Notes under the pieces: model-generated
The model's database searches: none
Told to the model about the DNA's origin: nothing
What the model saw: only the letters and a program-made list of their open reading frames with translations
Translations under genes and position numbers: made by a program
Assembly: GCA_039589315.1 (NCBI GenBank)
Contig: JBDHHQ010000004.1
Coordinates: 1-64,000, forward strand
From: Gemmatimonadota bacterium
GTDB lineage: Bacteria > Gemmatimonadota > Gemmatimonadetes > Longimicrobiales > Gaopeijiaceae
Direction of reading: 5' to 3'
DNA: 64,000 nucleotides
Part shown: positions 1 through 64,000 of the stretch, in pieces
Layout: the number at the start of each line of letters is the position of its first letter
Numbering within the stretch: the first letter of the stretch is position 1

Positions 1-663
1 GCAGGCAGCCCACCGAGCCGTGCTCACGGCTCCCACCGAAGCGAAACCGCGGGTCGTTCTCGCCGAGGAACAGCTGAGGCTCCAGGTGGCGGCGCCAGGC
101 GTTCTGTACCAGCTCGACCGGGCTCAGGCCATCGGGCTCGCAACCGACGCGGAGCGGGCGTCGGTGAGCGTGATGCGAGGCGCCGTCTATCTTCAGCAGG
201 GAGACTCCGCTGGAGCGCAAAAGCAGTTCGAGCAGGCCCGGACCATCGACCCCGAGCTGACGGAGCGGCTGGTGTCGAACTACGCCATCACGCGTGCCGT
301 CGACCCGCGCCACCGATTCCAGCCGGGCATGGTCCCGACGGTGCTCCAGGAGCTGAGCGTCTCGGTGCGGTGGAGGCCCGTCCTGCATCGGTGGCTCAGG
401 GTAGCCGAACGCGGATCATCGCCAAGGTGACCGCGAGCGGCGGGGACGCCGTCCCGGACGCCGACGTGCGGATCAGCTTCGGCGGCGGACAGTTCCAGCA
501 GTCCGGCACGACGGAGCTGACGGGAAAGACGGACGAGAATGGGGTGTTTCAGGGCACCTGGTCGTGCGACCCCTGTGCTGCTGCCTACGGGTTCGCGGCC
601 GATGTTACCAAGACCGGCTATCGCAACGCCAGCGCCGAAGGCCGTGTGGCGATCAATCGTTGA
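1..663 (+). pseudogene. 3' part of a TPR + Ig-like domain protein, interrupted by an apparent -1 frameshift near 365-372 (5' end outside window)
   Basis: ORF 20-430 has a TPR-like helix pair (RGAVYLQQGDSAGAQKQFEQARTIDP). ORF 370-663 reads like a beta-sandwich (RIIAKVTASGGDAVPDADVRISFGGG...GKTDENGVFQGTW). Adding one G at gtgcgg|tggagg gives a continuous ...LSVSVRVEARPASV.... Confidence 0.55.
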
Positions 664-693
664 GGTCCACCCGGACCCGGGTTCACGGCGACC

Positions 694-2020
694 GTGAGCA
701 ACGACGAGCCGAAGGCGCCCACGCAGGACGGCGAGACCAGACAGGCTGATCCGCCTCCGCCCCCACGGGAGCCGACCCCGCTCCAGAAGCGGCTCGATCA
801 GTACCGCGACAGGCTCGTCGACATGCTGGTGTTCGCGGTGCCCTCCGCGTTGTTGCCGGCCGCCGTGGCCTACCTCGTCAATCCCATGAGGGCGTACCGA
901 CATGTCTCTGAGGGGTGGCTTCCTCCTGTTCCTGATCCTGTATCTGGCGGCCTTTGGCGTGGCCGCCACTGCCGATCTGGGCGTGTGGAGCCGCCAGCCC
1001 ACCCAGTCGGTCGAAGCCGTGGATCGGCGCTTCACACCGAGCTGGGCTGGAGACTGGCGCTACAAGATGGTCCCCAAGCGCGCGGAGAGCGGTCTCCTGG
1101 TTGTCACGATGCCCCCCCAACCCGACAGCACGACGGCCAGGGTGAACATGGGGCAGCTGATCGAGCTCGCTCGAACGCGAGGGGCGCTGGGCATCGCCTT
1201 CGACGCCTATTTCGGCGGATCCGCGCCCACCGACGGGTTCCTTTGTGAGGCGGTGGCCCTCGCGTCGGAGGCCGAGCTCCCCGTCTTCGCCGGCTACGGG
1301 TTCGAAGGAAGGGGGAAGGAGAAGTCGGCCCTAGGCTATCCGGCGGCCCTCGAGGCGTGCCTGCCCCGGGACGAGGCCCAAGGACACCTCATCGGTCTCG
1401 TGGACGGGGACGGCAAGGTCCGCACGATTCCGCTCTTCTTCCTGAGGCCCGGTGAGCGGCCGAGCCTGAGCCTCCGGGTGGCGACGGGCATGGGGATGCA
1501 AGCGGATTCGGCAGAGCTACGTCGGATCGGCCTGTTGCGGTACCTTCCCCCGTCCGACGGTGTCCCGATCCGCACTCTTCAGCAGATCAACGAAGGGGAC
1601 GACGACCTGCTCGAGGACCGATTCGTCCTGGTGGGCGACGACTCCCAGGCGGAGACCTTCCGCACGCCGTTCGGACCGAGACTGGGCGTGATCATCCACG
1701 CCTGGGCGGTGCACTCCCTCAGGACGGGCCACTTTCTGCGGCCCACTGCCTGGTGGTCCGGCTTCCTGCTCCTCCTCGTGAGCTGCTACTACCTCACCGT
1801 CCAGGCCCGCAACCGCGTGCCCACGAAGCGGCTGTTGGCTCAAACGGCCTGGATCTCGGTGGGAGTCATCGCTCTTTCGGTCGTGGCCCTCTTCTTCTCG
1901 TATTGGGTCGACGTGATCTACCTGGTCGTGGGCACTTGGCTCCTCACACTCCTGCTCATCGGCTTACGTTCGTCGCTGAGGGAGACGCGCGGAGACGCTG
2001 CCACCACCGGGGAAGCGTGA
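694..2020 (+). CDS. CHASE2-domain membrane sensor protein, probably frameshifted near 890 (intact part 902-2020)
   Basis: CHASE2 motifs GALGIAFDAYF, DGDGKVRTIPL, PSLSLRVA, DRFVLVG, FRTPFG...GVIIHAWAV, then three hydrophobic helices. The N-terminal portion 694-889 is in another frame; removing one G from atgagggcgt joins the two. Confidence 0.7.
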
Positions 2021-2084
2021 CCAGGCCGAGCGGCCGGGGACGCGTGACGAGGCTGAGCGGTGGGGGACGCTTTCCGAGGCCGAG
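2015..2084. repeat. Imperfect 27-bp tandem repeat (2 copies plus a degenerate partial) overlapping the CHASE2 stop codon
   Basis: gcgtgaccaggccgagcggccggggac / gcgtgacgaggctgagcggtgggggac (23/27 identical), then gctttccgaggccgag. Confidence 0.6.
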
Positions 2085-2267
2085 AGACCGTAGCGTAGGA
2101 GCGGCCTTGGTTGAGGGGGTGCCAATGGCGAGCAGCGACCGCCAGGCTCGTCGACCCGCCGGGCGGCCTGCGTGGCCCGATCACTGGTCGGCCTCTCGCA
2201 CCCTCCCACATTCCCCCCTGCAGCCCTACCTTCTGTCCCAACCACACACTCCAGACGCGCGCATACC

Positions 2268-2636
2268 ATGGATCTGAAGATCACCGGCACCGTATCCCAA
2301 CTGCTCCCGGAACAGTCAGGGGAAGGACGCAACGGCCCCTGGCGGAAGCAGGAGTTCATCCTCGAAACCCAGGGCAACTACCCGAAGCAGATCTGCCTCG
2401 TGATGTGGGGCGACAACATCGACAAGTTCGGTGTCCAGGACGGCGAGCGGCTCACCGCGCACATCGACATCGCCAGCCGAGAATTCAACGGGCGCTGGTA
2501 CACCGACGTGAAAGCGTGGAAGGTCGAGCGCGAGCAGTCGGGCACGGGCGCGGGGACGCCGCCGCCCATGGCTCCGGACGAGCCGTTCCCAGAGCCGCCG
2601 AGCGGAGGTGTCGAGGACGACGGGCTGCCGTTCTGA
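2268..2636 (+). CDS. DUF3127 family protein (putative OB-fold ssDNA-binding protein)
   Basis: MDLKITGTV...SGEGRNGPWRKQEFILET...YPKQICL...SREFNGRWYTDVKAWK is characteristic of DUF3127. It has a Pro-rich linker and an SSB-like acidic tip DDGLPF. Confidence 0.88.
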   Translation: MDLKITGTVSQLLPEQSGEGRNGPWRKQEFILETQGNYPKQICLVMWGDNIDKFGVQDGERLTAHIDIASREFNGRWYTDVKAWKVEREQSGTGAGTPPPMAPDEPFPEPPSGGVEDDGLPF

Positions 2637-2801
2637 GGTCGCCAAGCGCCGCTTCCCGCCCGATCCGGTTCGTCAGCACGACGTGCCGCGGCGCGGGATC
2701 TAGTGGATTGCCCAGCACTTCGAGAGGGCGGCGGCGAAGCCCTCATGGCTGGGGTCATGCCGGCCAAGAGCCTCCCCGCCGCTACGACGCCCGGCCAGAG
2801 G

Positions 2802-3629
2802 TCAGTGCGTGAGCCCGTAGACCACGTAGTTCACGCCGAGCCGGTACGCATCGTTCGTGGGGTCCACCGGGAAGTATCCCTGCGGGGCCCACTCCCAGTA
2901 CTCGGCTAGATCCGAATTGTGGTTGGCCAGCACCATGATGCGCTGGGTCGGGTCGTTGTCTTCGAAGATGGCGTAGTATGCAGGCGTCACTGCGACGAAC
3001 GGATGCGGGACGTAGATGTCCTCGACGTAGAAGAAGCTGTTGAAGACGGGGTGTGTGGCGCCGATCTCCACCCACTGGTACCCAGGGAGAGCTCGGGCCA
3101 CCTGAGCAGCCATGTTGTCCCACTGACGCCCTTCGAAGTCATCGAAGATGAGGAAGCCGCCCTTGCGTAGGTAGTCTCCGAGATTCTCAGCCCCTTGTTC
3201 GCTGATGGCCCAGAACCCCGGCTCCGAGATGTAGAGGATGGGATAGCGGAAGATCTCCGGATCCTCCAGATCGAAGACGTTGCTCCCGTCGGTGTTGGAC
3301 TGCACGGCGGTGAACTCCGACAGGATCGTCTGGAGGTTGCGGTCGGCGCTCGGATAGTCGTGCGCCCAGGCGGTACGGCCCCAGCCCCGCCCTCCCATGT
3401 GCCCGCCGTACCGTATCCGGGTGAACGTGAACCGGCCGTTGTAGGGCACCTGCGCCAGGGACTCCTGGGCGGTGCGGTCGGGACCTGAAGGGCCAACAAC
3501 GGGGCGGCCGGAAGGTGGGCGCTGGGCAACGGTGCCAGCCAGCACGGCGCCCGCTGCCGCAGAGCACGTCGCAAATGCCAGCGCCCGCGCCAGTGCGCGA
3601 CGACGATTCTCCCCGCGGTATCGACGCAT
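2802..3629 (-). CDS. DUF4159 domain exported protein
   Basis: FTFTRIRY, WAHDYPSADRNL, YPILYISEPG, YLRKGGFLIFDDF and C-terminal AYRLGVNYVVYGLTH. N-terminus is signal-like. Confidence 0.85.
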   Translation of the reverse strand: MRRYRGENRRRALARALAFATCSAAAGAVLAGTVAQRPPSGRPVVGPSGPDRTAQESLAQVPYNGRFTFTRIRYGGHMGGRGWGRTAWAHDYPSADRNLQTILSEFTAVQSNTDGSNVFDLEDPEIFRYPILYISEPGFWAISEQGAENLGDYLRKGGFLIFDDFEGRQWDNMAAQVARALPGYQWVEIGATHPVFNSFFYVEDIYVPHPFVAVTPAYYAIFEDNDPTQRIMVLANHNSDLAEYWEWAPQGYFPVDPTNDAYRLGVNYVVYGLTH

Positions 3630-3984
3630 CCAATGCCGGGCTCAGCGATATCGGGTAGTGAGCCTCTCCCCAACCCAAGGGTGCGTCACGAACCCACGAT
3701 GCGAAAGGGTGGTCCACGGCTGATCACGTCGACTGGTGCCTGGGGCGCGGCTTGATCCGCAGTGGCCATGCGATAACAGCCCGCCCCGCGGCCCCGCGGA
3801 GAACGCGGTCATGATCAAGGTCTCTTGGCTATCCGGGGCGTCAATCATTGCTAGTGTGGTGCTGCTGGCCGTGATGGCAATGACGGAATCGTCCAAGGAC
3901 TGACGAGTCGGGGACCTGCAGTCTGAGGCCGTCTGACGTCCGCATGACGGAGGCCCCGGACGCTGAGACTCGTTGCGGCTTTCT

Positions 3985-4833
3985 TCAATCAGGTTTCGGC
4001 GTGATACGCACCACGCCCTCGGCCACGCCGGGGAAGCGCCGGAACACCTCCGCGTCGTGGCCGGGGATCACTCGTTCCGGGTTTCCAGCGAGCTCTAGCA
4101 TGCGCCGGACTGCCGACAAGTTGGCCTCTCTGTCTTCTGGCGTAAACGTCGCACCTGCCAACCCCTCGGTCAGGTTCCTGAAGAGATAGGCGTTGTCAGA
4201 GGCCAGGACGAACCGAGGGTTGCCCGCGACCATGACGTACTGAGACGCGAAGGTGTGCCGCGCCCCCGTGAACACAGTGATTCCAGGCAGGATCTCGACA
4301 CTGTCTCCGTCGATCAGGCGCATGAGCCCGGCCATGTTGCGCTCTACGAGATGAGCGACGTCGGCGGGATCGATCCCGCCGTGGTTGCCCCCGGGTTGCC
4401 ACGCGGCACCGGTGTAGTACGTGTACTCCTCCGCTTGAATCCATACGACTGCGTTCGGGAACAGCTCGACCCCACCCATATGGTCCCAATGGGCGTGGCT
4501 GACCACGATGTCGGTGACGTCGTCAGGGCCGAGGTCTACCCGGGACAACGCCTGGTCCGGGCGGACGTACTCTCGAACCTCGAACCGGTCGAACCACTCC
4601 TCGCGGAAGAAGCCGGCGTCGAAGAGGATGACCCGGTCGTCGTTGCGGATCACCCAGAAGGCCATCGCGATGTCGATGGTGTCCTCGGCAGACGCGTCGG
4701 GCAGCAGGCCCCGTAGCGGGAATCCGGCGACGCCTCCGTATTGGACCGCGAGGATCTCGTACTCCTGAGCAGCACCGTTCGCGGTAGCGGTGAACAGCAC
4801 CGCCAGTAGTGGGAGGAACCACCGCACGGTCAT
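3985..4833 (-). CDS. Secreted metallo-beta-lactamase-fold hydrolase, N-acyl homoserine lactonase-like family
   Basis: HxHxDH motif SHAHWDHMGG, LFDAGF, LASDN, VIPGHD. Signal peptide MTVRWFLPLLAVLFTATANGAA. Purine-rich RBS-like sequence before ATG 4833. Confidence 0.85.
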   Translation of the reverse strand: MTVRWFLPLLAVLFTATANGAAQEYEILAVQYGGVAGFPLRGLLPDASAEDTIDIAMAFWVIRNDDRVILFDAGFFREEWFDRFEVREYVRPDQALSRVDLGPDDVTDIVVSHAHWDHMGGVELFPNAVVWIQAEEYTYYTGAAWQPGGNHGGIDPADVAHLVERNMAGLMRLIDGDSVEILPGITVFTGARHTFASQYVMVAGNPRFVLASDNAYLFRNLTEGLAGATFTPEDREANLSAVRRMLELAGNPERVIPGHDAEVFRRFPGVAEGVVRITPKPD

Positions 4834-5472
4834 GTCGCCCCTCTTCTCAGCGCTGCTCGATCCACGGGTTCTCCACATACCACACGGCGTCGCTCCGGTA
4901 CGGCCCGCTGAGGCCCCGAAGGACGCTCCCCCATGTCAGACGCCGGCCTTCGAGGAACGAGTCGAGTCGTACGCGCCCGGCGTCGGTCATGGTGGCCGAT
5001 GCGCATGGCACCATGGAATCTGTGAACGGGGGGATTGAACGGGCTTTGCGACGCCCGGAGGCACGGTAGGCCGGGACCCGGCTGCGGACAAGGAGCGAGC
5101 CAAGGCTCCCGAGCCTATCCCTGAGTCGGTGTTCCACCAATCCCTGCCATACCGAGCCGTGGACCAACGCGTCCGGCGCGGGTACACCGGGCTGAGCCAG
5201 CTCGGTCTTTCGCGCCCAGCCCACGATCCCACCCTACCTCCTTGCATCGGCCCACCCGGACCGCCCACCTTGGCCCTGGAATCCGTCACGGGTCCGAGCG
5301 CGCTGGGGGCGCCGCCGCCCGCCCACCCAGGGTCCCGCTCTCGCAGAGGCCCTTTGATCCGGTGACCCGCTACATCGCCTGCCGGCTGATCCCGCTGCTC
5401 TTTGGAGTCTGGCGGTTGGGTGGATCCCACCATCATCACGTCCAGTGGCGCTTCCGAGGTGTCGGTCCGCCC

Positions 5473-8253
5473 ATGATCCGCGGGCATGAGACGATCCGCG
5501 GGCGCGAGGCGATACGGCGGGCACCGGCGACAGGGGTGTGGGTCGTGGTTCTCATGACGCTCGCCACCCCCGTCTTCGCCCAAACCCAACGCCCGGAGGG
5601 TGGGTCCGATTCCGAAGACGCGACCCCGGTTGCGGCAGCGACACAGCGTACGGGTGAGATCGACGTCGACGGGCGACTGGACGACGCCGCATGGGCGCTG
5701 GCCCCCGTGGCCACAGGGTTCGTGCAACGCGAGCCCATCGAAGGGGAGCCCGCCCAGGAGGCCACGGAGGTTCGCATCGTCTTCGATGGATCCGCAGTGT
5801 TCGTGGGCGCCCGTATGTACGACCGCAATCCGAACGGCATCGCTAGCCAGCTCGTTCGGCGGGACGGCCAGGGGCAGTTCGACTACTTCGAGGTTCTCTT
5901 CGACCCCAACCGGGATCGTCGCACGGCATACCGGTTCCGCGTAAGCGCCGCCAACGTGCAGCGAGACGTGTACCTGTTCGACGACGGCGAAGACGACGAG
6001 GCGTGGGACGCCGTGTGGACGTCGGCCGTCCACACGGATTCGCTGGGGTGGTCGGCAGAGATGCGAATCCCTCTCTCTCAGATGCGCTACGAGGCGTCCT
6101 CCGACACGCAAACGTGGGGCGTCAACTTCACGAGGCGGCGGCTTCAATCCAACGAAACGACGGACTTCTCGCTGATCTCGCGAACCCAGCGGGGCGTCGT
6201 GAGTCAGTCCGCCGCGCTCGAGGGAATGGTGATTCCCCGCGCTTCCCGCCTCTTCGAGCTCAGGCCCTACGCGCTGGCCAGCGCGTTCGTGGCCCCCTCG
6301 GAACCGGGAGATCCGTTCTTCGACGGGTGGGACATGGACTCGAGGGCGGGTCTCGATCTCCGCTACGGCCTGGGAGCCCAGTTCACCCTGAATGCGACGG
6401 TCAACCCCGACTTCGGGCAGGTGGAGTCCGATCCCGCGGTGATCAACCTCACCGCGTTCGAGACCCGCTTCGACGAGCGCCGACCCTTCTTCGTCGAACA
6501 AGCGCAGGTGTTCGACTTCTCGCTTTCCGCCGGCCAGGACCTCTACTACAGCCGGCGCATCGGCAGGCGGCCGCAGGGACGCGCCCCTTCCGGAGCGACC
6601 TACGTCGATGTGCCACAAGCCGCGACCATCCTCGGAGCGGCCAAGCTAACGGGGCGCACGACCAGTGGACTGTCTCTCGGTGCCCTGGCCGCGCTCACCC
6701 GTGAGGAGCGTGGGCGAGCGGTGACGTCCGACGTCGACGAGCCCCAGCCATTCATCATGGAGCCCGAGACCTACCACGGCGTCGTCCGGGCGCAGCAGGA
6801 CTTCAACGAGGGGATGTCGACCATCGGAGGGATCGCGACGGGACTCGTGCGCTCTCTTCCTTCGGATGGGTCGTTCGACGAACTGACCAGGACAGCGCTT
6901 TCCGGCGGGGTGGACTTCGAGCATCAGTGGGGCGACCGCACCTGGGCCATCTATGGATATGCCTCGGCCGCCCACGTGCGAGGGGATTCCACAGCGATGA
7001 TCCGAATCCAGAGCTCCGCCAATCACCGGCGGCAGCGGCCCGACGCCCGCTGGGTCGATTTCGACTCCACTGCCACTTCCCTGACGGCCATGGACTGGCG
7101 GTTCACGCTCGCCAAGCAAGAGGGGCGGCACTGGACCGGTGCGGTTTGGCTCGCCCAGACCCTACCCGGCTTCGAGATCAACGACTTCGGATTCTCGCGC
7201 CGACAGGAGGCGCTCGACGGAGGTGCGCGCATCCGGTACCAGGAGATCCAACCTGGCTCGCTGTTTCGCAGCTATCATGCGTCGTTCTCCACGTTCCACA
7301 ACGCAAGTCACGATGCGTTGGCCGATGTCTGGTCCCTCCGCTCCTGGCAGCGCGCACACGTTTCCGGGTCGCTCAATCTCGATGCGCGATTAGAGCTCTT
7401 GAACTACTGGGAGATCGAGGCGGAGGCATCCGTGCGCCCCTGGCTGCGCGACCGGACGTCGACCCGGGGCGGGCCCCTAATGTTGAGCCCGCTGTCGAAC
7501 GAGATGAGCCTTCAGCTGCAAACCGATCGGCGAACCTGGATCAACTTCGGTCCGGAGGTCCAGTATGCCTGGAAACAGGCCGACGGCGGTCGTTCGGTCC
7601 AGATCGGGCTCGAGACCGAGCTCCGGCCGTCTTCGAACATCGAGATCGAGATCGAGCCGCAATTCACGTGGAGCCGTAACGCCGCGCAGTACGTGCGGAC
7701 GACCGACGTCGTACCCTACGAGCCCACATACGGATCTCGCTACCTGTTCGGCGAGATCGAGCAGCGCGAGCTGTCCATGGAGCTCCGGCTGGACTACATC
7801 TTCAGCCCCACCCTGAGCCTCCAGCTCTTCGCGCAGCCGCTGATCGCCTCGGGCGACTACCGATCGTACCGCCAGCTGGTCGCCCCCGAGACGTTCGACT
7901 TCGACGTGTTCGAGGAAGGCACTCACGCGCAGGCTGACGGCGTGAACATATGCATCGACGGGAGAACGTGCGTGGACCCGGAGGGCACCCGGTACGTCGA
8001 TTTCGAAGGCAACGGTCAGGTCGACTACAGCTTCACGGATCAGGACTTCAATGTCCGATCTCTGGTGGGTAATCTGGTGTTCCGCTGGGAGTACCGGCCC
8101 GGCTCCACCCTCTTCCTGGTCTGGCAGCGCCGGCACTTCAACGAGATCCCGGACGGGCAATTCACATTCGGCAGAGACCTCTCGGCGTTGCTGAGCGCCC
8201 CCGCTGAGAACGCCTTCATGGTCAAGGTCAGCTACTGGCTGGCGATTCGATAG
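5473..8253 (+). CDS. CBM9-like + DUF5916 domain exported/outer-membrane protein
   Basis: IDVDGRLDDAAW, GWSAEMRIPLSQMRY, TVNPDFGQVESD, FDERRPFF, YYSRRIG and C-terminal FRWEYRPGSTLFLVW...KVSYW. Start chosen at ATG 5473 after gaggtg; start is uncertain. Confidence 0.88.
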   Translation: MIRGHETIRGREAIRRAPATGVWVVVLMTLATPVFAQTQRPEGGSDSEDATPVAAATQRTGEIDVDGRLDDAAWALAPVATGFVQREPIEGEPAQEATEVRIVFDGSAVFVGARMYDRNPNGIASQLVRRDGQGQFDYFEVLFDPNRDRRTAYRFRVSAANVQRDVYLFDDGEDDEAWDAVWTSAVHTDSLGWSAEMRIPLSQMRYEASSDTQTWGVNFTRRRLQSNETTDFSLISRTQRGVVSQSAALEGMVIPRASRLFELRPYALASAFVAPSEPGDPFFDGWDMDSRAGLDLRYGLGAQFTLNATVNPDFGQVESDPAVINLTAFETRFDERRPFFVEQAQVFDFSLSAGQDLYYSRRIGRRPQGRAPSGATYVDVPQAATILGAAKLTGRTTSGLSLGALAALTREERGRAVTSDVDEPQPFIMEPETYHGVVRAQQDFNEGMSTIGGIATGLVRSLPSDGSFDELTRTALSGGVDFEHQWGDRTWAIYGYASAAHVRGDSTAMIRIQSSANHRRQRPDARWVDFDSTATSLTAMDWRFTLAKQEGRHWTGAVWLAQTLPGFEINDFGFSRRQEALDGGARIRYQEIQPGSLFRSYHASFSTFHNASHDALADVWSLRSWQRAHVSGSLNLDARLELLNYWEIEAEASVRPWLRDRTSTRGGPLMLSPLSNEMSLQLQTDRRTWINFGPEVQYAWKQADGGRSVQIGLETELRPSSNIEIEIEPQFTWSRNAAQYVRTTDVVPYEPTYGSRYLFGEIEQRELSMELRLDYIFSPTLSLQLFAQPLIASGDYRSYRQLVAPETFDFDVFEEGTHAQADGVNICIDGRTCVDPEGTRYVDFEGNGQVDYSFTDQDFNVRSLVGNLVFRWEYRPGSTLFLVWQRRHFNEIPDGQFTFGRDLSALLSAPAENAFMVKVSYWLAIR

Positions 8254-8283
8254 CGGCAGTTCTGGCAATCTCCGAATGAGGGT

Positions 8284-8303
8284 CTGTGGGGCAAGCCCCA
8301 CGG
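8284..8303 (+). terminator. GC-rich hairpin downstream of the DUF5916 gene
   Basis: ctgtggggc-aa-gccccacgg inverted repeat about 30 nt after the stop. No U-tract. Confidence 0.35.
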
Positions 8304-8437
8304 CATGGTGCACGTACGGTCGAAGAGCGCCCTGACGCACATCGTTGCGGTACGGGAACAGCAATGCATGGGATCAATTAGGTCGTTGTGGTGTAATGCT
8401 TTAAGCACGAATGATTCCGTGCTGAGAGGAGGGCGTG

Positions 8438-8668
8438 ATGGAGAAGAAGACGGTGGGACGGATGGCTGTGCTCCTCGCCTACGTGAAGGCCCCCAAGGTG
8501 ACCTATCTCGTGCGCCACCCACTGCGGGGGGCGAGGAACCTCCTGGCCATTCGTGGGGCCAAGTCCTTGCTGAAGTCCCGGGGAGTAGTCGTCACCGCCG
8601 CGGTGGCCACGACCGCGGTCGCGGTGCCGCTGGCCGTATTGGCACTAAGGGAATCGCCCGAGGCTTGA
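8438..8668 (+). CDS. Small basic hypothetical protein with C-terminal hydrophobic helix
   Basis: Strong RBS gagaggagg before GTG/ATG. 76 aa, Lys/Arg-rich, ending VVVTAAVATTAVAVPLAVLAL. Confidence 0.65.
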   Translation: MEKKTVGRMAVLLAYVKAPKVTYLVRHPLRGARNLLAIRGAKSLLKSRGVVVTAAVATTAVAVPLAVLALRESPEA

Positions 8669-8906
8669 CGAGTCGCGGGGCGGTTCGGACCTGACCGTGG
8701 CTGAGGTCCCCACAATAGGCCTCGCAACGAGGCTCTGGTGCTCCTAGATTCGATGCGCGATCCTACGATCCCCCTTGCGGGTCAGGAGCCAACCCGGAAT
8801 CTCCTGAGCTCGGGCACTCAGGCTCGTTCGCTCCGAACCCTGAGACGCGCCTAGAATCGTCACGCGCTCTCCCTGATCTCTCCTCTGCAGACTCTCCGAG
8901 GTCGAT

Positions 8907-10919
8907 ATGTTCGGATCAAACCGGGGGCTCTCCCCCCGGCGGTGGATTCTCGCTGGGCTGTTGTGGTCCGGCGTCGCGCCGCCGTCGGTTGCTGCGGCTC
9001 AGGACTCAGTGCGGTCCAATGACGCTCGTCCCAACATCGTGCTCATGTTCCCCGACAATCTCGGGATCGGAGAAGTGAGCGCGTACGGCGGTCCGCGCGG
9101 CGTCCCTACGCCGAACATCGATCGAATCGCAGCAGAAGGGATTCGGCTCACGAACTTCAACGTCGAGTATTCGTGCGTCGTCTCCCGTATCGCTCTGCTC
9201 ACGGGTCGCTATGCCGTCCGCACGGGTGAAGGGTACGCCGCGGGGATGACCTTGTGGGAGGTGACGATCGCCGAGGCTCTGCAGTCCCTGGGCTACTCGA
9301 CGGCCCTGTTCGGGAAATGGCACGTCGGCGGATCCGATTGGGAAGGACGCCGGGAACCCACCCACCAGGGGTTCGACGAGTGGTGGGGTATTCCCGGGAC
9401 CAGCCACACGGCGCAGTTCACGTCCTTCGAGGGCTTCGATTCCACTCGCGCCCAAGTCCCCTACATCTGGGAGGGGAGGGCCGGAGAGCCATCCAGGCGG
9501 GTGAAGCCCTACGACCTGGACAGGCGGCGCACGATCGACCGGGAGGCGGCCGAGCGCGGGATTCGGTTCATGGAGCACAACGTCCAGGAGGGGACGCCGT
9601 TCTTCTTCTTCTACCCCATGACCCAGGTCCACTTCCCCGCCCTGCCGCACCCGGACTTCGCCGGAACGACCGGAGCCGGCGATGTGGGCGATGCCATGGC
9701 CGAGGTGGACTACAACGTGGGACTGGTGCTGGAGGCCCTGGAGCGTCTGGACATCGAGGACAACACCCTGGTGTTCTGGTGCACCGACAACGGAGCCGAG
9801 ATGAGGCGCCCGTGGCGCGGTTCGGCGGGCCCCTGGCGCGGGTTCTACAACTCCGCCATGGAAGGGGGGATCCGGACGCCGTGCGTGATTCGGTGGCCGG
9901 GACGGATTCCGCCGGGTCGGGTCTCCAACGACCTGGTTCACCAGGTCGACCTCTTCCCGACCATCGCGGCGGCGGTCGGGGCCCCGGAGATCATACCGGA
10001 TGACCGCCTGATCGACGGGGTGAACCAGCTTCCGTTCTTCGAGGGGAGGCAGGCCCACTCGAACCGGGACAGCGCCATCTTCCTGGCCCGCGAAGGCCAC
10101 GTCATGGCCGTGAAATGGCGAGACTGGAAGCTCTGGTACGCCTTCCGCACCGAGATGCCGGACCCGCATCCCGACAACCTGCTGCGACTGTTCGATCTGC
10201 GCGTCGACCCCAGGGAGGAGATCGACGTCAAGGACTTCTATCCGTGGGTCATCAGCGTCATGGATGGGATCGTGGCCGACTACGAGGCGTCGCTCGTGGT
10301 GCACCCACGGGTGCCGGGCGGCGCTCCCGATCCATACGTACCGCCGCCCCGGGGCTCGGGCCACCCGGTCGCGACATACGCACGGACGGACCGCGCGGCC
10401 CTCGGCCCACGCTCGGAAGCGCTCCCGAATCCCGACTTTTCGGGGTCCTGGTCCACGGCCGTCCTCAGCTCCGCGCCCCCGACGGGTCAGGCTGCACCCC
10501 CTCGGGTGCCGACGCTGGGAAGTGGTTGGGGGGACAGGATCTCCATCCTACACGACGCAGATCGTCTCGAGGTCGAACGGGTGATCTTCGTCCCGCGGGA
10601 GATCCAACCCACGGTCCGCTACGGCTTCGCGTTGGACGGATCCGAGACGGCGAACCCCGTGACCATGGGTCGGACCGGCCTGCCCCCGACGTCGACGACC
10701 GCGTGGGACGGCAACCGGCTGGTCATCACCACCCGGGTTCCCTTCCAGGACCCCGAAGACGGCGGCTGGCTCGGCAGCGTGGTGACGCAGATGATGTGGC
10801 TGCAGCCCGCTACCGGGACCCCCTTCGAGCCGTCGCTGGTGGTGGAGACCACGAGGGGCAGCGCGCTGGGCGGGCCGCCGTCCACCAACCGGACGGTCTA
10901 TGCGAGGGGGTACCGGTAG
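8907..10919 (+). CDS. Secreted Cys-type arylsulfatase family protein with extra C-terminal domain
   Basis: RPNIVLMFPDNLG, TPNIDRIAAEG, CVVSRIALLTGRY, GKWHVG, TDNG, EGGIRTPCVIRWPG, LFDLRVDPRE. Has a signal peptide and an additional ~170 aa beginning PDFSGSWS. Confidence 0.9.
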   Translation: MFGSNRGLSPRRWILAGLLWSGVAPPSVAAAQDSVRSNDARPNIVLMFPDNLGIGEVSAYGGPRGVPTPNIDRIAAEGIRLTNFNVEYSCVVSRIALLTGRYAVRTGEGYAAGMTLWEVTIAEALQSLGYSTALFGKWHVGGSDWEGRREPTHQGFDEWWGIPGTSHTAQFTSFEGFDSTRAQVPYIWEGRAGEPSRRVKPYDLDRRRTIDREAAERGIRFMEHNVQEGTPFFFFYPMTQVHFPALPHPDFAGTTGAGDVGDAMAEVDYNVGLVLEALERLDIEDNTLVFWCTDNGAEMRRPWRGSAGPWRGFYNSAMEGGIRTPCVIRWPGRIPPGRVSNDLVHQVDLFPTIAAAVGAPEIIPDDRLIDGVNQLPFFEGRQAHSNRDSAIFLAREGHVMAVKWRDWKLWYAFRTEMPDPHPDNLLRLFDLRVDPREEIDVKDFYPWVISVMDGIVADYEASLVVHPRVPGGAPDPYVPPPRGSGHPVATYARTDRAALGPRSEALPNPDFSGSWSTAVLSSAPPTGQAAPPRVPTLGSGWGDRISILHDADRLEVERVIFVPREIQPTVRYGFALDGSETANPVTMGRTGLPPTSTTAWDGNRLVITTRVPFQDPEDGGWLGSVVTQMMWLQPATGTPFEPSLVVETTRGSALGGPPSTNRTVYARGYR

Positions 10920-11036
10920 GGGACAACGACCCGGCGCGTTGACGTGGGGCGCCACAGTCTCCCGGCGCCCTCGCCGACCCCGAGGGTCCGTGAGGCCGCC
11001 GGGAGCTGCTGTGCCCCGGGCCAGCGCCCTTTCATC

Positions 11037-13508
11037 TCAGTTGATATACCCCAACGACCGCAGCGTCTGTAGCTGCTCGGCCGTCAGGAGCGTCTCGCCC
11101 CCGCTGGTGAACCGCTGCGCCAGCGCCATGTGGGCCTCGAACTGCCGTTCAAGGAGCTCCGTGTACTTCTCCACCAGGTCGGGGTGCTCCTCGTGGACGC
11201 TCCACAGGCTGTACGGATCGTTCCAAAGGTCGTACAGGAGCAGCGGGACGGGCCGGCGTTGTTCTTCCGGTTGCTCCGGGTCGGCGTTGATCTGGAGCGA
11301 GGCTCCCCAGCGGCCGTCGACCATCTCGATCCGGCCCCGGTAGTCACCCGTCTCCTTATCGAGCACGAACTCGTCGAGGATCACCGGCCTCGGCTCCCAT
11401 CCCGGTTGGCCCAGCATCAGGGGCGCCAGGGACTGGCCCATGGCCACCTCCGGCCCGGGCAGGTCGAGCAGGTCGAGCATGGTGGGTAGCACGTCGATCA
11501 TCGACACCGGCTCGGCGAAGCGCTGGCCTGCCGGCAATCGTCCGTGCCAGACGAAGATCAGCGGCACCCGCGTGATGGTGGACCGGAGCATCGGATCGCT
11601 CCACCTGGGCGGCAGTGAGTCCTGGACTGCGACGCCCATGTCGTCCATCGCCGCGTCCGTGCTGTGATCGCCTCCGATGACCAGAAGCGTATTCTCCCAG
11701 GTACCCTCGGCCTTCAGCCGATCCACCAGGCGGCCGAGCTGATAGTCGTTGTGGGCCATGGTCTCGTCGTAGAGAGCCTGGTGGATGGCGAAGAACTTCT
11801 GCCGGTCCAGGCCCGACGCCTCCCACGCCTCGGAATAGACGCCATGATCGCCGAGGGGTTGCAGCGAGTCCTGCCACTCTCGCCACGTGGTCAACTGATC
11901 CGGACCCACGTAGAGACCCGAGAATGGCGCCGCCGCCGGGAAGTCCTCATGCACGTCGGTTGTCTGGAAGTGGACCCAGTACGGCTCACCCGGATAGGCC
12001 TCGCGCCAACGGAAGAACCCTTCGTGCAGGAAGCGGGACGATTCCGCATGCTTCTCGCCGCCGAAGTAGGTGAACTCCTCCCAGGTCTCCCGGAAGAAGT
12101 CGACATCACGGTGGAGACCGCTCAGAGTACCGGCGTTCGGATTGGCCACGAACACCCCCGTCTGGTAGCCGGCGCTGTGCATCATTTGCGCCATTGTCGG
12201 GGCATCGGCGGGCACCGGATCCATCCAATTGAGCCCGCCGAGGGCGCTGTGCTGGAGCCCGGTCATGAACGAGGCCGTGGACGGCTTGGTCCACGAGGCG
12301 TTGCTGTAGACCCGCTCGAAGACGACGCCCTCCGCTGCCAGAGCTTCCATGTTGGGGGTCGTACGCCGGGCGTAGCCGTACACGCTCATGAAGTCGGCGG
12401 CCGCACCGTCGATCACGTAGAACACGACGTTGGGACGGTCCGCGCTCCTCCCGGATCCGGACACGGTCGGCGATCCCCAGAGCGCGACCGCTCCCGCCCG
12501 GTCCGACTCGGTCTCTAACGCCAGGGTCACGGTACGGCCGGCGAAAGCCGACAGGTCGATCGTGCGCTGACCCCAACGCTCCGCTCCGCTGTACGCTTCC
12601 TCGAACAGAACAGCGGGCTCGCTCCCACCCGCGGTAACTACAACGCGAAACGTGACCGGCACATCGTCCCGCAGCACGCCGAGCCCCACGTCCAGGTGGC
12701 CTCCCGTTGGTACCGCCAGCTGGTACTCGACCTTCCCCGGAGCGTGCGTGAAGAGGGAGTTTCGGTACACGCGTTCCCTCACCTCGGAGCGAACCCCGTG
12801 CCCCGCGTCGACGTAACCGGCCTCCTTCGGCAGAAGCTGAATGGAGAGGATGTCGATGGATCCCGGCTCCTCCTCGGCGATGAACCAGAGCCCCAGCGCC
12901 TCCCATTCCTCAAAGCTCTGGCCTCCGGACCAGTCGAGTCTGAGCAGGTAGGATTGCACCGTCCCGTCGTCCACGACCTCGGCGACCTCTCCCAATCGTT
13001 GGAACGGCCCCATGAACGGCGGAGCCTCACCGCCCTCCTCCCTCAAGTTGAACCTCACTCCGAAGCTCTCGACTCCGCCGGTCGAGCGGGCGCGCACGAG
13101 CACGTGTGCCCAGTCCTGCGGGTCCCACCCGGGCACCTCCAGGTAGATCCCGCCGGAGGGATCCCCATTCGAGTTCCTGGTCTCCTCGGTCACCGTGAGC
13201 CGGAGAGCATCCTCCGCAAGCGCTAGCGTCGCGGGATCGACTTCAGGGTTCGACGGCGGGGCCGGCTTCCAGTCCGACAGGATCTCGTCGAACTGCCAGC
13301 TCACCGGTTCCGGAGCGTCAGCAGGCACCTCCGAACCCTGGACGGCGGCCTCGGCGAGATGCGCCTCCAGATGGAGCGGTGCGGTATCGGCGCGGAGGGT
13401 CGGGCCCGAGTCGGCAGCGACGCAACCGGCCATCGTGAAGGCAATGGCGGCGAGCGGCAGCGTGCGGCCCGGAGGAAGATTCCTTCGAACGAGGGGAGTG
13501 GCGAGCAT
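11037..13508 (-). CDS. Sulfatase-like hydrolase/transferase lipoprotein (Thr-type), paralog A
   Basis: Lipobox-like MAGC. RPNVVFYVIDG, TTPNMEALAAEG, SNASWTKPSTASFMTG, TDVHE, GDHS, RVPLIF, LYDLWNDP. Ends EQLQTLRSLGYIN. The ORF extension to 14294 is an antisense overlap. Confidence 0.88.
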   Translation of the reverse strand: MLATPLVRRNLPPGRTLPLAAIAFTMAGCVAADSGPTLRADTAPLHLEAHLAEAAVQGSEVPADAPEPVSWQFDEILSDWKPAPPSNPEVDPATLALAEDALRLTVTEETRNSNGDPSGGIYLEVPGWDPQDWAHVLVRARSTGGVESFGVRFNLREEGGEAPPFMGPFQRLGEVAEVVDDGTVQSYLLRLDWSGGQSFEEWEALGLWFIAEEEPGSIDILSIQLLPKEAGYVDAGHGVRSEVRERVYRNSLFTHAPGKVEYQLAVPTGGHLDVGLGVLRDDVPVTFRVVVTAGGSEPAVLFEEAYSGAERWGQRTIDLSAFAGRTVTLALETESDRAGAVALWGSPTVSGSGRSADRPNVVFYVIDGAAADFMSVYGYARRTTPNMEALAAEGVVFERVYSNASWTKPSTASFMTGLQHSALGGLNWMDPVPADAPTMAQMMHSAGYQTGVFVANPNAGTLSGLHRDVDFFRETWEEFTYFGGEKHAESSRFLHEGFFRWREAYPGEPYWVHFQTTDVHEDFPAAAPFSGLYVGPDQLTTWREWQDSLQPLGDHGVYSEAWEASGLDRQKFFAIHQALYDETMAHNDYQLGRLVDRLKAEGTWENTLLVIGGDHSTDAAMDDMGVAVQDSLPPRWSDPMLRSTITRVPLIFVWHGRLPAGQRFAEPVSMIDVLPTMLDLLDLPGPEVAMGQSLAPLMLGQPGWEPRPVILDEFVLDKETGDYRGRIEMVDGRWGASLQINADPEQPEEQRRPVPLLLYDLWNDPYSLWSVHEEHPDLVEKYTELLERQFEAHMALAQRFTSGGETLLTAEQLQTLRSLGYIN

Positions 13509-13634
13509 GGGCGTCTCCGTCAGCGGGGATACCCGCAAGGTGCTCGAACGCGCGCTGCAGATGCAAGGTCTGGAGTCGGCGCTTATTGTGTCGCCGATCC
13601 GGGAACGACCCGCCCGCCCCCAAGGGAGGTCCGC

Positions 13635-16067
13635 ATGCGTCCCACTCTGCTGGTTACCGGTCTTCTGGCGTGCATCTCCTGCGACGCGCCCGAGCCCGTC
13701 TCCCTTCGTCTCGTCGATCAGTTCGCGAACGCGAGCGTCGAAGGCAGCCCCCCAGCGGTCCAGCCCGAGCGCACCGAGTGGCGCTTCGACGGCGAGGGAA
13801 CGACCTCGGCACCCCACGAGCACACCGCGACGCTCGGCTGGAGAGCCATGAACGACATCGCCGGTCTTGCCGTCCGGGAAGGCATGCTCGTCGGCACCAC
13901 CGGCACGCTCCCCGTGCTCCACGCGGTGCGCCCGGACGACCTGGACGAGAACGACCTCCTCCACGCCATCGAGATCCGCATGCGGGTGTCCGAAGGCACG
14001 GAGATCGGTGTCACGTTCAACGGGGCGGAGGAGCCGGACGCCGAGTGGGCCCGGGATCGCATCGACCAGCTCCGAAGCCAGGTCCGCGCACCGCTGATCG
14101 CGGAGCTGACCCCGGGCGACGAGTTCCTGACCTACACGCTCAGGGAGGCCGGGTCCACCTTCCGCATCGGCAGCATGCGCAACATCCTCATCGAGCCGAC
14201 CGATGCCGAGGGAGCGCACTTCGAGATCGAGTCGATCCGCATCATCCCGGTGAAGGAGCACCTCGCGTCGGTGCCCTCGGGCCCGGGCTGGCACGGCTTG
14301 GCCGAGGTGTATTACGAGACCATCGTGAGCCGCTCGCCCGAGCGCGTAGTGTGGCAGCTCGATCTTCCATCCCGGCCTTGGCTGGATCTGGCCTACGGCA
14401 CGATCGAGGACGGTCCCGTGACGTTCGAGGTCACCATCGGCACCGGCGGCGCGGAGACGTCCGTTCTGAAGCGTACCGTCACCACGCCGCGCCGCTGGGA
14501 GACGTCCCGCCTCGATCTCTCCGCCTACGCGGCGAGCCCCGTGACCCTCACGCTGGCGCTCGACGCCGACAGCGACGGCCTGCTCGGGTACTGGGGCTCA
14601 CCCGTGATCCGGAACAGTGGTGCCATGCCGGAGCTGTCCGATGGCTCCGAGGACCGGGCAACGCTGCTCGACGGCGGCTCGGAGCGCCCGCAAGCCGTCA
14701 TCCTGTTCCTTGCGGACGCGCTGCGCCGCGACCACCTGCCTATGTACGGCTACGAGCGCAACACGACTCCGGTGCTGTCCAGGCTGGCGGACGAGGGGGT
14801 CGTGTTCCAGGACAACATCTCGCAGGGATCGTGGACCAAGGTCTCGGTCTCGTCGATCCTCACCTCCCTTTATCCCACCACGCATGGGATCACGGCGATC
14901 CCCGACCGCCTGCCGTCGTCCGCCACGACCCTCTCGGAGGCGTTTCGTGAGGCCGGGTTTGCCACGTGGCAATCCTCGTCGGTGGTGTTCTCGGGTAAGC
15001 TGACCAACCTGCACCAGGGCGTGGACGTTCTGCATGAGCGCGCATCGGTCGACGACCTGGGCCACAGCTCCAGCAAGACAGCGCGAACGTTCACGGACCG
15101 GTTCCTGGAGTGGCTCGGTGACCACCACGACATCCCCTTCTTCGCGTTCGTGCACGTGTTCGATCCGCACAGCCCCTTCGAGCCGTATCCGCCCTACGAC
15201 ACCGTGTGGGCATCGGCCGACGCAACCGCCGCTCACGAGGCGGACTGGGAGACGCTCCGAGACGCCGACCTACCCGCGAGCTTCTTGCCGACACAGAAGG
15301 AGCTGGACCAGGTCGGCATCGACGCCGACCGGTTCACGGCCCACGAAATCGACTGGTACGACGCCTCCATCCTCGCGATGGACGTCGAGATCGGCCGCAT
15401 CATGCAGCGTCTGGAGGAGCTCGGGCTCGCCGGCAAGACGTTGTTCGCGTTCATCAGCGACCACGGCGAGGAGTTCCTGGAGCACGGCAACCAATTCCAC
15501 GGGACCAGCACGTATGGCGAGATGATGAACGTCCCGCTGATGCTCTGGTGGCCCGGCGTGCTACCGGCCGGCACCGTCGTGCAGCAGACCACCGAATCGC
15601 TGGACCTGATGCCGACACTGCTCGAGTTGAGCGGCATCACACCTCCCGAGGGGGCGCAGGGCCAGAGCCTGATCCCACTCGTCGTCGACCCGGACGCGGT
15701 CTCCGACTTCGGAGCGATCCGTCGTGCGGCCTTCAGCGAGCGCGTGCGGCTGCCGGATCTGGAAATGCCGGAAGAGGACGACGTCGATTCGTTCGCGATC
15801 GTCCTGGACGGGTGGAAGCTCGTGCAGATCGTCGATCCCCCGGACGGGCGGTCGGAATACGAGCTCTACGACCACCAGAAAGACCCGCTGAACATGCACG
15901 ACGTCGCCGGCGACAACCTGGAGATCGTCGAGCGGCTCGCCCGCGAGCTCGAGACCTGGCGGGAATACGCGCTTGCCTCCCGTCCACCGCCCGACACCGA
16001 AGCGATCGAGGGCCTCGGCGCCGATGAGATCGCCCGGCTCCGGAGCCTGGGCTACATTAACGACTGA
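13635..16067 (+). CDS. Sulfatase-like hydrolase/transferase lipoprotein (Thr-type), paralog B
   Basis: RBS gggagg. MRPTLLVTGLLACISC lipobox-like. ADALRRDHL, SQGSWTKVSVSSILTS, FDPHSPF, SDHGEEF.EHG, ELYDHQKDP. Ends DEIARLRSLGYIND. Confidence 0.9.
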   Translation: MRPTLLVTGLLACISCDAPEPVSLRLVDQFANASVEGSPPAVQPERTEWRFDGEGTTSAPHEHTATLGWRAMNDIAGLAVREGMLVGTTGTLPVLHAVRPDDLDENDLLHAIEIRMRVSEGTEIGVTFNGAEEPDAEWARDRIDQLRSQVRAPLIAELTPGDEFLTYTLREAGSTFRIGSMRNILIEPTDAEGAHFEIESIRIIPVKEHLASVPSGPGWHGLAEVYYETIVSRSPERVVWQLDLPSRPWLDLAYGTIEDGPVTFEVTIGTGGAETSVLKRTVTTPRRWETSRLDLSAYAASPVTLTLALDADSDGLLGYWGSPVIRNSGAMPELSDGSEDRATLLDGGSERPQAVILFLADALRRDHLPMYGYERNTTPVLSRLADEGVVFQDNISQGSWTKVSVSSILTSLYPTTHGITAIPDRLPSSATTLSEAFREAGFATWQSSSVVFSGKLTNLHQGVDVLHERASVDDLGHSSSKTARTFTDRFLEWLGDHHDIPFFAFVHVFDPHSPFEPYPPYDTVWASADATAAHEADWETLRDADLPASFLPTQKELDQVGIDADRFTAHEIDWYDASILAMDVEIGRIMQRLEELGLAGKTLFAFISDHGEEFLEHGNQFHGTSTYGEMMNVPLMLWWPGVLPAGTVVQQTTESLDLMPTLLELSGITPPEGAQGQSLIPLVVDPDAVSDFGAIRRAAFSERVRLPDLEMPEEDDVDSFAIVLDGWKLVQIVDPPDGRSEYELYDHQKDPLNMHDVAGDNLEIVERLARELETWREYALASRPPPDTEAIEGLGADEIARLRSLGYIND

Positions 16068-16123
16068 TGGCCCGCCGTCCGGCACGCTCCCGTGGATCGT
16101 TCACCGAACGACCCCGCGCCGAC

Positions 16124-16738
16124 TCAGCCGCGGTTGCGGTGGAGGCTCGGGTCGACCACGGCCGCCATGGCTTCCCAGTCGAGGTCCCGTCCGAGAAAGC
16201 CCCCGACGCGCCTGGCCTGTTCGACCCCGTCCTCGAGGACGTCATGGTACCGGACGTGGAGGGCGTCGAAGCAGGGGCGATGAGCGAGCATGCTCCTGGT
16301 GCGCGCGAGGTGATCGATGAACAGCTTCCGCATGCGCACGTCGTCCGTCTCCGTGGCCTCGCCTCGGTGGTCGAGCATCTTCGTCTGGGACAGCAGGACC
16401 TCGTCCAGGTCCCGCTGCATGAAGATGACCTTGTAGTTGAGCGTTGCAGGAAGATGCCGGATCAGAAACGCGATGATCTTGACCGCCCGCCCGCGTGCCT
16501 CGGCCAACCACGCCCTGTCCAGGTCATGCTCGAGCTGCTTGACGCGCTCCAGCTCGTAGTAGCCGAGAGGATTGCTCTCGTCCGCCGTGCGAAGACCGTC
16601 CGTCACGATCTCGACACCGCCCGCCTCCAGCATCTGCATCATCATGGAGGTGCCGGAGCGAGGCAGGCCGGACACCACGACGACCGGCCGCCCGTATCGG
16701 GCTCGGCGTATGGCGCGGCGTACGGTAGCCAAGGGCAT
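16124..16738 (-). CDS. PAPS-dependent sulfotransferase family protein (cytoplasmic)
   Basis: 5'-PSB loop VVVVSGLPRSGTSMMMQML, NPLGYYE, 3'-PB-like KVIFMQRDLDEVLLS, VRYHDVL, VDPSLHRNR. No signal peptide. Confidence 0.88.
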   Translation of the reverse strand: MPLATVRRAIRRARYGRPVVVVSGLPRSGTSMMMQMLEAGGVEIVTDGLRTADESNPLGYYELERVKQLEHDLDRAWLAEARGRAVKIIAFLIRHLPATLNYKVIFMQRDLDEVLLSQTKMLDHRGEATETDDVRMRKLFIDHLARTRSMLAHRPCFDALHVRYHDVLEDGVEQARRVGGFLGRDLDWEAMAAVVDPSLHRNRG

Positions 16739-16759
16739 CGGTCAGAGGGCGGGCTGAGC

Positions 16760-19075
16760 GTGGCCAGTCGTCATGAAAGGAAGAATAACGCGGGGCGCGC
16801 CCTTTCCGCAGGGTTCCTGCGCTCGCGCCTCGCGTGCCGGGGGAGCGTTTCCGTCAAACTCACCGCTGTGCTGTTGGCCGTGGTCCTGCTGGCGGTGTCG
16901 CCCACCCCCGCCGCCGCATACGTGGGGCCCGGCGCCGGGTTCGTGTTCGTCACGTCGTTCCTGGTCATCCTCGTCACCGGCCTTGTCGCCTTCGTCTCAC
17001 TCCTGCTGTGGCCCTTCCGTGCGCTCTGGCGGTTGCTGCGACGGGCCACCCGGCCCAGACCGCGCATCAAGAGACTCGTCATCGTCGGCTTCGACGGCCA
17101 GGATCCGCGGCTGACGGACCGATTCATGGCCGAGGGCAAGCTCCCGAACTTCAAACGTCTGGCCGAGGACGGATGCTATCATCCGCTCCAGTCCACGTTC
17201 CCGTCGGTCTCACCGGTCGCCTGGTCGTCGTTCAGCACGGGGACGCACCCCGCGAAGCACAACATCTACGACTTCCTGGACCGGGATACGCGGACCTACC
17301 TGCCCGTGCTGTCGTCGACCCGCATCGCCGGTCCCGACCGGGTGCTAAGGATCGGCCGGTACCGCGTGCCGTTGGGCAAGCCGGATCTCCGGCTGCTCCG
17401 CAAGTCCCGCCCGTTCTGGTCGATCCTTGGGCAGCACCAGATCTGGAGCACCGTCCTGCGCGTCCCGATCACCTTCCCGCCCGACCGCTTCTACGGCGCC
17501 CAGCTCAGCGCCATGTGCGTGCCCGACCTGCTCGGCACCCAGGGCACCTTCACGCTGGTCACCACGCGGGATTCGCGGGAGGGGTTCAAGGAGGGCGGAA
17601 GGCGAGTGCGCCTGAGCCGGGAGAACGGGCGCCTGGAAGCTCGGCTGGAAGGTCCCGAGAACGAGCTGGTCGAGGGGGCCGGACCGATGTCGGTCCCGCT
17701 GGTGATCACCCCGAACGGCGACGGCAAGACCGCCCTCGTCGAGGTCGACGGCGCTTCTTACGACCTGCAGGTCGGTGAGCTGACGGACTGGGTGGACCTG
17801 AGCTTCCGGGCCGCACCGGGTATCAAGGTGCGCGGGATCTGCCGCATGATGCTCACGGAGACGGGCGACCATGTCTCGCTGTACGTCACCCCGATCAACC
17901 TGGATCCCGAACGGCCGGCCATGCCGATCTCGCATCCGTCCTATTACGCGATCTACCTGGCCAAGAAGCTGGGCAAGTACGCGACTCTGGGGCTCGCGGA
18001 AGACACCTGGGCGCTCAACGAAGGCGTGATCGACGACGCCACCTTCCTTCGCCAGACCTACGACATCGATCAGGAGCGCGAGGACATGTTCTTCGCGGCT
18101 CTGGACACGCTCCGGAAGGGCACGGTCGTGTGCGTGTTCGACGCGACCGACCGCATCCAGCACATGTTCTGGCGTTACCTGGAGGACGGGCATCCGGCAG
18201 CGCGCATGGGGGCCCCGGGCGCCGCTTCGGGTGCGGGGTCGGCCCGGGCGTCGGGCGGAAACGACGGTCCGGAGGCCAGCCACCGCGTTGGGGACGGAGG
18301 GCCGAAGGCCGACGACGCCGGCTCGAACGGCCGCCCCGGGGGAAAGCACGCCGACGCGATCCAAGAGCTGTACATCCACAACGACCAGATGGTGGGCCGA
18401 ATCCGCGAGCGGCTCCGGGCCGGTGACGTCCTGATGGTGCTGTCCGATCACGGCTTCACGTCGTTCCGGCGGGGCGTCAACCTGAACGCCTGGCTGCACG
18501 ATAACGGCTACCTGACGTTGAAGGACGGCGCGGACGGGCGGACGGAGTGGCTGCGCGAGGTGGATTGGTCCAGAACGCGAGCGTATGCCCTGGGCCTCAC
18601 GGGGCTCTACCTCAACATCGACGGCAGAGAAGCCCAGGGCACGGTTCGGCCCGGCGACGAGGCCCGGGAGCTCAAGGCCGCGCTCGTGGAGCGGCTGAGC
18701 GGCCTGCCCGACGACGACGTGGGCCACGTGGCGATCCGCGAGGCGTTCGACACGTCCGCGCTCTACGGGGGGGGACCGTACCTGCGCAACGCCCCCGACC
18801 TGCTGATCGGCTACGCCGAGGGCTACCGGGCATCGTGGGACGGCGCGACCGGCGTCGTCCACGGCCCGGTCATCGAGGACAACGTCAAGCCATGGAGCGG
18901 CGACCACTGCGTGGATCCGCGCGTCGTTCCGGGCGTGTTCTTCAGCGACCGGCCAATCGACCGCGACGATCCCGCCCTCATCGACATCGCCCCGACCGCT
19001 CTGTGGCTGTTCGGGCTCAGGCCACCGGCGCACATGGACGGGAAGCTCCTGTTCGACGAGGGAGCAGCCGAGTGA
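16760..19075 (+). CDS. Alkaline phosphatase family / type I phosphodiesterase-nucleotide pyrophosphatase-like protein 1 (membrane-anchored)
   Basis: LVIVGFDGQD, STFPSVSPVAWSSFSTG, HNIYDF, TDRIQHMFWR, VLSDHGF, DWSRTRAYALG, WSGDH, DIAPT. N-terminus PAAA-YVGPGAG followed by a TM helix. Start uncertain (GTG 16760 or 16868). Confidence 0.87.
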   Translation: MASRHERKNNAGRALSAGFLRSRLACRGSVSVKLTAVLLAVVLLAVSPTPAAAYVGPGAGFVFVTSFLVILVTGLVAFVSLLLWPFRALWRLLRRATRPRPRIKRLVIVGFDGQDPRLTDRFMAEGKLPNFKRLAEDGCYHPLQSTFPSVSPVAWSSFSTGTHPAKHNIYDFLDRDTRTYLPVLSSTRIAGPDRVLRIGRYRVPLGKPDLRLLRKSRPFWSILGQHQIWSTVLRVPITFPPDRFYGAQLSAMCVPDLLGTQGTFTLVTTRDSREGFKEGGRRVRLSRENGRLEARLEGPENELVEGAGPMSVPLVITPNGDGKTALVEVDGASYDLQVGELTDWVDLSFRAAPGIKVRGICRMMLTETGDHVSLYVTPINLDPERPAMPISHPSYYAIYLAKKLGKYATLGLAEDTWALNEGVIDDATFLRQTYDIDQEREDMFFAALDTLRKGTVVCVFDATDRIQHMFWRYLEDGHPAARMGAPGAASGAGSARASGGNDGPEASHRVGDGGPKADDAGSNGRPGGKHADAIQELYIHNDQMVGRIRERLRAGDVLMVLSDHGFTSFRRGVNLNAWLHDNGYLTLKDGADGRTEWLREVDWSRTRAYALGLTGLYLNIDGREAQGTVRPGDEARELKAALVERLSGLPDDDVGHVAIREAFDTSALYGGGPYLRNAPDLLIGYAEGYRASWDGATGVVHGPVIEDNVKPWSGDHCVDPRVVPGVFFSDRPIDRDDPALIDIAPTALWLFGLRPPAHMDGKLLFDEGAAE

Positions 19076-21249
19076 AGGGCTCCCGAGCGCGGATGAACCC
19101 CTGTGCCCGCGTCGGGCCGATCCGGGACAGACGTGCGCGATCGAACGCTCGTGTCAGCAGCGGTGCGTTCCAGCGCATTGGGCCCAGGCTGGTGCCTGCC
19201 CGTGGCGCGGCGCGCGTGCCGCGGACTACCCGCGCAGTCCTGACAGCCTTCACCCTCGTCGGCGCCGTCCTGATCACAGCGTGCGCCGACCCCGAGCCCA
19301 TAGACACGACGGTGATCGTCCTCGGCTTCGACGGAATGGATTACGAGCTGACCCGCCGTCTCATGGCGGAAGGCCGGCTCCCGAATCTCGCGAGAATGGC
19401 CGAATCCGGGAGCTTCTCCCCGCTGGAGACCTCGATTCCGCCGCAGAGCCCGGTCGCGTGGTCGGACTTCATCACCGGATTGGACGCCGGAGGCCACGGC
19501 ATCTTCGACTTCCTTCACCGGGATCCAGCCACGATGGTGCCGTACCTGTCCACGACGATCACAGAGCCTCCCGGACGTACCCTCGAGATCGGCCGCTGGC
19601 AGATACCGCTAGGGGGCGGCGATGTCACGCTGATGCGGCAGGGCACTCCGTTCTGGGAGCTCCTCGAAGAGCGAGGCATCCCGACGACCATCGTTCGGAT
19701 GCCGGCCAACTTCCCACCTTCCGGCACGGCGGACCGGGAGCTCAGCGGGATGGGCACACCCGACATCCTGGGCGGCTACGGCACGTACACCTTGTTCACC
19801 ACTTCGCCCGAGCGATTCGCCAGCGCGACGGGTGGCGACGTGGTGCGGGCAGATGTCCGGCGCGGTGTCTTCCGTGGCAGCCTGAGGGGGCCTCCGAACC
19901 CGCTCTTGATCGAGCCCGAGGATCTCCGCTCCGAGTTCACCGCCTACCTGGACCCGGTCCGCCCCGTCGTGAAGCTCGTGATCGGCGACGAAGAGATCGT
20001 CCTGCAGGAGGGGGAGTGGAGCGATTGGGTTTCGGTCGAGTATCCCCTTCCCCTCTTCCAGAAGCTCGTGGGCACCGGCCGATTCTACCTCAAGCAGGTC
20101 CGGCCCGAGCTCCAGCTCTACGCCACCCCCGTCAACATCGACCCCGCCGATCCGGCGATGCCCATCTCGACGCCTCCGGACTTCGCGTCCGAGCTGGCGG
20201 CGGCGGGCGGGCGGTACTACACGCAAGGCTTTCCGGAGGACACCAACGCCCGAGCCGACGGCGTGTTCGACGAGGTGGACTTCCTGGCCCAGGCCCGGCT
20301 GGCGGCCGGCGAGATCGAGCAGCAGTACCGCTACCTGCTGGGAGGCTTCGACGGCGGATTGCTGTTCAACTATTTCGGATTCATCGACCAGGTGTCGCAC
20401 ATGATGTGGCGCGCCACCGATCCCGAGCACCCCGCCTACGACGCGGAGCGCGACGGACCCCACGCGGGGGTGATCGACGAGCTGTATGTGAAGGCGGACG
20501 AGATCGTCGGCGAGACGCTGGACCGCCTGGAAGTGACCGGAGGCACCCTGATCGTCATGTCCGACCACGGCTTCACGTCGTGGCGCCGCGGATTCAGCCT
20601 GAACGCCTGGCTCGAGCAGCACGGCTACCTCGCCGTTCGTGACCCGGGGCGTCGCGACATCGACTTCCTGCTGAACGTGGACTGGTCGCGAACGCAGGCG
20701 TACGGCTTGGGGCTCAGCGGGCTGTACCTCAACGTGGAGGGCCGGGAGGCCAACGGCATCGTGTCGGCCACGGAGGCCGGCATCGTGCTCGACGAGATCA
20801 CCCGAGGACTGCTGAGAGAGGTCGATCCCGCAACGGGAGAGCCGGCGGTCACGCGTGTGTACGGCCGAGACGCGACATACGAGGACGCCGGTCAGCTCGC
20901 GATCGGCCCGGACCTGGTCATCGGCTTCGCGAAGGGCGTGCGTAGCTCCGACGCGTCGGCGGCCGGCGAGGTCCCGGCCGAGGTGTTCGCCGACAATACG
21001 GGCGCCTGGAGCGGCGACCACATCATGGATCACGAGACCGTCCCCGGCGTGCTTCTGTCGAGCAGGCCGCTACGGACGGCAGCGCCGTCGCTGAGGGGGT
21101 TGGCGGCGGCAGTGCTGGCCGAGTTCGAGGTCGAGGGATTCCCCGGCTCCGCCCCGCCAGCCGACGTCGCAGCCAGGGGACCGGGGTCGAATCATCAACC
21201 GCTGGATCGGGGTCCACCGCGGGCAGTGGTATCGGGACCCAATCGCTAG
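19072..21249 (+). CDS. Alkaline phosphatase family / phosphodiesterase-like protein 2 (putative lipoprotein)
   Basis: GTG overlaps the upstream TGA (GTGA). VLITAC lipobox-like, VIVLGFDGMD, PPQSPVAWSDFITG, HGIFDF, DQVSHMMWR, MSDHGF, DWSRTQAYGLG, WSGDH. Clear paralog of the preceding gene. Confidence 0.87.
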   Translation: MKGSRARMNPCARVGPIRDRRARSNARVSSGAFQRIGPRLVPARGAARVPRTTRAVLTAFTLVGAVLITACADPEPIDTTVIVLGFDGMDYELTRRLMAEGRLPNLARMAESGSFSPLETSIPPQSPVAWSDFITGLDAGGHGIFDFLHRDPATMVPYLSTTITEPPGRTLEIGRWQIPLGGGDVTLMRQGTPFWELLEERGIPTTIVRMPANFPPSGTADRELSGMGTPDILGGYGTYTLFTTSPERFASATGGDVVRADVRRGVFRGSLRGPPNPLLIEPEDLRSEFTAYLDPVRPVVKLVIGDEEIVLQEGEWSDWVSVEYPLPLFQKLVGTGRFYLKQVRPELQLYATPVNIDPADPAMPISTPPDFASELAAAGGRYYTQGFPEDTNARADGVFDEVDFLAQARLAAGEIEQQYRYLLGGFDGGLLFNYFGFIDQVSHMMWRATDPEHPAYDAERDGPHAGVIDELYVKADEIVGETLDRLEVTGGTLIVMSDHGFTSWRRGFSLNAWLEQHGYLAVRDPGRRDIDFLLNVDWSRTQAYGLGLSGLYLNVEGREANGIVSATEAGIVLDEITRGLLREVDPATGEPAVTRVYGRDATYEDAGQLAIGPDLVIGFAKGVRSSDASAAGEVPAEVFADNTGAWSGDHIMDHETVPGVLLSSRPLRTAAPSLRGLAAAVLAEFEVEGFPGSAPPADVAARGPGSNHQPLDRGPPRAVVSGPNR

Positions 21250-21271
21250 CGGTACGAAAGGAGGAGCTGCC

Positions 21272-21463
21272 GTGTTCGGTTCGAAGGTGAAGCTGGACAA
21301 GAGCCTGTTGAAGCGCGTCGAGAAGTTCTCCCGCATCGCGGGATACTCGTCGCCGGCGGAGTTCATCACCCACGCCGTCGAACGGGAGCTGGCACTCCTC
21401 GAGGACGCCGAGTCCGAGGAGGAGATCCGCAAGCGGCTGCAAGGCCTCGGATACATCTCTTGA
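21272..21463 (+). CDS. Small ribbon-helix-helix (CopG/MetJ-like) protein with C-terminal EEEIRKRLQGLGYIS motif
   Basis: RBS aaggaggag 6 nt before GTG. Beta-alpha-alpha pattern KVKLDKSLLKRVEKFSRIAGYSSPAEFITHAVEREL. Stop overlaps the next start (TTGA). Confidence 0.8.
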   Translation: MFGSKVKLDKSLLKRVEKFSRIAGYSSPAEFITHAVERELALLEDAESEEEIRKRLQGLGYIS

Positions 21464-22299
21464 TCTGGACCCTCAACCGGGCCCTGGGCGGCTTCTTCAA
21501 CCTGCTGCTCTACCCGTTCCGGGGCTTTCCGGCCATCGTGGGCCTGACCGTGATCTCGCTGGTGGTCAGCGTGGCGATGCTGATCGGTTTCAAAGCCACG
21601 TCCGACCAGGAGGCGCTCGCCGAGGTCAAACGGCACATCCACGCGGGTGTGTTCGAGATCCGTCTGTTCAAGGACGACTTCCGCGCGATCCTCTCGGCCC
21701 AGATCGGAATCCTCCGCCACACCTTCACGTATTTCCGGCTCTCCATGGTTCCGATGTTGTGGATGCTGGTGCCGATCGTGATCGTGGTCATCCAACTCCA
21801 GTTCCAGTACGGGTATGAGGGGCTCGAGTCCGGCGAGAGCGCGCTCGTGACCGCGACGTTCACGGAAGAAGGCGCGGGCGCCGTGGGCGATGCCGGAGCC
21901 GATATCTCCCTGGAAGCCCCCGCAGGCGTGCGGGTCGAGACCCCGCTGCTGTGGATCCCCTCGCTGCGGGAAGCGGGCTGGAGGATCGTCGCCGACGAGC
22001 CCGGCGAGTACGAGCTGGTGCTGCGGGTTGGCGAGACCAATCTCACCAAGAGCGTGCGCGTGGCCGACGGCGTGCTGATCAGGTCTCCTGTTCGCCCGTC
22101 GAGGGGCCTTGTCGATCAGCTCGTGTGGCCGGCGGAAGCACCGGTGCCGAGCACATCACCGGTCAGACGGATCGAGCTCTCCTATGCCGATGCCGAGGTC
22201 AGTCTGTTCGGATGGGGCATGCACTGGCTCATCGCCTTCTTCATCCTGACCATGGTCTTCGCCTTCGCGCTGCAGCGGCCGATGAACGTCAAGCTGTAG
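21460..22299 (+). CDS. 3-TM membrane protein resembling DUF106/EMC3/TMCO1 (Oxa1 superfamily) with an extracytoplasmic beta-rich insert
   Basis: Amphipathic N-helix, TM1 (IVGLTVISLVVSVAMLIGF), SDQEALAEVKRHI helical hairpin, TM2 (SMVPMLWMLVPIVIVV), ~130 aa soluble domain, TM3 (WLIAFFILTMVFAFALQRPMNV). The ORF is solid; the family call is by pattern only. Confidence 0.7.
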   Translation: MIWTLNRALGGFFNLLLYPFRGFPAIVGLTVISLVVSVAMLIGFKATSDQEALAEVKRHIHAGVFEIRLFKDDFRAILSAQIGILRHTFTYFRLSMVPMLWMLVPIVIVVIQLQFQYGYEGLESGESALVTATFTEEGAGAVGDAGADISLEAPAGVRVETPLLWIPSLREAGWRIVADEPGEYELVLRVGETNLTKSVRVADGVLIRSPVRPSRGLVDQLVWPAEAPVPSTSPVRRIELSYADAEVSLFGWGMHWLIAFFILTMVFAFALQRPMNVKL

Positions 22300-22314
22300 C
22301 AGCGCTCGCCGCAC

Positions 22315-24885
22315 TCAGTGGATGTAGCCCAACGACCTGAGGGTCTGGAGCTGTTCCGGCGTCAGGGGCAGGCCCTCTCCGGAGCGGGTGAATCTCTGAG
22401 CCAACGCCTGGTGCGCCTCCCACTGCGCCTCGAGGAACGCGGTGTACTGCTCCATCAGGTCGGGCCGTTCCTCGTGCAGGCTGTGTGAGAGATTCGGGTC
22501 GGTCCACAGATCGAAGAGAAGCAATCGAGCAGCTCGGCCGCCTTCTTCTTGTGGGAATGGGTCCCGGTTTACCAGGAGCGACGCACCCCAGCGGCCGTCG
22601 ACCACACCGATGCGCCCGAAGAGCGTGTCCGATTTGAACGAGGCGTAGAACTCGTCGAAGATGACGGGACGCGGCTCCCAACCCCCTTGCCCGAGCAGCA
22701 GTGGCGCCAGGGACTGGCCTTGCGTGATCTCGGGAATGGGCAATCCAGCCAGGTCGACGATGGTCGGGACCACGTCGATCATCGACACCGGCTGGCTGAA
22801 TCGCTGTCCGGCAGCAATGCGGGCAGGCCAGACCACAATCAGCGGGATGCGGGATTCCCACGGGCTGAAGATCGCCTGATCCTCCCAGAAGGGGGCCGAC
22901 ATCGAGGCGAGGCTGGGAAGGCCAGCATTGTCGTGGCTGTGATCCGCCGCGACGATGAAGATCGTGTTCTCCCACTCGCCAGCCGCTTTGATCCGGTCGA
23001 CCAGCCGACCGATCTGGTAGTCGTTGTGGGCCATCCCCTCGTCGTAGAGTCCCTGGGCCACGCTGATGTACTCCAGTGCGTCGATATCCGCCCCCGCGAG
23101 GGCGGCCAACCAGGGCTCGTCCCAGGACCCCACTTCTTCCATCCGTGCTTGCCAAGCGGAGAGGCGCTGTGGTGCATCGACGTTGCCGAAGAGACCGGCG
23201 AAGGGCGCCGCCGGGTGCCAAGGCTGGTGCACGTCCACGCTCTGGAAATGAGCCCAGTACGGCTGTGCGGGGTACGCCTCCCGCCATTGCCAGAAGGCTT
23301 CGTGCAGCCACACCGATGATGCGGAGTGGCTGCTGCGCGGCCAGCAGGTGAATCCGTCCCAGGTATCGCGCAGGACGTCCACACCTCGATCGAGGGTGCT
23401 CATGGTGCCGGCGTACGGATTCGCTGTGAAGACGGCGGTCTGGTACCCGCCCCGGTGCATGTGCTCCGCCATGGTCACGGCCTGCTCCGGAAGCGGATCG
23501 GTACCGGTGAGGTATCCACCGAGCACACTGTGATGCAGCGAGGTCATGAACGAGGGCGTGGATGTCCTGGTCCAGGTGGAGTTGCTGTAGGCCTGTTCGA
23601 ACACCGCTCCCTCGGACGCGAGGCGCACGAGGTTGGGTGTCGTGTGGCGGTTGTAGCCATAGACGCTCATGAACTGCGCCGCGGCCCCATCGATGACGTA
23701 GAACACGACATTGGGCCGGTCCGCCCGGCTCGAGCCGCTCACGACTGGAGCCCCCCAGAGTGCAACGGTGCCGGGTGTCTCGGCGTCCGCCTGCAGCGCC
23801 AGCGTGACTTCCTGACCCGCGTATGTCGCCAGATCGACGGAGCGTTGAATCCACGCAGCCCGGTCGGCCACGGTCTCCTCCAGCAGGCCGTGTTCTTCTC
23901 CACGTGCTGCGGCCACCGTGACCTTGAAGTCGACCGGCGCGTCGTTACGAACCACAGCGAGACCGACGTCGAGGCGCCCACCGGGTGGCACGTGCACCGT
24001 ATAGGCGACCCGCCCGGGCGCGTGCGTGAACATCGTGCGCCGGCTCTCGTTGCTTCCGTCGGCCACAGTCATCACACCGAGTGGATCGCTCACGAAGGCT
24101 GCCGACGTGGAGACGGCCGTCACCGAGAGAATGTCGACATTGCCCGGTTCGTAGGTCTGGAACATCACCCCGACTCTACAGCACACGTCGCTCGCCATTC
24201 TGGTGGAGCCACTCCTGGCCCAGAGCTGTTCGAGGGGAAAAGGCAGCAGATAGCCCTGCACCGAACCATCCGCGATGATCGGCGTCGGTTCGCTGATCTC
24301 TTGAAACAACCCGGTGACGCCGTGGCGGGACTGGCTGTCATCGAGGCTGGCAGAGGAGACCGACACGACTCCCGCGCTCTCGGTGCGGGCCCGAACCATC
24401 AGGTGGGCCGGCCGCAGACGCAGCAGGCTGGGAGCGTCGATGTAGATGCCCGCACCGAACAGGCTCTCGTTCTCGATCGTGGGCACGCCGACCTCGGTCA
24501 CGCGGATGCGTAGCGCATCGTCTGCCCGTGTCGCTTCCCGCAGGTTGGGCGGCGCGATGAGGGAAAACGCCTTCCAATCGGGCTGAGGCTCGTCGAAGCG
24601 CCAGACGATGGTTTCGGGGCCGGCGACAGGCGGCTCGGATCCTTCGATCCTCGCGACGTCCAGATGCTCCTCGAGGTGGAGAGGCTTTTCGGCCGTCAGC
24701 ACGGCGGAGTCGGAGGGTGAGCCACGGCAACCCGCCAGGGCCAAGCTCGACACGAGGGCTGAAAGGCAAAGACCGGGTGCACGACCACGACTCGTGGCAC
24801 CTCCTCCGATTGGCGCGGCGCGGGTGGGCCGGGCCGGTCCTCGGGCATGTTGCCCCGACCATTCTTGGGAGCGCGGGCCGCTCAC
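22315..24885 (-). CDS. Sulfatase-like hydrolase/transferase lipoprotein (Thr-type), paralog C
   Basis: LALAGC lipobox. RPNVVFYVIDG, SNSTWTRTSTPSFMTS, VDVHQ, ADHS, LFDLWTDP. Ends EQLQTLRSLGYIH. GTG start overlaps the upstream stop. Confidence 0.88.
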   Translation of the reverse strand: MSGPRSQEWSGQHARGPARPTRAAPIGGGATSRGRAPGLCLSALVSSLALAGCRGSPSDSAVLTAEKPLHLEEHLDVARIEGSEPPVAGPETIVWRFDEPQPDWKAFSLIAPPNLREATRADDALRIRVTEVGVPTIENESLFGAGIYIDAPSLLRLRPAHLMVRARTESAGVVSVSSASLDDSQSRHGVTGLFQEISEPTPIIADGSVQGYLLPFPLEQLWARSGSTRMASDVCCRVGVMFQTYEPGNVDILSVTAVSTSAAFVSDPLGVMTVADGSNESRRTMFTHAPGRVAYTVHVPPGGRLDVGLAVVRNDAPVDFKVTVAAARGEEHGLLEETVADRAAWIQRSVDLATYAGQEVTLALQADAETPGTVALWGAPVVSGSSRADRPNVVFYVIDGAAAQFMSVYGYNRHTTPNLVRLASEGAVFEQAYSNSTWTRTSTPSFMTSLHHSVLGGYLTGTDPLPEQAVTMAEHMHRGGYQTAVFTANPYAGTMSTLDRGVDVLRDTWDGFTCWPRSSHSASSVWLHEAFWQWREAYPAQPYWAHFQSVDVHQPWHPAAPFAGLFGNVDAPQRLSAWQARMEEVGSWDEPWLAALAGADIDALEYISVAQGLYDEGMAHNDYQIGRLVDRIKAAGEWENTIFIVAADHSHDNAGLPSLASMSAPFWEDQAIFSPWESRIPLIVVWPARIAAGQRFSQPVSMIDVVPTIVDLAGLPIPEITQGQSLAPLLLGQGGWEPRPVIFDEFYASFKSDTLFGRIGVVDGRWGASLLVNRDPFPQEEGGRAARLLLFDLWTDPNLSHSLHEERPDLMEQYTAFLEAQWEAHQALAQRFTRSGEGLPLTPEQLQTLRSLGYIH

Positions 24886-27314
24886 CGGATGTACCCCAGC
24901 GACCGGAGGGTCCGCAACTGCTCCTCGGTCAATGCCGGGTTGTCGCCCGTCTGCGTGAACCGCTCGGCCAATCGAAGGTGTTGGGCCAACCGAGCCTCCA
25001 GGAATGCCGTGTACTCCTTGACAAGAGCCGGCCGCTCCTCATGCAGGCTTCGCAGCGCGTGCGGATCGCTCCACACGTCGTAGAGCAGCAGGGGCGGGGT
25101 CACGTCCGGCACACCATCGCGGAAGCGTGAACCCTCTGGTGGATAGTTACGATGCCCTCGAAGGTGGATCCAACCGTCAGGGCGCGGCGGTCCGACGTAG
25201 AGAGAGGCACCCCATCGCCCGTCGATCACCTCGATCTGGCCCAGCAGCTCGTCGTCTTCGAAGCGGAACTCGTCGAAGACCACGGGGCTCGGCTCCCACC
25301 CGTCCCGTCCCAGCAGGAGCGGTGCGAGAGATCGTCCCTGGGCGTATTCGGGGACCGGGAGGCCCAGGAGATCCAGAACCGTGGGGAGCACGTCGATCAT
25401 CGAGACGGGATCCATGAAACGCAGGCCCCCCGCGATCCGGCCGGGCCACACGAACATCAGGGGCACCCGGCTCTGGAAGGAGCTGAGCATCGCGCCTTCC
25501 CAGATGTCGGGGAGGGGGTCGGTCAGGCCCAGTCCGAAGTGCGTCGTACCGGCTTGGTGCCCATGATCCGACGCGATGATCAGAAGGGTATTCTCCCACT
25601 CGCCCTCTGCCTTCAGGCGACCCACGAACTGGCCGATGCGAGCGTCCTGCTGCGCCATGGTCTGGTCGTACGCCGCTCTCGCCAGGTCGAAGTAGGCGTA
25701 GCGATCCACACCCGCCGCCTCGAAGGCATCGGAATAGGGCGTTCCGACCCATCCCTGGCGGTCGAGGGCCGCGTCCCACGTCTCGAGTCTCTCCAGGTAT
25801 TCCGGGCTCACGTAGAGGCCCTCGAACGATGGGCCCATGTAGTCCGGGCCATGCACGTCCGTGGTCTGGAAGTGGACCCAATACGGCTCCCCCGGATAGG
25901 CCTCGCGCCAGCGCCAGAACTGCGCTTGGAGCTCGGCGGACGAGTTCGGGTCATAGGCCTCGCGCAGCACGTCCGAGCCTCGTCCGAGTCCAAGCGCCGT
26001 GCCAGCATTGGCATTGGTGGTGAACAGACCGGTTTGATAGCCGACGGCGTGCAGGTGCTCGGCCGCCGTCAGGGCTTCGTCGGGCAGGATCCTCGGACGT
26101 CTAACTCCGCCGATGGCGCTCGTGTGCAGCGACGTGAGAAAGGAAGGGGTGGAGCTGCCGGTCCATGACGAGTTGCTGTAGGCGTACTCGAAGACGGCGC
26201 CCTCCTCTGCCAATCGCTCCAGATTCGGGGTGGTCCGGCGGTTGTACCGGTACAGGCTCATGTGCTCGGGAGATGCGCCGTCGATCACGTAGAAGACCAC
26301 GTTGGGCCGACCCGAGTCGACCCGACCACTTACGGTCGGAGCCGCCCATAGACCCACTGTTCCGGGCGCTGCATCTACCGCCAGTGTCAGGGCGACCGTC
26401 TGCCCCGCCATGTGCGAGAGATCCACGCCGAGCTGGGCCCATTCGGTCGTCGCATCGTGCGTCTCGGTGGCGAGGCGCTGGACCCCACCCGCCTCGTCGG
26501 TTGCCGTGACCTCGAAGGTCACTGGCGTGTCTTCTCGGAGCACCCCCAACCCGACATCGAGGCGCCCCCCGTCGGGAACCTTCACACGGTATTCGAGGCT
26601 CGCTGGGGCGTGGACGAAGATGGAGCGTCGATGCTCGATGCCGCGCGCCACGGACCGCACTCCTGCGGGCTCGGTGGCGAACTCCGCGTCGATCGGTATC
26701 GCCCGGACGGACAGGACGTCTACGGTGGCAGTGCTATCCGCTCTGAGATGAACACCCAGCTCGGTCCACGGACTGCTCGGGACTCCGCGGATCTGCGCGA
26801 CTCGAAGCAGATAGGTGTGTGTGTCTCCGTCGGCTTGGAGGGGCACCGGGACGCTCCAGCCCTGCAACGGTCGTTCGTCTGTCGTGGTCAGGTTCATGCC
26901 GAGGGTTACTCGCATCCTCCGGCCGGTTGCCCGTAGCCGAAGCGCGATCGTCCCCCAGTCCGCCCGGTTCCATTCCGGAAGCCGCACGTTCAGGTCGACC
27001 GACCCGAATTCTTCTTCCCGAGCCTCGCGGTCGAAGGTGACTCGCAGGCCCTCCTCGGTCGCGGAAACTGAAGGGGACCCCGACGACGAGACGAGCCTCC
27101 AATCGGATTGGAGCCCCTCCGCCGCCCACTCCACGGGCTCGGTGACGCCGGCGGACAGATCGGAGCCTGTGAGTGTTGCGGCGCCGAGATGATCCTCGAG
27201 ATGCAGAGGCCCGTCGGCCGTGAGCATCTGGGATCCCGACTGCGAGTCGCAGCCCACGACGATTGCACTGAGCAGGCTGGCTGTGACGATTCCGGAACGG
27301 TGGCGGACGAACAT
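24882..27314 (-). CDS. Sulfatase-like hydrolase/transferase lipoprotein (Thr-type), paralog D
   Basis: AIVVGC lipobox. RPNVVFYVIDG, SNSSWTGSSTPSFLTS, TDVHG, SDHG, LYDVWSDP. Ends EEQLRTLRSLGYIR. Confidence 0.88.
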   Translation of the reverse strand: MFVRHRSGIVTASLLSAIVVGCDSQSGSQMLTADGPLHLEDHLGAATLTGSDLSAGVTEPVEWAAEGLQSDWRLVSSSGSPSVSATEEGLRVTFDREAREEEFGSVDLNVRLPEWNRADWGTIALRLRATGRRMRVTLGMNLTTTDERPLQGWSVPVPLQADGDTHTYLLRVAQIRGVPSSPWTELGVHLRADSTATVDVLSVRAIPIDAEFATEPAGVRSVARGIEHRRSIFVHAPASLEYRVKVPDGGRLDVGLGVLREDTPVTFEVTATDEAGGVQRLATETHDATTEWAQLGVDLSHMAGQTVALTLAVDAAPGTVGLWAAPTVSGRVDSGRPNVVFYVIDGASPEHMSLYRYNRRTTPNLERLAEEGAVFEYAYSNSSWTGSSTPSFLTSLHTSAIGGVRRPRILPDEALTAAEHLHAVGYQTGLFTTNANAGTALGLGRGSDVLREAYDPNSSAELQAQFWRWREAYPGEPYWVHFQTTDVHGPDYMGPSFEGLYVSPEYLERLETWDAALDRQGWVGTPYSDAFEAAGVDRYAYFDLARAAYDQTMAQQDARIGQFVGRLKAEGEWENTLLIIASDHGHQAGTTHFGLGLTDPLPDIWEGAMLSSFQSRVPLMFVWPGRIAGGLRFMDPVSMIDVLPTVLDLLGLPVPEYAQGRSLAPLLLGRDGWEPSPVVFDEFRFEDDELLGQIEVIDGRWGASLYVGPPRPDGWIHLRGHRNYPPEGSRFRDGVPDVTPPLLLYDVWSDPHALRSLHEERPALVKEYTAFLEARLAQHLRLAERFTQTGDNPALTEEQLRTLRSLGYIR

Positions 27315-27585
27315 GGCCGGACCCCGGCTTGTCCCGCTCCTTGAGGCTCGATTCCAGCATTGCCCAATGCCCCGGAGCAGATCTCCCTCGTGGGAGAGCA
27401 GCGAGTCCGGAGTGGGACAGTTTTGAATCGAGACTACGCCTCGATGATAGGGGCCTCGCTTTGCGAGCGCCACGATCATGGCGAGCCTCGACCGATTCCG
27501 CTCTCCGCCGCGAGCTCGCGGCTCACTGTGGGTCGCCAGTGGTCAGGTGGGCGGTCGGAGGGGTCGGTCGCGGAGCGGGCTACGC

Positions 27586-27652
27586 CGGTCGCACGGGCCG
27601 GTCGCGGGGCAGGCTGCGGCGGTCGCACGCGCCGGTCGTGAGGCAGATGCGG
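27586..27652. repeat. Imperfect ~33-bp direct tandem repeat (2 copies), intergenic
   Basis: cggtcgcacgggccggtcgcggggcaggctgcgg / cggtcgcacgcgccggtcgtgaggcagatgcgg. Confidence 0.5.
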
Positions 27653-27716
27653 CGGCGATGCAGCGGCACCGTGTGGACGCCGTCGCCTCCCTTGCATCGC
27701 TCTCTGTGACTAATTA

Positions 27717-27746
27717 CTCTTTATGCATATATGCATATCGTGCAAT
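27717..27746 (+). promoter_or_regulatory. Putative PadR operator/promoter (perfect 16-bp palindrome TATGCATATATGCATA at 27722-27737)
   Basis: AT-rich palindrome in very GC-rich DNA, 30 nt upstream of padR. A closely similar motif precedes the second padR. Confidence 0.7.
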
Positions 27747-27767
27747 TGGACAGAGTAGAGGTCCGAC

Positions 27768-28118
27768 ATGGCCGAGATTCCGGAAGGCATGAGCACCCTC
27801 GAGTACCACGTTCTGCTGTCCATGGCCTCAGGGCCCCGGTACGGCTACGCGATCAAGGACGCCGTAGCGGCCGAGTCCGCCGGAACGCTCCAGCCACGAG
27901 CCGGCACCCTCTACCGTGTGCTGGCCCGCCTCATGACCCACGGTTGGGTGGCTGAAGTCCAAACCGGCCAGGACGACCCGCCGCACCCCGGGCTGACCCG
28001 CAAGTACTACGGCCTGACGGCCACCGGCCGCGCCGCCCTCGCCGTGGAAGCCCGGCGGTTGCGCGAAGCCGCGGCGTTGGCCGAGGAACGTCTCGGGCTG
28101 GTGGAGAAGACGGGTTGA
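27768..28118 (+). CDS. PadR family transcriptional regulator
   Basis: EYHVLLSMASGPRYGYAIKDAV, AGTLYRVLARL, RKYYGLTATGRAAL. Confidence 0.93.
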   Translation: MAEIPEGMSTLEYHVLLSMASGPRYGYAIKDAVAAESAGTLQPRAGTLYRVLARLMTHGWVAEVQTGQDDPPHPGLTRKYYGLTATGRAALAVEARRLREAAALAEERLGLVEKTG

Positions 28119-30784
28119 ACGCGTTGTTGGATCTGCTGATCCGCCTGTTTCCGAGGGCGTTCCGCCGGCAGTTCGGTGCGGACCTGCACGAGCAAGTCCG
28201 CGTCGACCTGGGGCGCGCCGAGCGTCGTGGGCGCTGGCCGGCCCTCGCGTTCACGGTCTGGACGGGTCTGGACCTGATCCGGTCGGCGGTGGCCGAGCGC
28301 TTGCGTCCGACGTGGGTCGGCGCGCATGCCACGAGCGAGAGAGTGACGACGGGAGGGGAGAGGACGATGACGATGGGTGGATGGACCCGAGACCTGCTTT
28401 ACGCCACGCGCGCCCTGAGGCGGGCGCCGGGGTTCACGGCGGCCGTGGTGGTCACGCTCGGGCTGGCCGTGGGAGCCAACGCGGGGATCTTCAGCGTGAT
28501 TTCGGCCGTTCTGCTGGATCCGTTGCCCTTCGAGGAGCCGGACCGGCTGGTGTACATCGCCGCGTCGGCCCCAGGCTCGGACTTCCCCGACGAGTTCCCA
28601 GTGTCAATGGAGTTCTACGTCCAGTACGCCGAACAGGCGACGCTTCTCGACGGCCTGGCCACGTTCAACTCGTTCACGGCCACGCTGCGCGTGGGCGATC
28701 GGATCGAGCGCGTTCGCATGTCGATGCCCACGCACACGCTGTTCGAAACGCTGGGGGCGGAGCCCATCCTGGGCAGACTCCCCGAGCCCGAAGACGGGGA
28801 AGACGTCGCGGTCATCAGCTATGCGCTGTGGACGACGTGGTTCGGATCGGATCCCGACGTAATCGGGAAGGCCTACGAGGCAATCAATCTCCCGCGGACG
28901 ATCATCGGGGTCATGCGTCCTGACTTCCGGTTTCCCAACGACGGCGTGCTCCTCTGGATTCCGAGCGAGGTCCCGACCGAGATCGTACCCGGACGATTCG
29001 GGCGTCGGCTCGTGGGACGGCTGGCACCGGGCGCCGAGCCTGAGGATCTGGCCACGCAACTGCAGACGCTGGCCAGCCGGCTCCCGGAGCGATTCGGTGG
29101 ATCGGCCGCCTACGCGCGCCTGATCGAGCAGCACCGCCCGGTGGTTCGGCCCCTGCGCGAGGAGCTTCTGGGCCACGTGTCGGGGCCGCTCTGGGTGCTC
29201 ATGGGCTCGGTCGCCCTGGTCCTTCTGATCGCATGCGCCAACGTCGCCAACTTGTTCCTCGTGCGAACGGAGAGCCGACGACGCGACCTGGCCGTCCGGC
29301 GCGCCATGGGAGCCGGTCGTGGCCTGCTGATCCGTACCCAGATGGCCGAGGCCGTGCTGCTTGCTGCCTGGGGCGGCGCCCTGGGCGTCGTGCTTGCCTG
29401 GGTCGGGACTCCACTGCTCCTTCGCTTCGCGCCGACGATCCCCCGGGGCGACTCCGTTGCCGTCGAGGCACCCACGCTCCTGTTCGCGCTGGGCTTGTCG
29501 GCGCTGGCGGCGATCGTGTGCGGCCTCGCGCCCGCGGTGCGTGCTTCGGCGCCGAGCCTCGACCGACTCCGTGATGCCGGACGCGGTCATACGCGCCGCC
29601 GTAGCTGGGGGAGGGACGGCTTGGTCGTGGCTCAGACCGCCTTGGCGCTCGTGCTCCTGGTCGGCTCCGGACTCCTGGTGCGCAGCTTCGTGAAGCTGAG
29701 ATCGGTGGACCCCGGCTATGACACGGAGGACATCTTCACCTTCCAGATCGCTCCCGAATCCGAAGGCCTGTCCGACGGTCCCGAGTACGCCCGCTTCCAC
29801 ACGGACTTCATGGAGCGGGTGGCCTCTCTTCCCGGTGTCGAGTCAGTGGGCGTCGTCGGTGAGCTGCCGCTGGACGAGGGTGTCCGCGGCGGACGGTTCG
29901 TCACCGAGGACCGCCAGGCCGACGAGGACGAAGGCGTCTTGCTCAACTACACCTGGAGCGGTGGGGACTACTTCTCCACCATGGGAATCGAGGTGCGTCT
30001 CGGTCGGGCGTTCCGAGCCGCCGATACCGAGACCGATCTGGGCAACGCTCTGGTCAGCGAGACCGCGGCCAATCTGCTGTGGCCCGACCAAGACCCGATC
30101 GGCCGCCGCCTCCGCCGCGAGAGGTCGGAGGAGTGGGCCACCGTCGTGGGAGTGGTCGAGGACGTCAAGCAGTACAACTTCCGCGACGCCGCCGAGCCTC
30201 TGGTGTACCTGCCGCTCGTTGGACCGACGCCGGAGAGCTGGACCGTCGCGTCGCCTGGCTACGTGGTCAAGACGGCTCGAGCGGAGCAGATCGCTCCGGA
30301 GGTTCGCGCGTTGGTGCGTGAGGTCGCACCGAGCGCACCGATGTACGCCGTCCACACCATGGCGAGCCTGCAGGCCGATTCGATGCACCGACTCTCCTTC
30401 ACGATGCTGACTCTGGCGCTGGCCTCGGGACTGGCGCTGCTGATGGGCGCCATCGGGCTCTACGGCGTGTTGTCGTACGTGGTGGCGCTCCGCACCCAGG
30501 AGATCGGCGTGCGCATGGCTCTCGGCGCCCGCGCAGGTGAGGTGCGCCGCATGGTCGTCGCTCGAGGCGCCCGGATAGTGGCGTTCGGGATCGTCCTGGG
30601 GCTGTTCATGGCGGCCGCTGCCACCCGCGCGCTCGGTGCGCTGCTGTTCGCCACGCAACCACTGGACGGAATCACGTTCCTGGGCACCGCCATCGTCTTG
30701 GGGGGTGTGGGTCTACTGGCGAGCTACGTCCCGGCGCGACGAGCGTCGAGCCTCGATCCCGCGGCTTGTTTGCGGGCGGAGTAG
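28115..30784 (+). CDS. ADOP-type duplicated ABC permease (MacB/FtsX-like)
   Basis: DLLYATRALRRAPGF, LGLAVGANAGIFSV, LLIACANVANLFL, RRDLAVRRAMGAGR, VVAQTALALVLLVGSGLL, RTQEIGVRMALGA, ASYVPARRAS.LDP...LRAE. TTG overlaps the padR stop. Confidence 0.93.
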   Translation: MNALLDLLIRLFPRAFRRQFGADLHEQVRVDLGRAERRGRWPALAFTVWTGLDLIRSAVAERLRPTWVGAHATSERVTTGGERTMTMGGWTRDLLYATRALRRAPGFTAAVVVTLGLAVGANAGIFSVISAVLLDPLPFEEPDRLVYIAASAPGSDFPDEFPVSMEFYVQYAEQATLLDGLATFNSFTATLRVGDRIERVRMSMPTHTLFETLGAEPILGRLPEPEDGEDVAVISYALWTTWFGSDPDVIGKAYEAINLPRTIIGVMRPDFRFPNDGVLLWIPSEVPTEIVPGRFGRRLVGRLAPGAEPEDLATQLQTLASRLPERFGGSAAYARLIEQHRPVVRPLREELLGHVSGPLWVLMGSVALVLLIACANVANLFLVRTESRRRDLAVRRAMGAGRGLLIRTQMAEAVLLAAWGGALGVVLAWVGTPLLLRFAPTIPRGDSVAVEAPTLLFALGLSALAAIVCGLAPAVRASAPSLDRLRDAGRGHTRRRSWGRDGLVVAQTALALVLLVGSGLLVRSFVKLRSVDPGYDTEDIFTFQIAPESEGLSDGPEYARFHTDFMERVASLPGVESVGVVGELPLDEGVRGGRFVTEDRQADEDEGVLLNYTWSGGDYFSTMGIEVRLGRAFRAADTETDLGNALVSETAANLLWPDQDPIGRRLRRERSEEWATVVGVVEDVKQYNFRDAAEPLVYLPLVGPTPESWTVASPGYVVKTARAEQIAPEVRALVREVAPSAPMYAVHTMASLQADSMHRLSFTMLTLALASGLALLMGAIGLYGVLSYVVALRTQEIGVRMALGARAGEVRRMVVARGARIVAFGIVLGLFMAAAATRALGALLFATQPLDGITFLGTAIVLGGVGLLASYVPARRASSLDPAACLRAE

Positions 30785-30801
30785 CGCGGGGAACGGGAGG
30801 A

Positions 30802-30836
30802 GGTCGGCGTGGGGGGCTTTCCCCCCCACGCCGACC
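30802..30836. terminator. Perfect 15-bp-stem hairpin between convergent ADOP genes (probable bidirectional terminator)
   Basis: ggtcggcgtgggggg-ctttc-ccccccacgccgacc. Confidence 0.7.
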
Positions 30837-30884
30837 GCGGGCAGCTGGCCTGATGGCGACCGCCCATGTACGACCCCGCTGGGG

Positions 30885-33491
30885 CTACTCCGCCCGGATC
30901 GCCTCGGTCGGATCGATCCGGCCGGCCCGCCGCGCGGGCAGGTAGGTGGCGACCAGCGCCGCCGACGCCATGACCAGGGCCCCCGCCCCGATCGACAGGG
31001 GGTCGAGGGGGCTGATGCCGTAGAGCAGCTCCCGCGCCGCCCGAGCGGCCAGGATGCCCGCCAACAGTCCCCCAACCACGCCCAAGGCCACGATAGGCAG
31101 GATCGTCCGCATCTGATCGCGCTCGAGGCGGTCCGGTGTGGCCCCGAGGGCCAAACGCACGCCCAACTCGGAGCGTCGGGTTCGGACCGCGTACGAGACC
31201 ACCCCGAAGACGCCGACGGCCGACAGCAGAAGGGCCAGGGTCGCGAGGCTGAGCACCAGGGCCCGCGTCGCCTTTGGAATCGCGACCCAGGCGTTGACGA
31301 ACGCCGACATGGGCCAGAAGCCCGTCACCGGTTGGGAAGGGTCGACGGACCAAATCGCCTCTCGCACGGCCTCACCGAAGCTCATGGGGTCGCCGGACAC
31401 GAGCACGTACATCCCCTGCGTGCCACGCGGATCCCCCTGATAGGGGACGTACAGCATGGGCGGCGGAGGCGTCGCCGGGCCGAGGGAGTGCACATCGGCC
31501 ACGACTCCGACGACCTCCAGGTCTCGGTAGCTCTCCTCGTGGGTGCTCAGGTAGCGCCCGACCGGAGAGCCATCGGGCCAGTGCTTCTCGGCGAATGTGT
31601 GGTTCACGACCGCCGCGCGGGGTGTTCCCACGAAGTCGTCCGCCTGAAAGGCCCGCCCGGCCAGCATGCGCATCCCAGCCGCTTCGAAGAGGCCTGCGTC
31701 GACGCGCCGCCACTCCTCCCGGACGTCGCGCACGGGCTGCAGCGATCGATCGAGGAAATACACCCGGGCGAAGTCGTCCTCGGCCTGGAACGCCACGTAA
31801 CCGATCACTCCGGCCCGCTCCACGCCCGGGATCCTCTCGACCTCCTCGACGGCTCGGCGGAAGTAGGTGACCCGATCCTCCGCCTCGAGCCCCCAGACGT
31901 CACCGAAGTAGAGCGTGAGCAACTGTGCGTGCTCGAGGCCGACCTCGGTGGAAAGCAGCTTGTCGGCGCTGCGCACGACGAGGCCCGCGCTGACGCAGAG
32001 CACCGTCGCGACGGCCACCTCGACGCCAACCAACAGTCGCGTCCCGCGCACGCCGCGATGGACACGCCTCGACCCCTCCGGACGGGCGCTCTGGAGCGCC
32101 GACACCAGGCCGGGCGCCGTGAGGAGGAGCCCACCCAACACCGCACTCGCCAACGCCACCGTCGTAACAGCCGGATCGAGCACGCCCTCGAGGACGGGCA
32201 CCCTCGATGCGGAGTCGGGGATGGGGATCCAGGCGGGGACCATCTCGGCAACGCGCTCGAGCAGGAAGGGAGTGGCCAGGAGACCGAGCAACGCGCCTGC
32301 CGCGGCCAGCCCGGCGGTCTCGAGGGACAGCACCCGAGCGACCCGGGCCCAACCGGCGCCCATGGCTATACGGAGCGCGAGCTCGTCGGTACGGGCGACG
32401 GTCCGAATCCGGAACAGGGTGGCCAGGTTCACGAGAGCGACGAGGAGCACCAGAGAGACCGTGGCCGCGAGCGCCCAGATCACCGGGCGGACCGCCTCGA
32501 CCGTGACCTCGTGCAGCGGCTCCACCAGGAAGCTCCAGCCTTCGAAACGGGGATAGCGGTCGGTGAAGCGCCGCGCCGCGCCGGCCAGCTCGGTCGAGGC
32601 GTCGGCGACCGTTCTGCCCGGCGCCAACTTGCCCACCACGTTGAAGTGAATCCTCCCGGGTTCGTCCGCTGCGAGCACGTCGTCGCGAAGCGGCACGAAG
32701 AGCGGCGCCGGAGCCACGAACTCGAAGCCCTCCGGGAGCACGCCGATGATGGTGGCGGGCTCGCCCTCGATGGGCAGGATCGACCCGATGACGTCGGGAT
32801 CCGACTCGAGGCGGTCACGCCAGAAACCGTGCGTCACGATCACGGTCTCGGGCGCGGACGACGTGCGATCCTCCTCCCCGAAGAGACGGCCCATCAAGGG
32901 GGTGACGCCGAGCACGCGGAGGAAATCCACCGTGCCCTCGATGGCGTCCAGCACCTCCGGCCGGCCGTCCACCGAGAGGTAGGCGCCATCGTGATGAAAC
33001 GCGGCGATCCGCTCGAAGGCGGCGCTCCCATCCTGGATCTCGATGTAGGCGGGTCCCGAGATCACGTCCCTGAGCTGACCATCCTCGACGTTGCTCCCCC
33101 AAACCACCATCACCCGATCCGGGTCCGACCATGGCGGCGCCTTCAACAGCGTTCCCCGAACGAAGCTGAAGACCGTCGCGTTGGCCGCGACGGCGCAGGC
33201 CAGCACGATCACCGCAGTCGCGGCGTAGCCCCGACTTCTCGAGAGCGACCTGGCCACGAAACGTACATCGAGCATCCATCCCCGGCCCATCCCCATCGTC
33301 ATCCTCCGGATTCGATCCATCCACACCCCCACTGCCCCGGCCGCCAGATCCGCGGTCACCACCGCGCTCGCCCACGGGGTTCTTCCCGCCCTCTCCCACC
33401 GGAAGCTCGCAACCGCGAGCATCTCGGCGCCGTACCGCTGTCGGTGCGACGGCGGGTACAGCCAGAGAATCGACTTCAGAACGGACTTCAC
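30885..33491 (-). CDS. ADOP-type duplicated ABC permease (MacB/FtsX-like)
   Basis: DVRFVARSLSRS, ANATVFSFV, VLLVALVNLATLF, ELALRIAMGAG, RRSELGVRLALGA, ATYLPARRAGRIDP..IRAE. GTG overlaps the padR stop. Confidence 0.92.
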   Translation of the reverse strand: MKSVLKSILWLYPPSHRQRYGAEMLAVASFRWERAGRTPWASAVVTADLAAGAVGVWMDRIRRMTMGMGRGWMLDVRFVARSLSRSRGYAATAVIVLACAVAANATVFSFVRGTLLKAPPWSDPDRVMVVWGSNVEDGQLRDVISGPAYIEIQDGSAAFERIAAFHHDGAYLSVDGRPEVLDAIEGTVDFLRVLGVTPLMGRLFGEEDRTSSAPETVIVTHGFWRDRLESDPDVIGSILPIEGEPATIIGVLPEGFEFVAPAPLFVPLRDDVLAADEPGRIHFNVVGKLAPGRTVADASTELAGAARRFTDRYPRFEGWSFLVEPLHEVTVEAVRPVIWALAATVSLVLLVALVNLATLFRIRTVARTDELALRIAMGAGWARVARVLSLETAGLAAAGALLGLLATPFLLERVAEMVPAWIPIPDSASRVPVLEGVLDPAVTTVALASAVLGGLLLTAPGLVSALQSARPEGSRRVHRGVRGTRLLVGVEVAVATVLCVSAGLVVRSADKLLSTEVGLEHAQLLTLYFGDVWGLEAEDRVTYFRRAVEEVERIPGVERAGVIGYVAFQAEDDFARVYFLDRSLQPVRDVREEWRRVDAGLFEAAGMRMLAGRAFQADDFVGTPRAAVVNHTFAEKHWPDGSPVGRYLSTHEESYRDLEVVGVVADVHSLGPATPPPPMLYVPYQGDPRGTQGMYVLVSGDPMSFGEAVREAIWSVDPSQPVTGFWPMSAFVNAWVAIPKATRALVLSLATLALLLSAVGVFGVVSYAVRTRRSELGVRLALGATPDRLERDQMRTILPIVALGVVGGLLAGILAARAARELLYGISPLDPLSIGAGALVMASAALVATYLPARRAGRIDPTEAIRAE

Positions 33492-33844
33492 GCCGACTCC
33501 TCGAGCAGGTCGAGGGCGCGTGCCGCTTCGACCAGGCTCGCCTGACGGCGCGCCTCGGCCCGCAGTGCGGCCATGCCCCTGTGGGTCACCCGGTACAGCT
33601 TCCTGGGCGCGCCCAGGCCCTCCGGCTTCAGGCTCTCCTCCAGCGGCTCCACCAGACCGTCGTCGACGAGGCTAGCGATCGTGCGGTACAGGGACCCGGC
33701 GTTGAGCCGGATCCCACCTTCCGAGCGGTCTTCCAGGCGCTCCAGGAGCTCGAGACCGTAGGTAGGCTCCTCCGCCAGCAGCAGGAGGATCATGTGGTGA
33801 ACGGGCTTGAGCGGCGAGCTGTGATCGACGGAGGCCTCGGTCAT
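33488..33844 (-). CDS. PadR family transcriptional regulator
   Basis: HMILLLLAEEPTYGLELL, AGSLYRTIASL, RKLYRVTHRGMAALRAE. RBS aaggag before ATG 33844. Confidence 0.92.
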   Translation of the reverse strand: MTEASVDHSSPLKPVHHMILLLLAEEPTYGLELLERLEDRSEGGIRLNAGSLYRTIASLVDDGLVEPLEESLKPEGLGAPRKLYRVTHRGMAALRAEARRQASLVEAARALDLLEESA

Positions 33845-33858
33845 GGTTCTTCTCCTTA

Positions 33859-33893
33859 ATATGCATTTCGCATATGCAGTATGCATAAAAGAG
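33859..33893 (-). promoter_or_regulatory. Putative PadR operator/promoter, (A)TGCAT-rich
   Basis: Minus strand reads ctcttttATGCATAcTGCATATgcgaaATGCATAtt. This matches ctctttATGCATAtaTGCATATcgTGCAat upstream of the first padR. Confidence 0.7.
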
Positions 33894-33953
33894 GAGATCG
33901 AGGCAAGCCCTGGAGGCCCGGCGACAGGCCCGGGCGTCGAGACCGATCCTCGA

Positions 33954-34133
33954 TCAGGCGCCGGTCACCACGTAGTAGAGCGGTACCGCGATCGCCAGAA
34001 GCCAGGACAGGACCGCGATCCATCTCAGCGGCCGCTGTCGGGCTCGACCGAACACACCGACGACCGACGGCTGTACCGCTATGCCTTCGAGCAGAACCAC
34101 GAGGGCCATGAGGCAGAGCGCTCCGAAGACCAC
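33954..34133 (-). CDS. Small (59 aa) two-TM membrane protein, below the ORF-track cut-off
   Basis: Manual translation: VVFGALCLMALVVLLEGIAVQPSVVGVFGRARQRPLRWIAVLSWLLAIAVPLYYVVTGA*. Two hydrophobic helices around an Arg-rich loop. In frame with the upstream gltS. No clear RBS. Confidence 0.45.
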   Translation of the reverse strand: MVFGALCLMALVVLLEGIAVQPSVVGVFGRARQRPLRWIAVLSWLLAIAVPLYYVVTGA

Positions 34134-34175
34134 GTGTTGACTCTGACCAAGGCCCCACGCCGGTTCCGGACGCGT

Positions 34176-35510
34176 CTAGGCCAGCCCCTTGGCCCGCGTG
34201 GGCCAGAAGTAGGCGCCCAACGTCACGAGGAGGGTGACCAGGAACACGGGCAAGAGGCCGAACTGAAGCAACAGCAGGGGCATGGTGGCCGTCACCAGCC
34301 CGCCGCCCAGCAACGGCGACGCCACCATCGCCCGGGCGGCGAAGGCCTGCGCCGCGGGGGTGCGGTTCTCCGGGTCGACCACGCGCAACAACATGAGCCC
34401 GACGGCGGTCACCGCGGTCTGGGTCCCGTACATGACGATCCCTTGCTCGAACCAGTACGTCTTCATCATGCGCCGAGCCAAGAACGCGAACGTCGCCCAC
34501 GTCCAGACGATGCCGACCCCCATCAACAGGGCGAACGGCACCGCGTTCTGGAGGAACAGGTCCAGGCGCAGCGAGGCGATGGCCGCCACGACCAGGAGGT
34601 CCAGGGACAGCCCCATGATGCGGTGGACGCTGCCGCGGTCGAAGTAGGCCGCGGCTCCACTCCGGTCGGCGACGAGCTGCACGAGCATCCCGCCGATCAT
34701 CGCCAGGGGAAACAGCGGGAATCCGGACAGGGCGGGATGAAGCGATCGGACCGCGAGCTGCAGTACCCAACCGATGAGCACCGCTACGCTCAGGATCGCG
34801 ACATGGAAGGTGAAGGGCTCCATCACGCTGGTTCGCACGGTTCCCCGGGCGATCGAAACGCGCTCGGAACGGGGGATCAGACCGGAGCGGTCGCTCTGCG
34901 AGGCTACGCGCGAGGCCCCCGCCTCCGGTGACAGTTGGGTCGCATGGCCCCTACGGACGCCCTGGCCGATCAAGGCCATCCCCGTGATCACGCCGACGAC
35001 GATCCCGACCGTCGCGGACATCTGTCCCAGCGCACCGCCGGCCTCGAAGCCCAGGTCGTCGAAGACGCCGGTCATGGCCGCCGCCGTCCCATGCCCCCCG
35101 GCGAACCCCACCTCGATGATGCACGCGAACAGGATCGACGAGCCGAACAGCGGTGCCAACACCAGACCGGTGAGCGCGATGCCGACCAGATACTGACCCA
35201 GGGAGGTCACGACCCCGAAGCGGAAGATCGGGCCGCCGAGCAGCACCAGGTGCCGGACGCTCGGCAAGCTCGTGCCCACGAACAGCGCAGCGAACACGTA
35301 GTTGATCAGCACCCCGGGGACCGTCGACCACAGCCCGACGACGTCAGTCGGAACCCGGTCGACACCGTAGGGTCCGGCGGCCAGCCCGATGAACCCGCCG
35401 ATGAGCGAAACGGGGAGCATCAGCCGGCGAAGCAGCCGGATGCGGAGCTGTAGCAGCAACCCCAACAGGAGCAGCAACCCCAGGCCACCCAGGCCTACGA
35501 CGAACGCCAT
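34176..35510 (-). CDS. gltS: Sodium/glutamate symporter (ESS/GltS family)
   Basis: Polytopic membrane protein with LPVSLIGG, EVGFAGGHGTAAAM, SATVGIVVGVITG, FPLFPLAMIGG, TAVTAVGLMLLRVVDP. Confidence 0.85.
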   Translation of the reverse strand: MAFVVGLGGLGLLLLLGLLLQLRIRLLRRLMLPVSLIGGFIGLAAGPYGVDRVPTDVVGLWSTVPGVLINYVFAALFVGTSLPSVRHLVLLGGPIFRFGVVTSLGQYLVGIALTGLVLAPLFGSSILFACIIEVGFAGGHGTAAAMTGVFDDLGFEAGGALGQMSATVGIVVGVITGMALIGQGVRRGHATQLSPEAGASRVASQSDRSGLIPRSERVSIARGTVRTSVMEPFTFHVAILSVAVLIGWVLQLAVRSLHPALSGFPLFPLAMIGGMLVQLVADRSGAAAYFDRGSVHRIMGLSLDLLVVAAIASLRLDLFLQNAVPFALLMGVGIVWTWATFAFLARRMMKTYWFEQGIVMYGTQTAVTAVGLMLLRVVDPENRTPAAQAFAARAMVASPLLGGGLVTATMPLLLLQFGLLPVFLVTLLVTLGAYFWPTRAKGLA

Positions 35511-35556
35511 GCGCTCCTCAAGCCCAGGATCAACCGATCGAACGGCTGTCTGCCAC

Positions 35557-37404
35557 TCACGCGCCCAGCGAGGCCTCCACCTTCGCCTCGACGACCGACA
35601 GCACCTTGCCCGCCGCCTCCACGATGCCCCCGAGCCTGTCCCTGATCTCCGCGCAGAACGCCTCGTCCGAGATGTTGGGCAGGTTGATGCGCACGTTATA
35701 GGCCGCGGCCTTGAGTCCGGCGTGGGCCATGAGCGCGCCGCTCCCCGCGTCGCTGATCATCTCGGGCGTGGCGAGCTCCGCCATGTCCCGACACAGGCCG
35801 AGGGCCTCGAAGCACCGCTCCACCGTGGCCATGGGAACGAGGGTGGCCTCCTTGTAGCCCTCCAGGATGGCCGCGGCGCGGGCCTCCCTCTCCGCCTCGG
35901 TGTCCTTGGGCATCCGGATCCCGACGAGCACCGAGTCGAAGGCCCGCGTGTCGTCGTCCACGGCCCGGATCAGCGCGTCCTTCACGGTCTGCGCCCGGGT
36001 GGCCAAATCACAGAGTCTGTCGTAGTGCTCGTCGAACTCACCCTTCCCCACCGACAGGTTCGCCACCATCGAAGCGAGGGCGCCCCCGATGGCGCCGGCC
36101 AGGGCCGCCACGGATCCGCCGCCCGGAGCGGGTGTGTCGCGCGACACCTCGTCGACGAAGTCGAAGGTGGTGCGCAGAACCAGAGGCCCCTCCAGCGTGG
36201 GCAAGCCGAGCACGCGGGTGTCCAGATCGAAGTCGGCGACGTCCCGGAGACCCATGGACTGGACCGCGGTCTCCAGGACGTCCCGGACGGGGATCCCCGG
36301 GGACTTCATCATACGCCTCAGGTAGAACTCTCCGGACTGGCGCAGCGCCTCGTAGGGGATCAACCCCACGAGCTCCGACCCGGTGATGCCGATGCCCCGC
36401 TTCCGCGCCTCTTCCCGGGCTGCCTCCAGGACCAGATGCGGCGGGCTCACCTTGTAATTCGTCAGGTTCATGCTGATCTGGGCCCGGCTGTACTCGTCGA
36501 TGACCCAGCCGATGGCCTTCACGTCCCGGAACTGTCCGTCGGTGAAGACGGGTCCGGACGGTGCCTCGGGATCGATGCCCAGATCCTCGTAGCGGGCCCG
36601 GAGGTCTCCCCCGTGGACGCCCCGATAGTGAGCCTCCAAGTCCTCGAAGGAGTCGGCCACGAAGTCGCATGGACCGCAAGGGAACCGGCCCTCGCCTTCC
36701 CCACCTGCCTCCGGGAAGCGGACAACGTCTCCCTTGTAGTAGAGGGGTTCGGTATTCCCCGACCTCTTCCACCGCCCTCGCTCCCGGAGCACGTATGCGA
36801 TCTCGTTGGCGTAGCGGCGGTCGGTGGAGTTGAGGTTGATGTTGTAGGCGATCAGGAATTCCCGGGCTCCCACCGCCGTCACGCCCGCCTGGGCGTTCAG
36901 CGTGGTGGGGCCGAAGTCCGGCGCCCACTCCGGGTCCCTCAGCTTGTCGGCCATCCCCTCGTATTCGCCGGCCCGCACCTTGGCCAGGTTGCGGCGCTCG
37001 GGTTTCGAAGCGGCGTGTTCGTAGAGGTAGACCGGGATCCCCAGCTCCTGGCCGATGCGCTTCCCCACCCGCCCCGCCATCTCGGCGCAATCCTCCATCG
37101 ACACGCCCGCCACGGGAACGAACGGAAGCACGTCCGTCGCCCCCATCCGGGGGTGCTCCCCGCCGTGCTGGGACATGTCGATGACCCGGGCGGCCTTCTC
37201 CACACAGCGGAACGCAGCTTCCTCCACGTCCGCGGGCGGGCCCACGAAGGTCACCACGGTCCGATTCGTGTTGGCCCCGAGGTCCACGTCCAGCAACCGG
37301 ACGTTCGCGACGGCCTCGATGACGTCGGTGATCTCCTTGATGACCGCTGCATTCCGTCCCTCGGAGAAGTTGGGGACGCACTCGACGATGGGCTGCTGCG
37401 ACAT
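35557..37404 (-). CDS. ftcd: Glutamate formimidoyltransferase / formiminotetrahydrofolate cyclodeaminase (bifunctional)
   Basis: IVECVPNFSEGR, NRTVVTFVG, HPRMGATDVLPFVP, VRAGEYEG, GAREFLIAYNINL, AQISMNL, SELVGLIP. Cyclodeaminase part PAPGGGSVAALAGA, AAYNVRINL. Confidence 0.95.
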   Translation of the reverse strand: MSQQPIVECVPNFSEGRNAAVIKEITDVIEAVANVRLLDVDLGANTNRTVVTFVGPPADVEEAAFRCVEKAARVIDMSQHGGEHPRMGATDVLPFVPVAGVSMEDCAEMAGRVGKRIGQELGIPVYLYEHAASKPERRNLAKVRAGEYEGMADKLRDPEWAPDFGPTTLNAQAGVTAVGAREFLIAYNINLNSTDRRYANEIAYVLRERGRWKRSGNTEPLYYKGDVVRFPEAGGEGEGRFPCGPCDFVADSFEDLEAHYRGVHGGDLRARYEDLGIDPEAPSGPVFTDGQFRDVKAIGWVIDEYSRAQISMNLTNYKVSPPHLVLEAAREEARKRGIGITGSELVGLIPYEALRQSGEFYLRRMMKSPGIPVRDVLETAVQSMGLRDVADFDLDTRVLGLPTLEGPLVLRTTFDFVDEVSRDTPAPGGGSVAALAGAIGGALASMVANLSVGKGEFDEHYDRLCDLATRAQTVKDALIRAVDDDTRAFDSVLVGIRMPKDTEAEREARAAAILEGYKEATLVPMATVERCFEALGLCRDMAELATPEMISDAGSGALMAHAGLKAAAYNVRINLPNISDEAFCAEIRDRLGGIVEAAGKVLSVVEAKVEASLGA

Positions 37405-37602
37405 GGCAGGGACTCTGTGAGGTGGCATGGTGAGGACGATCCCTCAAACTCCCGACCCTGACATCATGCCACAAGGGAGTATCGCACCGCAGCCAGTGGC
37501 ACCGAATCGCGTTCTCATCTCGGTCACGTCCCTTCGAAACCCCGGCTCTCTGGATCCCGTATCGGGAAGTAGTCCTTCTCCGGAATCCTGCGAAGCGATC
37601 AT

Positions 37603-38931
37603 ATGTCGGTGCTCTGGTCCCGCCGGTGGCTGCCGTTGTGGCTGCTCGTCTGTGCGTCTCCCGCATTGGCGCAGGACGGTGACCGGATCTGGGGCGAGGT
37701 CTTCGCGGTCTCCGGCGAGCGCTACGAGGGGTTCATTCGCTGGGACCGGAACGAAGGGGGATGGGCCGACATCCTGCACGGATCCAAGGAGATCCCGAAG
37801 GAGAGCTACGAGGCGTGGCTCGATGCCCGGACGGCGGGCGAGCGGCCTACCCGCACGATCGATCTCATGGGGTACCGCATCTCCTGGGACGAGGAGGACC
37901 CGGACTTCCCGGCGACCGTTTCCTCGGGGATCCGCTTCGGACACCTGGCGGCCTTGACCGTCGTCGACGCGGACCGCGTCGCCCTCACGCTCCGATCGGG
38001 TGGTTGGCTGGAGCTTTCAGGAGGGTCCACGGACATCGGGACGTCAATCCGAGAGCTGGCGGTAGACGACCCCGAGCGGGGATCGATCGAGCTGGACTGG
38101 CACGACCTGGAGCGGATCGTCTTCTCCGCTGCACCCTTCGGAGCTCGAGCCGAATCCCGCCGCCTGTATGGCACGGTCGAGGATCGATCCGGCCGCCGGT
38201 TCACCGGACACGTCTCGTGGGACCTCGACGAGATCCTGGAGACGGACGTCTTGGACGGGGAGGACGAAGACGGCGAGGACCGGGGAATCGAGTTCGGCGA
38301 TATCCGCGTCATCGAACGTACGGAGGATGGGGCCCGGGTGACGCTCTCGTCCGGCGAAGGGCTGCACCTCTCGGGGACCAACGACGTGGACCGGGGACAC
38401 CGGGGGGTCCAGATCTCGGACACGGACCTGGGCATGGTGGAGGTGGAATGGGACGACTTCGTCGCGCTCCGCTTCCAGGACTCCCCACCGGGGGCCGGCT
38501 ACGACGCATATGACGGGGGTCACCGGCTCCTCGGGACCGTCGTCACCGGGTCGGGTGAGGAGATTCGGGGATGGGTGCGCTGGGACACCGACGAGCACTG
38601 GTCGTGGGAGCTCCTGAACGGGCACTCCGAGGGGGTCTCGCTCACCATCGAGCTCGGTCGGATCGCGAGCATGGAGCGGAACGACCCAGTCGGTACCGCC
38701 GTGACCCTTCTCGACGGCAGGACCTTCCGCCTCGACGACCCCGAAGACGCCGACCTGGACGTCAAGGGGATCTTCGTCGAGCCTCCGCACGACGAACCGG
38801 CCGCCACCGCCGCGCTCCGGTGGCGGTACGTCCCCTGGGCCGAGCTCAGGGGGGTTCGGTTCGAGCACCCCGCGGACGCCCGACACGGCGCGGGCGGCCA
38901 AGGTGTGGGCGAAGTGGGGCAGAGGCCGTGA
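37603..38931 (+). CDS. Secreted hypothetical protein with three internal repeats
   Basis: Signal peptide ending SPALA-Q. Repeats RIWGEV...GERYEGFIRWDRNE / RLYGTV...GRRFTGHVSWDLDE / RLLGTV...GEEIRGWVRWDTDE. Confidence 0.8.
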   Translation: MSVLWSRRWLPLWLLVCASPALAQDGDRIWGEVFAVSGERYEGFIRWDRNEGGWADILHGSKEIPKESYEAWLDARTAGERPTRTIDLMGYRISWDEEDPDFPATVSSGIRFGHLAALTVVDADRVALTLRSGGWLELSGGSTDIGTSIRELAVDDPERGSIELDWHDLERIVFSAAPFGARAESRRLYGTVEDRSGRRFTGHVSWDLDEILETDVLDGEDEDGEDRGIEFGDIRVIERTEDGARVTLSSGEGLHLSGTNDVDRGHRGVQISDTDLGMVEVEWDDFVALRFQDSPPGAGYDAYDGGHRLLGTVVTGSGEEIRGWVRWDTDEHWSWELLNGHSEGVSLTIELGRIASMERNDPVGTAVTLLDGRTFRLDDPEDADLDVKGIFVEPPHDEPAATAALRWRYVPWAELRGVRFEHPADARHGAGGQGVGEVGQRP

Positions 38932-41237
38932 GCGGCGCTCGCCGGATCGGCTGGCGGCCGTGGGCTCCTGCGATCGCCCTGCTTTCGGGCCTGGCGGCAT
39001 GGACCGCGGTGCCCGCGGCCGCGCAGACGCCCGAGTACGGTCCCGACACCTTTGCGGACTCCCTGGCCGGTGACCTCTATGCGTCGGCGGTCGAGAACTG
39101 GAGCACGCTGGACGAGTCCATCGTCCGCTATGCGGCGCTCATCCAACAACGTATTGCCGCGGCTATCCGGACGCCCCTGAAGGACCGGACCATCTACCGA
39201 AGCGAAACGGCCGTACGCGCGTTCTGGGACAAGGACTACGATGCCGTCGTCCAGGTCCTCGGGACCCGTTCGCAATACCCCGGGCGCGACATCGCAGCGC
39301 GCGAGGGCGATCTGGACTTTCTGGACGACATGCCCTTCGACGAGCCGTTCGAGCCCGGCGGCGACCGGCTCTTCTTCGGTCTGACCGACGAGGACTCGGA
39401 CGGCTTCCAGCCCAGCGACGACGACTTCTGGATCGCCCATCCGTTGGCCGAGGGCGCGGATTCCCTCTACCAGTTCCGGAGTGGGGACACGCTGACCCTC
39501 AGCCTGCCCGACGGACGCCGCCTGCAGGCGGTTCAGCTCGACGTTCTCCCCCGGAGAGCCGATGTGCACCGCATCACGGGGTCGCTCTGGATCGAGCCCG
39601 AGTCTGGCGCCCTGGTGCGCGCGGTCTACCGGCTGAGCCGTCAGTTCGACGCGATAAGGGACATCCCGGAGCTTCAGGAAGAAGAGGACGCGGGCGAGTT
39701 CAAGTACGTGCCCGGACTCCTCAAGCCCTGGACTTTCGACCTGAACATGGTCGCCGTCGACTACGGGCTCTGGGACTTCGAGGTGTGGCTGCCGCGCTCG
39801 ATGCGGCTGGAGGGCGAGGCCGCCGCGGGGATCATGAAGTTCCCGGTCTCGATGGACATCTCGTACCGGATGGAATCGGTCACGACCTCCAACGACGTGG
39901 CCGTCGAGATGGAGCCCGCGAGCGGCCCTACGGAGGTCCACTTCGAAACCCGGGCCGAGGCCATGGCCTTCATCGCCGAGCTTCTGTCCGAAGGCGACGG
40001 CACCGCGTACGAGCGGATGGGCGACTCCGAAGCGGCGAACAGGGGCAGGCGCTCGCTTCTGATCGTGCCGGAGGAACGGAGCCAGGTGGCGACGAGCCCA
40101 CACCTGCCGCCACCCATCTGGGAAGACGCGGCCGGCTTCCCCTCGGACGAGGATCTGGAAGACTATATCGGCACCCTCGCCGATTTGCCCGCGCCCACCG
40201 TCGACGGCATTCCCTGGTCATTCAACTGGGGCTGGGCCCGGCCTGACCTGATCCGCTACAATCGCATCGAGAGTCTGGCGATCGGGGGTAAGCTCGACTT
40301 CACTCTGGGTGGGCCGTATACGCTCGAAGCCTCCGCCTTCTTCGGGTTCGCCGACCTCCAGCCGAAGGTCCGCCTGGATCTCCAGAGGTCCACCGTGCTC
40401 CGCCGCTTGACGCTCGGTGCGTATTACGAGCTCAGGGCCACGGACCCGCTCGGCAGGTACCTGGGCTTCGGCAACTCCATGTATGCGCTGTTCTTCGGCC
40501 GCGACGACGGCGAGTACTTCGGCACCACGGGCGTCGACCTCTCGTGGCGCCCGCCAGCGGGGGCCCGTGAGTCATTCGTCTTCCGTGCGTACGCCGAACG
40601 GCAAGCGAGGGTGGAGATCAACACGAACTTCGCCCTGTTCCGCGTCTTCGACGGCGGCTGGGAGTTCCGGCCCAACGTCGCTGCCGACGACGCGGACGAG
40701 ATCGGCGCGGAGTTGCGGCTGTCACCCTGGTGGGGAAGCGATCCCCAGAGCACCCAGGTCGGCCTCGAGCTGTACGGCCACGGGGCCCGGTGGGACCCCA
40801 CCGACGAAGGCGGTCCGGCGGACTACGCGCGGGCCAGCGCCATCCTGCGGCTTGCGGTCCCGCTGGCAGGTACCCGCTGGCGGGTCGGCATGGAAGCCGG
40901 CGGCGGGATGACGTGGGGCGACGCGCCCATGCAGCGGAGCTGGTTCCTGGGCGGCGCGCGCACGCTGCGCGGATACCCGGCGTCGACCCTGGCGGGGCCA
41001 GCCTTCACCCGGGGCCGACTCGAGGTCGCCCGCGTCTACGACTTCGGCGCCCTGAGCGCCTTCGGCGATGCCGGCTGGGCTGGACAGAAGAGCGAGTTCG
41101 AAGCAGCCGACCTCCTCTACGGCGTCGGCGTGGGCGGGAGCTTGCTCGACGGACTCCTGCGGGTAGACCTATCCCACGGGATCAACGGACCGACCCGGCA
41201 ATTCCGGATCGACCTGTACCTGGATGGGATACTCTAG
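38928..41237 (+). CDS. Putative outer-membrane protein with C-terminal beta-barrel (Omp85/DUF5686-like)
   Basis: GTG overlaps the upstream stop. Signal peptide ...PAAA-Q. IRYNRIESLAIG, FLGGARTLRGY (Omp85 VRGY-like motif), AFGDAGWA, GVGVGGSLLDGLLRVD, amphipathic terminal strand. Confidence 0.75.
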   Translation: MSGARRIGWRPWAPAIALLSGLAAWTAVPAAAQTPEYGPDTFADSLAGDLYASAVENWSTLDESIVRYAALIQQRIAAAIRTPLKDRTIYRSETAVRAFWDKDYDAVVQVLGTRSQYPGRDIAAREGDLDFLDDMPFDEPFEPGGDRLFFGLTDEDSDGFQPSDDDFWIAHPLAEGADSLYQFRSGDTLTLSLPDGRRLQAVQLDVLPRRADVHRITGSLWIEPESGALVRAVYRLSRQFDAIRDIPELQEEEDAGEFKYVPGLLKPWTFDLNMVAVDYGLWDFEVWLPRSMRLEGEAAAGIMKFPVSMDISYRMESVTTSNDVAVEMEPASGPTEVHFETRAEAMAFIAELLSEGDGTAYERMGDSEAANRGRRSLLIVPEERSQVATSPHLPPPIWEDAAGFPSDEDLEDYIGTLADLPAPTVDGIPWSFNWGWARPDLIRYNRIESLAIGGKLDFTLGGPYTLEASAFFGFADLQPKVRLDLQRSTVLRRLTLGAYYELRATDPLGRYLGFGNSMYALFFGRDDGEYFGTTGVDLSWRPPAGARESFVFRAYAERQARVEINTNFALFRVFDGGWEFRPNVAADDADEIGAELRLSPWWGSDPQSTQVGLELYGHGARWDPTDEGGPADYARASAILRLAVPLAGTRWRVGMEAGGGMTWGDAPMQRSWFLGGARTLRGYPASTLAGPAFTRGRLEVARVYDFGALSAFGDAGWAGQKSEFEAADLLYGVGVGGSLLDGLLRVDLSHGINGPTRQFRIDLYLDGIL

Positions 41238-41270
41238 GCCGGCACGCGATGCTCCAGGCCAGGACCCTCG

Positions 41271-41705
41271 TCAGGCCTGGGACGAAACGGTCAGCTGGAA
41301 GCCGTCCGGATCCACGAGGTTGAACGCCCGCGCGCCCCAGGGCATGTCGGCCGGCTCGGACGCGAGCGAGCCCCCCCGCTCTTTGATCCCGGCGGCGATC
41401 TCGTCCACGTCTTGAGCGGTCGCGAGGTGCAGACGAAGCCCCGTTCCCTTCACCCGCTCGCGGCCCTTGGCCCAGTCATCCTGAGAGATCATCAGGTGAG
41501 CGGTTCCGGCCACGAGCGAAACGCCCCTGAGCTGGCCTTCGTGCTCCCATTCCTGCTCGACCGTGAATCCCACGATGTCGCGGTACCAGGCGAGGCTCGC
41601 CTGCAGATCGCCCACGGTGAGTCCGGCCGAGATGCTGCGAAGCCGTAGGGTCTCGGGTTTGTCTCGAGCGCGCCGCTCTTCCTGAGTCGCCACATGAGTG
41701 CTCAT
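41271..41705 (-). CDS. VOC / glyoxalase-bleomycin resistance family protein
   Basis: LTVGDLQASLAWYRDIVGF, EPADMPWGARAFNLVDPDGFQL. RBS ggagg. Confidence 0.9.
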   Translation of the reverse strand: MSTHVATQEERRARDKPETLRLRSISAGLTVGDLQASLAWYRDIVGFTVEQEWEHEGQLRGVSLVAGTAHLMISQDDWAKGRERVKGTGLRLHLATAQDVDEIAAGIKERGGSLASEPADMPWGARAFNLVDPDGFQLTVSSQA

Positions 41706-41944
41706 AGGGACCTCCATGCCATCCAAGGGGAGACACCGACCAGCCTGGTCTGCGATCTGCGTGATCCGGGCCGGCTCACCGGCTTCGGTCAACCACTCAC
41801 GGTATCACCGGGACGCCCGCGTCCGCCATGCCCTACCGACGCGGGCGCCACCGTGCTCACCCGGCCCTCCGGGCGTTGGGACCTCGCGGGTCCGTGCCGA
41901 GCTGGTGGCGGCATCGCTCCATCCCGTCAGCCCTGGGCGTCAGG

Positions 41945-43258
41945 CTACTCTGCTGCGACTACGGAAACCGTGTATCGCGCAAAGGGTGGGTCCTCACCCA
42001 TAGGGAACTCCCCGACCGCGTGCGCAATCCACGTTTCCCCCGACCGCAGGGACGGACCGCCCGGCGGAACGACGAAGACCCGGGCGGTCGTGATCGGCTC
42101 GTCTTCCGCATCGAGCCATGTGACCTCGAGGACCAGCCGGTGGAGCGAGCGCACCCCGCGATTATGCGTGGTCAGGGTGAGGAAATGGGCACGCTCCGTT
42201 CCTGTCTCGGCGATCCTGCCGTCGCGCTCACCGACGTCGATGTCGATGTGGGCCGGCTGATCGAACGGCCAGTCGAGCTCGAGCGGGATGGGAGCGTCAT
42301 AGGCGCTGGCCGCAGGCTCGAGCTCTGCGATATCGATCGAGAGACGTACGTGATCGAGATTCGGCGCAGATCCCTCCTCGTAGAACGTTCTCGACAGCGG
42401 CACCCGTTCCCCGGGGCGCAGGTAGGGCTGGTAGTCGTCTCTGGCGTCGACGAACCCGGTCAGGATCTCCTCCTGGTTGGGTAAGACCATCGAGGCTCGC
42501 AGGCGAAGCCTGTGCACTTCCTCACTCTCGCTGGACACCGTGGCCTTCAGCTCGTACGCGAACGCCGAATCGTAGATGCTCAGGAGCGATTGCCGTACGT
42601 CGACCAACAAGCCGGTGGCCTCGATACCGTCCCCCAACTCGATAGGGATCTCGTGCTGCCCCGACGGCTCCGCGTCCACCGCGGTAGGAGACACCTCACT
42701 GGGTGGCGCCGGGGCTTCGCCATCCGTTGGCGAGAACGAACTCGGGCCGACGATCAAGAGGCCCAGCATCGCGACAGCGCCGGCCGCCACCATGAACACC
42801 CATGCCTTCGATCGGGCCGGCTTACGCTTGCCCGTGGCCAGGGGTGAGAGGGTGGCCAACAAGCCGAAAGACGGCTCATGGTTGGGGTCGAGCTCGATGC
42901 AACGACGCGCGTAGCGTTCCGCAGCGTTCCGATCCTCGTCTCGTCGAGTCTCCTGCCAACGGCTCACGTGTGCCGCCGCCAGCTCCTGAAGGAGCGGGAC
43001 GTTGAACGGGTCCAGGACCGCCGCTCGCCGAAGCTCTCGTACCGCGTCGTCCCAAGCGCCATTCTCGTAGAAGTGACGACCTCGCTGCCAGTCAGCGTCG
43101 ATCCTCTCTTCGAGACCTGCCAGGTCCTCGTCGGAGAGCCCCAGGTCCCGTGCGACATCCTCCAACTCCTGCTCGTCGAGCCAGTCCTCGTGCTCGTCCT
43201 GCAGGACGAGCAGCCGTTCGATATAGTCCTGGAGGATCTTGTCGTCGTCGGATGTCAT
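41945..43258 (-). CDS. Hypothetical single-pass membrane protein with N-terminal TPR-like region and C-terminal beta-rich domains
   Basis: ELEDVARDLGLS; TPR-like GAWDDAVRELRRAAVLDP and AERYARRCIELDPNH; TM AWVFMVAAGAVAMLGLLIVG; two LRPGE/LRSGE-containing domains. Confidence 0.75.
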   Translation of the reverse strand: MTSDDDKILQDYIERLLVLQDEHEDWLDEQELEDVARDLGLSDEDLAGLEERIDADWQRGRHFYENGAWDDAVRELRRAAVLDPFNVPLLQELAAAHVSRWQETRRDEDRNAAERYARRCIELDPNHEPSFGLLATLSPLATGKRKPARSKAWVFMVAAGAVAMLGLLIVGPSSFSPTDGEAPAPPSEVSPTAVDAEPSGQHEIPIELGDGIEATGLLVDVRQSLLSIYDSAFAYELKATVSSESEEVHRLRLRASMVLPNQEEILTGFVDARDDYQPYLRPGERVPLSRTFYEEGSAPNLDHVRLSIDIAELEPAASAYDAPIPLELDWPFDQPAHIDIDVGERDGRIAETGTERAHFLTLTTHNRGVRSLHRLVLEVTWLDAEDEPITTARVFVVPPGGPSLRSGETWIAHAVGEFPMGEDPPFARYTVSVVAAE

Positions 43259-43691
43259 CGGAGGGACTCCGGATCTCGGCTGATATGACTGAGTGGCATC
43301 ATGACGGAGCCCGCGGCATCTCGTCAACAACGTGGAAGAAGCCGAACTCGTTGTTACCGGTCGCGCACGCCCACGCGCAGGACGAGCCTCGATGGCCAAT
43401 GAGAAGACGGTGATGCGCGTAATCCCCTGGCCGGTGGACCGTGTGCGTTCCAAGTCCTGCCGGCGGGTGATGAGCCGCGCTCGGGCGAGGCGGTGTACCG
43501 GCGGGGGCATCAACAACCTCTGGCCGCGGTGACGGCGCCACGGCGTGGGCTCCACATGCACTCTGTCGCGCGGCCGTTTCCGGAGCAAGATTCACGACCG
43601 CGCTTGACGCGGAATCGTCGAGGTCGAGCGCAGGTTGCCGCAATGGCTCAGCGGGTCTCGATACATCACGCCTCTTACGGAGCCGAGAACG

Positions 43692-44354
43692 ATGCCGTCC
43701 CACCCTCCGCGTGGTGACTTGCCACCGGAGCCGACCGACTTCTTCCGAACCTACGGCTCCGCCCTGGCCCTGACGGCCGCCAACGTATACGTGGTCTTCC
43801 CCACGGTGATGTCGTCCTGGCCGTTGGCCGAGCTCATGTGGGTGTACTGGCTACAGAGCGTGATCATCGGTGGGGCGCATGTCCTGAGGATCCTCTCACT
43901 GCAGGACTTCGAGATCGGAGAAGACTTCAAGATCCTCGGACGAGCGGTGCGAAAGGGCGACCGCACAAAAGGACTGGTGGCCGGTCTGTTCGCATTGCAC
44001 TACGGCTTCATCCACTTCGCGTTCATGGTCTTGATGGCAATGGCGTTCAAGGTGAAGCCCACCGAATTCGACGGGTTCCTGATCGCGGGCGCGTTGTTTG
44101 CGGTCACGCATGCCTTCGCGTTCGTCAAGCAACGTCCCGCTCTTGCCGTGGCCACGCCGGACCTCGGCACGCTGATGTGGTTCCCGTACGTCCGGATCCT
44201 TCCCATGTTCTTCACCATCCTGATAGGGATCGGCTTTCTTGGTCCGGTCTCGGAGGGCGCCGTCGCGGCAACGCTGCTCTTCATCCTCTTGAAGACCATC
44301 GCCGACGTAGGCATGCACCTCATAGAGGAACGCAGGATCCGCACCACCGGATAG
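43692..44354 (+). CDS. DUF6498-like integral membrane protein
   Basis: LMWVYWLQSVIIG, FALHYGFIHFAF, MWFPYVRILPM, LFILLKTIADVGMH..E. Confidence 0.75.
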   Translation: MPSHPPRGDLPPEPTDFFRTYGSALALTAANVYVVFPTVMSSWPLAELMWVYWLQSVIIGGAHVLRILSLQDFEIGEDFKILGRAVRKGDRTKGLVAGLFALHYGFIHFAFMVLMAMAFKVKPTEFDGFLIAGALFAVTHAFAFVKQRPALAVATPDLGTLMWFPYVRILPMFFTILIGIGFLGPVSEGAVAATLLFILLKTIADVGMHLIEERRIRTTG

Positions 44355-44361
44355 GAATCGT

Positions 44362-44396
44362 GAGGCCCCCGGGAGACGCCGAGCTCCCGGAGCCTC
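44362..44396. terminator. Hairpin between convergent genes
   Basis: gaggc..ccgggag-acgccgag-ctcccgg.gcctc just after the stop at 44354. Confidence 0.35.
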
Positions 44397-44509
44397 GAGG
44401 AGGCTGCATCCCCTTCAGCCGGCTTCGGGCAACCGCCCGGTGCTCGCCCAAAGGCCCGCCAGCTCGGAGCTCGAGAGGCCGGGCCTCGCCGAGAGCCGAG
44501 AAGCCGCGC

Positions 44510-47500
44510 TCATTCCTCCTGCGAGATGATCGGCGCGATGTTCTGGCGTCTCAACATCGCGTTGTACTCCGCCACGATCCCGTTCATCACGTTCTCCAGG
44601 CGCTCCCGCAATACGGTCCATTGGCCGCTCAGGTCCTCCATCCGGTCGTACGAGCCCTGCGTCGGGCGGCCATGAGGGTCGGCTACGTAGCCGTACAGAT
44701 AGGTGAACTGGTGATCCAGCATCGGCTGGAAGTTGATCGGGTCCTGACGGCTCTGGCTGTTGGTGTTGATGATGTCGTCTTCGATTCCCGTGAGCGCCAT
44801 GGCGATGGAGTCCGCCATCTCCCGGGCTTCAGCAGCCATCTCGGCACCTTCCATCTCCAGACGTTCCGCCATGTCCGCCGACAGCTCCCGAACCCTGCGG
44901 AGCCGCTCTACGTTCGCGTAGATGGTGGAAAGGGAGTCCTTGACCTCGGTGGCCAACCGCCACTGCTCCTGGAGGTCGGCTGCGGTCACGGCGTCGAGCC
45001 GCGGGTCCGCCAGAACCCTGAGTGCCTGCTCCTGGCTCCAATCCCCCATAGTGAGGCGCACGGTGTAGGGGCCCGGAATCACGGTCACACCACCCGTGTA
45101 CCCCCAGCTGGTCACCGCGTCCGGCGGGACGTCCACCCCCTCGGTCCGGAGATCCCACGCGAAGCGGTGACTCCCGGCAGAGGCCGGCAGCACGGGATCG
45201 GCCTCTCGCTGGGGCCGGTCCTCGCCGCCCGCGCCGTCCTCGGCCTCGTCCTTCCGCGACGAGTAGCTCTTCAGCGGGGACCCCGACGAATCCAGAATCT
45301 CCATCGTCAGCTCTTGCGTCGCGTCTTCGGCCAGGAAGTAGGTGATGACCGCACCCTCCGGCGGATTCTCGGGCCAGATCTTGCCGTCCCCGCTCCCGCC
45401 TCGCGACACGCGGTAGGCGCCTCTCGGCGCGTAGAGGTGCGCCGGGGCCGACGCCAGTGCGGGCGTGACCTCGTGGAGCGGTGTGATGTCGTCGAGGATC
45501 CAGAACGACCGGCCCTGGGTCGCCAGAACCAGGTCCCGGCGGTGCACCTTGATGTCCGTCACGGGGACGACGGGCAGATTGTGCTGGAGCGACTGCCAGC
45601 GCGCCCCGTCGTCGAAGGAGACGAACAGCCCGAACTCGGTTCCGGCGTACAGCAGGCCCTGGCGGTCCGGATCCTCCCGCACGACCCGGACCGGATGATC
45701 GCCGGGAATGCCATTGGACCCGTCGGTGAGGAGGTGCCAGGTCTCCCCGTAGTCAGCCGTCCTATACAGGTAGGGGCTGAAGTCGTCCATCCGGTACCGG
45801 TGGACCGCCAGGTAAGCCTTCGCCGGGTCATGGGGCGAGACCTCGATCACGTCCACGGTCGACGCGATCTGCACCCCGCCGGGTGTGACGTCGGACCAGC
45901 TGCCGCCCCCGTCCCGCGTCAGGTGGACCCGGCCATCGTCGGTCCCGGCCCAGATGACGCCCCGCTCGTGCGGAGAGACGGTCACGCTGAAGATCGTGTT
46001 GAAGACCTCGACACCGGTCCCCTCGCACGTGATCGGCTGTCCGCCGCAGTGCTGGTGGGCGGGGTTGTTCGTGGTCAGGTCCGGTGAGATCGGCTCCCAC
46101 GACATCCCGGCGTCGGTGGTGCGGAAGAGCCGGTTGGACGCGTGGTAGATCGTGTTGGCGTCGTGGGGGTCCACCTCGATGGGAGATACCCACTGGAACC
46201 GGTACTGGAGGTCCTCGGCGGGGCTCCCGAGCTGCATCTGCGGATAGACCATGATGTTCCGCTCTTCGCCGGTCCGGGCGTCCCACCGGTCGATCACGCC
46301 TCCGTAGCATCCCGAGTAGATCAGATCGGGGTTGTCGGGATCCATGGCCACGGGCCCGGTCTCACAGCCGCCGATCGAGTGCCAATACTGCTCCGGCGAG
46401 ATGTCGGCGCTGAACCACGAAGGCACGGTGATGGTCGAGTTGTCCTGCTGGGGTCCGTAGACGCGATACGGGAACTGGTTGTCCACCGTCACGGAGTAGA
46501 ATTCCGCGGTTGGCTGATTGTAGTAGTCCGTCCACGTCCTGCCGTTGTTGACGCTCACCTGACCGCCGCCGTCGTCGGCGACGATCATCGTCGTGGGGTC
46601 GTCCGGGTTGATCCACAGATCGTGGACGTCGCCGTGCGGTACGGAGATCGGATCGAACGTCCTACCGCCGTCCACGGACCGGTACAGGCCCGTGTTCATG
46701 GCGTAGACCGTGTTCTCGTCCTGTGGATCCGGCTCCAGGTGCATGTAGTAGTAGGCTCGCTGCCGGAGCTTCCGGTTCTCGTTCACGCGAACCCACGTCT
46801 TGCCGCGGTCGTCCGAACGGTACACGCCGCCGTCGGGCTCCGGGGCCTCGACGAGCGCCCAGACCCGGTCCGGGTTCGCCGGTGAGACCGCCACGGACGA
46901 CTTGCCGAAGAGCCCCGTGGGGAGCCCGCCACCCAGCTTCTCCCAGCTGTCCCCTCCGTCCGTGGTCTTCCAGATGCCCGCCTCACTGGCCCCGGAGATG
47001 ATCACCCAGGGCTTCCGCTCGGCCCGCCACGCCGAAGCATAGATTTCCCGGGGGTTGTCGGGATTCATGGCCAGGTCCACGAACCCGGTCGAATCGGACA
47101 CGAACAGCACCTGCTCCCAGGACTGCCCACCGTCCGTCGTTCGGTAGACGCCTCGATCGGGGTTGGGTCCGAAGGCGTGGCCGAGTGCCGCGATGTAGGC
47201 AACATCGGGGTCACTTGGGTGGATCTTCAGGTCGCCCACCTGCCCGATGTCCGTCAGCCCAACGTGAGACCACGTGTCCCCGCCGTCCGTGGAGCGGTAC
47301 ACGCCTTTGCCGGTGGAGACGTTCCCGCGGATACACGCCGATCCCGTGCCGACGTAGATCACATTGGGGTCGGTGTCCGCGACGTCGAGGGCCCCGACGG
47401 GGGCGACGTCGAAAAACCCGTCGGTGATGTTGTCCCACGTCTTCCCCGCGTCGTCGGTCACCCAGACGCCCCCTCCGGTCGTCCCGGTATAGAACACGTT

Positions 47501-47764
47501 GGGGTCGGTCGGGTGACCGGTAACGGCCGTGGACCTGCCGCCGCGGTACGGCCCGATCATCCGGTATTCCATACCGTCGAAGAGTGCCGGATCGTATGCG
47601 GGAGCCGCGTCCTGAGCCTCGAGCGGACCGGTCGGCGTCCCGGCCAGTATCAGGGCCCCGAGTGCGGAGAGGTACAGGAGGAAGAGGGCAAGGGAGCCGC
47701 GTGACGAGTCATTTCGCTCGGCGAACGCGGAGGAGTGGTCCCTGGCGATTCCGGCGCTCCACAT
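44510..47764 (-). CDS. Secreted VPS10/sortilin-like BNR-repeat beta-propeller protein (glycosyl hydrolase-like)
   Basis: YRMIGPYRGGRS; many Asp-box repeats (STDGGDTW, TTDGGQSW, SDDRGKTW, SFDDGARW); YRFQWVSPI; ATQGRSFWILDDI; helical C-terminus. Start uncertain. Confidence 0.9.
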   Translation of the reverse strand: MWSAGIARDHSSAFAERNDSSRGSLALFLLYLSALGALILAGTPTGPLEAQDAAPAYDPALFDGMEYRMIGPYRGGRSTAVTGHPTDPNVFYTGTTGGGVWVTDDAGKTWDNITDGFFDVAPVGALDVADTDPNVIYVGTGSACIRGNVSTGKGVYRSTDGGDTWSHVGLTDIGQVGDLKIHPSDPDVAYIAALGHAFGPNPDRGVYRTTDGGQSWEQVLFVSDSTGFVDLAMNPDNPREIYASAWRAERKPWVIISGASEAGIWKTTDGGDSWEKLGGGLPTGLFGKSSVAVSPANPDRVWALVEAPEPDGGVYRSDDRGKTWVRVNENRKLRQRAYYYMHLEPDPQDENTVYAMNTGLYRSVDGGRTFDPISVPHGDVHDLWINPDDPTTMIVADDGGGQVSVNNGRTWTDYYNQPTAEFYSVTVDNQFPYRVYGPQQDNSTITVPSWFSADISPEQYWHSIGGCETGPVAMDPDNPDLIYSGCYGGVIDRWDARTGEERNIMVYPQMQLGSPAEDLQYRFQWVSPIEVDPHDANTIYHASNRLFRTTDAGMSWEPISPDLTTNNPAHQHCGGQPITCEGTGVEVFNTIFSVTVSPHERGVIWAGTDDGRVHLTRDGGGSWSDVTPGGVQIASTVDVIEVSPHDPAKAYLAVHRYRMDDFSPYLYRTADYGETWHLLTDGSNGIPGDHPVRVVREDPDRQGLLYAGTEFGLFVSFDDGARWQSLQHNLPVVPVTDIKVHRRDLVLATQGRSFWILDDITPLHEVTPALASAPAHLYAPRGAYRVSRGGSGDGKIWPENPPEGAVITYFLAEDATQELTMEILDSSGSPLKSYSSRKDEAEDGAGGEDRPQREADPVLPASAGSHRFAWDLRTEGVDVPPDAVTSWGYTGGVTVIPGPYTVRLTMGDWSQEQALRVLADPRLDAVTAADLQEQWRLATEVKDSLSTIYANVERLRRVRELSADMAERLEMEGAEMAAEAREMADSIAMALTGIEDDIINTNSQSRQDPINFQPMLDHQFTYLYGYVADPHGRPTQGSYDRMEDLSGQWTVLRERLENVMNGIVAEYNAMLRRQNIAPIISQEE

Positions 47765-48005
47765 TGCAGTGCCTCCTGATCATCTCGGGTGGGTCGAGGA
47801 GACATTGTAGAGAGCCGTGTCCGGGCTCCGCCACCTGCGGAGCGCACTCGACCAGGTGCGAACGGAACGCAATCCAGCCCGACCGCAGCCTATGTGAGAT
47901 CGAGCGCCGCCGGTGACGTCAGCTCGTCCCTCGGCTGCCGTCGAGGCACGTCCTGTGATTCAGTATCCGCTCAGCAAATGGAGGGCGGGGCTTGGAGGGT
48001 CGGCC

Positions 48006-48209
48006 CTATTCCTCATCCGGTCGCGTCCCCTCCTCAGCTCGAGTCCCCTCCTCGTCAGGCTGAGCCCCCTCCTCGTCAGGCTGAGCCCCCTCCTCGTCGG
48101 CGGCACGCTTCGCGGCCTCCTCCTTCAGCAATCTCTTCGCTTCCTTCTTCTTCTTCTTCGCGATTTCCCGCTGTCGTTTCTGAAAACTGTAGTTGGTCCT
48201 CTTCGCCAC
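48006..48209 (-). CDS. Small Lys/Arg-rich protein with acidic repeat tail
   Basis: RBS ggagg before GTG 48209. MAKRTNYSFQKRQREIAKKKKKEAKRLLKEEAAKRAA(DEEGAQP)2DEEGTRAEEGTRPDEE. Confidence 0.75.
   Translation of the reverse strand: MAKRTNYSFQKRQREIAKKKKKEAKRLLKEEAAKRAADEEGAQPDEEGAQPDEEGTRAEEGTRPDEE
48045..48098. repeat. 21-bp coding tandem repeat (~2.6 copies)
   Basis: cccctcctcgtcaggctgagc twice plus cccctcctcgtc; encodes DEEGAQP. Confidence 0.85.
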
Positions 48210-48429
48210 GCTACCTCCTGGCTCCTCGTGAACTCGGTACTGGAGTATCCCCATTAATCTCGCACATGTGGAAAGCCCGGTGACATGCAAGGCCCGATCC
48301 AAGGTCGGCGGCAACGTCCCAGCACACCTCCACCGCGCCGTAGGGCCTGCAAGCATACAAGATCCAGGGCGATGAGTCCGGCTCAGACCGGAACCGATGG
48401 ACACTACACCGGAACCTCGCCCCAAGGGC

Positions 48430-49227
48430 TCACCACTTACCGCCGGGAGGCGGGCTTGACCGCCACCCGGAGCGAACGGGCCGCTGGCTCCAGAGGAGGC
48501 CCAGGATGAGCTCTTCCACGTCGTCCGTGACGTTGTCCAGGTACGCCAATGCCTCGGCCTCGGTCAGGGGCCCTGGATCTCCCGCCTTGTTCGCGAGCGC
48601 CTCACGCGCCCCCGCCACGGCCACGGCACCCTTCTGCTCCTCGCCCAGCTGGTCAGTCATCTGTGCGTCCGGATCTGCGCCGACCGGGATCTCCTCCTCC
48701 TGCTCCGGTGGCGGCTCGGACTGCCGGTCCCCCGGCAGGCTGGTCAGAGAATCCACCATGCGCTGGGCAAGGGCGAAGTTCCACTGGGCGTTCTCGTCCC
48801 CTGGGTTCAGCAGCAACGCCGCCCGGTTGCTGCGGACCGCGGCAGTCGCGACGGGAAGAGCCGAATCCGGGTCGGTGATCTGAGAGACCCTGGTGAGGGA
48901 GCGGTAACCCAGGTTGTAGTGCGCACGCTGCCTGGCGACCGAGTCGACGTCCTGGGCAGCCAACCTCAGGTAGTGCTCGGCCTCGTCGTCGTCCAGAGCG
49001 AGAAGGGCCGTGCCCAGGTTGTAGGTGGCGGCCGCGGTGTGATCCGGGGCGTCGGCGTGGACTCGATACAACTCGGCTGCAGCCTGCGTCTCACCGTCGC
49101 GATACAGCCGGTTCGCCCGCTCCAGACTGCCGCGGTCCAGCGAAAGAAGGACGCTCACGATGGTGACGAGAAGAACGAGCCCGCCCAGCCACTTGAAGCG
49201 CGCGAACCACAGGTCCTTCGAACTCAT
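48430..49227 (-). CDS. BatC-like TPR protein
   Basis: N-terminal TM, ATYNLGTALL, AHYNLG, ALLLNPGDENAQWNFALAQR, LTEAEA..L, terminal KW. Last gene of the coupled MoxR operon. Confidence 0.75.
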   Translation of the reverse strand: MSSKDLWFARFKWLGGLVLLVTIVSVLLSLDRGSLERANRLYRDGETQAAAELYRVHADAPDHTAAATYNLGTALLALDDDEAEHYLRLAAQDVDSVARQRAHYNLGYRSLTRVSQITDPDSALPVATAAVRSNRAALLLNPGDENAQWNFALAQRMVDSLTSLPGDRQSEPPPEQEEEIPVGADPDAQMTDQLGEEQKGAVAVAGAREALANKAGDPGPLTEAEALAYLDNVTDDVEELILGLLWSQRPVRSGWRSSPPPGGKW

Positions 49228-50333
49228 GCGATCCTCCGGGTCGACGCGGCGCGCGGCGAACGGAGAGATTCGCCGCCCGGCGCCTTACGGGTCGATGGAA
49301 TCGAGGGCCCTCGAGCGGGCGACCGCCTGGTACGTGGCAGGCGGACGTCCAGGAGGCTCTCGAACAGTAGACACAGAAGCGCGGCGAGCGCGAGCAGGAA
49401 TACCGGGTCGAAGCGGGTCCACAAGGGAGCCTCGTATGGGGAGGGGGGCGCTACTCTCGTGAAGACCTCCTGAAGAGGCGCCTCCTCGCTGGCATGGGCA
49501 TAGCGACCACCGCCCACCTCGGCCACCCGGCGGAGCAGGGCCTCGTTCAGCGTCGAGACCGCCCGCGTCCCCCGGTCGTCCAGAATGGGTGCGGACCGGT
49601 ACCCCAGCGGCATGGCCATCCGGCCGCCCTGTTCCGACCCGATGCCGATGGTGTGGACCGCGATGCCGTTCGCCGAAGCGTCCCGTGCAGCCCGTGTCAC
49701 GGCGGCCTCACCTTCACCCGACTCCCCGTCCCCGATCAGAACGATCGCCCGCTCGCCCTCAGGCTCCCCGCTGTCGGCGAGCTGCCGCAGGGACTCGCGA
49801 ATTCCCACGGATACCATGGTCCCGGGATCGGCATGGTTCGCCACGTTCGGCGTCACGCCCAGGAGCAGAAAACGGAGGGCGTCGTGATCCCGAGTGGGTG
49901 GCGCGAGCGAGTAGCTCCCGCCGGCGAAGAGGAGCAGTCCGACCCGGTCACCCTCGAGCGTATCGAGGAGCCCATTCACGATGGCCACCGCCGGTGCGAG
50001 CCGGGTCGGGGCGACATCGTCTGCTTGCATGGACGCCGAGACGTCGAGGGCGAGCATCACGCTCCGGTCGGGTGGCGGTGGCTCGAACGGCGGGGGTGGC
50101 CACCGGGGCTCCGCCAAGGCGGCTGCCAGGGTGAGCGCCCCCAACACGAGGAGGACGACGCGCTCCAACCGAACCCTGTACAAATCCGACCCGGACAGAC
50201 GACGGACTGCTCGGCGTCCTCCCAAGAAATCGGCCAGCCGCCGGCGTCTTCGCGCCTGAAGCAGGAGGCCCACGACGACCAGCAGCGCCAGCCCGACGCC
50301 GATGCGGAGAAAGAGGGGGTTCGCGAAGATCAC
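49224..50333 (-). CDS. BatB-like VWA domain membrane protein
   Basis: MIDAS LALDVSASM...DVAPTRL, DRVGLLLFAG, VLIGDGE, VHTIGIGS, LNEALLRRVAEVGGGRY. Confidence 0.87.
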   Translation of the reverse strand: MIFANPLFLRIGVGLALLVVVGLLLQARRRRRLADFLGGRRAVRRLSGSDLYRVRLERVVLLVLGALTLAAALAEPRWPPPPFEPPPPDRSVMLALDVSASMQADDVAPTRLAPAVAIVNGLLDTLEGDRVGLLLFAGGSYSLAPPTRDHDALRFLLLGVTPNVANHADPGTMVSVGIRESLRQLADSGEPEGERAIVLIGDGESGEGEAAVTRAARDASANGIAVHTIGIGSEQGGRMAMPLGYRSAPILDDRGTRAVSTLNEALLRRVAEVGGGRYAHASEEAPLQEVFTRVAPPSPYEAPLWTRFDPVFLLALAALLCLLFESLLDVRLPRTRRSPARGPSIPSTRKAPGGESLRSPRAASTRRIA

Positions 50334-51289
50334 GGGACCAGCCCCCATCTCGTGCCTCGGAGCATCGCGTCCAGGCCCAGCAGCAGGAGTCCAGCGAGCA
50401 GCAGCCAAGCGCGCTCCGGATAACGCACCTCCAGCGTCCTCACCCGTGGCGTTGGCGTTTCGATCATGTCGATGGTTCGATAGATGGAGTCCAGGGCCGC
50501 AGCGGTGGACGCATGGAAATACTGGCCCCCGGTCAGACCCGACACGCCGGCCAACACGGTCTCCATGTCCTCGGCGAAGCGCGTTCGGCGGAACTCGGGC
50601 GGAAGCACGCTGATGGAATGGACCTTGACACCGAGTCCCGCCGCCGCCCGGGCGGCCGCGACCGGGAGCACGCCGCCACCGTTGTGTGCTCCGTCCGTGA
50701 GCAGGACCACTACCCGCCCCTCCCGCTCCGACTCCCTGACCCGGGCGACCGAGGTGAGCAGGGCCGCGGAGATGTCGGTCCCGTCGTGAACCAGGTCGAC
50801 CTCGAGGCCCTCGACTGCCGAGACGATGAGGTTCGCGTCCGCGGTCGGCGGCATGCGCGTGATGGCCTCACCGGCGAAGGCCACGAGGCTCAGGTCGTCC
50901 ACCGGACGACCTTCCGCGAAGCCGATCGCCGCCTCCCTGGCGATCTCCAGACGGCTCCTGCCGTCCTCCATGTCCATCGAGAGCATCGAGCCGGAGATGT
51001 CCAGAGCCAGGCCGATGACCTTCCCTTCCAAGTATCCCTCCTCCACGATCTCGATTCGTACGGGCCCGGCCAACGCCACGATCAGGCAGGCCATTGCCGC
51101 TCCGCGGAGGACGCGCGGAAGCGTCAGGACGACCCACGATCGTTGACCCCACCAACCGGTGAGCCGGCCGGCCGAACCGCCCCGGGCGTAGAGCACTCCC
51201 CCGCCCTTGCGCGGCCACACCACCAGCCACCACAAGGGCAGCAGGAACAGCAGGTAGAGGAGATCCGGATCCGTGAATTCCAGGCGCAT
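50330..51289 (-). CDS. BatA-like VWA domain membrane protein
   Basis: FTDPDLLYLLFLLP, LIVALAGP, MIDAS LALDISGSM, SRLEIAR, VLLTDGAHN, TGGQYFHA, IYRTIDMIE. Confidence 0.88.
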   Translation of the reverse strand: MRLEFTDPDLLYLLFLLPLWWLVVWPRKGGGVLYARGGSAGRLTGWWGQRSWVVLTLPRVLRGAAMACLIVALAGPVRIEIVEEGYLEGKVIGLALDISGSMLSMDMEDGRSRLEIAREAAIGFAEGRPVDDLSLVAFAGEAITRMPPTADANLIVSAVEGLEVDLVHDGTDISAALLTSVARVRESEREGRVVVLLTDGAHNGGGVLPVAAARAAAGLGVKVHSISVLPPEFRRTRFAEDMETVLAGVSGLTGGQYFHASTAAALDSIYRTIDMIETPTPRVRTLEVRYPERAWLLLAGLLLLGLDAMLRGTRWGLVP

Positions 51290-52290
51290 CAGCCCTCCGG
51301 TGCTCGCCGGATCCAGTTCCGGATCGTGCTCCAGTCTCGTTCGGCAGCCTCGGCCTCCGGCTGTTCGTCGCCGAACTTCACACGCTCGGCCAGCTCCACG
51401 GTCGAGACCAGCGTCTCGATCCCGCCAGCGCCCCATCGCTCCTCGAGCTTGGAAACCAGCTCGGTGCTGGTCAGCGCCATCCTCCACTCCGGCTCGATTC
51501 GTTCCGCGAAGTGCCGTAGAACGTCCGTCGAGGCGGCGTAGAAGTCGTCCGTCCGACCGTCTTTGTGCCACCCTTCGGAGCGTATGCGCTCCAGCTCGCG
51601 CAGTGCCTCCTGGCGCGGCGAGCGGCCGCGGAGGCGGGCCAGCATGGGGGCACCGATGGACGCCCACCATCTGGGAACCAACATGACCACGGCCAGAGCG
51701 AGCCCGAGGAGCGTCAGGACCGTGGCCAGGAGCCGCCAGATGCTCCACACACCACCGAGCACGTCCGCGGCCGGGCGCGGCTCGAGAACGACATTCTCGT
51801 CCAACATCGGCACGAACGGACCCATGTCCACGAACCCCGTCCGAAGCACGCGTCGGTCGACCTCCGTGGCCGCCGCTGCGGCAGCTTCGCCCGCGCTGCG
51901 CGCCGCCCCCTCGCTCCCCATCTCGTCGCCGGAGGTCCGAAGCCAAAGCTCGATGGGAGGCAGCTCCGCGGGACCTTCCTGGAAGCCGATCAGCGGGTAG
52001 GTCATGCGGATCTCGACCGAATCGCCTGGTGCGGCCACCTCCGTCCACTCGCCCGGACCGACGCTGTGCACTCCGTCCGTGGGTGGCAGCGTGTCCGGCA
52101 GGAACGCCACGGCCGTGGGCCGAACCCGTAGCCTGACGTGCAGCTGGAAGGCCAGCGCCAGGGACGGAGCCTCAGGCTCCAGTCGAACCTCGACGAGTCG
52201 GGCGCCATCTATCGCCTGGGGCGACTGGGCATGCGCGTCCCCAGCAGCCCAGATCACCAGAGCCATCAATAGGATCGACAGGCGTCTCAT
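51289..52290 (-). CDS. Bat-operon accessory membrane protein (signal peptide, single TM, helical C-terminal domain)
   Basis: Signal AHA-Q, TM, SPRQEALRELERI, FYAASTDVLRHF, ALTSTEL, AERVKF. Coupled between DUF58 and BatA. Confidence 0.78.
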   Translation of the reverse strand: MRRLSILLMALVIWAAGDAHAQSPQAIDGARLVEVRLEPEAPSLALAFQLHVRLRVRPTAVAFLPDTLPPTDGVHSVGPGEWTEVAAPGDSVEIRMTYPLIGFQEGPAELPPIELWLRTSGDEMGSEGAARSAGEAAAAAATEVDRRVLRTGFVDMGPFVPMLDENVVLEPRPAADVLGGVWSIWRLLATVLTLLGLALAVVMLVPRWWASIGAPMLARLRGRSPRQEALRELERIRSEGWHKDGRTDDFYAASTDVLRHFAERIEPEWRMALTSTELVSKLEERWGAGGIETLVSTVELAERVKFGDEQPEAEAAERDWSTIRNWIRRAPEG

Positions 52291-53231
52291 TGGTTCGCTC
52301 GCTGCCTCCGCCGAAAGAAGTCCGCGAGCACCATGAGATGGTCTGTCGCGGTGTTCACGTCGACCAGGTCCGCTCCTACCTGGGTCAGAAGCAGGGCCAT
52401 GTCCGCCCGGGCCTGAAGGACGCTGTGCTTGTATCGTTCCCGGATCCGACGGCTGCCCGTGTTCATCACGACCCGCCGTCCACTCTCCGGATCCGTCATC
52501 TCCACCCAACCGACGTCAGGCAACTCGTCCGCAGCGCGGCTGGCGAGTCGGACGGCGATCAGGTCATGGGTGCTGGCGACGCGCGTCAGCGCCTGCCGGA
52601 ACGCCGAGCCGCCGGGGCTCTGGATGAAGTCGCTGATCATGAAGACCGTCGCCCGGTGATTGATGGAGGCGTTGATCCACTCCAGTCCCGGGGTGAGATC
52701 CGTGCCCGTCCTCTGTGGACGATGGGAGAGGAGGGTCGCCACGAGCCGGACGAGGTGCCTCGGCCCGGACGCGGGTCGCAGCACGAACTCGACGCGGTCG
52801 CTCACCAGGAGGAGCCCGACCCGGTCACTCTGCCGGCTGGCGGCGAACGCCAGAGCCGCGGCCACTTCCTCGGCCACCTCCCCCGCGCTTCGCTCCCCCG
52901 GCCCGTACTGTCCAGAGGCGGAAATGTCGACCATGAGCACGCCAAGCAGGTTGCGCTCCTCGACGAACTGCCGGACGAACGGCGACTGTCGTCGAGCCGT
53001 CACCTTCCAGTCGATCGCGCGCACGTCGTCGCCCGGCTGATAGTCCCGCACGCTGGAGAATTCGAGACCCCGCCCCGAAAAAACCGCTGCGTACTCCCCC
53101 ATGAAGAGAGAGTCGACAAGCCCGCGCGTCCGTACCCCCAGGCTGCGCACCTTGCGCAGCACCTCGGGAGTGAGGGGCGTGCGCTCAGCGCGCCCGTCGT
53201 GCCGATCCCGGCGACGGCGTAGCAGACCCAA
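52287..53231 (-). CDS. DUF58 domain protein
   Basis: GEYAAVFSGRGLEFSSVRDYQPGDDVRAIDWKVTAR, FVEER, DISAS, DRVGL, ISDF. Confidence 0.93.
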   Translation of the reverse strand: MGLLRRRRDRHDGRAERTPLTPEVLRKVRSLGVRTRGLVDSLFMGEYAAVFSGRGLEFSSVRDYQPGDDVRAIDWKVTARRQSPFVRQFVEERNLLGVLMVDISASGQYGPGERSAGEVAEEVAAALAFAASRQSDRVGLLLVSDRVEFVLRPASGPRHLVRLVATLLSHRPQRTGTDLTPGLEWINASINHRATVFMISDFIQSPGGSAFRQALTRVASTHDLIAVRLASRAADELPDVGWVEMTDPESGRRVVMNTGSRRIRERYKHSVLQARADMALLLTQVGADLVDVNTATDHLMVLADFFRRRQRANQ

Positions 53232-53236
53232 TGTTG

Positions 53237-54244
53237 TCAGGGAGCCGGCACGGTGGACAGGAGCGAGGTGACCATCTGATCCGCGTCGATTCCCCGGGCG
53301 TCGGCCTCATAGGTCGTCTTGATCCGGTGGCGAAGCACAGGTGGAGCCATCGCCTTCACGTCGTCGGGAAGCACGTAGTCGCGGCCCTGGAGGTACGCAT
53401 GGGCGCGGGCGGCGCGGGTCAAGAAGATGGTGGCCCGGGGCGAGATGCCGAACTCCATGAGGTCACCCAGCTCCGAAAGCCCGGCCTGCTCGGGCTCCCG
53501 GGTCGCGAACACGAGCTCCACGATGTAGTCCTGAATCCGGTCGTGTACCCGTACGCCCTCGAGCTCCTCCCGGGCCTCGAGGATCTCGGCCGCGCTCGTG
53601 GGCGACTCGATCTCGGGGCCTCGGGTGTCACCCGTGAGGAGCGCGACCCGGTCGATGATCTCCTTTTCGTCCGTCCTGCCCGGATACCCGATCCTCAGCT
53701 TCATCATGAATCGATCCAGCTGCGCCTCGGCCAACGGGTAAGTGCCCTGGTGCTCGATGGGGTTCTGGGTAGCCAGCACGAGAAAGGGAGAAGGCAGCGG
53801 ATAGGTCTTGCCGTCGATCGTGACCTGCTTCTCCTCCATGGCCTCGAGCAAACCCGATTGGACTTTGGGCGAAGCGCGATTGATCTCGTCCGCGAGCACC
53901 AGGTTCGCGAAGATCGGTCCCTTGTGGACCCGAAACTCGCCCGTTCCCTGATGGTAGACCGGAGTCCCCACGATGTCGCCGGGAAGCAGGTCAGGGGTCA
54001 GCTGAATGCGACCGAAAGTGGTGTGCAACGCATCCGCGAGGGAGCGCACGAGCAGAGTCTTGGCTAGGCCCGGCAGTCCCTCCAGGAGAATATGGCCCCC
54101 AGTCATGAGGCCAATGAGGAGCCCCTGGACAGTCTCGTCCTGGCCGACGACCCGCTGATGGACCGCGTCCGCGACCTGTTGAAGCAGCCGGTAGCGATTC
54201 GCAGGAGCGTACGCCTGCGCGCTCTCGGCGGGGGAATTCGGCAC
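53237..54244 (-). CDS. moxR: MoxR family AAA+ ATPase
   Basis: Walker A GHILLEGLPGLAKT, RIQLTPDLLPGD, Walker B LADEINRASPKVQSGLLEAMEE, ATQNPIE..GTYPL.EAQLDRF, GISPRA, VLRHRI. Start uncertain. Confidence 0.95.
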   Translation of the reverse strand: MPNSPAESAQAYAPANRYRLLQQVADAVHQRVVGQDETVQGLLIGLMTGGHILLEGLPGLAKTLLVRSLADALHTTFGRIQLTPDLLPGDIVGTPVYHQGTGEFRVHKGPIFANLVLADEINRASPKVQSGLLEAMEEKQVTIDGKTYPLPSPFLVLATQNPIEHQGTYPLAEAQLDRFMMKLRIGYPGRTDEKEIIDRVALLTGDTRGPEIESPTSAAEILEAREELEGVRVHDRIQDYIVELVFATREPEQAGLSELGDLMEFGISPRATIFLTRAARAHAYLQGRDYVLPDDVKAMAPPVLRHRIKTTYEADARGIDADQMVTSLLSTVPAP

Positions 54245-54352
54245 GGGGACACCGTCCTGCCACGGGGATCTTGCGGAACTTATAGAAGTAGTAAATGACC
54301 GCATCGACTTTGTCGCCGCAAGAGGCGGCGCCGAGTCGTCAAGCACCTACGG

Positions 54353-55609
54353 TCATGGAGATTGTCCGTGCAGCTCCTCGATGGGCACGAAATCGATGTC
54401 GAACCCGAAGTGTCGAGGACCCAGCGCCTCGATGGCCTGGGGCGTGCGCCATAGCGCGGCCGCCGGAAAGCCAATGACGGTCAACTCCTCCCCCACCCGG
54501 AAGCTCCCGATCACCGCCTCGCCCCCCCGCATGGCCCAACCGGTCGCCGGATCTACGGCCGCGATGATATCGGGCGCGGCCGCGTTGAGCTCGCCGTCGC
54601 GCCAAGCGACCATATTCTCGTTCTTGTTGTAGATGTGATACTCGCTTCCTTCATATTCGCCGATCCCCGCGAGGTACGCGTCAGTCCATCCGAATCCACG
54701 CTCCCCGCGGGACTCCGACCGGGTGACTGTACCCTTGAAGAGGACGAAGCCACCCCCGGCCTCGACCACGGCCTGGACTGGGTCACTCCCAGCCTCGACA
54801 GCTTCCCGCGCTGCCCGACCCAGGCGAATGCACTGACTGAGAAAGGCCGGGATCAGGTTCTCCTTGAGCTCTGCGCCCGAAAGCGCGTTGGCTGCCACGC
54901 GCACGCCTCCTCCGCTCGCGACCGCGAGACTGCGAGTCAGGTCCTCGGTCCGAGAGTCGTCATAGACGGTCGGGAAGATGAACACGTCGCCGTACCGCGT
55001 CACCCCCGCGAATGGCGCGCGCGTGATACCGCTGTTCAGGTTGAACGGGCTCATCTGGACCTCGGGGAGGCAACGACCCGATGGCCCGCCGTCGATGATC
55101 GGGATCCCGAGCCGAGCTGCGGTCAACAAGGCGCCGACCGTGGCTCCGCCTGCCTCGGCCTGGAATGTGACGGTGAATTGTCGACCGATGTACTCGCCCA
55201 GAATCTGCTCGGGTGTCGGGCGGGCCGGATCGGGCTCGAACCCCTGTGCTTCGTAGCGGTCGATGACGTCCTGCCACGCGCCGCCTCCGCCGATTCCGAA
55301 GCTCGTGAAGCCGAACCAGTCGTCGGGCACGTCCTCGAGGGCGATCATCGTGAAAGTTTGGCCCTGGCGTACGGCATCGGTAATGCGATCGATATTCCGC
55401 CGAGTGTCGATCCCACGAGAACAGAAGATGCCCGCTCCCACCATCATGTCCACGAGCTCCTGTTCCGTCAGGGTCCTGATCGGCGGATCGACCTGTGCAT
55501 CCGGTCCGTCTGGCGCGTCCGTGCCACGCGGAGCTTCCACGCACGCGAAGCTCGCCACCGCCATTGTGGCTGCCCACCACAGCGACCCGACTCCAATTCG
55601 TCCGCGCAT
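54353..55609 (-). CDS. DUF917 family protein with lipoprotein-type signal
   Basis: EAGGA, GIPIIDG..SGRCLPEVQM, LSQCIRLGRA, VLFKGTV, KNENMVAWRDG...APDII, GPRHFGFDIDFVPIE. N-terminus ...AVASFAC. Confidence 0.85.
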   Translation of the reverse strand: MRGRIGVGSLWWAATMAVASFACVEAPRGTDAPDGPDAQVDPPIRTLTEQELVDMMVGAGIFCSRGIDTRRNIDRITDAVRQGQTFTMIALEDVPDDWFGFTSFGIGGGGAWQDVIDRYEAQGFEPDPARPTPEQILGEYIGRQFTVTFQAEAGGATVGALLTAARLGIPIIDGGPSGRCLPEVQMSPFNLNSGITRAPFAGVTRYGDVFIFPTVYDDSRTEDLTRSLAVASGGGVRVAANALSGAELKENLIPAFLSQCIRLGRAAREAVEAGSDPVQAVVEAGGGFVLFKGTVTRSESRGERGFGWTDAYLAGIGEYEGSEYHIYNKNENMVAWRDGELNAAAPDIIAAVDPATGWAMRGGEAVIGSFRVGEELTVIGFPAAALWRTPQAIEALGPRHFGFDIDFVPIEELHGQSP

Positions 55610-55662
55610 TGAACTAGACCCCTGTCTTGTAGGCAGACGTGCTGCCGAATGGTTTGTCGATC

Positions 55663-56076
55663 CTATCGGCCGGCAGGTTCCAGGATCAGCTGGTGGGGAA
55701 GCCGGATGGTCAGGTGGAGTGAGTCGCCTGGGTTGAGGCGCGGCATCGGATTCGACGTCGCCGTTCGGCGGCTCGTGGTGAAGTCGGCGACGATCCGTAC
55801 CTCCATCATCGCGCGCCACGGGATCTGGAAGGTGGCGCTGCTCCGACCGTCGATGGTCCCCAGTGGGCTCGCGACCGCGGTGTCCCACCTGTACCTGAGC
55901 GTGATAGGCTCGCCAAGCTGATTGTCGACAGTCAGCGTGAGGGGTGCGGTGCCTTCGCCGGGAGCGGCCGTGCCGGGACCGGTGGCCGCCTGGCCGGAAC
56001 TGCAGGCCAGGGCGAGTGGGGCCAACAGGCAGCACACGGCTGCCAGTGTCTGAAGGGGGCGCTTGTCTCTGGCCAT
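55663..56076 (-). CDS. Small hypothetical lipoprotein
   Basis: RBS gaggag. LAPLALAC lipobox. Beta-rich body LTVDNQ...LGTIDGRSSATF...PGDSLHLTI. Confidence 0.7.
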   Translation of the reverse strand: MARDKRPLQTLAAVCCLLAPLALACSSGQAATGPGTAAPGEGTAPLTLTVDNQLGEPITLRYRWDTAVASPLGTIDGRSSATFQIPWRAMMEVRIVADFTTSRRTATSNPMPRLNPGDSLHLTIRLPHQLILEPAGR

Positions 56077-56324
56077 GACGCTCTCCTCGGCAAGAAGACG
56101 CGGATGCTTCACTTGCCATCGTAGATGCGCCTCTGAGGGGGTGTCAAACGCGGGGCGAATATGGTCGTGTGCTCTGTTGACACGCCTGCATGCGCATAGC
56201 CTATTGCAGCCTTCATCCCGACCCGACGTCCCTCGTTTTCTCCACCCGTCATTGGCCAAGGACGGGCGGCTTGGACTTTGGCGTCTCAACTCGACATCAA
56301 GCCCCGGACTGGAAGGTAGAGCCA

Positions 56325-58376
56325 ATGTCGGACAAGCGTCTCGCCGTCGACGTGGGCGGCACGTTCATCGACTTCGTGCTACTGGACGAAGCCACCGGCG
56401 CGGTCGAGGTCGAAAAGGAGCCCTCCCTGATCCGCGAGCTCCCTGAGCACATCTTTCGAGGTATCAATCGGCTCGCAGTGGATCTTTCGGACCTCGAGAT
56501 GATCATCCACGGGTCCACCATCGTGATCAACACCATCCTCCAGGAGGTAGGCGGCAAGGTGGGGCTCATCACGACCCAGGGCTTTCGGGACGTCCTCGAA
56601 TTAGGGCGTGGCAACCGCCCGCAGGTCTACAACCTCCTGTACAAGCCGCCCAAGCCCCTCATTCCCCGCTACCTGCGATTCGAGGTGCCTGAGCGACTGA
56701 GCTACAAGGGCGAGGTCGTCACTCCGCTCGACGAGTCGGCGACGCGCGAGGCCATCGAAAAGCTGAAGGGCCGAGGGGTCGAGGCGATTGCCGTCTGCTT
56801 CCTTCATGCCTACGCCGACCCCGGCCACGAACGGAGGGTCAGGGAGATCGCGGCGGAAGCGTTCCCGGAAGCGTATGTGGCAATCTCCTCCGATGTGACC
56901 GGCGAGTTCCGCGAGTTCGAGCGGACGTCCACCGTGTCCCTGAACACGTACGTGATGCCCCGGATCGGGGCATACCTGTCCGATCTCGAGCACCGACTGG
57001 CCGACGGTGGCTATCAGGGCGCCCTCAGCATCATCCAGTCGACCGGGGGCCTCATGTCGTCCGAAGAGGCTCGCCACCTCCCCATCAGGACCCTCGAGTC
57101 AGGGCCGGCCGGGGGCGTGATCGGCGCCGTTGCGCTCGGGAGGAAGATCGGCCAGTCAAACCTCATCGCCGCGGACGTCGGAGGAACCAGCTTCGACGTG
57201 GCGATGGTGCTCGACGGGCGACCATTCGAGAAGTCGGAGACGACGGTAAACGAGCGCCCCGTCCTCCAGCCGACCATCGACATCGCCTCAATCGGCGCCG
57301 GTGGAGGCAGCATCGCGTGGATCGACGACGCGGGCGGGTTCAGGGTGGGTCCTCTCAGCGCGGAGGCGGATCCGGGTCCCGTGTGCTTCGGCCGAGGCGG
57401 GACCGAGCCCACGGTCACCGATGCTCATGTCGTCCTCGGGCGGATCAACCCGGACCTGTTCCTGGGCCACCGGATGGAGCTCGACGTGGACGGAGCCGCG
57501 CAAGCCATTCAGGACAAGATCGCCGACCCCCTGGGGCTTACTCTGACCGAGGCTGCCTTCGGGATCACGCACCTGGCGGACACGAACATGATCCACGCCA
57601 TTCGCCGGGTTACGATCGAGCGCGGGCACGACCCAAGAGATTTCAGCCTGCTCTGCTATGGAGGCGGCGGGGGTTTGTTCGCTGGATCCCTCATGAGGGA
57701 GATGCAGATCGGCCAGGCGATCATCCCCTTGAATCCAGCGGTCTTCTCGGCGTGGGGCATCTTGAACTCGGACTTCCGGGAGGACGCCGTTCGGACGTCC
57801 GTGATGCCCACGAGCGATCTGGATGCGGACCAGCTTCTGGCCCTGTTCGACGCGCTGCAGGAGCAGCTCGAGCAGAGGATGAAGAAGAATGCGCCCGGCG
57901 CCGAGGGCATGCGTCTGATCCACATGGCGGACATGCGGTACGAGGGGCAGGAACACACCGTGAAGGTGCCTCTGCCGCCCCCGGACGAGCTCAGGGCCCA
58001 GGGGATTCAGGCGGTGCAGGAGCGCTTCGACGAGCTGCACCAGACGACGTACGCCCACTCGTCTCCCGGGATGCCGACCGAGCTCGTCAACCTGAGGATG
58101 GCGGCGGTCCTGGAGTCCAAGAAGCCGGAGCTCGCGGAGATCCAGGAAGGATCGGGCGACGGCAGCGCCGCCTTCAAGGCTAACCGGCAGGTCTACTTCA
58201 AGGACGTCGATGACGCGATGGACTGCCCCACCTTCGACCGGGGGGCCCTCGGCTCAGGGGACCGGATCGCGGGTCCTGCGATCATCGAGGAGTGGAACTC
58301 GACGACCATCGTGCATCCGGGGCAGCTCCTGGAGGTCGACGCGTACGGCAACCTGATCATCAGCGAGGTGGCGTGA
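56325..58376 (+). CDS. hyuA: Hydantoinase A / 5-oxoprolinase N-terminal subunit family
   Basis: AVDVGGTFID, HGSTIVINT, GLITTQGFRD, EFREFERTST, ESGPAGG, DVGGTSFD, IGAGGGSIAW, GPLSAEADPGP, PTVTDA, DMRYEGQ, GPAIIEE. Confidence 0.93.
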   Translation: MSDKRLAVDVGGTFIDFVLLDEATGAVEVEKEPSLIRELPEHIFRGINRLAVDLSDLEMIIHGSTIVINTILQEVGGKVGLITTQGFRDVLELGRGNRPQVYNLLYKPPKPLIPRYLRFEVPERLSYKGEVVTPLDESATREAIEKLKGRGVEAIAVCFLHAYADPGHERRVREIAAEAFPEAYVAISSDVTGEFREFERTSTVSLNTYVMPRIGAYLSDLEHRLADGGYQGALSIIQSTGGLMSSEEARHLPIRTLESGPAGGVIGAVALGRKIGQSNLIAADVGGTSFDVAMVLDGRPFEKSETTVNERPVLQPTIDIASIGAGGGSIAWIDDAGGFRVGPLSAEADPGPVCFGRGGTEPTVTDAHVVLGRINPDLFLGHRMELDVDGAAQAIQDKIADPLGLTLTEAAFGITHLADTNMIHAIRRVTIERGHDPRDFSLLCYGGGGGLFAGSLMREMQIGQAIIPLNPAVFSAWGILNSDFREDAVRTSVMPTSDLDADQLLALFDALQEQLEQRMKKNAPGAEGMRLIHMADMRYEGQEHTVKVPLPPPDELRAQGIQAVQERFDELHQTTYAHSSPGMPTELVNLRMAAVLESKKPELAEIQEGSGDGSAAFKANRQVYFKDVDDAMDCPTFDRGALGSGDRIAGPAIIEEWNSTTIVHPGQLLEVDAYGNLIISEVA

Positions 58377-58378
58377 CC

Positions 58379-60157
58379 ATGGCAACCGTATCGATGGAGA
58401 AGCAGATCGATCCCATCACGACCCAGGTAATCCGCAACGCGATGGTGACTGCCGCCGAGGAGATGCGCCTGACCTTGGTAAAGACGGCGTACAACCCGCT
58501 CATCTACGAGGTGCAGGACTTCGCCGTCGCCCTCCTGAACCGAGAGGGCGAGATGTTGGCCCAGGGCACGTCGCTACCGCTGTTCCTGCCCGCCCTCACG
58601 TTCACCATCAAGAGCGGCCTCGAGAAATTCGGCACCGGCGGCTTCGACGAGGGCGACGTGATGCTCGCCAACGATCCATATAGCACAGGAACGCACATCT
58701 CCGATACGTCCATCTACATGCCGATCTTCTTCGACGGCGAGCTCCAGGGCTTCTGTGCAAACACGGCGCATTGGGCAGACGTGGGTGGCAAGACCCCGGG
58801 CGGTTGGTGCCCGGACTCCAACGACGTCTTCCAGGAGGGAATGATCTTTCCGCACCTGAAGCTCTACGAGGAGGGGCAGCTCAACCGGACCATGATGGAC
58901 TACATCATGGCCAACACGCGCTTCCCCGACCTGGTCAGAGGTGACCTGGGTGCTCAGATCGCGGCCTGCAAGACCGGCGTCAACCGGTACGTGGCGCTCT
59001 GCGAGAAGTACGGAGCCGAAACGGCCCGGGAGGCCATGGAGCTCGTGTTCGACCAGTCCGAGGCCCTCATGCGCCGCATGATCGGAGAGATGCCCGACGG
59101 GGAGTGGAGCGCGGAAACGTCGATGGATCACGACGGCATCGTCAAGGACGTGCAGCGCAAGATCAAGGTGACGGTCCGGATCGAGGGAGACGAAGCCACG
59201 GTCGACTTCACAGGCACGGACGAGACCGCCACGGGTCCGATCAACTGTCCGCTCGCCGCGTCCCGAGCCGCCGCCGAGATCGCCTTCAAGTCGGCCACGC
59301 TGCCCCATGAGCCAGCCAACGAGGGTCACAGTCGGCCCCTAAAGGTGATCTCGCCGGAGCACACGATCACGAACCCGTCTTGGCCGGCCCCCTGTGACTC
59401 GTATGGCTACGCAGCGCTGATCATCATCGATCTGGTGAGCGAGGCACTGTCCTACGCCGTGCCGGATCGCACGGTGGCGGGGGAATACATGCTCTTCGGC
59501 GCCTGGTTCTTCCGCACCGACCCACGTTTCGGCAAGCCGTTCATATACATCGATCCCGTGGACGGGGGCGGCGGCGCGTCTTCCTTCGACGACGGAGCAG
59601 ACGGGCTCATATTCCACGGTGACGGGGACGCGCCCAACACGCCGGTGGAGGTGGCCGAGTCCCGATATCCGATTCGCATCGAGCGCTACGAGCTCCACAC
59701 CGAGGAATACGGCGTGGGCAGATTCCGTGGCGGGATGGGGACCATTCGGGACTACCGGTTCCTCACGGACAGCGTCTCCACCCAAGTCGCCAACGAGCAG
59801 ACGAAGTGCCGGCCCCACGGCCTGCATGGCGGGGCCGACGCGGGGATCAATCGGCTGTGGGTGCGCCCCGGCACCGAACAGCAGGAGATCATCACGGAGC
59901 GGGTCTCGTTCTATGGTCCGTTCGTGACCAACGACGTCCTGAGCTGCCGCACCGGCGGAGGCGGGGGATTCGGAGATCCGCTGGAGCGGGATCCCGAGCG
60001 GGTTCGATGGGAAGTCCTGAACGAGCTCCTGACTCCGGAGCAGGCGAGAGAGTCGTACGGCGTCATCGTCGGGGAGGACGGAGATGGAGATCCGGTCATC
60101 GACCTGGCCGCCACCGAGGCGCTCCGAACGGAAAGACGAGCTTCGGCGAGCGCCTAG
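58379..60157 (+). CDS. hyuB: Hydantoinase B / 5-oxoprolinase C-terminal subunit family
   Basis: AEEMR..LVKTAYNP.IYE..D, NDPY..GTH.SD, AHWADVGG, FQEG, VDFTGT, NTPVEVAE, GRFRGG.G, GGGGGFGDPLERDP. Confidence 0.93.
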   Translation: MATVSMEKQIDPITTQVIRNAMVTAAEEMRLTLVKTAYNPLIYEVQDFAVALLNREGEMLAQGTSLPLFLPALTFTIKSGLEKFGTGGFDEGDVMLANDPYSTGTHISDTSIYMPIFFDGELQGFCANTAHWADVGGKTPGGWCPDSNDVFQEGMIFPHLKLYEEGQLNRTMMDYIMANTRFPDLVRGDLGAQIAACKTGVNRYVALCEKYGAETAREAMELVFDQSEALMRRMIGEMPDGEWSAETSMDHDGIVKDVQRKIKVTVRIEGDEATVDFTGTDETATGPINCPLAASRAAAEIAFKSATLPHEPANEGHSRPLKVISPEHTITNPSWPAPCDSYGYAALIIIDLVSEALSYAVPDRTVAGEYMLFGAWFFRTDPRFGKPFIYIDPVDGGGGASSFDDGADGLIFHGDGDAPNTPVEVAESRYPIRIERYELHTEEYGVGRFRGGMGTIRDYRFLTDSVSTQVANEQTKCRPHGLHGGADAGINRLWVRPGTEQQEIITERVSFYGPFVTNDVLSCRTGGGGGFGDPLERDPERVRWEVLNELLTPEQARESYGVIVGEDGDGDPVIDLAATEALRTERRASASA

Positions 60158-60232
60158 AATCGAGGGGGCCGAGGGCTAGAGGCCGGGTCGCCGGGCAGCC
60201 AGGCGTCGCCGGGCGCCCGGGACCCACGAACC

Positions 60233-61603
60233 TCAGTTCGAGGCCGACGCTAGCGCCGGCTTGTACTGGACGCCGCCCTTGAAGACGTAGAGGACGTTGC
60301 GCTGGTCGAGGGCGCTCATGTGCCTCAGCGGATTCCCGTCCACGACGATGATATCCGCCAGCTTGCCAGGCTCGATCGTGCCCAGGTCGTCACTCATTCC
60401 CACCAGGTCGGCGAAGTGGCGCGTGGCCATGCTGATGACCTTCATCGGTGGGATGCCATACGACACGAACAGGTCCATCTCCTGCCACGTGGATTCCCAG
60501 TGGAAGTTCATGGGCGTGCCCGAGTCGGTACCGATCACGAGCCGCACGCCCCCGTCGTAGGCTTGGCGGATCTTGGCCGCGTGGGTGCGATTCGCGTCCT
60601 TCGCCCCCTCGAAGTATCCGAGCCTTCCGGGCCAGCGGATGGACTCCCGCACGTCCTCGAAGACGTCCGGCGGCAGATCCCGACTCAGCTGGCGTTCGTC
60701 CAGCCGCTCGGGGTATGCCGTCGTGATGTCGTAGATACGGCTGACGATGGACGTCGGCGAGTAGAAGATCCCGTGGTCGGCCATGAGCTTGATGCTCTCC
60801 GCTTCCCGCAGCGGCTTCCGGCCTGCGCCCACGTGCTCGATGGACCGCGCCCCCATCTCGGCAGCAGCCCGCACCTCCTCGAGCGTGCTGGCGTGCACGA
60901 CGATCTGCCGCCCCGCCGCGTGGGCCTCCTCTGCGATGGCCATCCGTTCTTCCCGCGTCATCCGGGCGAGCTGGATCACCTTGATCATGTCGACCCCGGT
61001 GTCGATGAGCTCACGGGTCTTGCGCGCGGCATCCTCGGGGCCGTCCACCAGGGTGCGCACGAAGGCCTGTCCCGGTGGTGTGGTCTTCTGGAGGAAATTG
61101 CCGGTGACCAGGAGGCGAGGGCCCACGATCCGTCCCGCGTCGATCTCGTCACGGATCCAGACCGCGTCCTCGGTGAGGGCGGCCAGATCGCGCGCGCTCG
61201 TGACCCCAGCCATCAGCAGCTGAGGAGCGGAGATCTCCATGAACTCCCTCATCCGGTTCTGCTCGTAGTGGTAGCGCGGGAAGTATTCTCCGTAGACCCC
61301 GTGACCGATCAACAGAAGGTGGACGTGGGAATCACTGAGGCCGGGCATCACGGTGTAGCCCTCGGCGTCGACGACCCGGTAGCCGGAGGGGATCTCCGTG
61401 TCCGATACCCTCCCCACGTGGGAGATGCGCTCCCCTTCAACGAGCACGACCGCATCCCGCACCGGAGGCGCTTCGGTCCCGTCGATGAGATAGCCACCGA
61501 CAATGGCCAGCCGGTCGGATCCCTGGGCCGAGACCGGCCCGGCCCCTAGCACGGTGACGGCCAATGCGAGCGAGACTGCTGCGGCGGCTCCGTACCTTCT
61601 CAT
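60233..61603 (-). CDS. Secreted metal-dependent amidohydrolase (Xaa-Pro dipeptidase-like subgroup)
   Basis: Signal ...PVSA-Q. MPGLSDSHVH, GVTSARDL, GVDMIKV, VVHA, SIEH, IGTDSG, GTIEPGKLADII. Confidence 0.9.
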   Translation of the reverse strand: MRRYGAAAAVSLALAVTVLGAGPVSAQGSDRLAIVGGYLIDGTEAPPVRDAVVLVEGERISHVGRVSDTEIPSGYRVVDAEGYTVMPGLSDSHVHLLLIGHGVYGEYFPRYHYEQNRMREFMEISAPQLLMAGVTSARDLAALTEDAVWIRDEIDAGRIVGPRLLVTGNFLQKTTPPGQAFVRTLVDGPEDAARKTRELIDTGVDMIKVIQLARMTREERMAIAEEAHAAGRQIVVHASTLEEVRAAAEMGARSIEHVGAGRKPLREAESIKLMADHGIFYSPTSIVSRIYDITTAYPERLDERQLSRDLPPDVFEDVRESIRWPGRLGYFEGAKDANRTHAAKIRQAYDGGVRLVIGTDSGTPMNFHWESTWQEMDLFVSYGIPPMKVISMATRHFADLVGMSDDLGTIEPGKLADIIVVDGNPLRHMSALDQRNVLYVFKGGVQYKPALASASN

Positions 61604-61700
61604 ACGTGGCTCCTGTCGTAGGCTCGGACGGACCGTGTTGGTGGAACGATCGCAGGGTTGGACGAGACCCGGGGGTGCGGGCGGAGGGCTTCTCCGGCCG

Positions 61701-63080
61701 TCACCGGGTACCGGCAACCTCGTTGTCGTCTGGGCTCTTGTACTGGACTCCGCCCTTGATCACGTAGAGGACGTGCCTCTGGTCGAGGACGCTCATGTCC
61801 TCCAACGGGTTACCGTCCACCACGATGAGGTCCGCGTAGCGGCCCTCTTCGATCGTCCCCAGATCGTCGCCCATGCCGTACAGCTCGGCGGGCAGACGGG
61901 TGGCCGCGGCGATGACTTGCATCGGAGGCATCCCGTACTGCACCAGCAGGTCCATCTCCTGCCAGGTGGACTCGTAGTGGAAGTTCATGGGGGTGCCCGA
62001 GTCCGTGCCGACCAGGACACGAACGCCCCCGTCGATGAGCTGCCTCAGCTTCTGGGCGTGCCAGGGGTTGATCCACTTCTTCTGATCGAAGTAGTCGAGG
62101 CGGCTCGGATGGCGAAGGGACGCCCGCACGTCCTCGTAGATATCCGGCGGCAGATCCTCCTTCAGCTGTCGCTCGTCGAGCCGCTCCGGATATGCCTGCG
62201 TGACGTTGTAGATCTTCGAGACCACGGTCGTGAAGCAGGAAGCGACGCGCTCCACTGCCATCAGGCGCACGCTCTCCTCCGCGTAGAAGGGCTCGGGCCT
62301 CGCGTTGACGTGTTCGATGGTGCTGGCGCCGAGCTCGACGGCGGCCGCCAGCTCCTCAGCCGTGTAGCCGTGGGCGGCGATATGGAGCCCAGCCCGGTCG
62401 GCCTCTTCCCGGATCGCCGCTCGCTCCTCCGGCGTCAGCATGTGCGCCTGGGTGACCTTGATGAGGTCCACCCCGGCCTCCTCGAGTTGGCGCACCTTGG
62501 CGCGCGCGTCCTCTGGCCCGTCGATGAGCCAGCGGAAGAAGAGCTGGTCGGGACTGCTCGTCTTCTGCAGGAATGGCCCGGAGACGAACAGGCGGGGGCC
62601 GGGCAGACGTCCTTCCTCGACCTCGCGCTTCAGCCAGAGCATCTCGTCCGGCGGACCGCCCAGGTCGCGGGCGCTGGTGACGCCCGCCATGAGGAGCTGT
62701 CTGGCCGAGATCGGCAGGATCTCGCGCATGCGGTCCTCGTACCGGAGGAAGTACTCCGAGTACACGCCGTGGCCCACGATCATGAGGTGGACGTGGCAGT
62801 CATGCAGCCCCGGGAGGACCGAGTAGCCATTGGCATCGATCACCCGGTATCCGTCCGGGACCTCCGTGTCGGCGACTGTCCCCACCCGCGCGATGCGGTC
62901 GTCCTCGACCAGGATCACCGCGTCCTGGACCGGAGGCCCTTCGTTGCCGTCGATGAGGTAGCCGCCGACGATGGCGAGTCGATTCGGCAGTGACTCCTGC
63001 GCCGGGGTGTCGTCGGCCCAGAGGGCGCAGGCAAGGAGCGCCGACACGGCCACCCCGACCATGTGCAAGTAGGTCTTCAT
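61701..63080 (-). CDS. Secreted metal-dependent amidohydrolase, paralog 2
   Basis: Signal-like N-terminus. LPGLHDCHVH, GVTSARDLGG, GVDLIKV, AAHG, TIEH, VGTDSG, GTIEEGRYADL. Confidence 0.9.
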   Translation of the reverse strand: MKTYLHMVGVAVSALLACALWADDTPAQESLPNRLAIVGGYLIDGNEGPPVQDAVILVEDDRIARVGTVADTEVPDGYRVIDANGYSVLPGLHDCHVHLMIVGHGVYSEYFLRYEDRMREILPISARQLLMAGVTSARDLGGPPDEMLWLKREVEEGRLPGPRLFVSGPFLQKTSSPDQLFFRWLIDGPEDARAKVRQLEEAGVDLIKVTQAHMLTPEERAAIREEADRAGLHIAAHGYTAEELAAAVELGASTIEHVNARPEPFYAEESVRLMAVERVASCFTTVVSKIYNVTQAYPERLDERQLKEDLPPDIYEDVRASLRHPSRLDYFDQKKWINPWHAQKLRQLIDGGVRVLVGTDSGTPMNFHYESTWQEMDLLVQYGMPPMQVIAAATRLPAELYGMGDDLGTIEEGRYADLIVVDGNPLEDMSVLDQRHVLYVIKGGVQYKSPDDNEVAGTR

Positions 63081-63137
63081 CTTGCCTTCCCCTCCGCACG
63101 TATCTGGGAAGTCACCCGGGGTCTGGCCTGTTGGTCA

Positions 63138-64000
63138 TCACATCCGTGGACCTTGTGGCCCCTTGTATTGGACGCCGCCCTTGAACACGTAGATCACGTT
63201 GTTCTGCTCGAGCGCGCTCATGTGGCGGAGAGGATTCCCGTTCACCAGGATGATGTCGGCCAGCTTGCCGGGCTCCAACGTCCCCAGATCGTCGTACATC
63301 CCGTACAGTAGCGCCGGATAGCGCGTCGCCATCGTAATGACCCTCATCGGAGGAAGCCCGTACCGTACGAGCTGGTCCATTTCCATCCATGTGGACTCGT
63401 AGTGGAAGTTCATCGGCGTTCCCGAGTCCGTACCGAGCGCGAACCGGACGCCGGCGTCATAGAGCTGCCACACCTTCTCTTTGAACTTCCGGTCTTCCTC
63501 ACCGTCGTCGAAGAAGTAGCCCAGCCGGCTCGGCCACTGGAGGGACTGCCTCACGTCGGCGTAGAGGTCGGGGGGGAGATCGGCCCTGAGCTGCTGGTTG
63601 TCCAGACGCTCCGGAAGCTCCTTGTGGATGTCGATGAGGAGGTTGTGCACCACGGTGGGGACCCAGAAGATCCCCCCGCTCACCATGAGCTCCACCGCTT
63701 CGTCGTCATAGCGGGGCTGGTTGCCATAGCCCAGGTGCTCGATGGAGCCCACTCGCATTTCGGCGGCGGCCCGGATCTCCTCCAGGCTGCTCGCGTGGAC
63801 GGCCATGTGCATGCCCGCGGCGTGCGCTTCGTCGGCGATGGCCATGCGCTCGTCGGGGCTGAGCTGGTTCAGCTGGATTACCTTGAGCAGGTCCACGCCG
63901 GAGTCGATCAGACGACGGGCTTTGGCCCTGGCATCCTCGGGGCCGTCCACGGTCCAGCGGAAGAACGCCTGATGCCCCGAGTCGTAGTTGGGGCCACCTC
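63138..64000 (-). CDS. Metal-dependent amidohydrolase, paralog 3 (5' part outside window)
   Basis: GVDLLKV, AVHA, SIEH, LGTDSGTPMNFHYESTW, GTLEPGKLADII, YVFKGGVQYK. Open to the window edge. Confidence 0.88.
   Translation of the reverse strand, partial: GGPNYDSGHQAFFRWTVDGPEDARAKARRLIDSGVDLLKVIQLNQLSPDERMAIADEAHAAGMHMAVHASSLEEIRAAAEMRVGSIEHLGYGNQPRYDDEAVELMVSGGIFWVPTVVHNLLIDIHKELPERLDNQQLRADLPPDLYADVRQSLQWPSRLGYFFDDGEEDRKFKEKVWQLYDAGVRFALGTDSGTPMNFHYESTWMEMDQLVRYGLPPMRVITMATRYPALLYGMYDDLGTLEPGKLADIILVNGNPLRHMSALEQNNVIYVFKGGVQYKGPQGPRM

Follow-up and report, generated by a model that had tools for sequence, protein, structure and literature searches.

A conserved four-gene core with a divergent sulfotransferase in a Gemmatimonadota genome as a candidate relay for activated sulfate

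The window analysed here, a 64,000-nucleotide stretch of a Gemmatimonadota contig (JBDHHQ010000004.1), carries the operon PDE1-PDE2-small protein-TM, transcribed divergently from the sulfotransferase gene ST (Table 1). All of these open reading frames, described in an earlier note on this DNA, are indeed present in the sequence, as is the TTGA overlap of the small-protein gene with TM (from 21460). The GTGA overlap at 19072-19075 is present as well, but its GTG is merely one possible start of PDE2, 70 codons ahead of the lipobox Cys. PDE1 probably starts at the GTG at 16760, 21 bp from the ST start. As also noted before, four Thr-type sulfatase-fold lipoproteins (PF00884) flank the gene set, two on each side.

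Table 1 Coordinates of the genes and motifs at the locus.
Feature	Position	Strand	Description
SulA	11037..13508	-	Lipoprotein, N-terminal beta-sandwich region and sulfatase-fold domain; Thr nucleophile 12288-12290; LGY tail 11046-11054
SulB	13635..16067	+	Lipoprotein built as SulA; Thr 14835-14837; LGY 16047-16055
ST	16124..16738	-	PAPS-dependent sulfotransferase, cytoplasmic (PF13469); 5'-PSB loop 16646-16669
PDE1	16760..19075	+	Signal peptide, Y-V-GPGAG, TM helix, basic stretch, AlkP domain (PF01663); Ser nucleophile 17210-17212
PDE1 Y-x-GPGAG and TM helix	16919..17011	+	Mature N-terminus; motif itself 16919-16939; Tyr invariant
PDE2	19072..21249	+	PDE1 paralog, predicted exported; lipobox Cys 19282-19284; Ser nucleophile 19447-19449; start codon uncertain
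Small RHH-like protein	21272..21463	+	LGY tail at C-terminus, 21446-21454; Tyr61
TM	21460..22299	+	Three-helix DUF106/TMCO1-type Oxa1-superfamily protein
SulC	22315..24885	-	Thr-type lipoprotein with LGY tail; Thr 23569-23571; LGY 22324-22332; start uncertain
SulD	24882..27314	-	Thr-type lipoprotein with LGY tail; Thr 26160-26162; LGY 24891-24899; start inferred

Co-conservation, the check named in the earlier note, was borne out across Gemmatimonadota and Acidobacteriota. PDE1, PDE2, the small protein and TM occurred together, with their order kept, in all 56 assessable GTDB loci, 47 of which also carried ST. In metagenome loci seeded with the small protein, TM was the next gene downstream in 68 of 69 and PDE2 the next gene upstream in 53 of 63; PDE2 stood apart from the operon in 9 of the 63, and PDE1 in 4 genomes. 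ST, TM and full-length PDE1 were found in the identical 6 of 301 Gemmatimonadota genomes. TM was present in 74 of 251 Acidobacteriota genomes; 51 had TM and ST, 23 had TM with no ST found at E<=1e-20, 11 had ST with no TM match and 166 had neither, in a sample that includes incomplete genomes and possibly STs that are parts of fusions. These co-occurrence counts are overstated because kin are not independent. The conserved unit is PDE1/PDE2/small protein/TM; the five-gene set proposed earlier stands for these four, but not for ST, in view of the 23 of 74 genomes. Flanking by lipoproteins likewise holds here but is not general, with close lipoproteins adjoining the core in merely 14 of 56 GTDB loci. 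One genome (G008) has the core and no SulA match at 1e-30, and two others (G093 and G264) have SulA fragments and no core found. It is very unlikely that chance brought together hydrolases that act independently and a transcription factor of the CopG type in a sulfur locus, as the database names (CopG/Arc/MetJ regulator for the small protein, phosphodiesterases, sulfatases) would have it. Against this stand the tight co-occurrence, the gene fusions described below, the gap of only 21 bp separating the ST start from that of the divergent PDE1, a Thr nucleophile that excludes formylglycine chemistry, and conservation of the small protein concentrated in helix 2 and the tail, not in the DNA-reading strand.

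PDE1 and PDE2 both match PF01663; an alignment of 683 columns shows 38% identity between them. Their nucleophile, given earlier as Thr/Ser, is Ser and not Thr, in a di-metal NPP/PhnA-type site of which all metal ligands are kept in both enzymes. Such NPP-type sites are established to favour phosphoryl chemistry, so this feature counts against a sulfuryl relay. The two had also been regarded as periplasmic, which fits the prediction for PDE2 but not that for PDE1. In 60 of 60 PDE1 sequences a signal is followed by Y-x-GPGAG and a helix, after which come on average 7.8 K/R versus 0.1 D/E, and in nine natural ST-PDE1 fusions a two-helix hairpin leaves both partners on one side; on these grounds a cytoplasmic orientation is predicted for the AlkP domain of PDE1. 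PDE2 is predicted to be exported and to face outside: 70 of 93 homologs have a lipobox-like Cys and 7 of 93 a Tat motif (2 have both), and the other 18, judged by eye, mostly have a hydrophobic signal. With PDE1 facing the cytoplasm and PDE2 exported, the sister enzymes would straddle the inner membrane. The tyrosine of the periplasmic Y-x-GPGAG N-terminus, overlooked earlier, is invariant, and this segment with its helix is a candidate for either a periplasmic carrier or a partner helix of the Oxa1-like protein.

ST matches Pfam Sulfotransfer_3 (E 5.6e-13), and a search of the protein for a hydrophobic segment found none. Its weak likeness to tyrosylprotein sulfotransferases (E 6e-4) is carried by the PAPS loop, and phenol SULTs score alike. 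Among 120 listed long ST homologs, 94 have an AlkP domain, and 80 of these also have LxxLGY. Such AlkP-TPR-sulfotransferase fusions ('predicted AlkP superfamily phosphohydrolase/phosphomutase') combine, in a single chain, an ST of this family with an AlkP domain and an LxxLGY helix; unlike PDE1 they are without its type of Y-x-GPG N-terminus. We found no characterisation of them in the literature searched, and they would represent the inside half-reaction only. These gene fusions support a tie between ST, LGY and AlkP.

The small protein has 63 residues, a strong Shine-Dalgarno and the C-terminal end RLQGLGYIS. LxxLGY ends only 11 of 80,507 stop-to-stop frames of the whole genome (nine sulfatase-like paralogs, the small protein and one unrelated frame), so LGY tails are not due to chance. 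Tails of this kind are also found on APS kinases, on AlkP-LGY-TPR-ST fusions and on sulfatase-like proteins of the non-formylglycine type, and APS kinase-RHH-LGY fusions match the small protein itself (hhalign 95.8%, E 7.5e-9). Judged from its distribution, the tail tracks non-formylglycine enzymes: it is on 0 of 7 CxPxR sulfatases of the source genome, on 21 of 23 enzymes examined in four ST-less core genomes, and on none in 5 core-less genomes. An APS kinase without the added tail was seen in 3 of 10 ST-less genomes examined, and a P-loop-degenerate APS kinase (L230) retains the tail, as either a tag or a carrier would allow. The small protein itself is soluble. It lacks an export signal and has no simple way to display its tail outside; we regard it as a candidate cytoplasmic sulfuryl carrier.

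It is possible, though doubtful, that no tyrosine intermediate exists and that the LGY helices act non-covalently, as docking tags or active-site lids, to assemble a sulfation complex with the same outcome. The motif does resemble the helix cap that APS kinase natively has at its C-terminus, the SulB tail (pLDDT ~83 in its AF2 model) could pack on its own body, and the available text of PMC5870055 describes sulfatase-fold C-terminal tails as often mediating oligomers and lining active sites, with no covalent chemistry. However, the tail tyrosine is almost never Phe, whereas Phe and Leu are common in the structural cap: all 132 small proteins, all 16 kinase tails and all 81 fusion motifs keep it, and sulfatase-like tails have 78 Y versus 1 F, against GY 15, GF 7 and GL 3 among 39 look-alike caps.

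TM has three hydrophobic segments. The earlier Oxa1-like assignment was confirmed by a profile match to MJ0480 (E 6.8e-11) and by Pfam EMC3_TMCO1 matches in 12 of 128 members, and by homology TM is a DUF106/TMCO1-type Oxa1 protein, a relative of archaeal-type insertases. Like archaeal DUF106/Ylp1 (MJ0480), TMCO1 and EMC3, it has three TM helices, the first of which is followed by a helical hairpin in the cytoplasm; unlike them, it is bacterial, has an Ig-like periplasmic insert separating TM2 from TM3, lies in a putative sulfation operon and is additional to the YidC of the genome, which its profile does not match. DUF106 is described as archaeal in the accessible parts of PMC8887752 and 10.1101/2020.12.20.422553, and the latter also states that three-helix archaeal and eukaryotic Oxa1 proteins require a partner on helix H5. 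This need suits the docking-tag alternative, in which TM would be a dedicated insertase or scaffold for the short PDE1 hairpin, the PDE1 helix would take an EMC6-like partner role, and the crossing species, a lipid or small molecule, would receive its sulfate directly from ST; 10 PDE1 N-termini gave no EMC6-like Pfam match, a weak test. Insertases also scramble lipids (10.1101/2023.09.01.555937).

SulA-SulD each have a lipobox-like Cys, an LRSLGYI end and Thr at the nucleophile position (WTKPS, WTKVS, WTRTS and WTGSS). Since Thr is not convertible to formylglycine (PMC5066984), formylglycine chemistry is excluded. The SulB model is nearest class I sulfatase folds (Z 38.6-31, versus LtaS 26.6 and EptA 25.6), and SulA is likely a terminal sulfotransferase. 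LtaS/EptA/BcsG-type transferases share the Thr/Ser nucleophile, AlkP fold and extracytoplasmic group transfer; they draw phospho-groups from phospholipid through a multi-TM domain of their own, whereas the lipoproteins here have no TM domains and are modelled as closer to class I sulfatases. AlkP 'sulfatases' acting as sulfotransferases are described in Halobacterium salinarum, where Agl30/Agl31 (VNG1056C/VNG1057C) are needed, and in a heterologous host sufficient, for glycan sulfation; we liken them by this published description, and they differ in being archaeal, in acting on a dolichol-linked glycan and in that the available text makes no statement on PAPS or a donor (PMC11980604).

The cargo, previously put as sulfuryl or phosphoryl, is likely sulfate, as PAPS-related genes (Sat/CysC/CysD/CysQ) occur in 30 of 80 loci and gene fusions agree; phosphoryl is less likely. 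In the source genome, Sat/CysC and CysQ lie amid nucleotide-sugar genes. From gene content, conservation, motifs, fusions and Oxa1 homology, with predicted sides for PDE1 and PDE2 and inferred steps, we propose with a probability of about 0.5 that the operon relays PAPS-derived sulfate from cytoplasm to periplasm through covalent Tyr- and Ser-sulfate intermediates, for surface sulfation by exported enzymes. If true, this would be a new way of exporting activated sulfate to sulfate the cell surface.

It is quite unlikely that PAPS itself is exported through TM, as by a Golgi PAPS transporter, for direct use by the Thr-type lipoproteins, with PDE1/PDE2 as nucleotide pyrophosphatases clearing PAP/APS/PAPS on each side or moving a nucleotidyl group. 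Such export would suit the complete NPP-type metal ligands of both PDEs, the adjacent PAPS genes and the persistence of the core without ST in 23 of 74 genomes, but it accounts for neither the invariant small protein nor the AlkP-LGY-TPR-ST fusions nor the invariant PDE1 N-terminal Tyr, PAP is already removed by CysQ in 25 of 80 loci, and we know of no Oxa1 groove that passes trianionic nucleotides. That the available text names no donor for Agl30/31 (PMC11980604) also accords with export. An inward relay, in which periplasmic enzymes strip environmental sulfate esters and pass the group to PAP, regenerating PAPS without ATP, is extremely unlikely. Nine exported sulfatase-fold paralogs scattered among unrelated genes of the source genome, and the modelled SulB fold nearest carbohydrate sulfatases, would accord with it, and aryl-sulfate exchange is reversible; transfer from alkyl to aryl sulfate is nevertheless uphill, PAPS-synthesis genes and PAP-destroying CysQ are adjacent, and no PF01507 match, and hence no PAPS reductase as sink, was found in the source genome.

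In the proposed outward relay, Sat/CysC would make PAPS, CysQ would remove PAP and ST would put sulfate on Tyr61 in the LGY helix of the small protein; in ST-less genomes, the loading of LGY tails, some fused to APS kinase, would fall to a short AlkP enzyme in the cytoplasm or to a transferase that escaped detection. The aryl sulfate would load the Ser of PDE1, which would pass the group to a membrane-embedded carrier crossing via the groove of TM, a lipid being our first guess and the PDE1 N-terminal tyrosine our second. PDE2 would run the reverse exchange onto the LGY tyrosine of the lipoproteins, whence the group would move to their own Thr and on to a hydroxyl of a surface glycan picked by the N-terminal domains. 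This acceptor is a guess, because no glycan-synthesis genes recur beside the core. A single core would serve all nine LGY lipoproteins of the source genome.

Among known systems, ASST, the periplasmic aryl-sulfate sulfotransferase, resembles the proposed relay in taking a sulfuryl group from an aryl-sulfate donor without PAPS through a covalent enzyme intermediate, and differs in having no membrane relay, a His intermediate and a fold unrelated to the AlkP-fold enzymes here. PAPS-independent sulfuryl transfer by ASST appears in titles cited in PMC11625862. For Dlt (DltB/X/D) and PatAB MBOAT-SGNH systems, the available text of PMC12148441 proposes a tyrosine shuttle from cytoplasmic donor to outside transferase, in which an invariant Tyr within a short motif at the C-terminus is followed by a Ser/Thr intermediate, as in our proposed relay. 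Our system differs in having no MBOAT/SGNH protein, a likely sulfuryl cargo, LxxLGY instead of FxYxxF, paralogous AlkP enzymes predicted to straddle the membrane and an Oxa1-like membrane part. The analogy to DltX drawn earlier is accordingly loose: the C-terminal-motif tyrosine is shared, but the small protein is soluble, whereas DltX, in the same text, is a membrane microprotein with its tail outside (PMC12148441).

The invariant unit of this system is a set of four genes, encoding two AlkP-fold paralogs (PDE1 and PDE2), a 63-residue RHH-like small protein ending in the motif LxxLGY (the LGY tail) and a three-helix Oxa1-like membrane protein (TM); a cytoplasmic PAPS sulfotransferase (ST) divergent from PDE1 is a common but not universal companion. 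The system is real and widespread, and apparently undescribed, and its mechanism is offered here as a testable proposal. All the ORFs, overlaps and motifs claimed for the locus in an earlier note are present in the sequence. Contig C4 (JBDHHQ010000004.1) begins with the window and belongs to a 6.67-Mb genome, 95% complete, in which ST, the small protein and TM are each single-copy; its closest relatives are labelled Longimicrobiales/Gemmatimonadota. The ST and PDE1 starts are separated by only 21 bp, and a promoter and terminator scan stayed at chance level.

A GTDB scan seeded with TM returned 238 relatives sharing one pattern, and the best 80 were kept. Their labels are mainly Acidobacteriota and Gemmatimonadota, besides single Myxococcota and Gammaproteobacteria labels and two actinobacterial ones that may be binning errors. 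Of these best 80 loci, 56 extend 6.5 kb or more beyond TM on its upstream side; all 56 contain PDE1, PDE2 and the small protein, 47 contain ST and 14 have close lipoproteins. The co-conservation that the earlier note proposed to test holds for the core and, in most loci, for ST, and close lipoproteins accompany the core in a minority. In a metagenome scan seeded with the small protein (best 80 of 568 relatives), TM lies directly downstream of the small gene in 68/69 loci and PDE2 upstream in 53/63, and PDE1 directly precedes the small gene in nine of the ten loci where PDE2 does not. TM, ST and full-length PDE1 are found in the same 6 of 301 Gemmatimonadota genomes, a TM match in a further genome, G133 (E 1.4e-4, in a 773-aa frame), having been excluded beforehand as likely spurious; 25 others carry different PDE types. 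Matches below 1e-90 to the SulA-type lipoprotein occur in 7/301, five of them core genomes. The system is common, with TM in 74 of 251 sampled Acidobacteriota genomes (ST in 62, both in 51) and 2,093 TM clusters at 50% identity. These genomes are kin, and the conservation counts are therefore not independent. Distance correlation, 0.72 for PDE1-PDE2 and 0.27-0.39 for other core pairs, lacked a housekeeping control and was not used as evidence. A search of viral contigs with profile A3 returned no relative.

The idea that ST and a short PDE replace each other was ruled out, since ST is encoded elsewhere in 10/10 genomes without an adjacent copy. Distant ST-less genomes keep PDE1, PDE2, the small gene and TM together, or have PDE1 elsewhere (four cases). 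One locus has a transposase-like gene that separates the small gene from TM. Other system types (loci L117-L130) occur in about 25 Gemmatimonadota genomes that lack the core: one type joins a long signal-less PDE with an LGY-ended short PDE or a multi-TM Thr-type sulfatase, such long-PDE sets sometimes lie beside Sat/CysC, and single exported PDEs (Tat or Sec) also occur. The window genome has a third PDE paralog on contig C145, long, signal-less and split by an apparent frameshift, which adjoins a multi-TM Thr-type sulfatase-like protein without LGY; neither TM nor small gene is nearby.

PDE1 had been taken for a periplasmic enzyme, a view that its predicted topology reverses. All 60 full-length PDE1 sequences of the first locus set show an AxA-like signal end, the motif Y-x-GPGAG, a hydrophobic helix and a basic stretch averaging 7.8 K/R and 0.1 D/E. 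The positive-inside rule assigns the side of membrane domains, and under it the K/R-rich stretch after the helix predicts a catalytic domain facing the cytoplasm. The Y-x-GPGAG start recurs in 105/106 sequences of a wider set, the remaining one being an alignment offset. In nine natural ST-PDE1 fusions (one partial), ST precedes the signal helix and the cleavage-like site is kept, an arrangement compatible with the two enzymes sharing a side of the membrane. An Atlas search with the PDE1 N-terminus gave no usable match, and a Pfam scan of ten PDE1 N-termini, a weak test, gave nothing consistent and no EMC6-like match. Among 93 PDE2 sequences, 70 have a lipobox-like Cys, 7 a Tat motif and 2 both; most of the other 18 have, by eye, an ordinary signal or a Cys missed by the pattern used.

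The paralogs are 38% identical and share their di-metal ligands and Ser nucleophile. The NPP/PhnA-type motif set (Asp; Ser/Thr nucleophile; D-x3-H; DH; C-terminal His) is complete in both, and the metal-ligand columns are invariant across 61 PDE1 and 59 PDE2, with Ser as nucleophile in 58 PDE1 (Thr in 3) and in all 59 PDE2. PhnA is the nearest PDB sequence to the PDEs (E 3e-4), and the PDE1 sequence alone found no match in the PDB. Neither paralog bears an LGY tail, except for a single PDE2 (locus L089) that lacks the lipobox Cys and has an LGY-like motif at its end in cis.

TM is, by homology and modelled fold, a DUF106/TMCO1-type protein of the Oxa1 superfamily with a putative insertase or scramblase role, and the earlier description of it as Oxa1-like therefore stands. 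Its family profile A1 matches MJ0480 (5c8j) at E 6.8e-11, with TM1-hairpin-TM2 aligned and TM3 weakly so. PF01956 (EMC3_TMCO1) is matched by 12/128 members at E<=0.05 (best 4.8e-8), and the window protein alone did not match it. Hydropathy and the AF2 model (pLDDT 97.1) agree on a three-TM core with a cytoplasmic helical hairpin, the model running from an amphipathic helix through TM1, the hairpin into TM2 and a beta-sandwich to TM3; Foldseek gave Ig-like matches for the insert. The first row of a structure search (VIA) was 7tut_8, chain 8 of the multipass translocon, which we take to be TMCO1 (Z 8.8, rmsd 3.4, 136 aligned), and the EMC chain 6ww7_C (Z 7.4) and YidC 3wo7_A (Z 7.3) followed in lower rows, all modest Z values for helical proteins. 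The genome also encodes an ordinary YidC, which the TM profile does not match. The three-helix Oxa1 form is described as one of archaea and eukaryotes that requires a partner at helix H5 (PMC8887752; 10.1101/2020.12.20.422553), and insertases are reported to scramble lipids (10.1101/2023.09.01.555937).

The LGY tail is carried by small RHH proteins, APS kinases, short cytoplasmic PDEs and exported sulfatase-like proteins. Its Tyr is present in 132/132 small proteins, 16/16 kinase tails and 81/81 fusion motifs. In sulfatase-like proteins the residue after LxxLG is Y in 78 and F in 1, and 14 other LxxLG matches likely lie elsewhere in the chains. A look-alike native APS-kinase cap (n=39) reads GY in 15, GF in 7 and GL in 3, the remainder being unparsed or other. 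The tail accompanies non-formylglycine enzymes: it is found on none of the seven CxPxR sulfatases of the window genome, on 52/60 non-formylglycine sulfatase-like proteins in fetched loci (a set biased to these loci) and, in four ST-less core genomes, on 21 of the 23 sulfatase-like proteins examined among 32 matches. Genome G008 has it on 0/6 formylglycine and 1/1 other sulfatase-like proteins (7/29 examined). Of five complete genomes that lack the core, four have no PF00884 match and the fifth has only formylglycine enzymes, without LGY. A DNA-pattern count of the motif was too noisy and was not used. The small protein itself has no Pfam match above cut-off, and its profile found nothing in the PDB below E 0.069; the nearest Pfam-bearing cluster in the Atlas, at 0.86, has RHH_1 on 27% of its members, and database names say CopG.

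Some loci vary these parts. One APS kinase homolog, which precedes the core and has a short PDE on either side, retains its LGY tail with a degenerate P-loop. In four loci a second, distinct RHH-LGY small protein precedes Sat and CysC-LGY, after which come a short PDE and the core. Elsewhere the small protein is duplicated, one copy being without the tail.

The four flanking lipoproteins, SulA-SulD, match PF00884 (E 1e-30 to 4e-49), with its sulfatase fold and metal site. From their sequences they are not formylglycine sulfatases: the nucleophile position is Thr, the Arg is missing and the C/S-x-P-x-R pattern, taken from PMC5066984, is absent. The same source states that Thr is not convertible to formylglycine, counts Thr in 30/59 PF00884 seed sequences and calls the PF00884 profile a source of false annotation (PMC5066984). 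The SulB model, with a tail pLDDT of about 83, superposes on 6hr5_A (VIA; Z 38.6, rmsd 2.6, 354 aligned), nearer to class I sulfatases than to LtaS or EptA. The N-terminal domains had no significant match among PDB sequences (best E 0.36), and acceptor binding is our guess for them. Five more LGY-tailed lipoproteins are encoded one each at separate sites on other contigs. A Ser substitution in a sulfatase reportedly traps the sulfated intermediate, and a sulfo-Thr trapped at the nucleophile would suit a transferase. Genetic precedent for AlkP-fold "sulfatases" that sulfate glycans is given in PMC11980604.

ST has the sequence of a PAPS-dependent sulfotransferase. It exceeds the cut-offs for PF13469 and PF00685, and what we take to be the 5'-PSB loop (SGLPRSGTS) and the 3'-PB Arg/Ser (R109, S117) are invariant in 63 sequences; it resembles TPST2 over residues 7-39 only (E 6e-4) and phenol SULT1 over residues 98-200 (E 1e-3). 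Sat, CysC, CysD or CysQ is present in 30/80 kept loci and 21/41 full 20-kb loci. In the window genome, Sat/CysC and CysQ lie on contig C19 with a CitMHS/TrkA-C permease, interspersed with UDP-sugar dehydrogenases and epimerases, and a search of this genome for PF01507 gave no match. All ten ST-less genomes tested have an APS kinase, with an RHH-like segment plus LGY in six, an LGY tail in one and no tail in three; one such RHH-like extension matches the small-protein profile (95.8%). Among the 120 long ST homologs listed, of 1,859, 94 contain an AlkP domain, followed in 80 of these by an LxxLGY helix. Rubellicoccus peritrichatus (P0429) and Methylomagnum ishizawai (P0462) are among the named sources of AlkP-LGY-TPR-ST fusions. 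ST, LGY and AlkP have thus been joined in one chain many times, which favours a sulfuryl over a phosphoryl group, both of which the earlier note had allowed. Four other proteins (P0411, P0420, P0433 and P0483) have the ST family fused at the C-terminus of chains of ~650 residues; two are named ADP-heptose:LPS heptosyltransferase, a hint of glycan acceptors for the family in other settings.

In the relay that we propose, ST would transfer the sulfuryl group from PAPS to the tail Tyr of the small protein, and the Ser of PDE1 would take it from this Tyr-sulfate. A carrier crossing via TM would bring it to the Ser of PDE2, from which it would pass to the Tyr of a lipoprotein tail, then to the Thr and finally to a surface hydroxyl. 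Two paralogs that lack tails, one at each membrane face and each paired with a tailed protein there, could catalyse the same exchange, forward on one side and backward on the other. NPP-type sites attack PAPS at phosphorus, and an aryl sulfate would therefore suit the AlkP site better than PAPS. That the core serves outward sulfation is likely, a judgement that pools the best model with its two leading rivals; a covalent route through tyrosine is an even bet. A lipid is marginally favoured as membrane carrier over Tyr1, the Tyr of the PDE1 Y-x-GPGAG motif. The weakest points of the relay include the di-metal site of the PDEs and the ST-less genomes. Taken together, we propose, with a probability of about 0.4, an undescribed, widespread route of surface sulfation without PAPS export, in which Tyr-O-sulfate on modular LGY tails would be swapped by two paralogous Ser enzymes on opposite faces and cross by a repurposed Oxa1 groove of archaeal type, perhaps carried by the N-terminal Tyr of PDE1 as it flips, and the many LGY-tailed Thr/Ser "sulfatases" in databases would be sulfotransferases.

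Such a relay would work in like manner to Dlt/PatAB, as PMC12148441 presents them. However, Dlt/Pat systems have an MBOAT and SGNH pair and an FxYxxF motif; here the motif is different and the operon proteins gave no MBOAT or SGNH match in Pfam/NCBIfam, so the relay is not a member, and the Dlt likeness drawn earlier would extend to the manner of working but not to kinship. The literature searched, covered in part, yielded no description of this gene set or of the LGY motif. If true, the proposal would explain bacterial sulfation beyond the cytoplasm, where PAPS is absent, give an Oxa1-family protein a job beyond protein insertion, reassign many proteins labelled sulfatases and suggest a candidate donor for the archaeal Agl30/31 case. 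Should the covalent model fail, a DUF106-type protein that is found in bacteria and bound to one operon would still be apparently undescribed, no account of one having been found in the literature consulted.

Genes of the locus in order, and locations of further features
Feature	Sequence	Coordinates	Strand
SulA	window		-
SulB	window		+
ST	window		-
PDE1	window		+
PDE2	window		+
Small protein	window		+
TM	window		+
SulC	window		-
SulD	window		-
DUF5916 protein	window	5242-8253	
Exported C-x-x-x-R sulfatase	window	8907-10919	
PadR regulator, ABC permeases	window	27768-33491	
Sulfatase-like protein and long PDE paralog	L014 (G000:C145)	1099-5139	
PDE2 with LGY-like end	L089	7035-9734	
Transposase-like gene	L059	8811-9851	
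APS kinase homolog with LGY tail	L230	1520-2125	
Second RHH-LGY small protein	L059	1063-1353	
Second RHH-LGY small protein	L080	1811-2122	
Second RHH-LGY small protein	L082	2231-2482	
Second RHH-LGY small protein	L274	250-528	
Duplicated small protein	L175	7385-7642	

Three further features were seen in the window. The exported sulfatase with the C-x-x-x-R catalytic motif has an additional C-terminal domain and no LGY tail, and is probably unconnected with the relay. The DUF5916 protein has a CBM9-like N-terminal domain. The PadR regulator is followed by ADOP-type ABC permeases and is a frequent neighbour in Gemmatimonadota; similar PadR/ABC-permease-like pairs also flank two other LGY lipoprotein genes.

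Follow-up and report, generated by a model that had tools for sequence, protein, structure and literature searches.

A tyrosine-tipped LGY tail common to sulfatase-like enzymes and a small RHH-like protein: a possible sulfate-carrying arm

A 63-residue RHH-like protein encoded in a 64,000-nucleotide stretch of Gemmatimonadota DNA (the window) ends in the same short tail as four large AlkP-type proteins encoded on either side of it. A six-frame scan of the window with the pattern [LM]xx[LM]GY[ILVM] gave five matches, each one or two residues ahead of a stop codon (Table 1). The initial annotation had listed five C-termini with a common LxxLGY-type tail; all were recovered as quoted, and all five window matches were C-terminal. 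Since the four long window proteins are paralogs, they do not represent four independent occurrences of the tail. Across the genome (6.67 Mb in 288 contigs, 7336 coding-like ORFs), LxxLGY stood no more than three residues from the stop 11 times, whereas its internal rate would predict 0.44. Ten of these 11 terminal matches were the small ORF and nine long AlkP paralogs, five of the latter encoded on other contigs. LxxLGF was terminal once and internal 106 times in the same ORFs, and internal LxxLGY numbered 40. No Pfam model recognised the tail as one family.

Table 1. Coordinates of the features discussed, counted from the first base of the window
Feature	Coordinates	Strand	Remarks
Thr-type AlkP protein, putative lipoprotein	11037..13508	-	PF00884; WTKPS; lipobox-like Cys; tail 11040-11063
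Thr-type AlkP protein, putative lipoprotein	13635..16067	+	PF00884; WTKVS; lipobox-like Cys; tail 16038-16064
PAPS-type sulfotransferase (PF13469)	16124..16738	-	Pfam E 5.6e-13, over cut-off; divergent from the cassette
PDE1, tail-less NPP-like enzyme (PF01663)	16760..19075	+	start GTG 16760 or 16868
PDE2, tail-less NPP-like paralog, optional member	19216..21249	+	lipobox-like Cys; start could be 19093
63-residue RHH-like protein with C-terminal LGY tail	21272..21463	+	residues 1-44 RHH-like, 49-59 tail helix
Tail of the small protein, EEEIRKRLQGLGYIS	21416..21460	+	Tyr61 codon 21452-21454
Oxa1-superfamily (DUF106/EMC3/TMCO1-like) 3-TM protein with inserted beta-sandwich domain	21460..22299	+	translationally coupled to the small gene
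Thr-type AlkP protein, putative lipoprotein	22315..24885	-	PF00884; tail 22318-22341; true start probably later than ORF start
Thr-type AlkP protein, putative lipoprotein	24882..27479	-	PF00884; WTGSS; lipobox-like Cys; tail 24885-24908; true start probably later
Tail motif matches	11063(-), 16038(+), 21437(+), 22341(-), 24908(-)

AGGAGG lies just 5′ of the GTG start of the small ORF, whose stop codon shares bases with the TTG start of the following gene. We found 839 homologs of the small protein at E <= 0.001. In the 120 close homologs listed of these, G58, L59, G60 and Y61 were invariant (120/120), and phenylalanine replaced Tyr61 in none. A more distant sample consisted of 150 representatives from 561 matches; the tail was present in 114 of them, every time with its tyrosine (114/114). 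Among the 36 representatives without a tail under a relaxed pattern, nine have the tail region in another frame, one is an unrelated protein of 3445 residues and one has cysteine in place of the tyrosine, the remaining entries stopping early or continuing into unrelated sequence. Most of these 36 are provisionally taken to be assembly or gene-call artefacts. A genuine tail-less RHH duplicate was seen at one locus (L128), where it adjoins a tailed copy. Few parts of the small protein are as strongly conserved as the tail. Lack of conservation of the tail or its tyrosine among these homologs, which the initial annotation had named as one outcome fatal to its proposal, was not what we observed.

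At 72 parsed loci of the 80 described below, the tail codons varied synonymously and L56, G58, L59, G60 and Y61 were unchanged. Selection on the tail at the protein level is indicated, since tyrosine is kept in all 120 close homologs and never becomes phenylalanine, with synonymous change running freely. A DNA-level cause, the tail overlapping the ribosome site of the next gene, was ruled out: all four glycine codons and both tyrosine codons are used. The gap between the small gene and the next ranged from -4 to 190 bases at the loci examined. Tyr25, a structural residue of the small protein, is less constant, being tyrosine in 102 of 108 distant representatives and phenylalanine in Sat-linked RHH relatives, in which the tail tyrosine is kept.

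The RHH-like fold first suggested for the small protein was supported weakly but consistently. The NikR HMM (E 0.034) and PF07704 (E 0.044) both fell under cut-off, and no Pfam or NCBIfam model exceeded its cut-off for this protein; one duplicated homolog (P0122) exceeds that of PF01402. The AlphaFold model (pLDDT 90) has helices at 10-23, 28-44 and 49-59, the strand not being formed in the monomer. Its best Foldseek rows were NikR, PutA52 and CopG (E 1-2, rmsd 1.2-1.8 over 38-45 residues), and the Atlas label is CopG-family. A search of PDB sequences returned one chance match.

Residues 5-44 appear to follow the strand-helix-Gly turn-helix layout of the CopG/Arc/MetJ/NikR regulators. Unlike these regulators, the small protein stays under all curated cut-offs and has the LGY helix, and its gene lies inside the operon and not at its head. 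It is very improbable that we are dealing with an ordinary RHH repressor whose tail would have nothing to do with the enzyme tails and would be a helix that caps the fold by convergence or builds a tetramer. The fold and the basic N-terminal part would suit a repressor, and LxxLGY caps do occur in unrelated solved proteins, in keeping with the absence of a single Pfam tail family. However, a simple k-mer and palindrome count found no operator-like motif in 44 sulfotransferase-PDE1 divergent intergenic regions, the sole enriched element being a -10-like TATACTACA. The strong conservation of the tail also speaks against a repressor with an incidental cap, as does its recurrence on several unrelated folds in the same sulfate-linked clusters, including as an addition to APS kinase.

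The four long window proteins matched PF00884 with E values from 4e-49 to 5e-30. Identity as formylglycine (S1) sulfatases was considered and rejected, the motif C/S-x-P/A-x-R being replaced by WTKPS, WTKVS, WTRTS and WTGSS. With threonine at the nucleophile position and no CxPxR, the long paralogs are therefore not formylglycine sulfatases. Threonine and the lack of arginine at the motif extended to nearly all of 120 homologs of the long paralogs, and the canonical sulfatase paralogs of this genome (CSPNR/CAPSR) have no tail. When the tail was left out of the query, 116 of 120 homologs of the 22315-24885 protein had the tail, with tyrosine in 116 of 116; three of the other four are shortened, and one has tryptophan replacing the glycine. 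The best-scoring stretches of solved sulfatases against the same paralog all end by residue 836, ahead of the tail. A lipobox-like cysteine occurs in all nine tailed paralogs of the genome and, by a crude pattern, in 54 of 97 full-length homologs. This motif suggests that the nine tailed paralogs are exported; with such a cysteine they would not reach cytoplasmic PAPS and would therefore need another sulfate donor.

Two "sulfatase-like" proteins of Halobacterium salinarum with an AlkP core, Agl30 (VNG1056C) and Agl31 (VNG1057C), are required for the sulfation of its N-glycans, and Haloferax volcanii acquires N-glycan sulfation when it expresses them (Zaretsky et al. 2025, PMC11980604). Agl31 is cytosolic. 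In the same study, constructs with C-terminal tags still gave sulfation, and the mode of action is left to be worked out. A free C-terminus is therefore not essential for their activity. The reverse cloning primers of Agl30 and Agl31 given there translate to HLEDLGYL and LEELGYT, seven to eight terminal residues each, and that of the cluster-mate VNG1063H to KELGYIE. Judged by primer translation, all three proteins end in the tail motif. In the text of PMC11980604 examined, we found no mention of the tail of Agl30/31 and no donor or mechanism, and the words "PAPS" and "tyrosine" occur zero times in its main text. An AlkP-like core annotated as sulfatase and a C-terminal LxxLGY are thus common to the window paralogs and Agl30/31. 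The likeness considered here is one of fold class and tail; the window paralogs are putative bacterial lipoproteins of about 810 residues, with a large N-terminal domain and no adjoining glycan cluster. Sugar sulfation in H. volcanii likewise requires Agl7 (HVO_2046), another protein with a sulfatase annotation (PMC3892788). A scan of metagenome contigs with the primer end did not find the Agl30 gene.

The small gene belongs to a recurrent cassette. From 368 loci in species genomes, selected via the small protein, we examined the best 80, mostly labelled Acidobacteriota and Gemmatimonadota. Their common layout was a sulfotransferase, usually divergent, followed by PDE1, an optional PDE2, the small protein and a membrane protein. 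Over the 80 loci, many of them cut by contig ends, the membrane protein was counted in 78, PDE1 in 69, the sulfotransferase in 57 and PDE2 in 53; the sulfotransferase was not seen at loci L116 and L118. No signal peptide was seen in the window sulfotransferase, and no glycan genes lie beside the window cassette. The observation that the two PF01663 enzymes directly upstream of the small gene lack the tail holds in the window and beyond it: among the complete sequences from the 80 loci, neither any of the 60 of PDE1 nor any of the 45 of PDE2 has the tail. Two frames that resembled a tailed PDE1 (L028, L042) and two apparent PDE-RHH fusions (P0135, P0242) were not counted, as they look like frameshift read-through.

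In PDE1, a signal peptide precedes YxGPGAG at the mature N-terminus (Tyr at 16919-16921), and one TM helix and then a basic stretch follow. Its Y25, G27, P28, G29, A30 and G31 and the metal ligands were invariant in 55 of 55 aligned sequences; AxA preceded the N-terminal tyrosine in 45 of 57, and a mean of 8.4 Lys/Arg followed the TM helix. These motifs and hydropathy suggest that the catalytic domain of PDE1 is cytoplasmic and its N-terminal tyrosine outward-facing. PDE2, whose Cys23 was at least 90% conserved in 40 aligned sequences, is by the same kind of evidence probably periplasmic, and the two enzymes are predicted to lie on opposite faces of the membrane.

Both PDE1 and PDE2 have the NPP-type bimetal ligands and the Ser nucleophile position, conserved in the alignments, and both contain the motifs GFDG.D, PSVSP/PPQSP, D..QH/D..SH, SDHG and WSGDH. 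NPP-type metal sites normally act on phosphodiesters. Such sites would suit a tail that serves as carrier or docking arm for a phospho- or nucleotidyl group, with the AlkP enzymes acting as phosphodiester transferases like LtaS/EptA; the nearest solved relatives of PDE1/PDE2 include ENPP1, phosphonoacetate hydrolase and NPP, and the Thr-type paralogs weakly match the EptA, CptA and LtaS HMMs. We nevertheless consider a phosphodiester role improbable, given that the recurring neighbours and hosts of the tail are sulfotransferase, Sat, CysC and arylsulfotransferase and that both characterised tailed enzymes add sulfate (PMC11980604).

The initial annotation had proposed that the small protein may supply the tail in trans to the tail-less PDEs. 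In a two-sided search of 251 genomes of one phylum, with PDE1 orthologs defined by 746 bits or more, PDE1 was found in 70 genomes, the small protein in 69, both in 68 and neither in 180. The small protein was thus present in 68 of 70 genomes with the anchored enzyme PDE1 and in 1 of 181 without it; because related genomes are not independent, this shows tight coupling and is not to be read as a P value. The pairing had three exceptions: in one the tailed copy was divergent, in another the contig ended, and in the third PDE1 was shortened. Distant single PDE paralogs had no tailed neighbour at 7 of 9 loci read. Provision in trans therefore stands as gene coupling only, for PDE1 orthologs (68/70), and does not extend to the distant single paralogs. 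When PDE1 (residues 70-740, with an alignment of 55 rows and two Zn) was modelled together with tail peptide 34-63, the scores were 0.13 and 0.02 where the mark is 0.32, and the controls were not folded; this outcome counts neither for nor against an interaction.

The gene that overlaps the small ORF encodes a membrane protein whose profile matches MJ0480 (PDB 5c8j) at E 2.2e-11; 7 of 59 family members matched PF01956, the best at 3.8e-7. The structural model (pLDDT 96) gave whole-length rows that are middling for a helical protein, namely 7tut_8 (Z 8.9, rmsd 3.7, 134 aligned), YidC 3wo7 (Z 7.6, rmsd 7.7, 147) and EMC 6ww7_C (Z 7.2, rmsd 10.0, 122), and Foldseek returned Ig-like domain rows only. 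From Oxa1-superfamily sequence homology and a three-TM core with a TM1-TM2 coiled coil, we class the product as a member of the Oxa1 superfamily. It resembles DUF106/Ylp1 (MJ0480), EMC3 and TMCO1 in the succession of amphipathic N-helix, TM1, coiled coil, TM2 and TM3, but differs from them in being bacterial, in having a beta-sandwich between TM2 and TM3 and in being dedicated to the cassette. In a 151-genome phylum sample, the Oxa1-type protein was found in three genomes.

The tail is a portable module, as had been suspected from the window, and occurs on at least six host types: RHH proteins, PF00884 lipoproteins, multi-TM AlkP enzymes, soluble PF01663 enzymes, APS kinase and arylsulfotransferase. 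Among the matches listed from a tail-profile search (120 of 176) were APS kinases, RHH-type small proteins, and whole or fragmentary AlkP enzymes. Five cassette-bearing genomes had 9-30 tail matches each, scattered genome-wide. Six genomes without an Oxa1-type match had 14-34 matches each to the tail DNA pattern, counts that include a few duplicate or out-of-frame matches; tailed enzymes must therefore also be served by means other than the cassette. Over five of these six genomes, the tyrosine DNA pattern gave 135 matches (control 7) and the phenylalanine pattern 10 (control 10). We read the tail surroundings in 19 regions from four tail-rich genomes and in two small loci. In the regions read, tailed multi-TM AlkP enzymes sit inside glycan clusters, and tailed RHH proteins lie beside Sat or CysC, including directly ahead of ATP sulfurylase. 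An APS kinase with an appended tail follows directly behind a tail-less PF01663 enzyme in three genomes read and in two more by coordinates; here the tail is an extra piece past the native last helix of the kinase. The enrichment of APS kinase itself in tail-rich genomes was modest: it was detected in 7 of 9 of them, compared with 64 of the 151 genomes overall. Sat-CysC of the window genome is encoded among nucleotide-sugar genes on another contig, and LxxLGY is also the native last helix of Sat-CysC. Weak look-alikes of the tail profile among solved structures were eS17, TamA POTRA and Era (E 0.18 or worse), and searches with the small protein, the tail profile and the 22315-24885 paralog found no solved structure of a relevant protein with the tail.

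The tail occurs N-terminally and internally as well as C-terminally, and three proteins (P0437, P0468, P0491) have two copies each, one at either end of a PF01663 chain anchored by a TM helix. It is thus not confined to the free C-terminus of exported proteins, as a sorting signal would be. A sorting signal had been one of the roles initially suggested. A sorting or insertion signal might be read, for example, by the Oxa1-type membrane protein, and the small gene is coupled to the Oxa1-type gene in the window and adjoins it in 78 of 80 loci. This idea was nonetheless weakened to the point of being the least probable of those we considered: the tail is found alike on the soluble cytoplasmic RHH protein, APS kinase and Agl31 and on lipoproteins, it has N-terminal and internal copies, the six tail-rich genomes above lack an Oxa1-type match, and C-terminally tagged Agl30/31 still sulfate (PMC11980604).

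The tail is portable, has strictly tyrosine, stands behind a variable linker, and marks AlkP enzymes with a Thr/Ser nucleophile and proteins of the PAPS pathway. We tentatively favour, at somewhat less than an even chance, the explanation that the parts of an AlkP-fold sulfation system have the LxxLGY helix as a common tethered arm, its tyrosine carrying sulfate as a covalent aryl-sulfate. A tyrosine carrier had been among the roles suggested by the initial annotation, and the support it gains from the strict tyrosine, the tails of Agl30/31 and the link to PAPS genes is circumstantial. The carrier arm is preferred because it best fits the exclusion of phenylalanine, the sulfate-pathway hosts, the variable linker and the exported enzymes without PAPS. 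Phenylalanine is absent from the tails of all three homolog sets (120/120, 114/114 and 116/116) even though internal LxxLGF outnumbers LxxLGY 106 to 40, and Tyr25 varies while the tail tyrosine does not. The two characterised tailed proteins, Agl30/31, sulfate glycans, and other hosts are sulfate proteins. The exported paralogs would need a donor other than PAPS, and the location of Sat-CysC among nucleotide-sugar genes is also in favour.

Nearly as likely is a non-covalent role in the same sulfation system: the tail would be a helix for docking or oligomerisation, and its tyrosine hydroxyl would form a hydrogen bond and carry nothing. APS kinase, RHH regulators and AlkP enzymes would then be held on a partner, such as a tail-less NPP-like enzyme, channelling PAPS or coupling the state of the enzyme to transcription. 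Oligomer-building C-terminal extensions are known in AP-superfamily sulfatases, with which a docking helix would agree. The helix is amphipathic with conserved leucine positions, tail-less PDE1 orthologs are nearly always paired with a tailed protein, and two copies occur in one chain in the three proteins named above. The APS kinase and RHH hosts fit docking equally well and would call for no extra chemistry, and a hydrogen-bonding tyrosine in a docking interface would be as invariant as a carrier. Docking does not alone explain the complete ban on phenylalanine across unrelated hosts and domains of life, nor the sulfate donor of the exported paralogs.

Several further observations count against a carrier. 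LxxLGY is a common helix cap and also the native end of Sat-CysC; the sulfotransferase is inconstant (57/80 loci) and the Oxa1-type protein is not a universal partner; APS kinase occurs in only 7 of 9 tail-rich genomes; no glycan genes flank the window cassette; and NPP-type sites normally cleave phosphodiesters. Agl31 is cytosolic, so that one tailed sulfotransferase at least acts without a membrane to cross.

Tyrosine shuttles and a phenolic-sulfate shuttle are precedents by analogy for the carrier arm. DltX and the C-terminal hexapeptide of PatA are tyrosine acyl shuttles in MBOAT-SGNH systems, with a covalent adduct demonstrated (PMC12148441). Like the LGY tail, they have an invariant tyrosine in a short terminal peptide, fused or stand-alone, and they belong to envelope-modifying systems that move an activated group out of the cytoplasm. 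The LGY system differs in motif, in folds (AlkP and Oxa1-like versus MBOAT and SGNH) and in the group concerned; its small protein is soluble and not a membrane microprotein, and an adduct on its tyrosine is inferred only. No MBOAT/SGNH partners were present among the recurrent neighbours scanned, the cassette consisting of PF13469, PF01663 and Oxa1-type proteins. In caprazamycin biosynthesis, Cpz8 and Cpz4 sulfate in two steps: a sulfotransferase first moves sulfate from PAPS to a phenolic shuttle, and the shuttle then supplies an enzyme that does not depend on PAPS (PMC4257720). An arylsulfotransferase is likewise among the tail hosts; the shuttle of Cpz8/Cpz4, however, is a small-molecule pyrone and not a protein tyrosine, and its second enzyme is an arylsulfotransferase and not of AlkP fold.

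Under the carrier reading, Sat-CysC would make PAPS in the cytoplasm, and the cassette sulfotransferase, or tail-less PDE1 via its serine, would load sulfate onto Tyr61 of the small protein, which would supply the tail that PDE1 is without. The arm would be a dimer by virtue of its RHH part, which may in addition link the state of the arm to transcription. In the most speculative step, PDE1, its outward N-terminal tyrosine, the Oxa1-type protein and PDE2 would pass the group across the membrane. The exported Thr-type paralogs would then be charged on their own tail tyrosine, and sulfate would move to the threonine and on to an envelope acceptor. A literature search found no paper on trapped Ser-sulfate intermediates. 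Taken as a whole, this scheme would amount to an undescribed protein-based sulfate relay of bacteria and archaea: a PAPS-charged LGY tyrosine on a small RHH dimer, transfer across the membrane by the NPP-like pair, the outward tyrosine and the Oxa1-type protein, and dozens of mis-annotated "sulfatases" per genome using their own sulfotyrosine arm as donor to envelope polymers outside the cytoplasm, where PAPS is absent. We regard the complete relay as unlikely, if worth stating.

The tail and the cassette are real and conserved, and apparently undescribed in print. No description of either was found in full-text searches of the openly available literature, nor in the available text of a 2024 review of polysaccharide sulfotransferases (PMC11625862). 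The findings bear on how AlkP-fold proteins such as Agl30/31 transfer sulfate and what donor serves exported enzymes without PAPS, and the strictly tyrosine-tipped common tail offers a one-residue test in a tractable archaeon. Even if the tail proves to be for docking, it marks out a conserved module of which a bacterial DUF106-type membrane protein is part. Should the carrier explanation be true, the acyl tyrosine-shuttle principle would extend to sulfate, and the tail would be a simple marker for such enzymes. A very large clade annotated as sulfatases and phosphodiesterases, with 9 to 34 tail-pattern matches per tail-rich genome examined, would then consist of builders, and not degraders, of sulfate esters.

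The C-terminal LGY helix was lacking from a Cys-type sulfatase adjoining the cluster. Further tail-less PF01663-like enzymes and a tail-less Thr-type membrane AlkP enzyme (Thr at the nucleophile position), located in other parts of the source genome, G000, had no tailed gene beside them. PDE1, one of the two tail-less NPP-like enzymes of the cassette, has a second invariant tyrosine, present in all 55 aligned sequences within a YxGPGAG motif. The motif lies immediately C-terminal to the predicted signal-peptide cleavage site and ahead of the TM helix; its tyrosine might face outwards and serve in docking or as a carrier.

Copies of the LGY helix were also found at other positions. Three TM-anchored PF01663-type proteins (P0437, P0468 and P0491) carried it at both the N-terminus and the C-terminus. 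P0468 had four TM segments above the threshold used and a probable fifth, which would make its two LGY copies face opposite sides of the membrane. An internal copy was located in an ORF of a related locus (L074:13889-14983, minus strand) that was judged by eye to be arylsulfotransferase-like. One cassette contained a tail-less duplicate of the RHH-like protein (see table).

In the related locus L119 (positions 550-6779) an SxtJ-like membrane gene and a carbamoyltransferase were followed by a pair of PF01663-type genes, one tail-less and one tailed; a similar pair in L120 was followed by a PF13469 sulfotransferase. An EamA-type transporter family (for example L036:4883-5908) was found in 17 of the 80 cassette loci and could move PAPS, PAP or an acceptor. 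The intergenic regions between divergent genes in L026, L027, L034, L061, L062 and other loci shared a TATACTACA/TATATTACA element, which looks like overlapping -10 boxes. For the Oxa1-type membrane protein, the Foldseek matches to the beta-sandwich insert were Ig-like domains.

As for the rest of the window, pairs of PadR and MacB/FtsX permease genes are ordinary in these bacteria, and the MoxR and hydantoinase regions are unrelated to the tail finding.

Coordinates of features in the window, the source genome (G000; C, contig) and a related locus (L128)
Feature	Location	Strand	Remark
Cys-type sulfatase (PF00884) with additional C-terminal domain	window 8907-10919	+	adjoins cluster
PDE1 YxGPGAG motif	window 16919-16939	+	invariant (55/55)
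Bacterial DUF106/Ylp1-type protein (Oxa1 superfamily)	window 21460-22299	+	beta-sandwich insert between TM2 and TM3
Two convergent PadR + MacB/FtsX permease pairs	window 27768-33964		after cluster
MoxR AAA, DUF58/vWA and DUF4381 genes	window 51289-54346	-	
Hydantoinase A/B pair and two amidohydrolases	window 56181-63134		
PF01663-like enzymes and a Thr-type membrane AlkP enzyme, all lacking the tail	G000 C145:1099-5139 and C34:4615-6237		
Sat-CysC fusion	G000 C19:40965-42695	-	sole one in genome
Tail-less RHH duplicate, 49 aa	L128:2885-3034	-	adjoins tailed RHH copy within cassette

The Sat-CysC fusion of G000, whose neighbours were identified by eye as nucleotide-sugar dehydrogenase and epimerase-like genes, ends in LEKQGYIG, a native last helix that is tail-like. 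The LGY tail may be derived from this native last helix of Sat-CysC, or may be a mimic of it.
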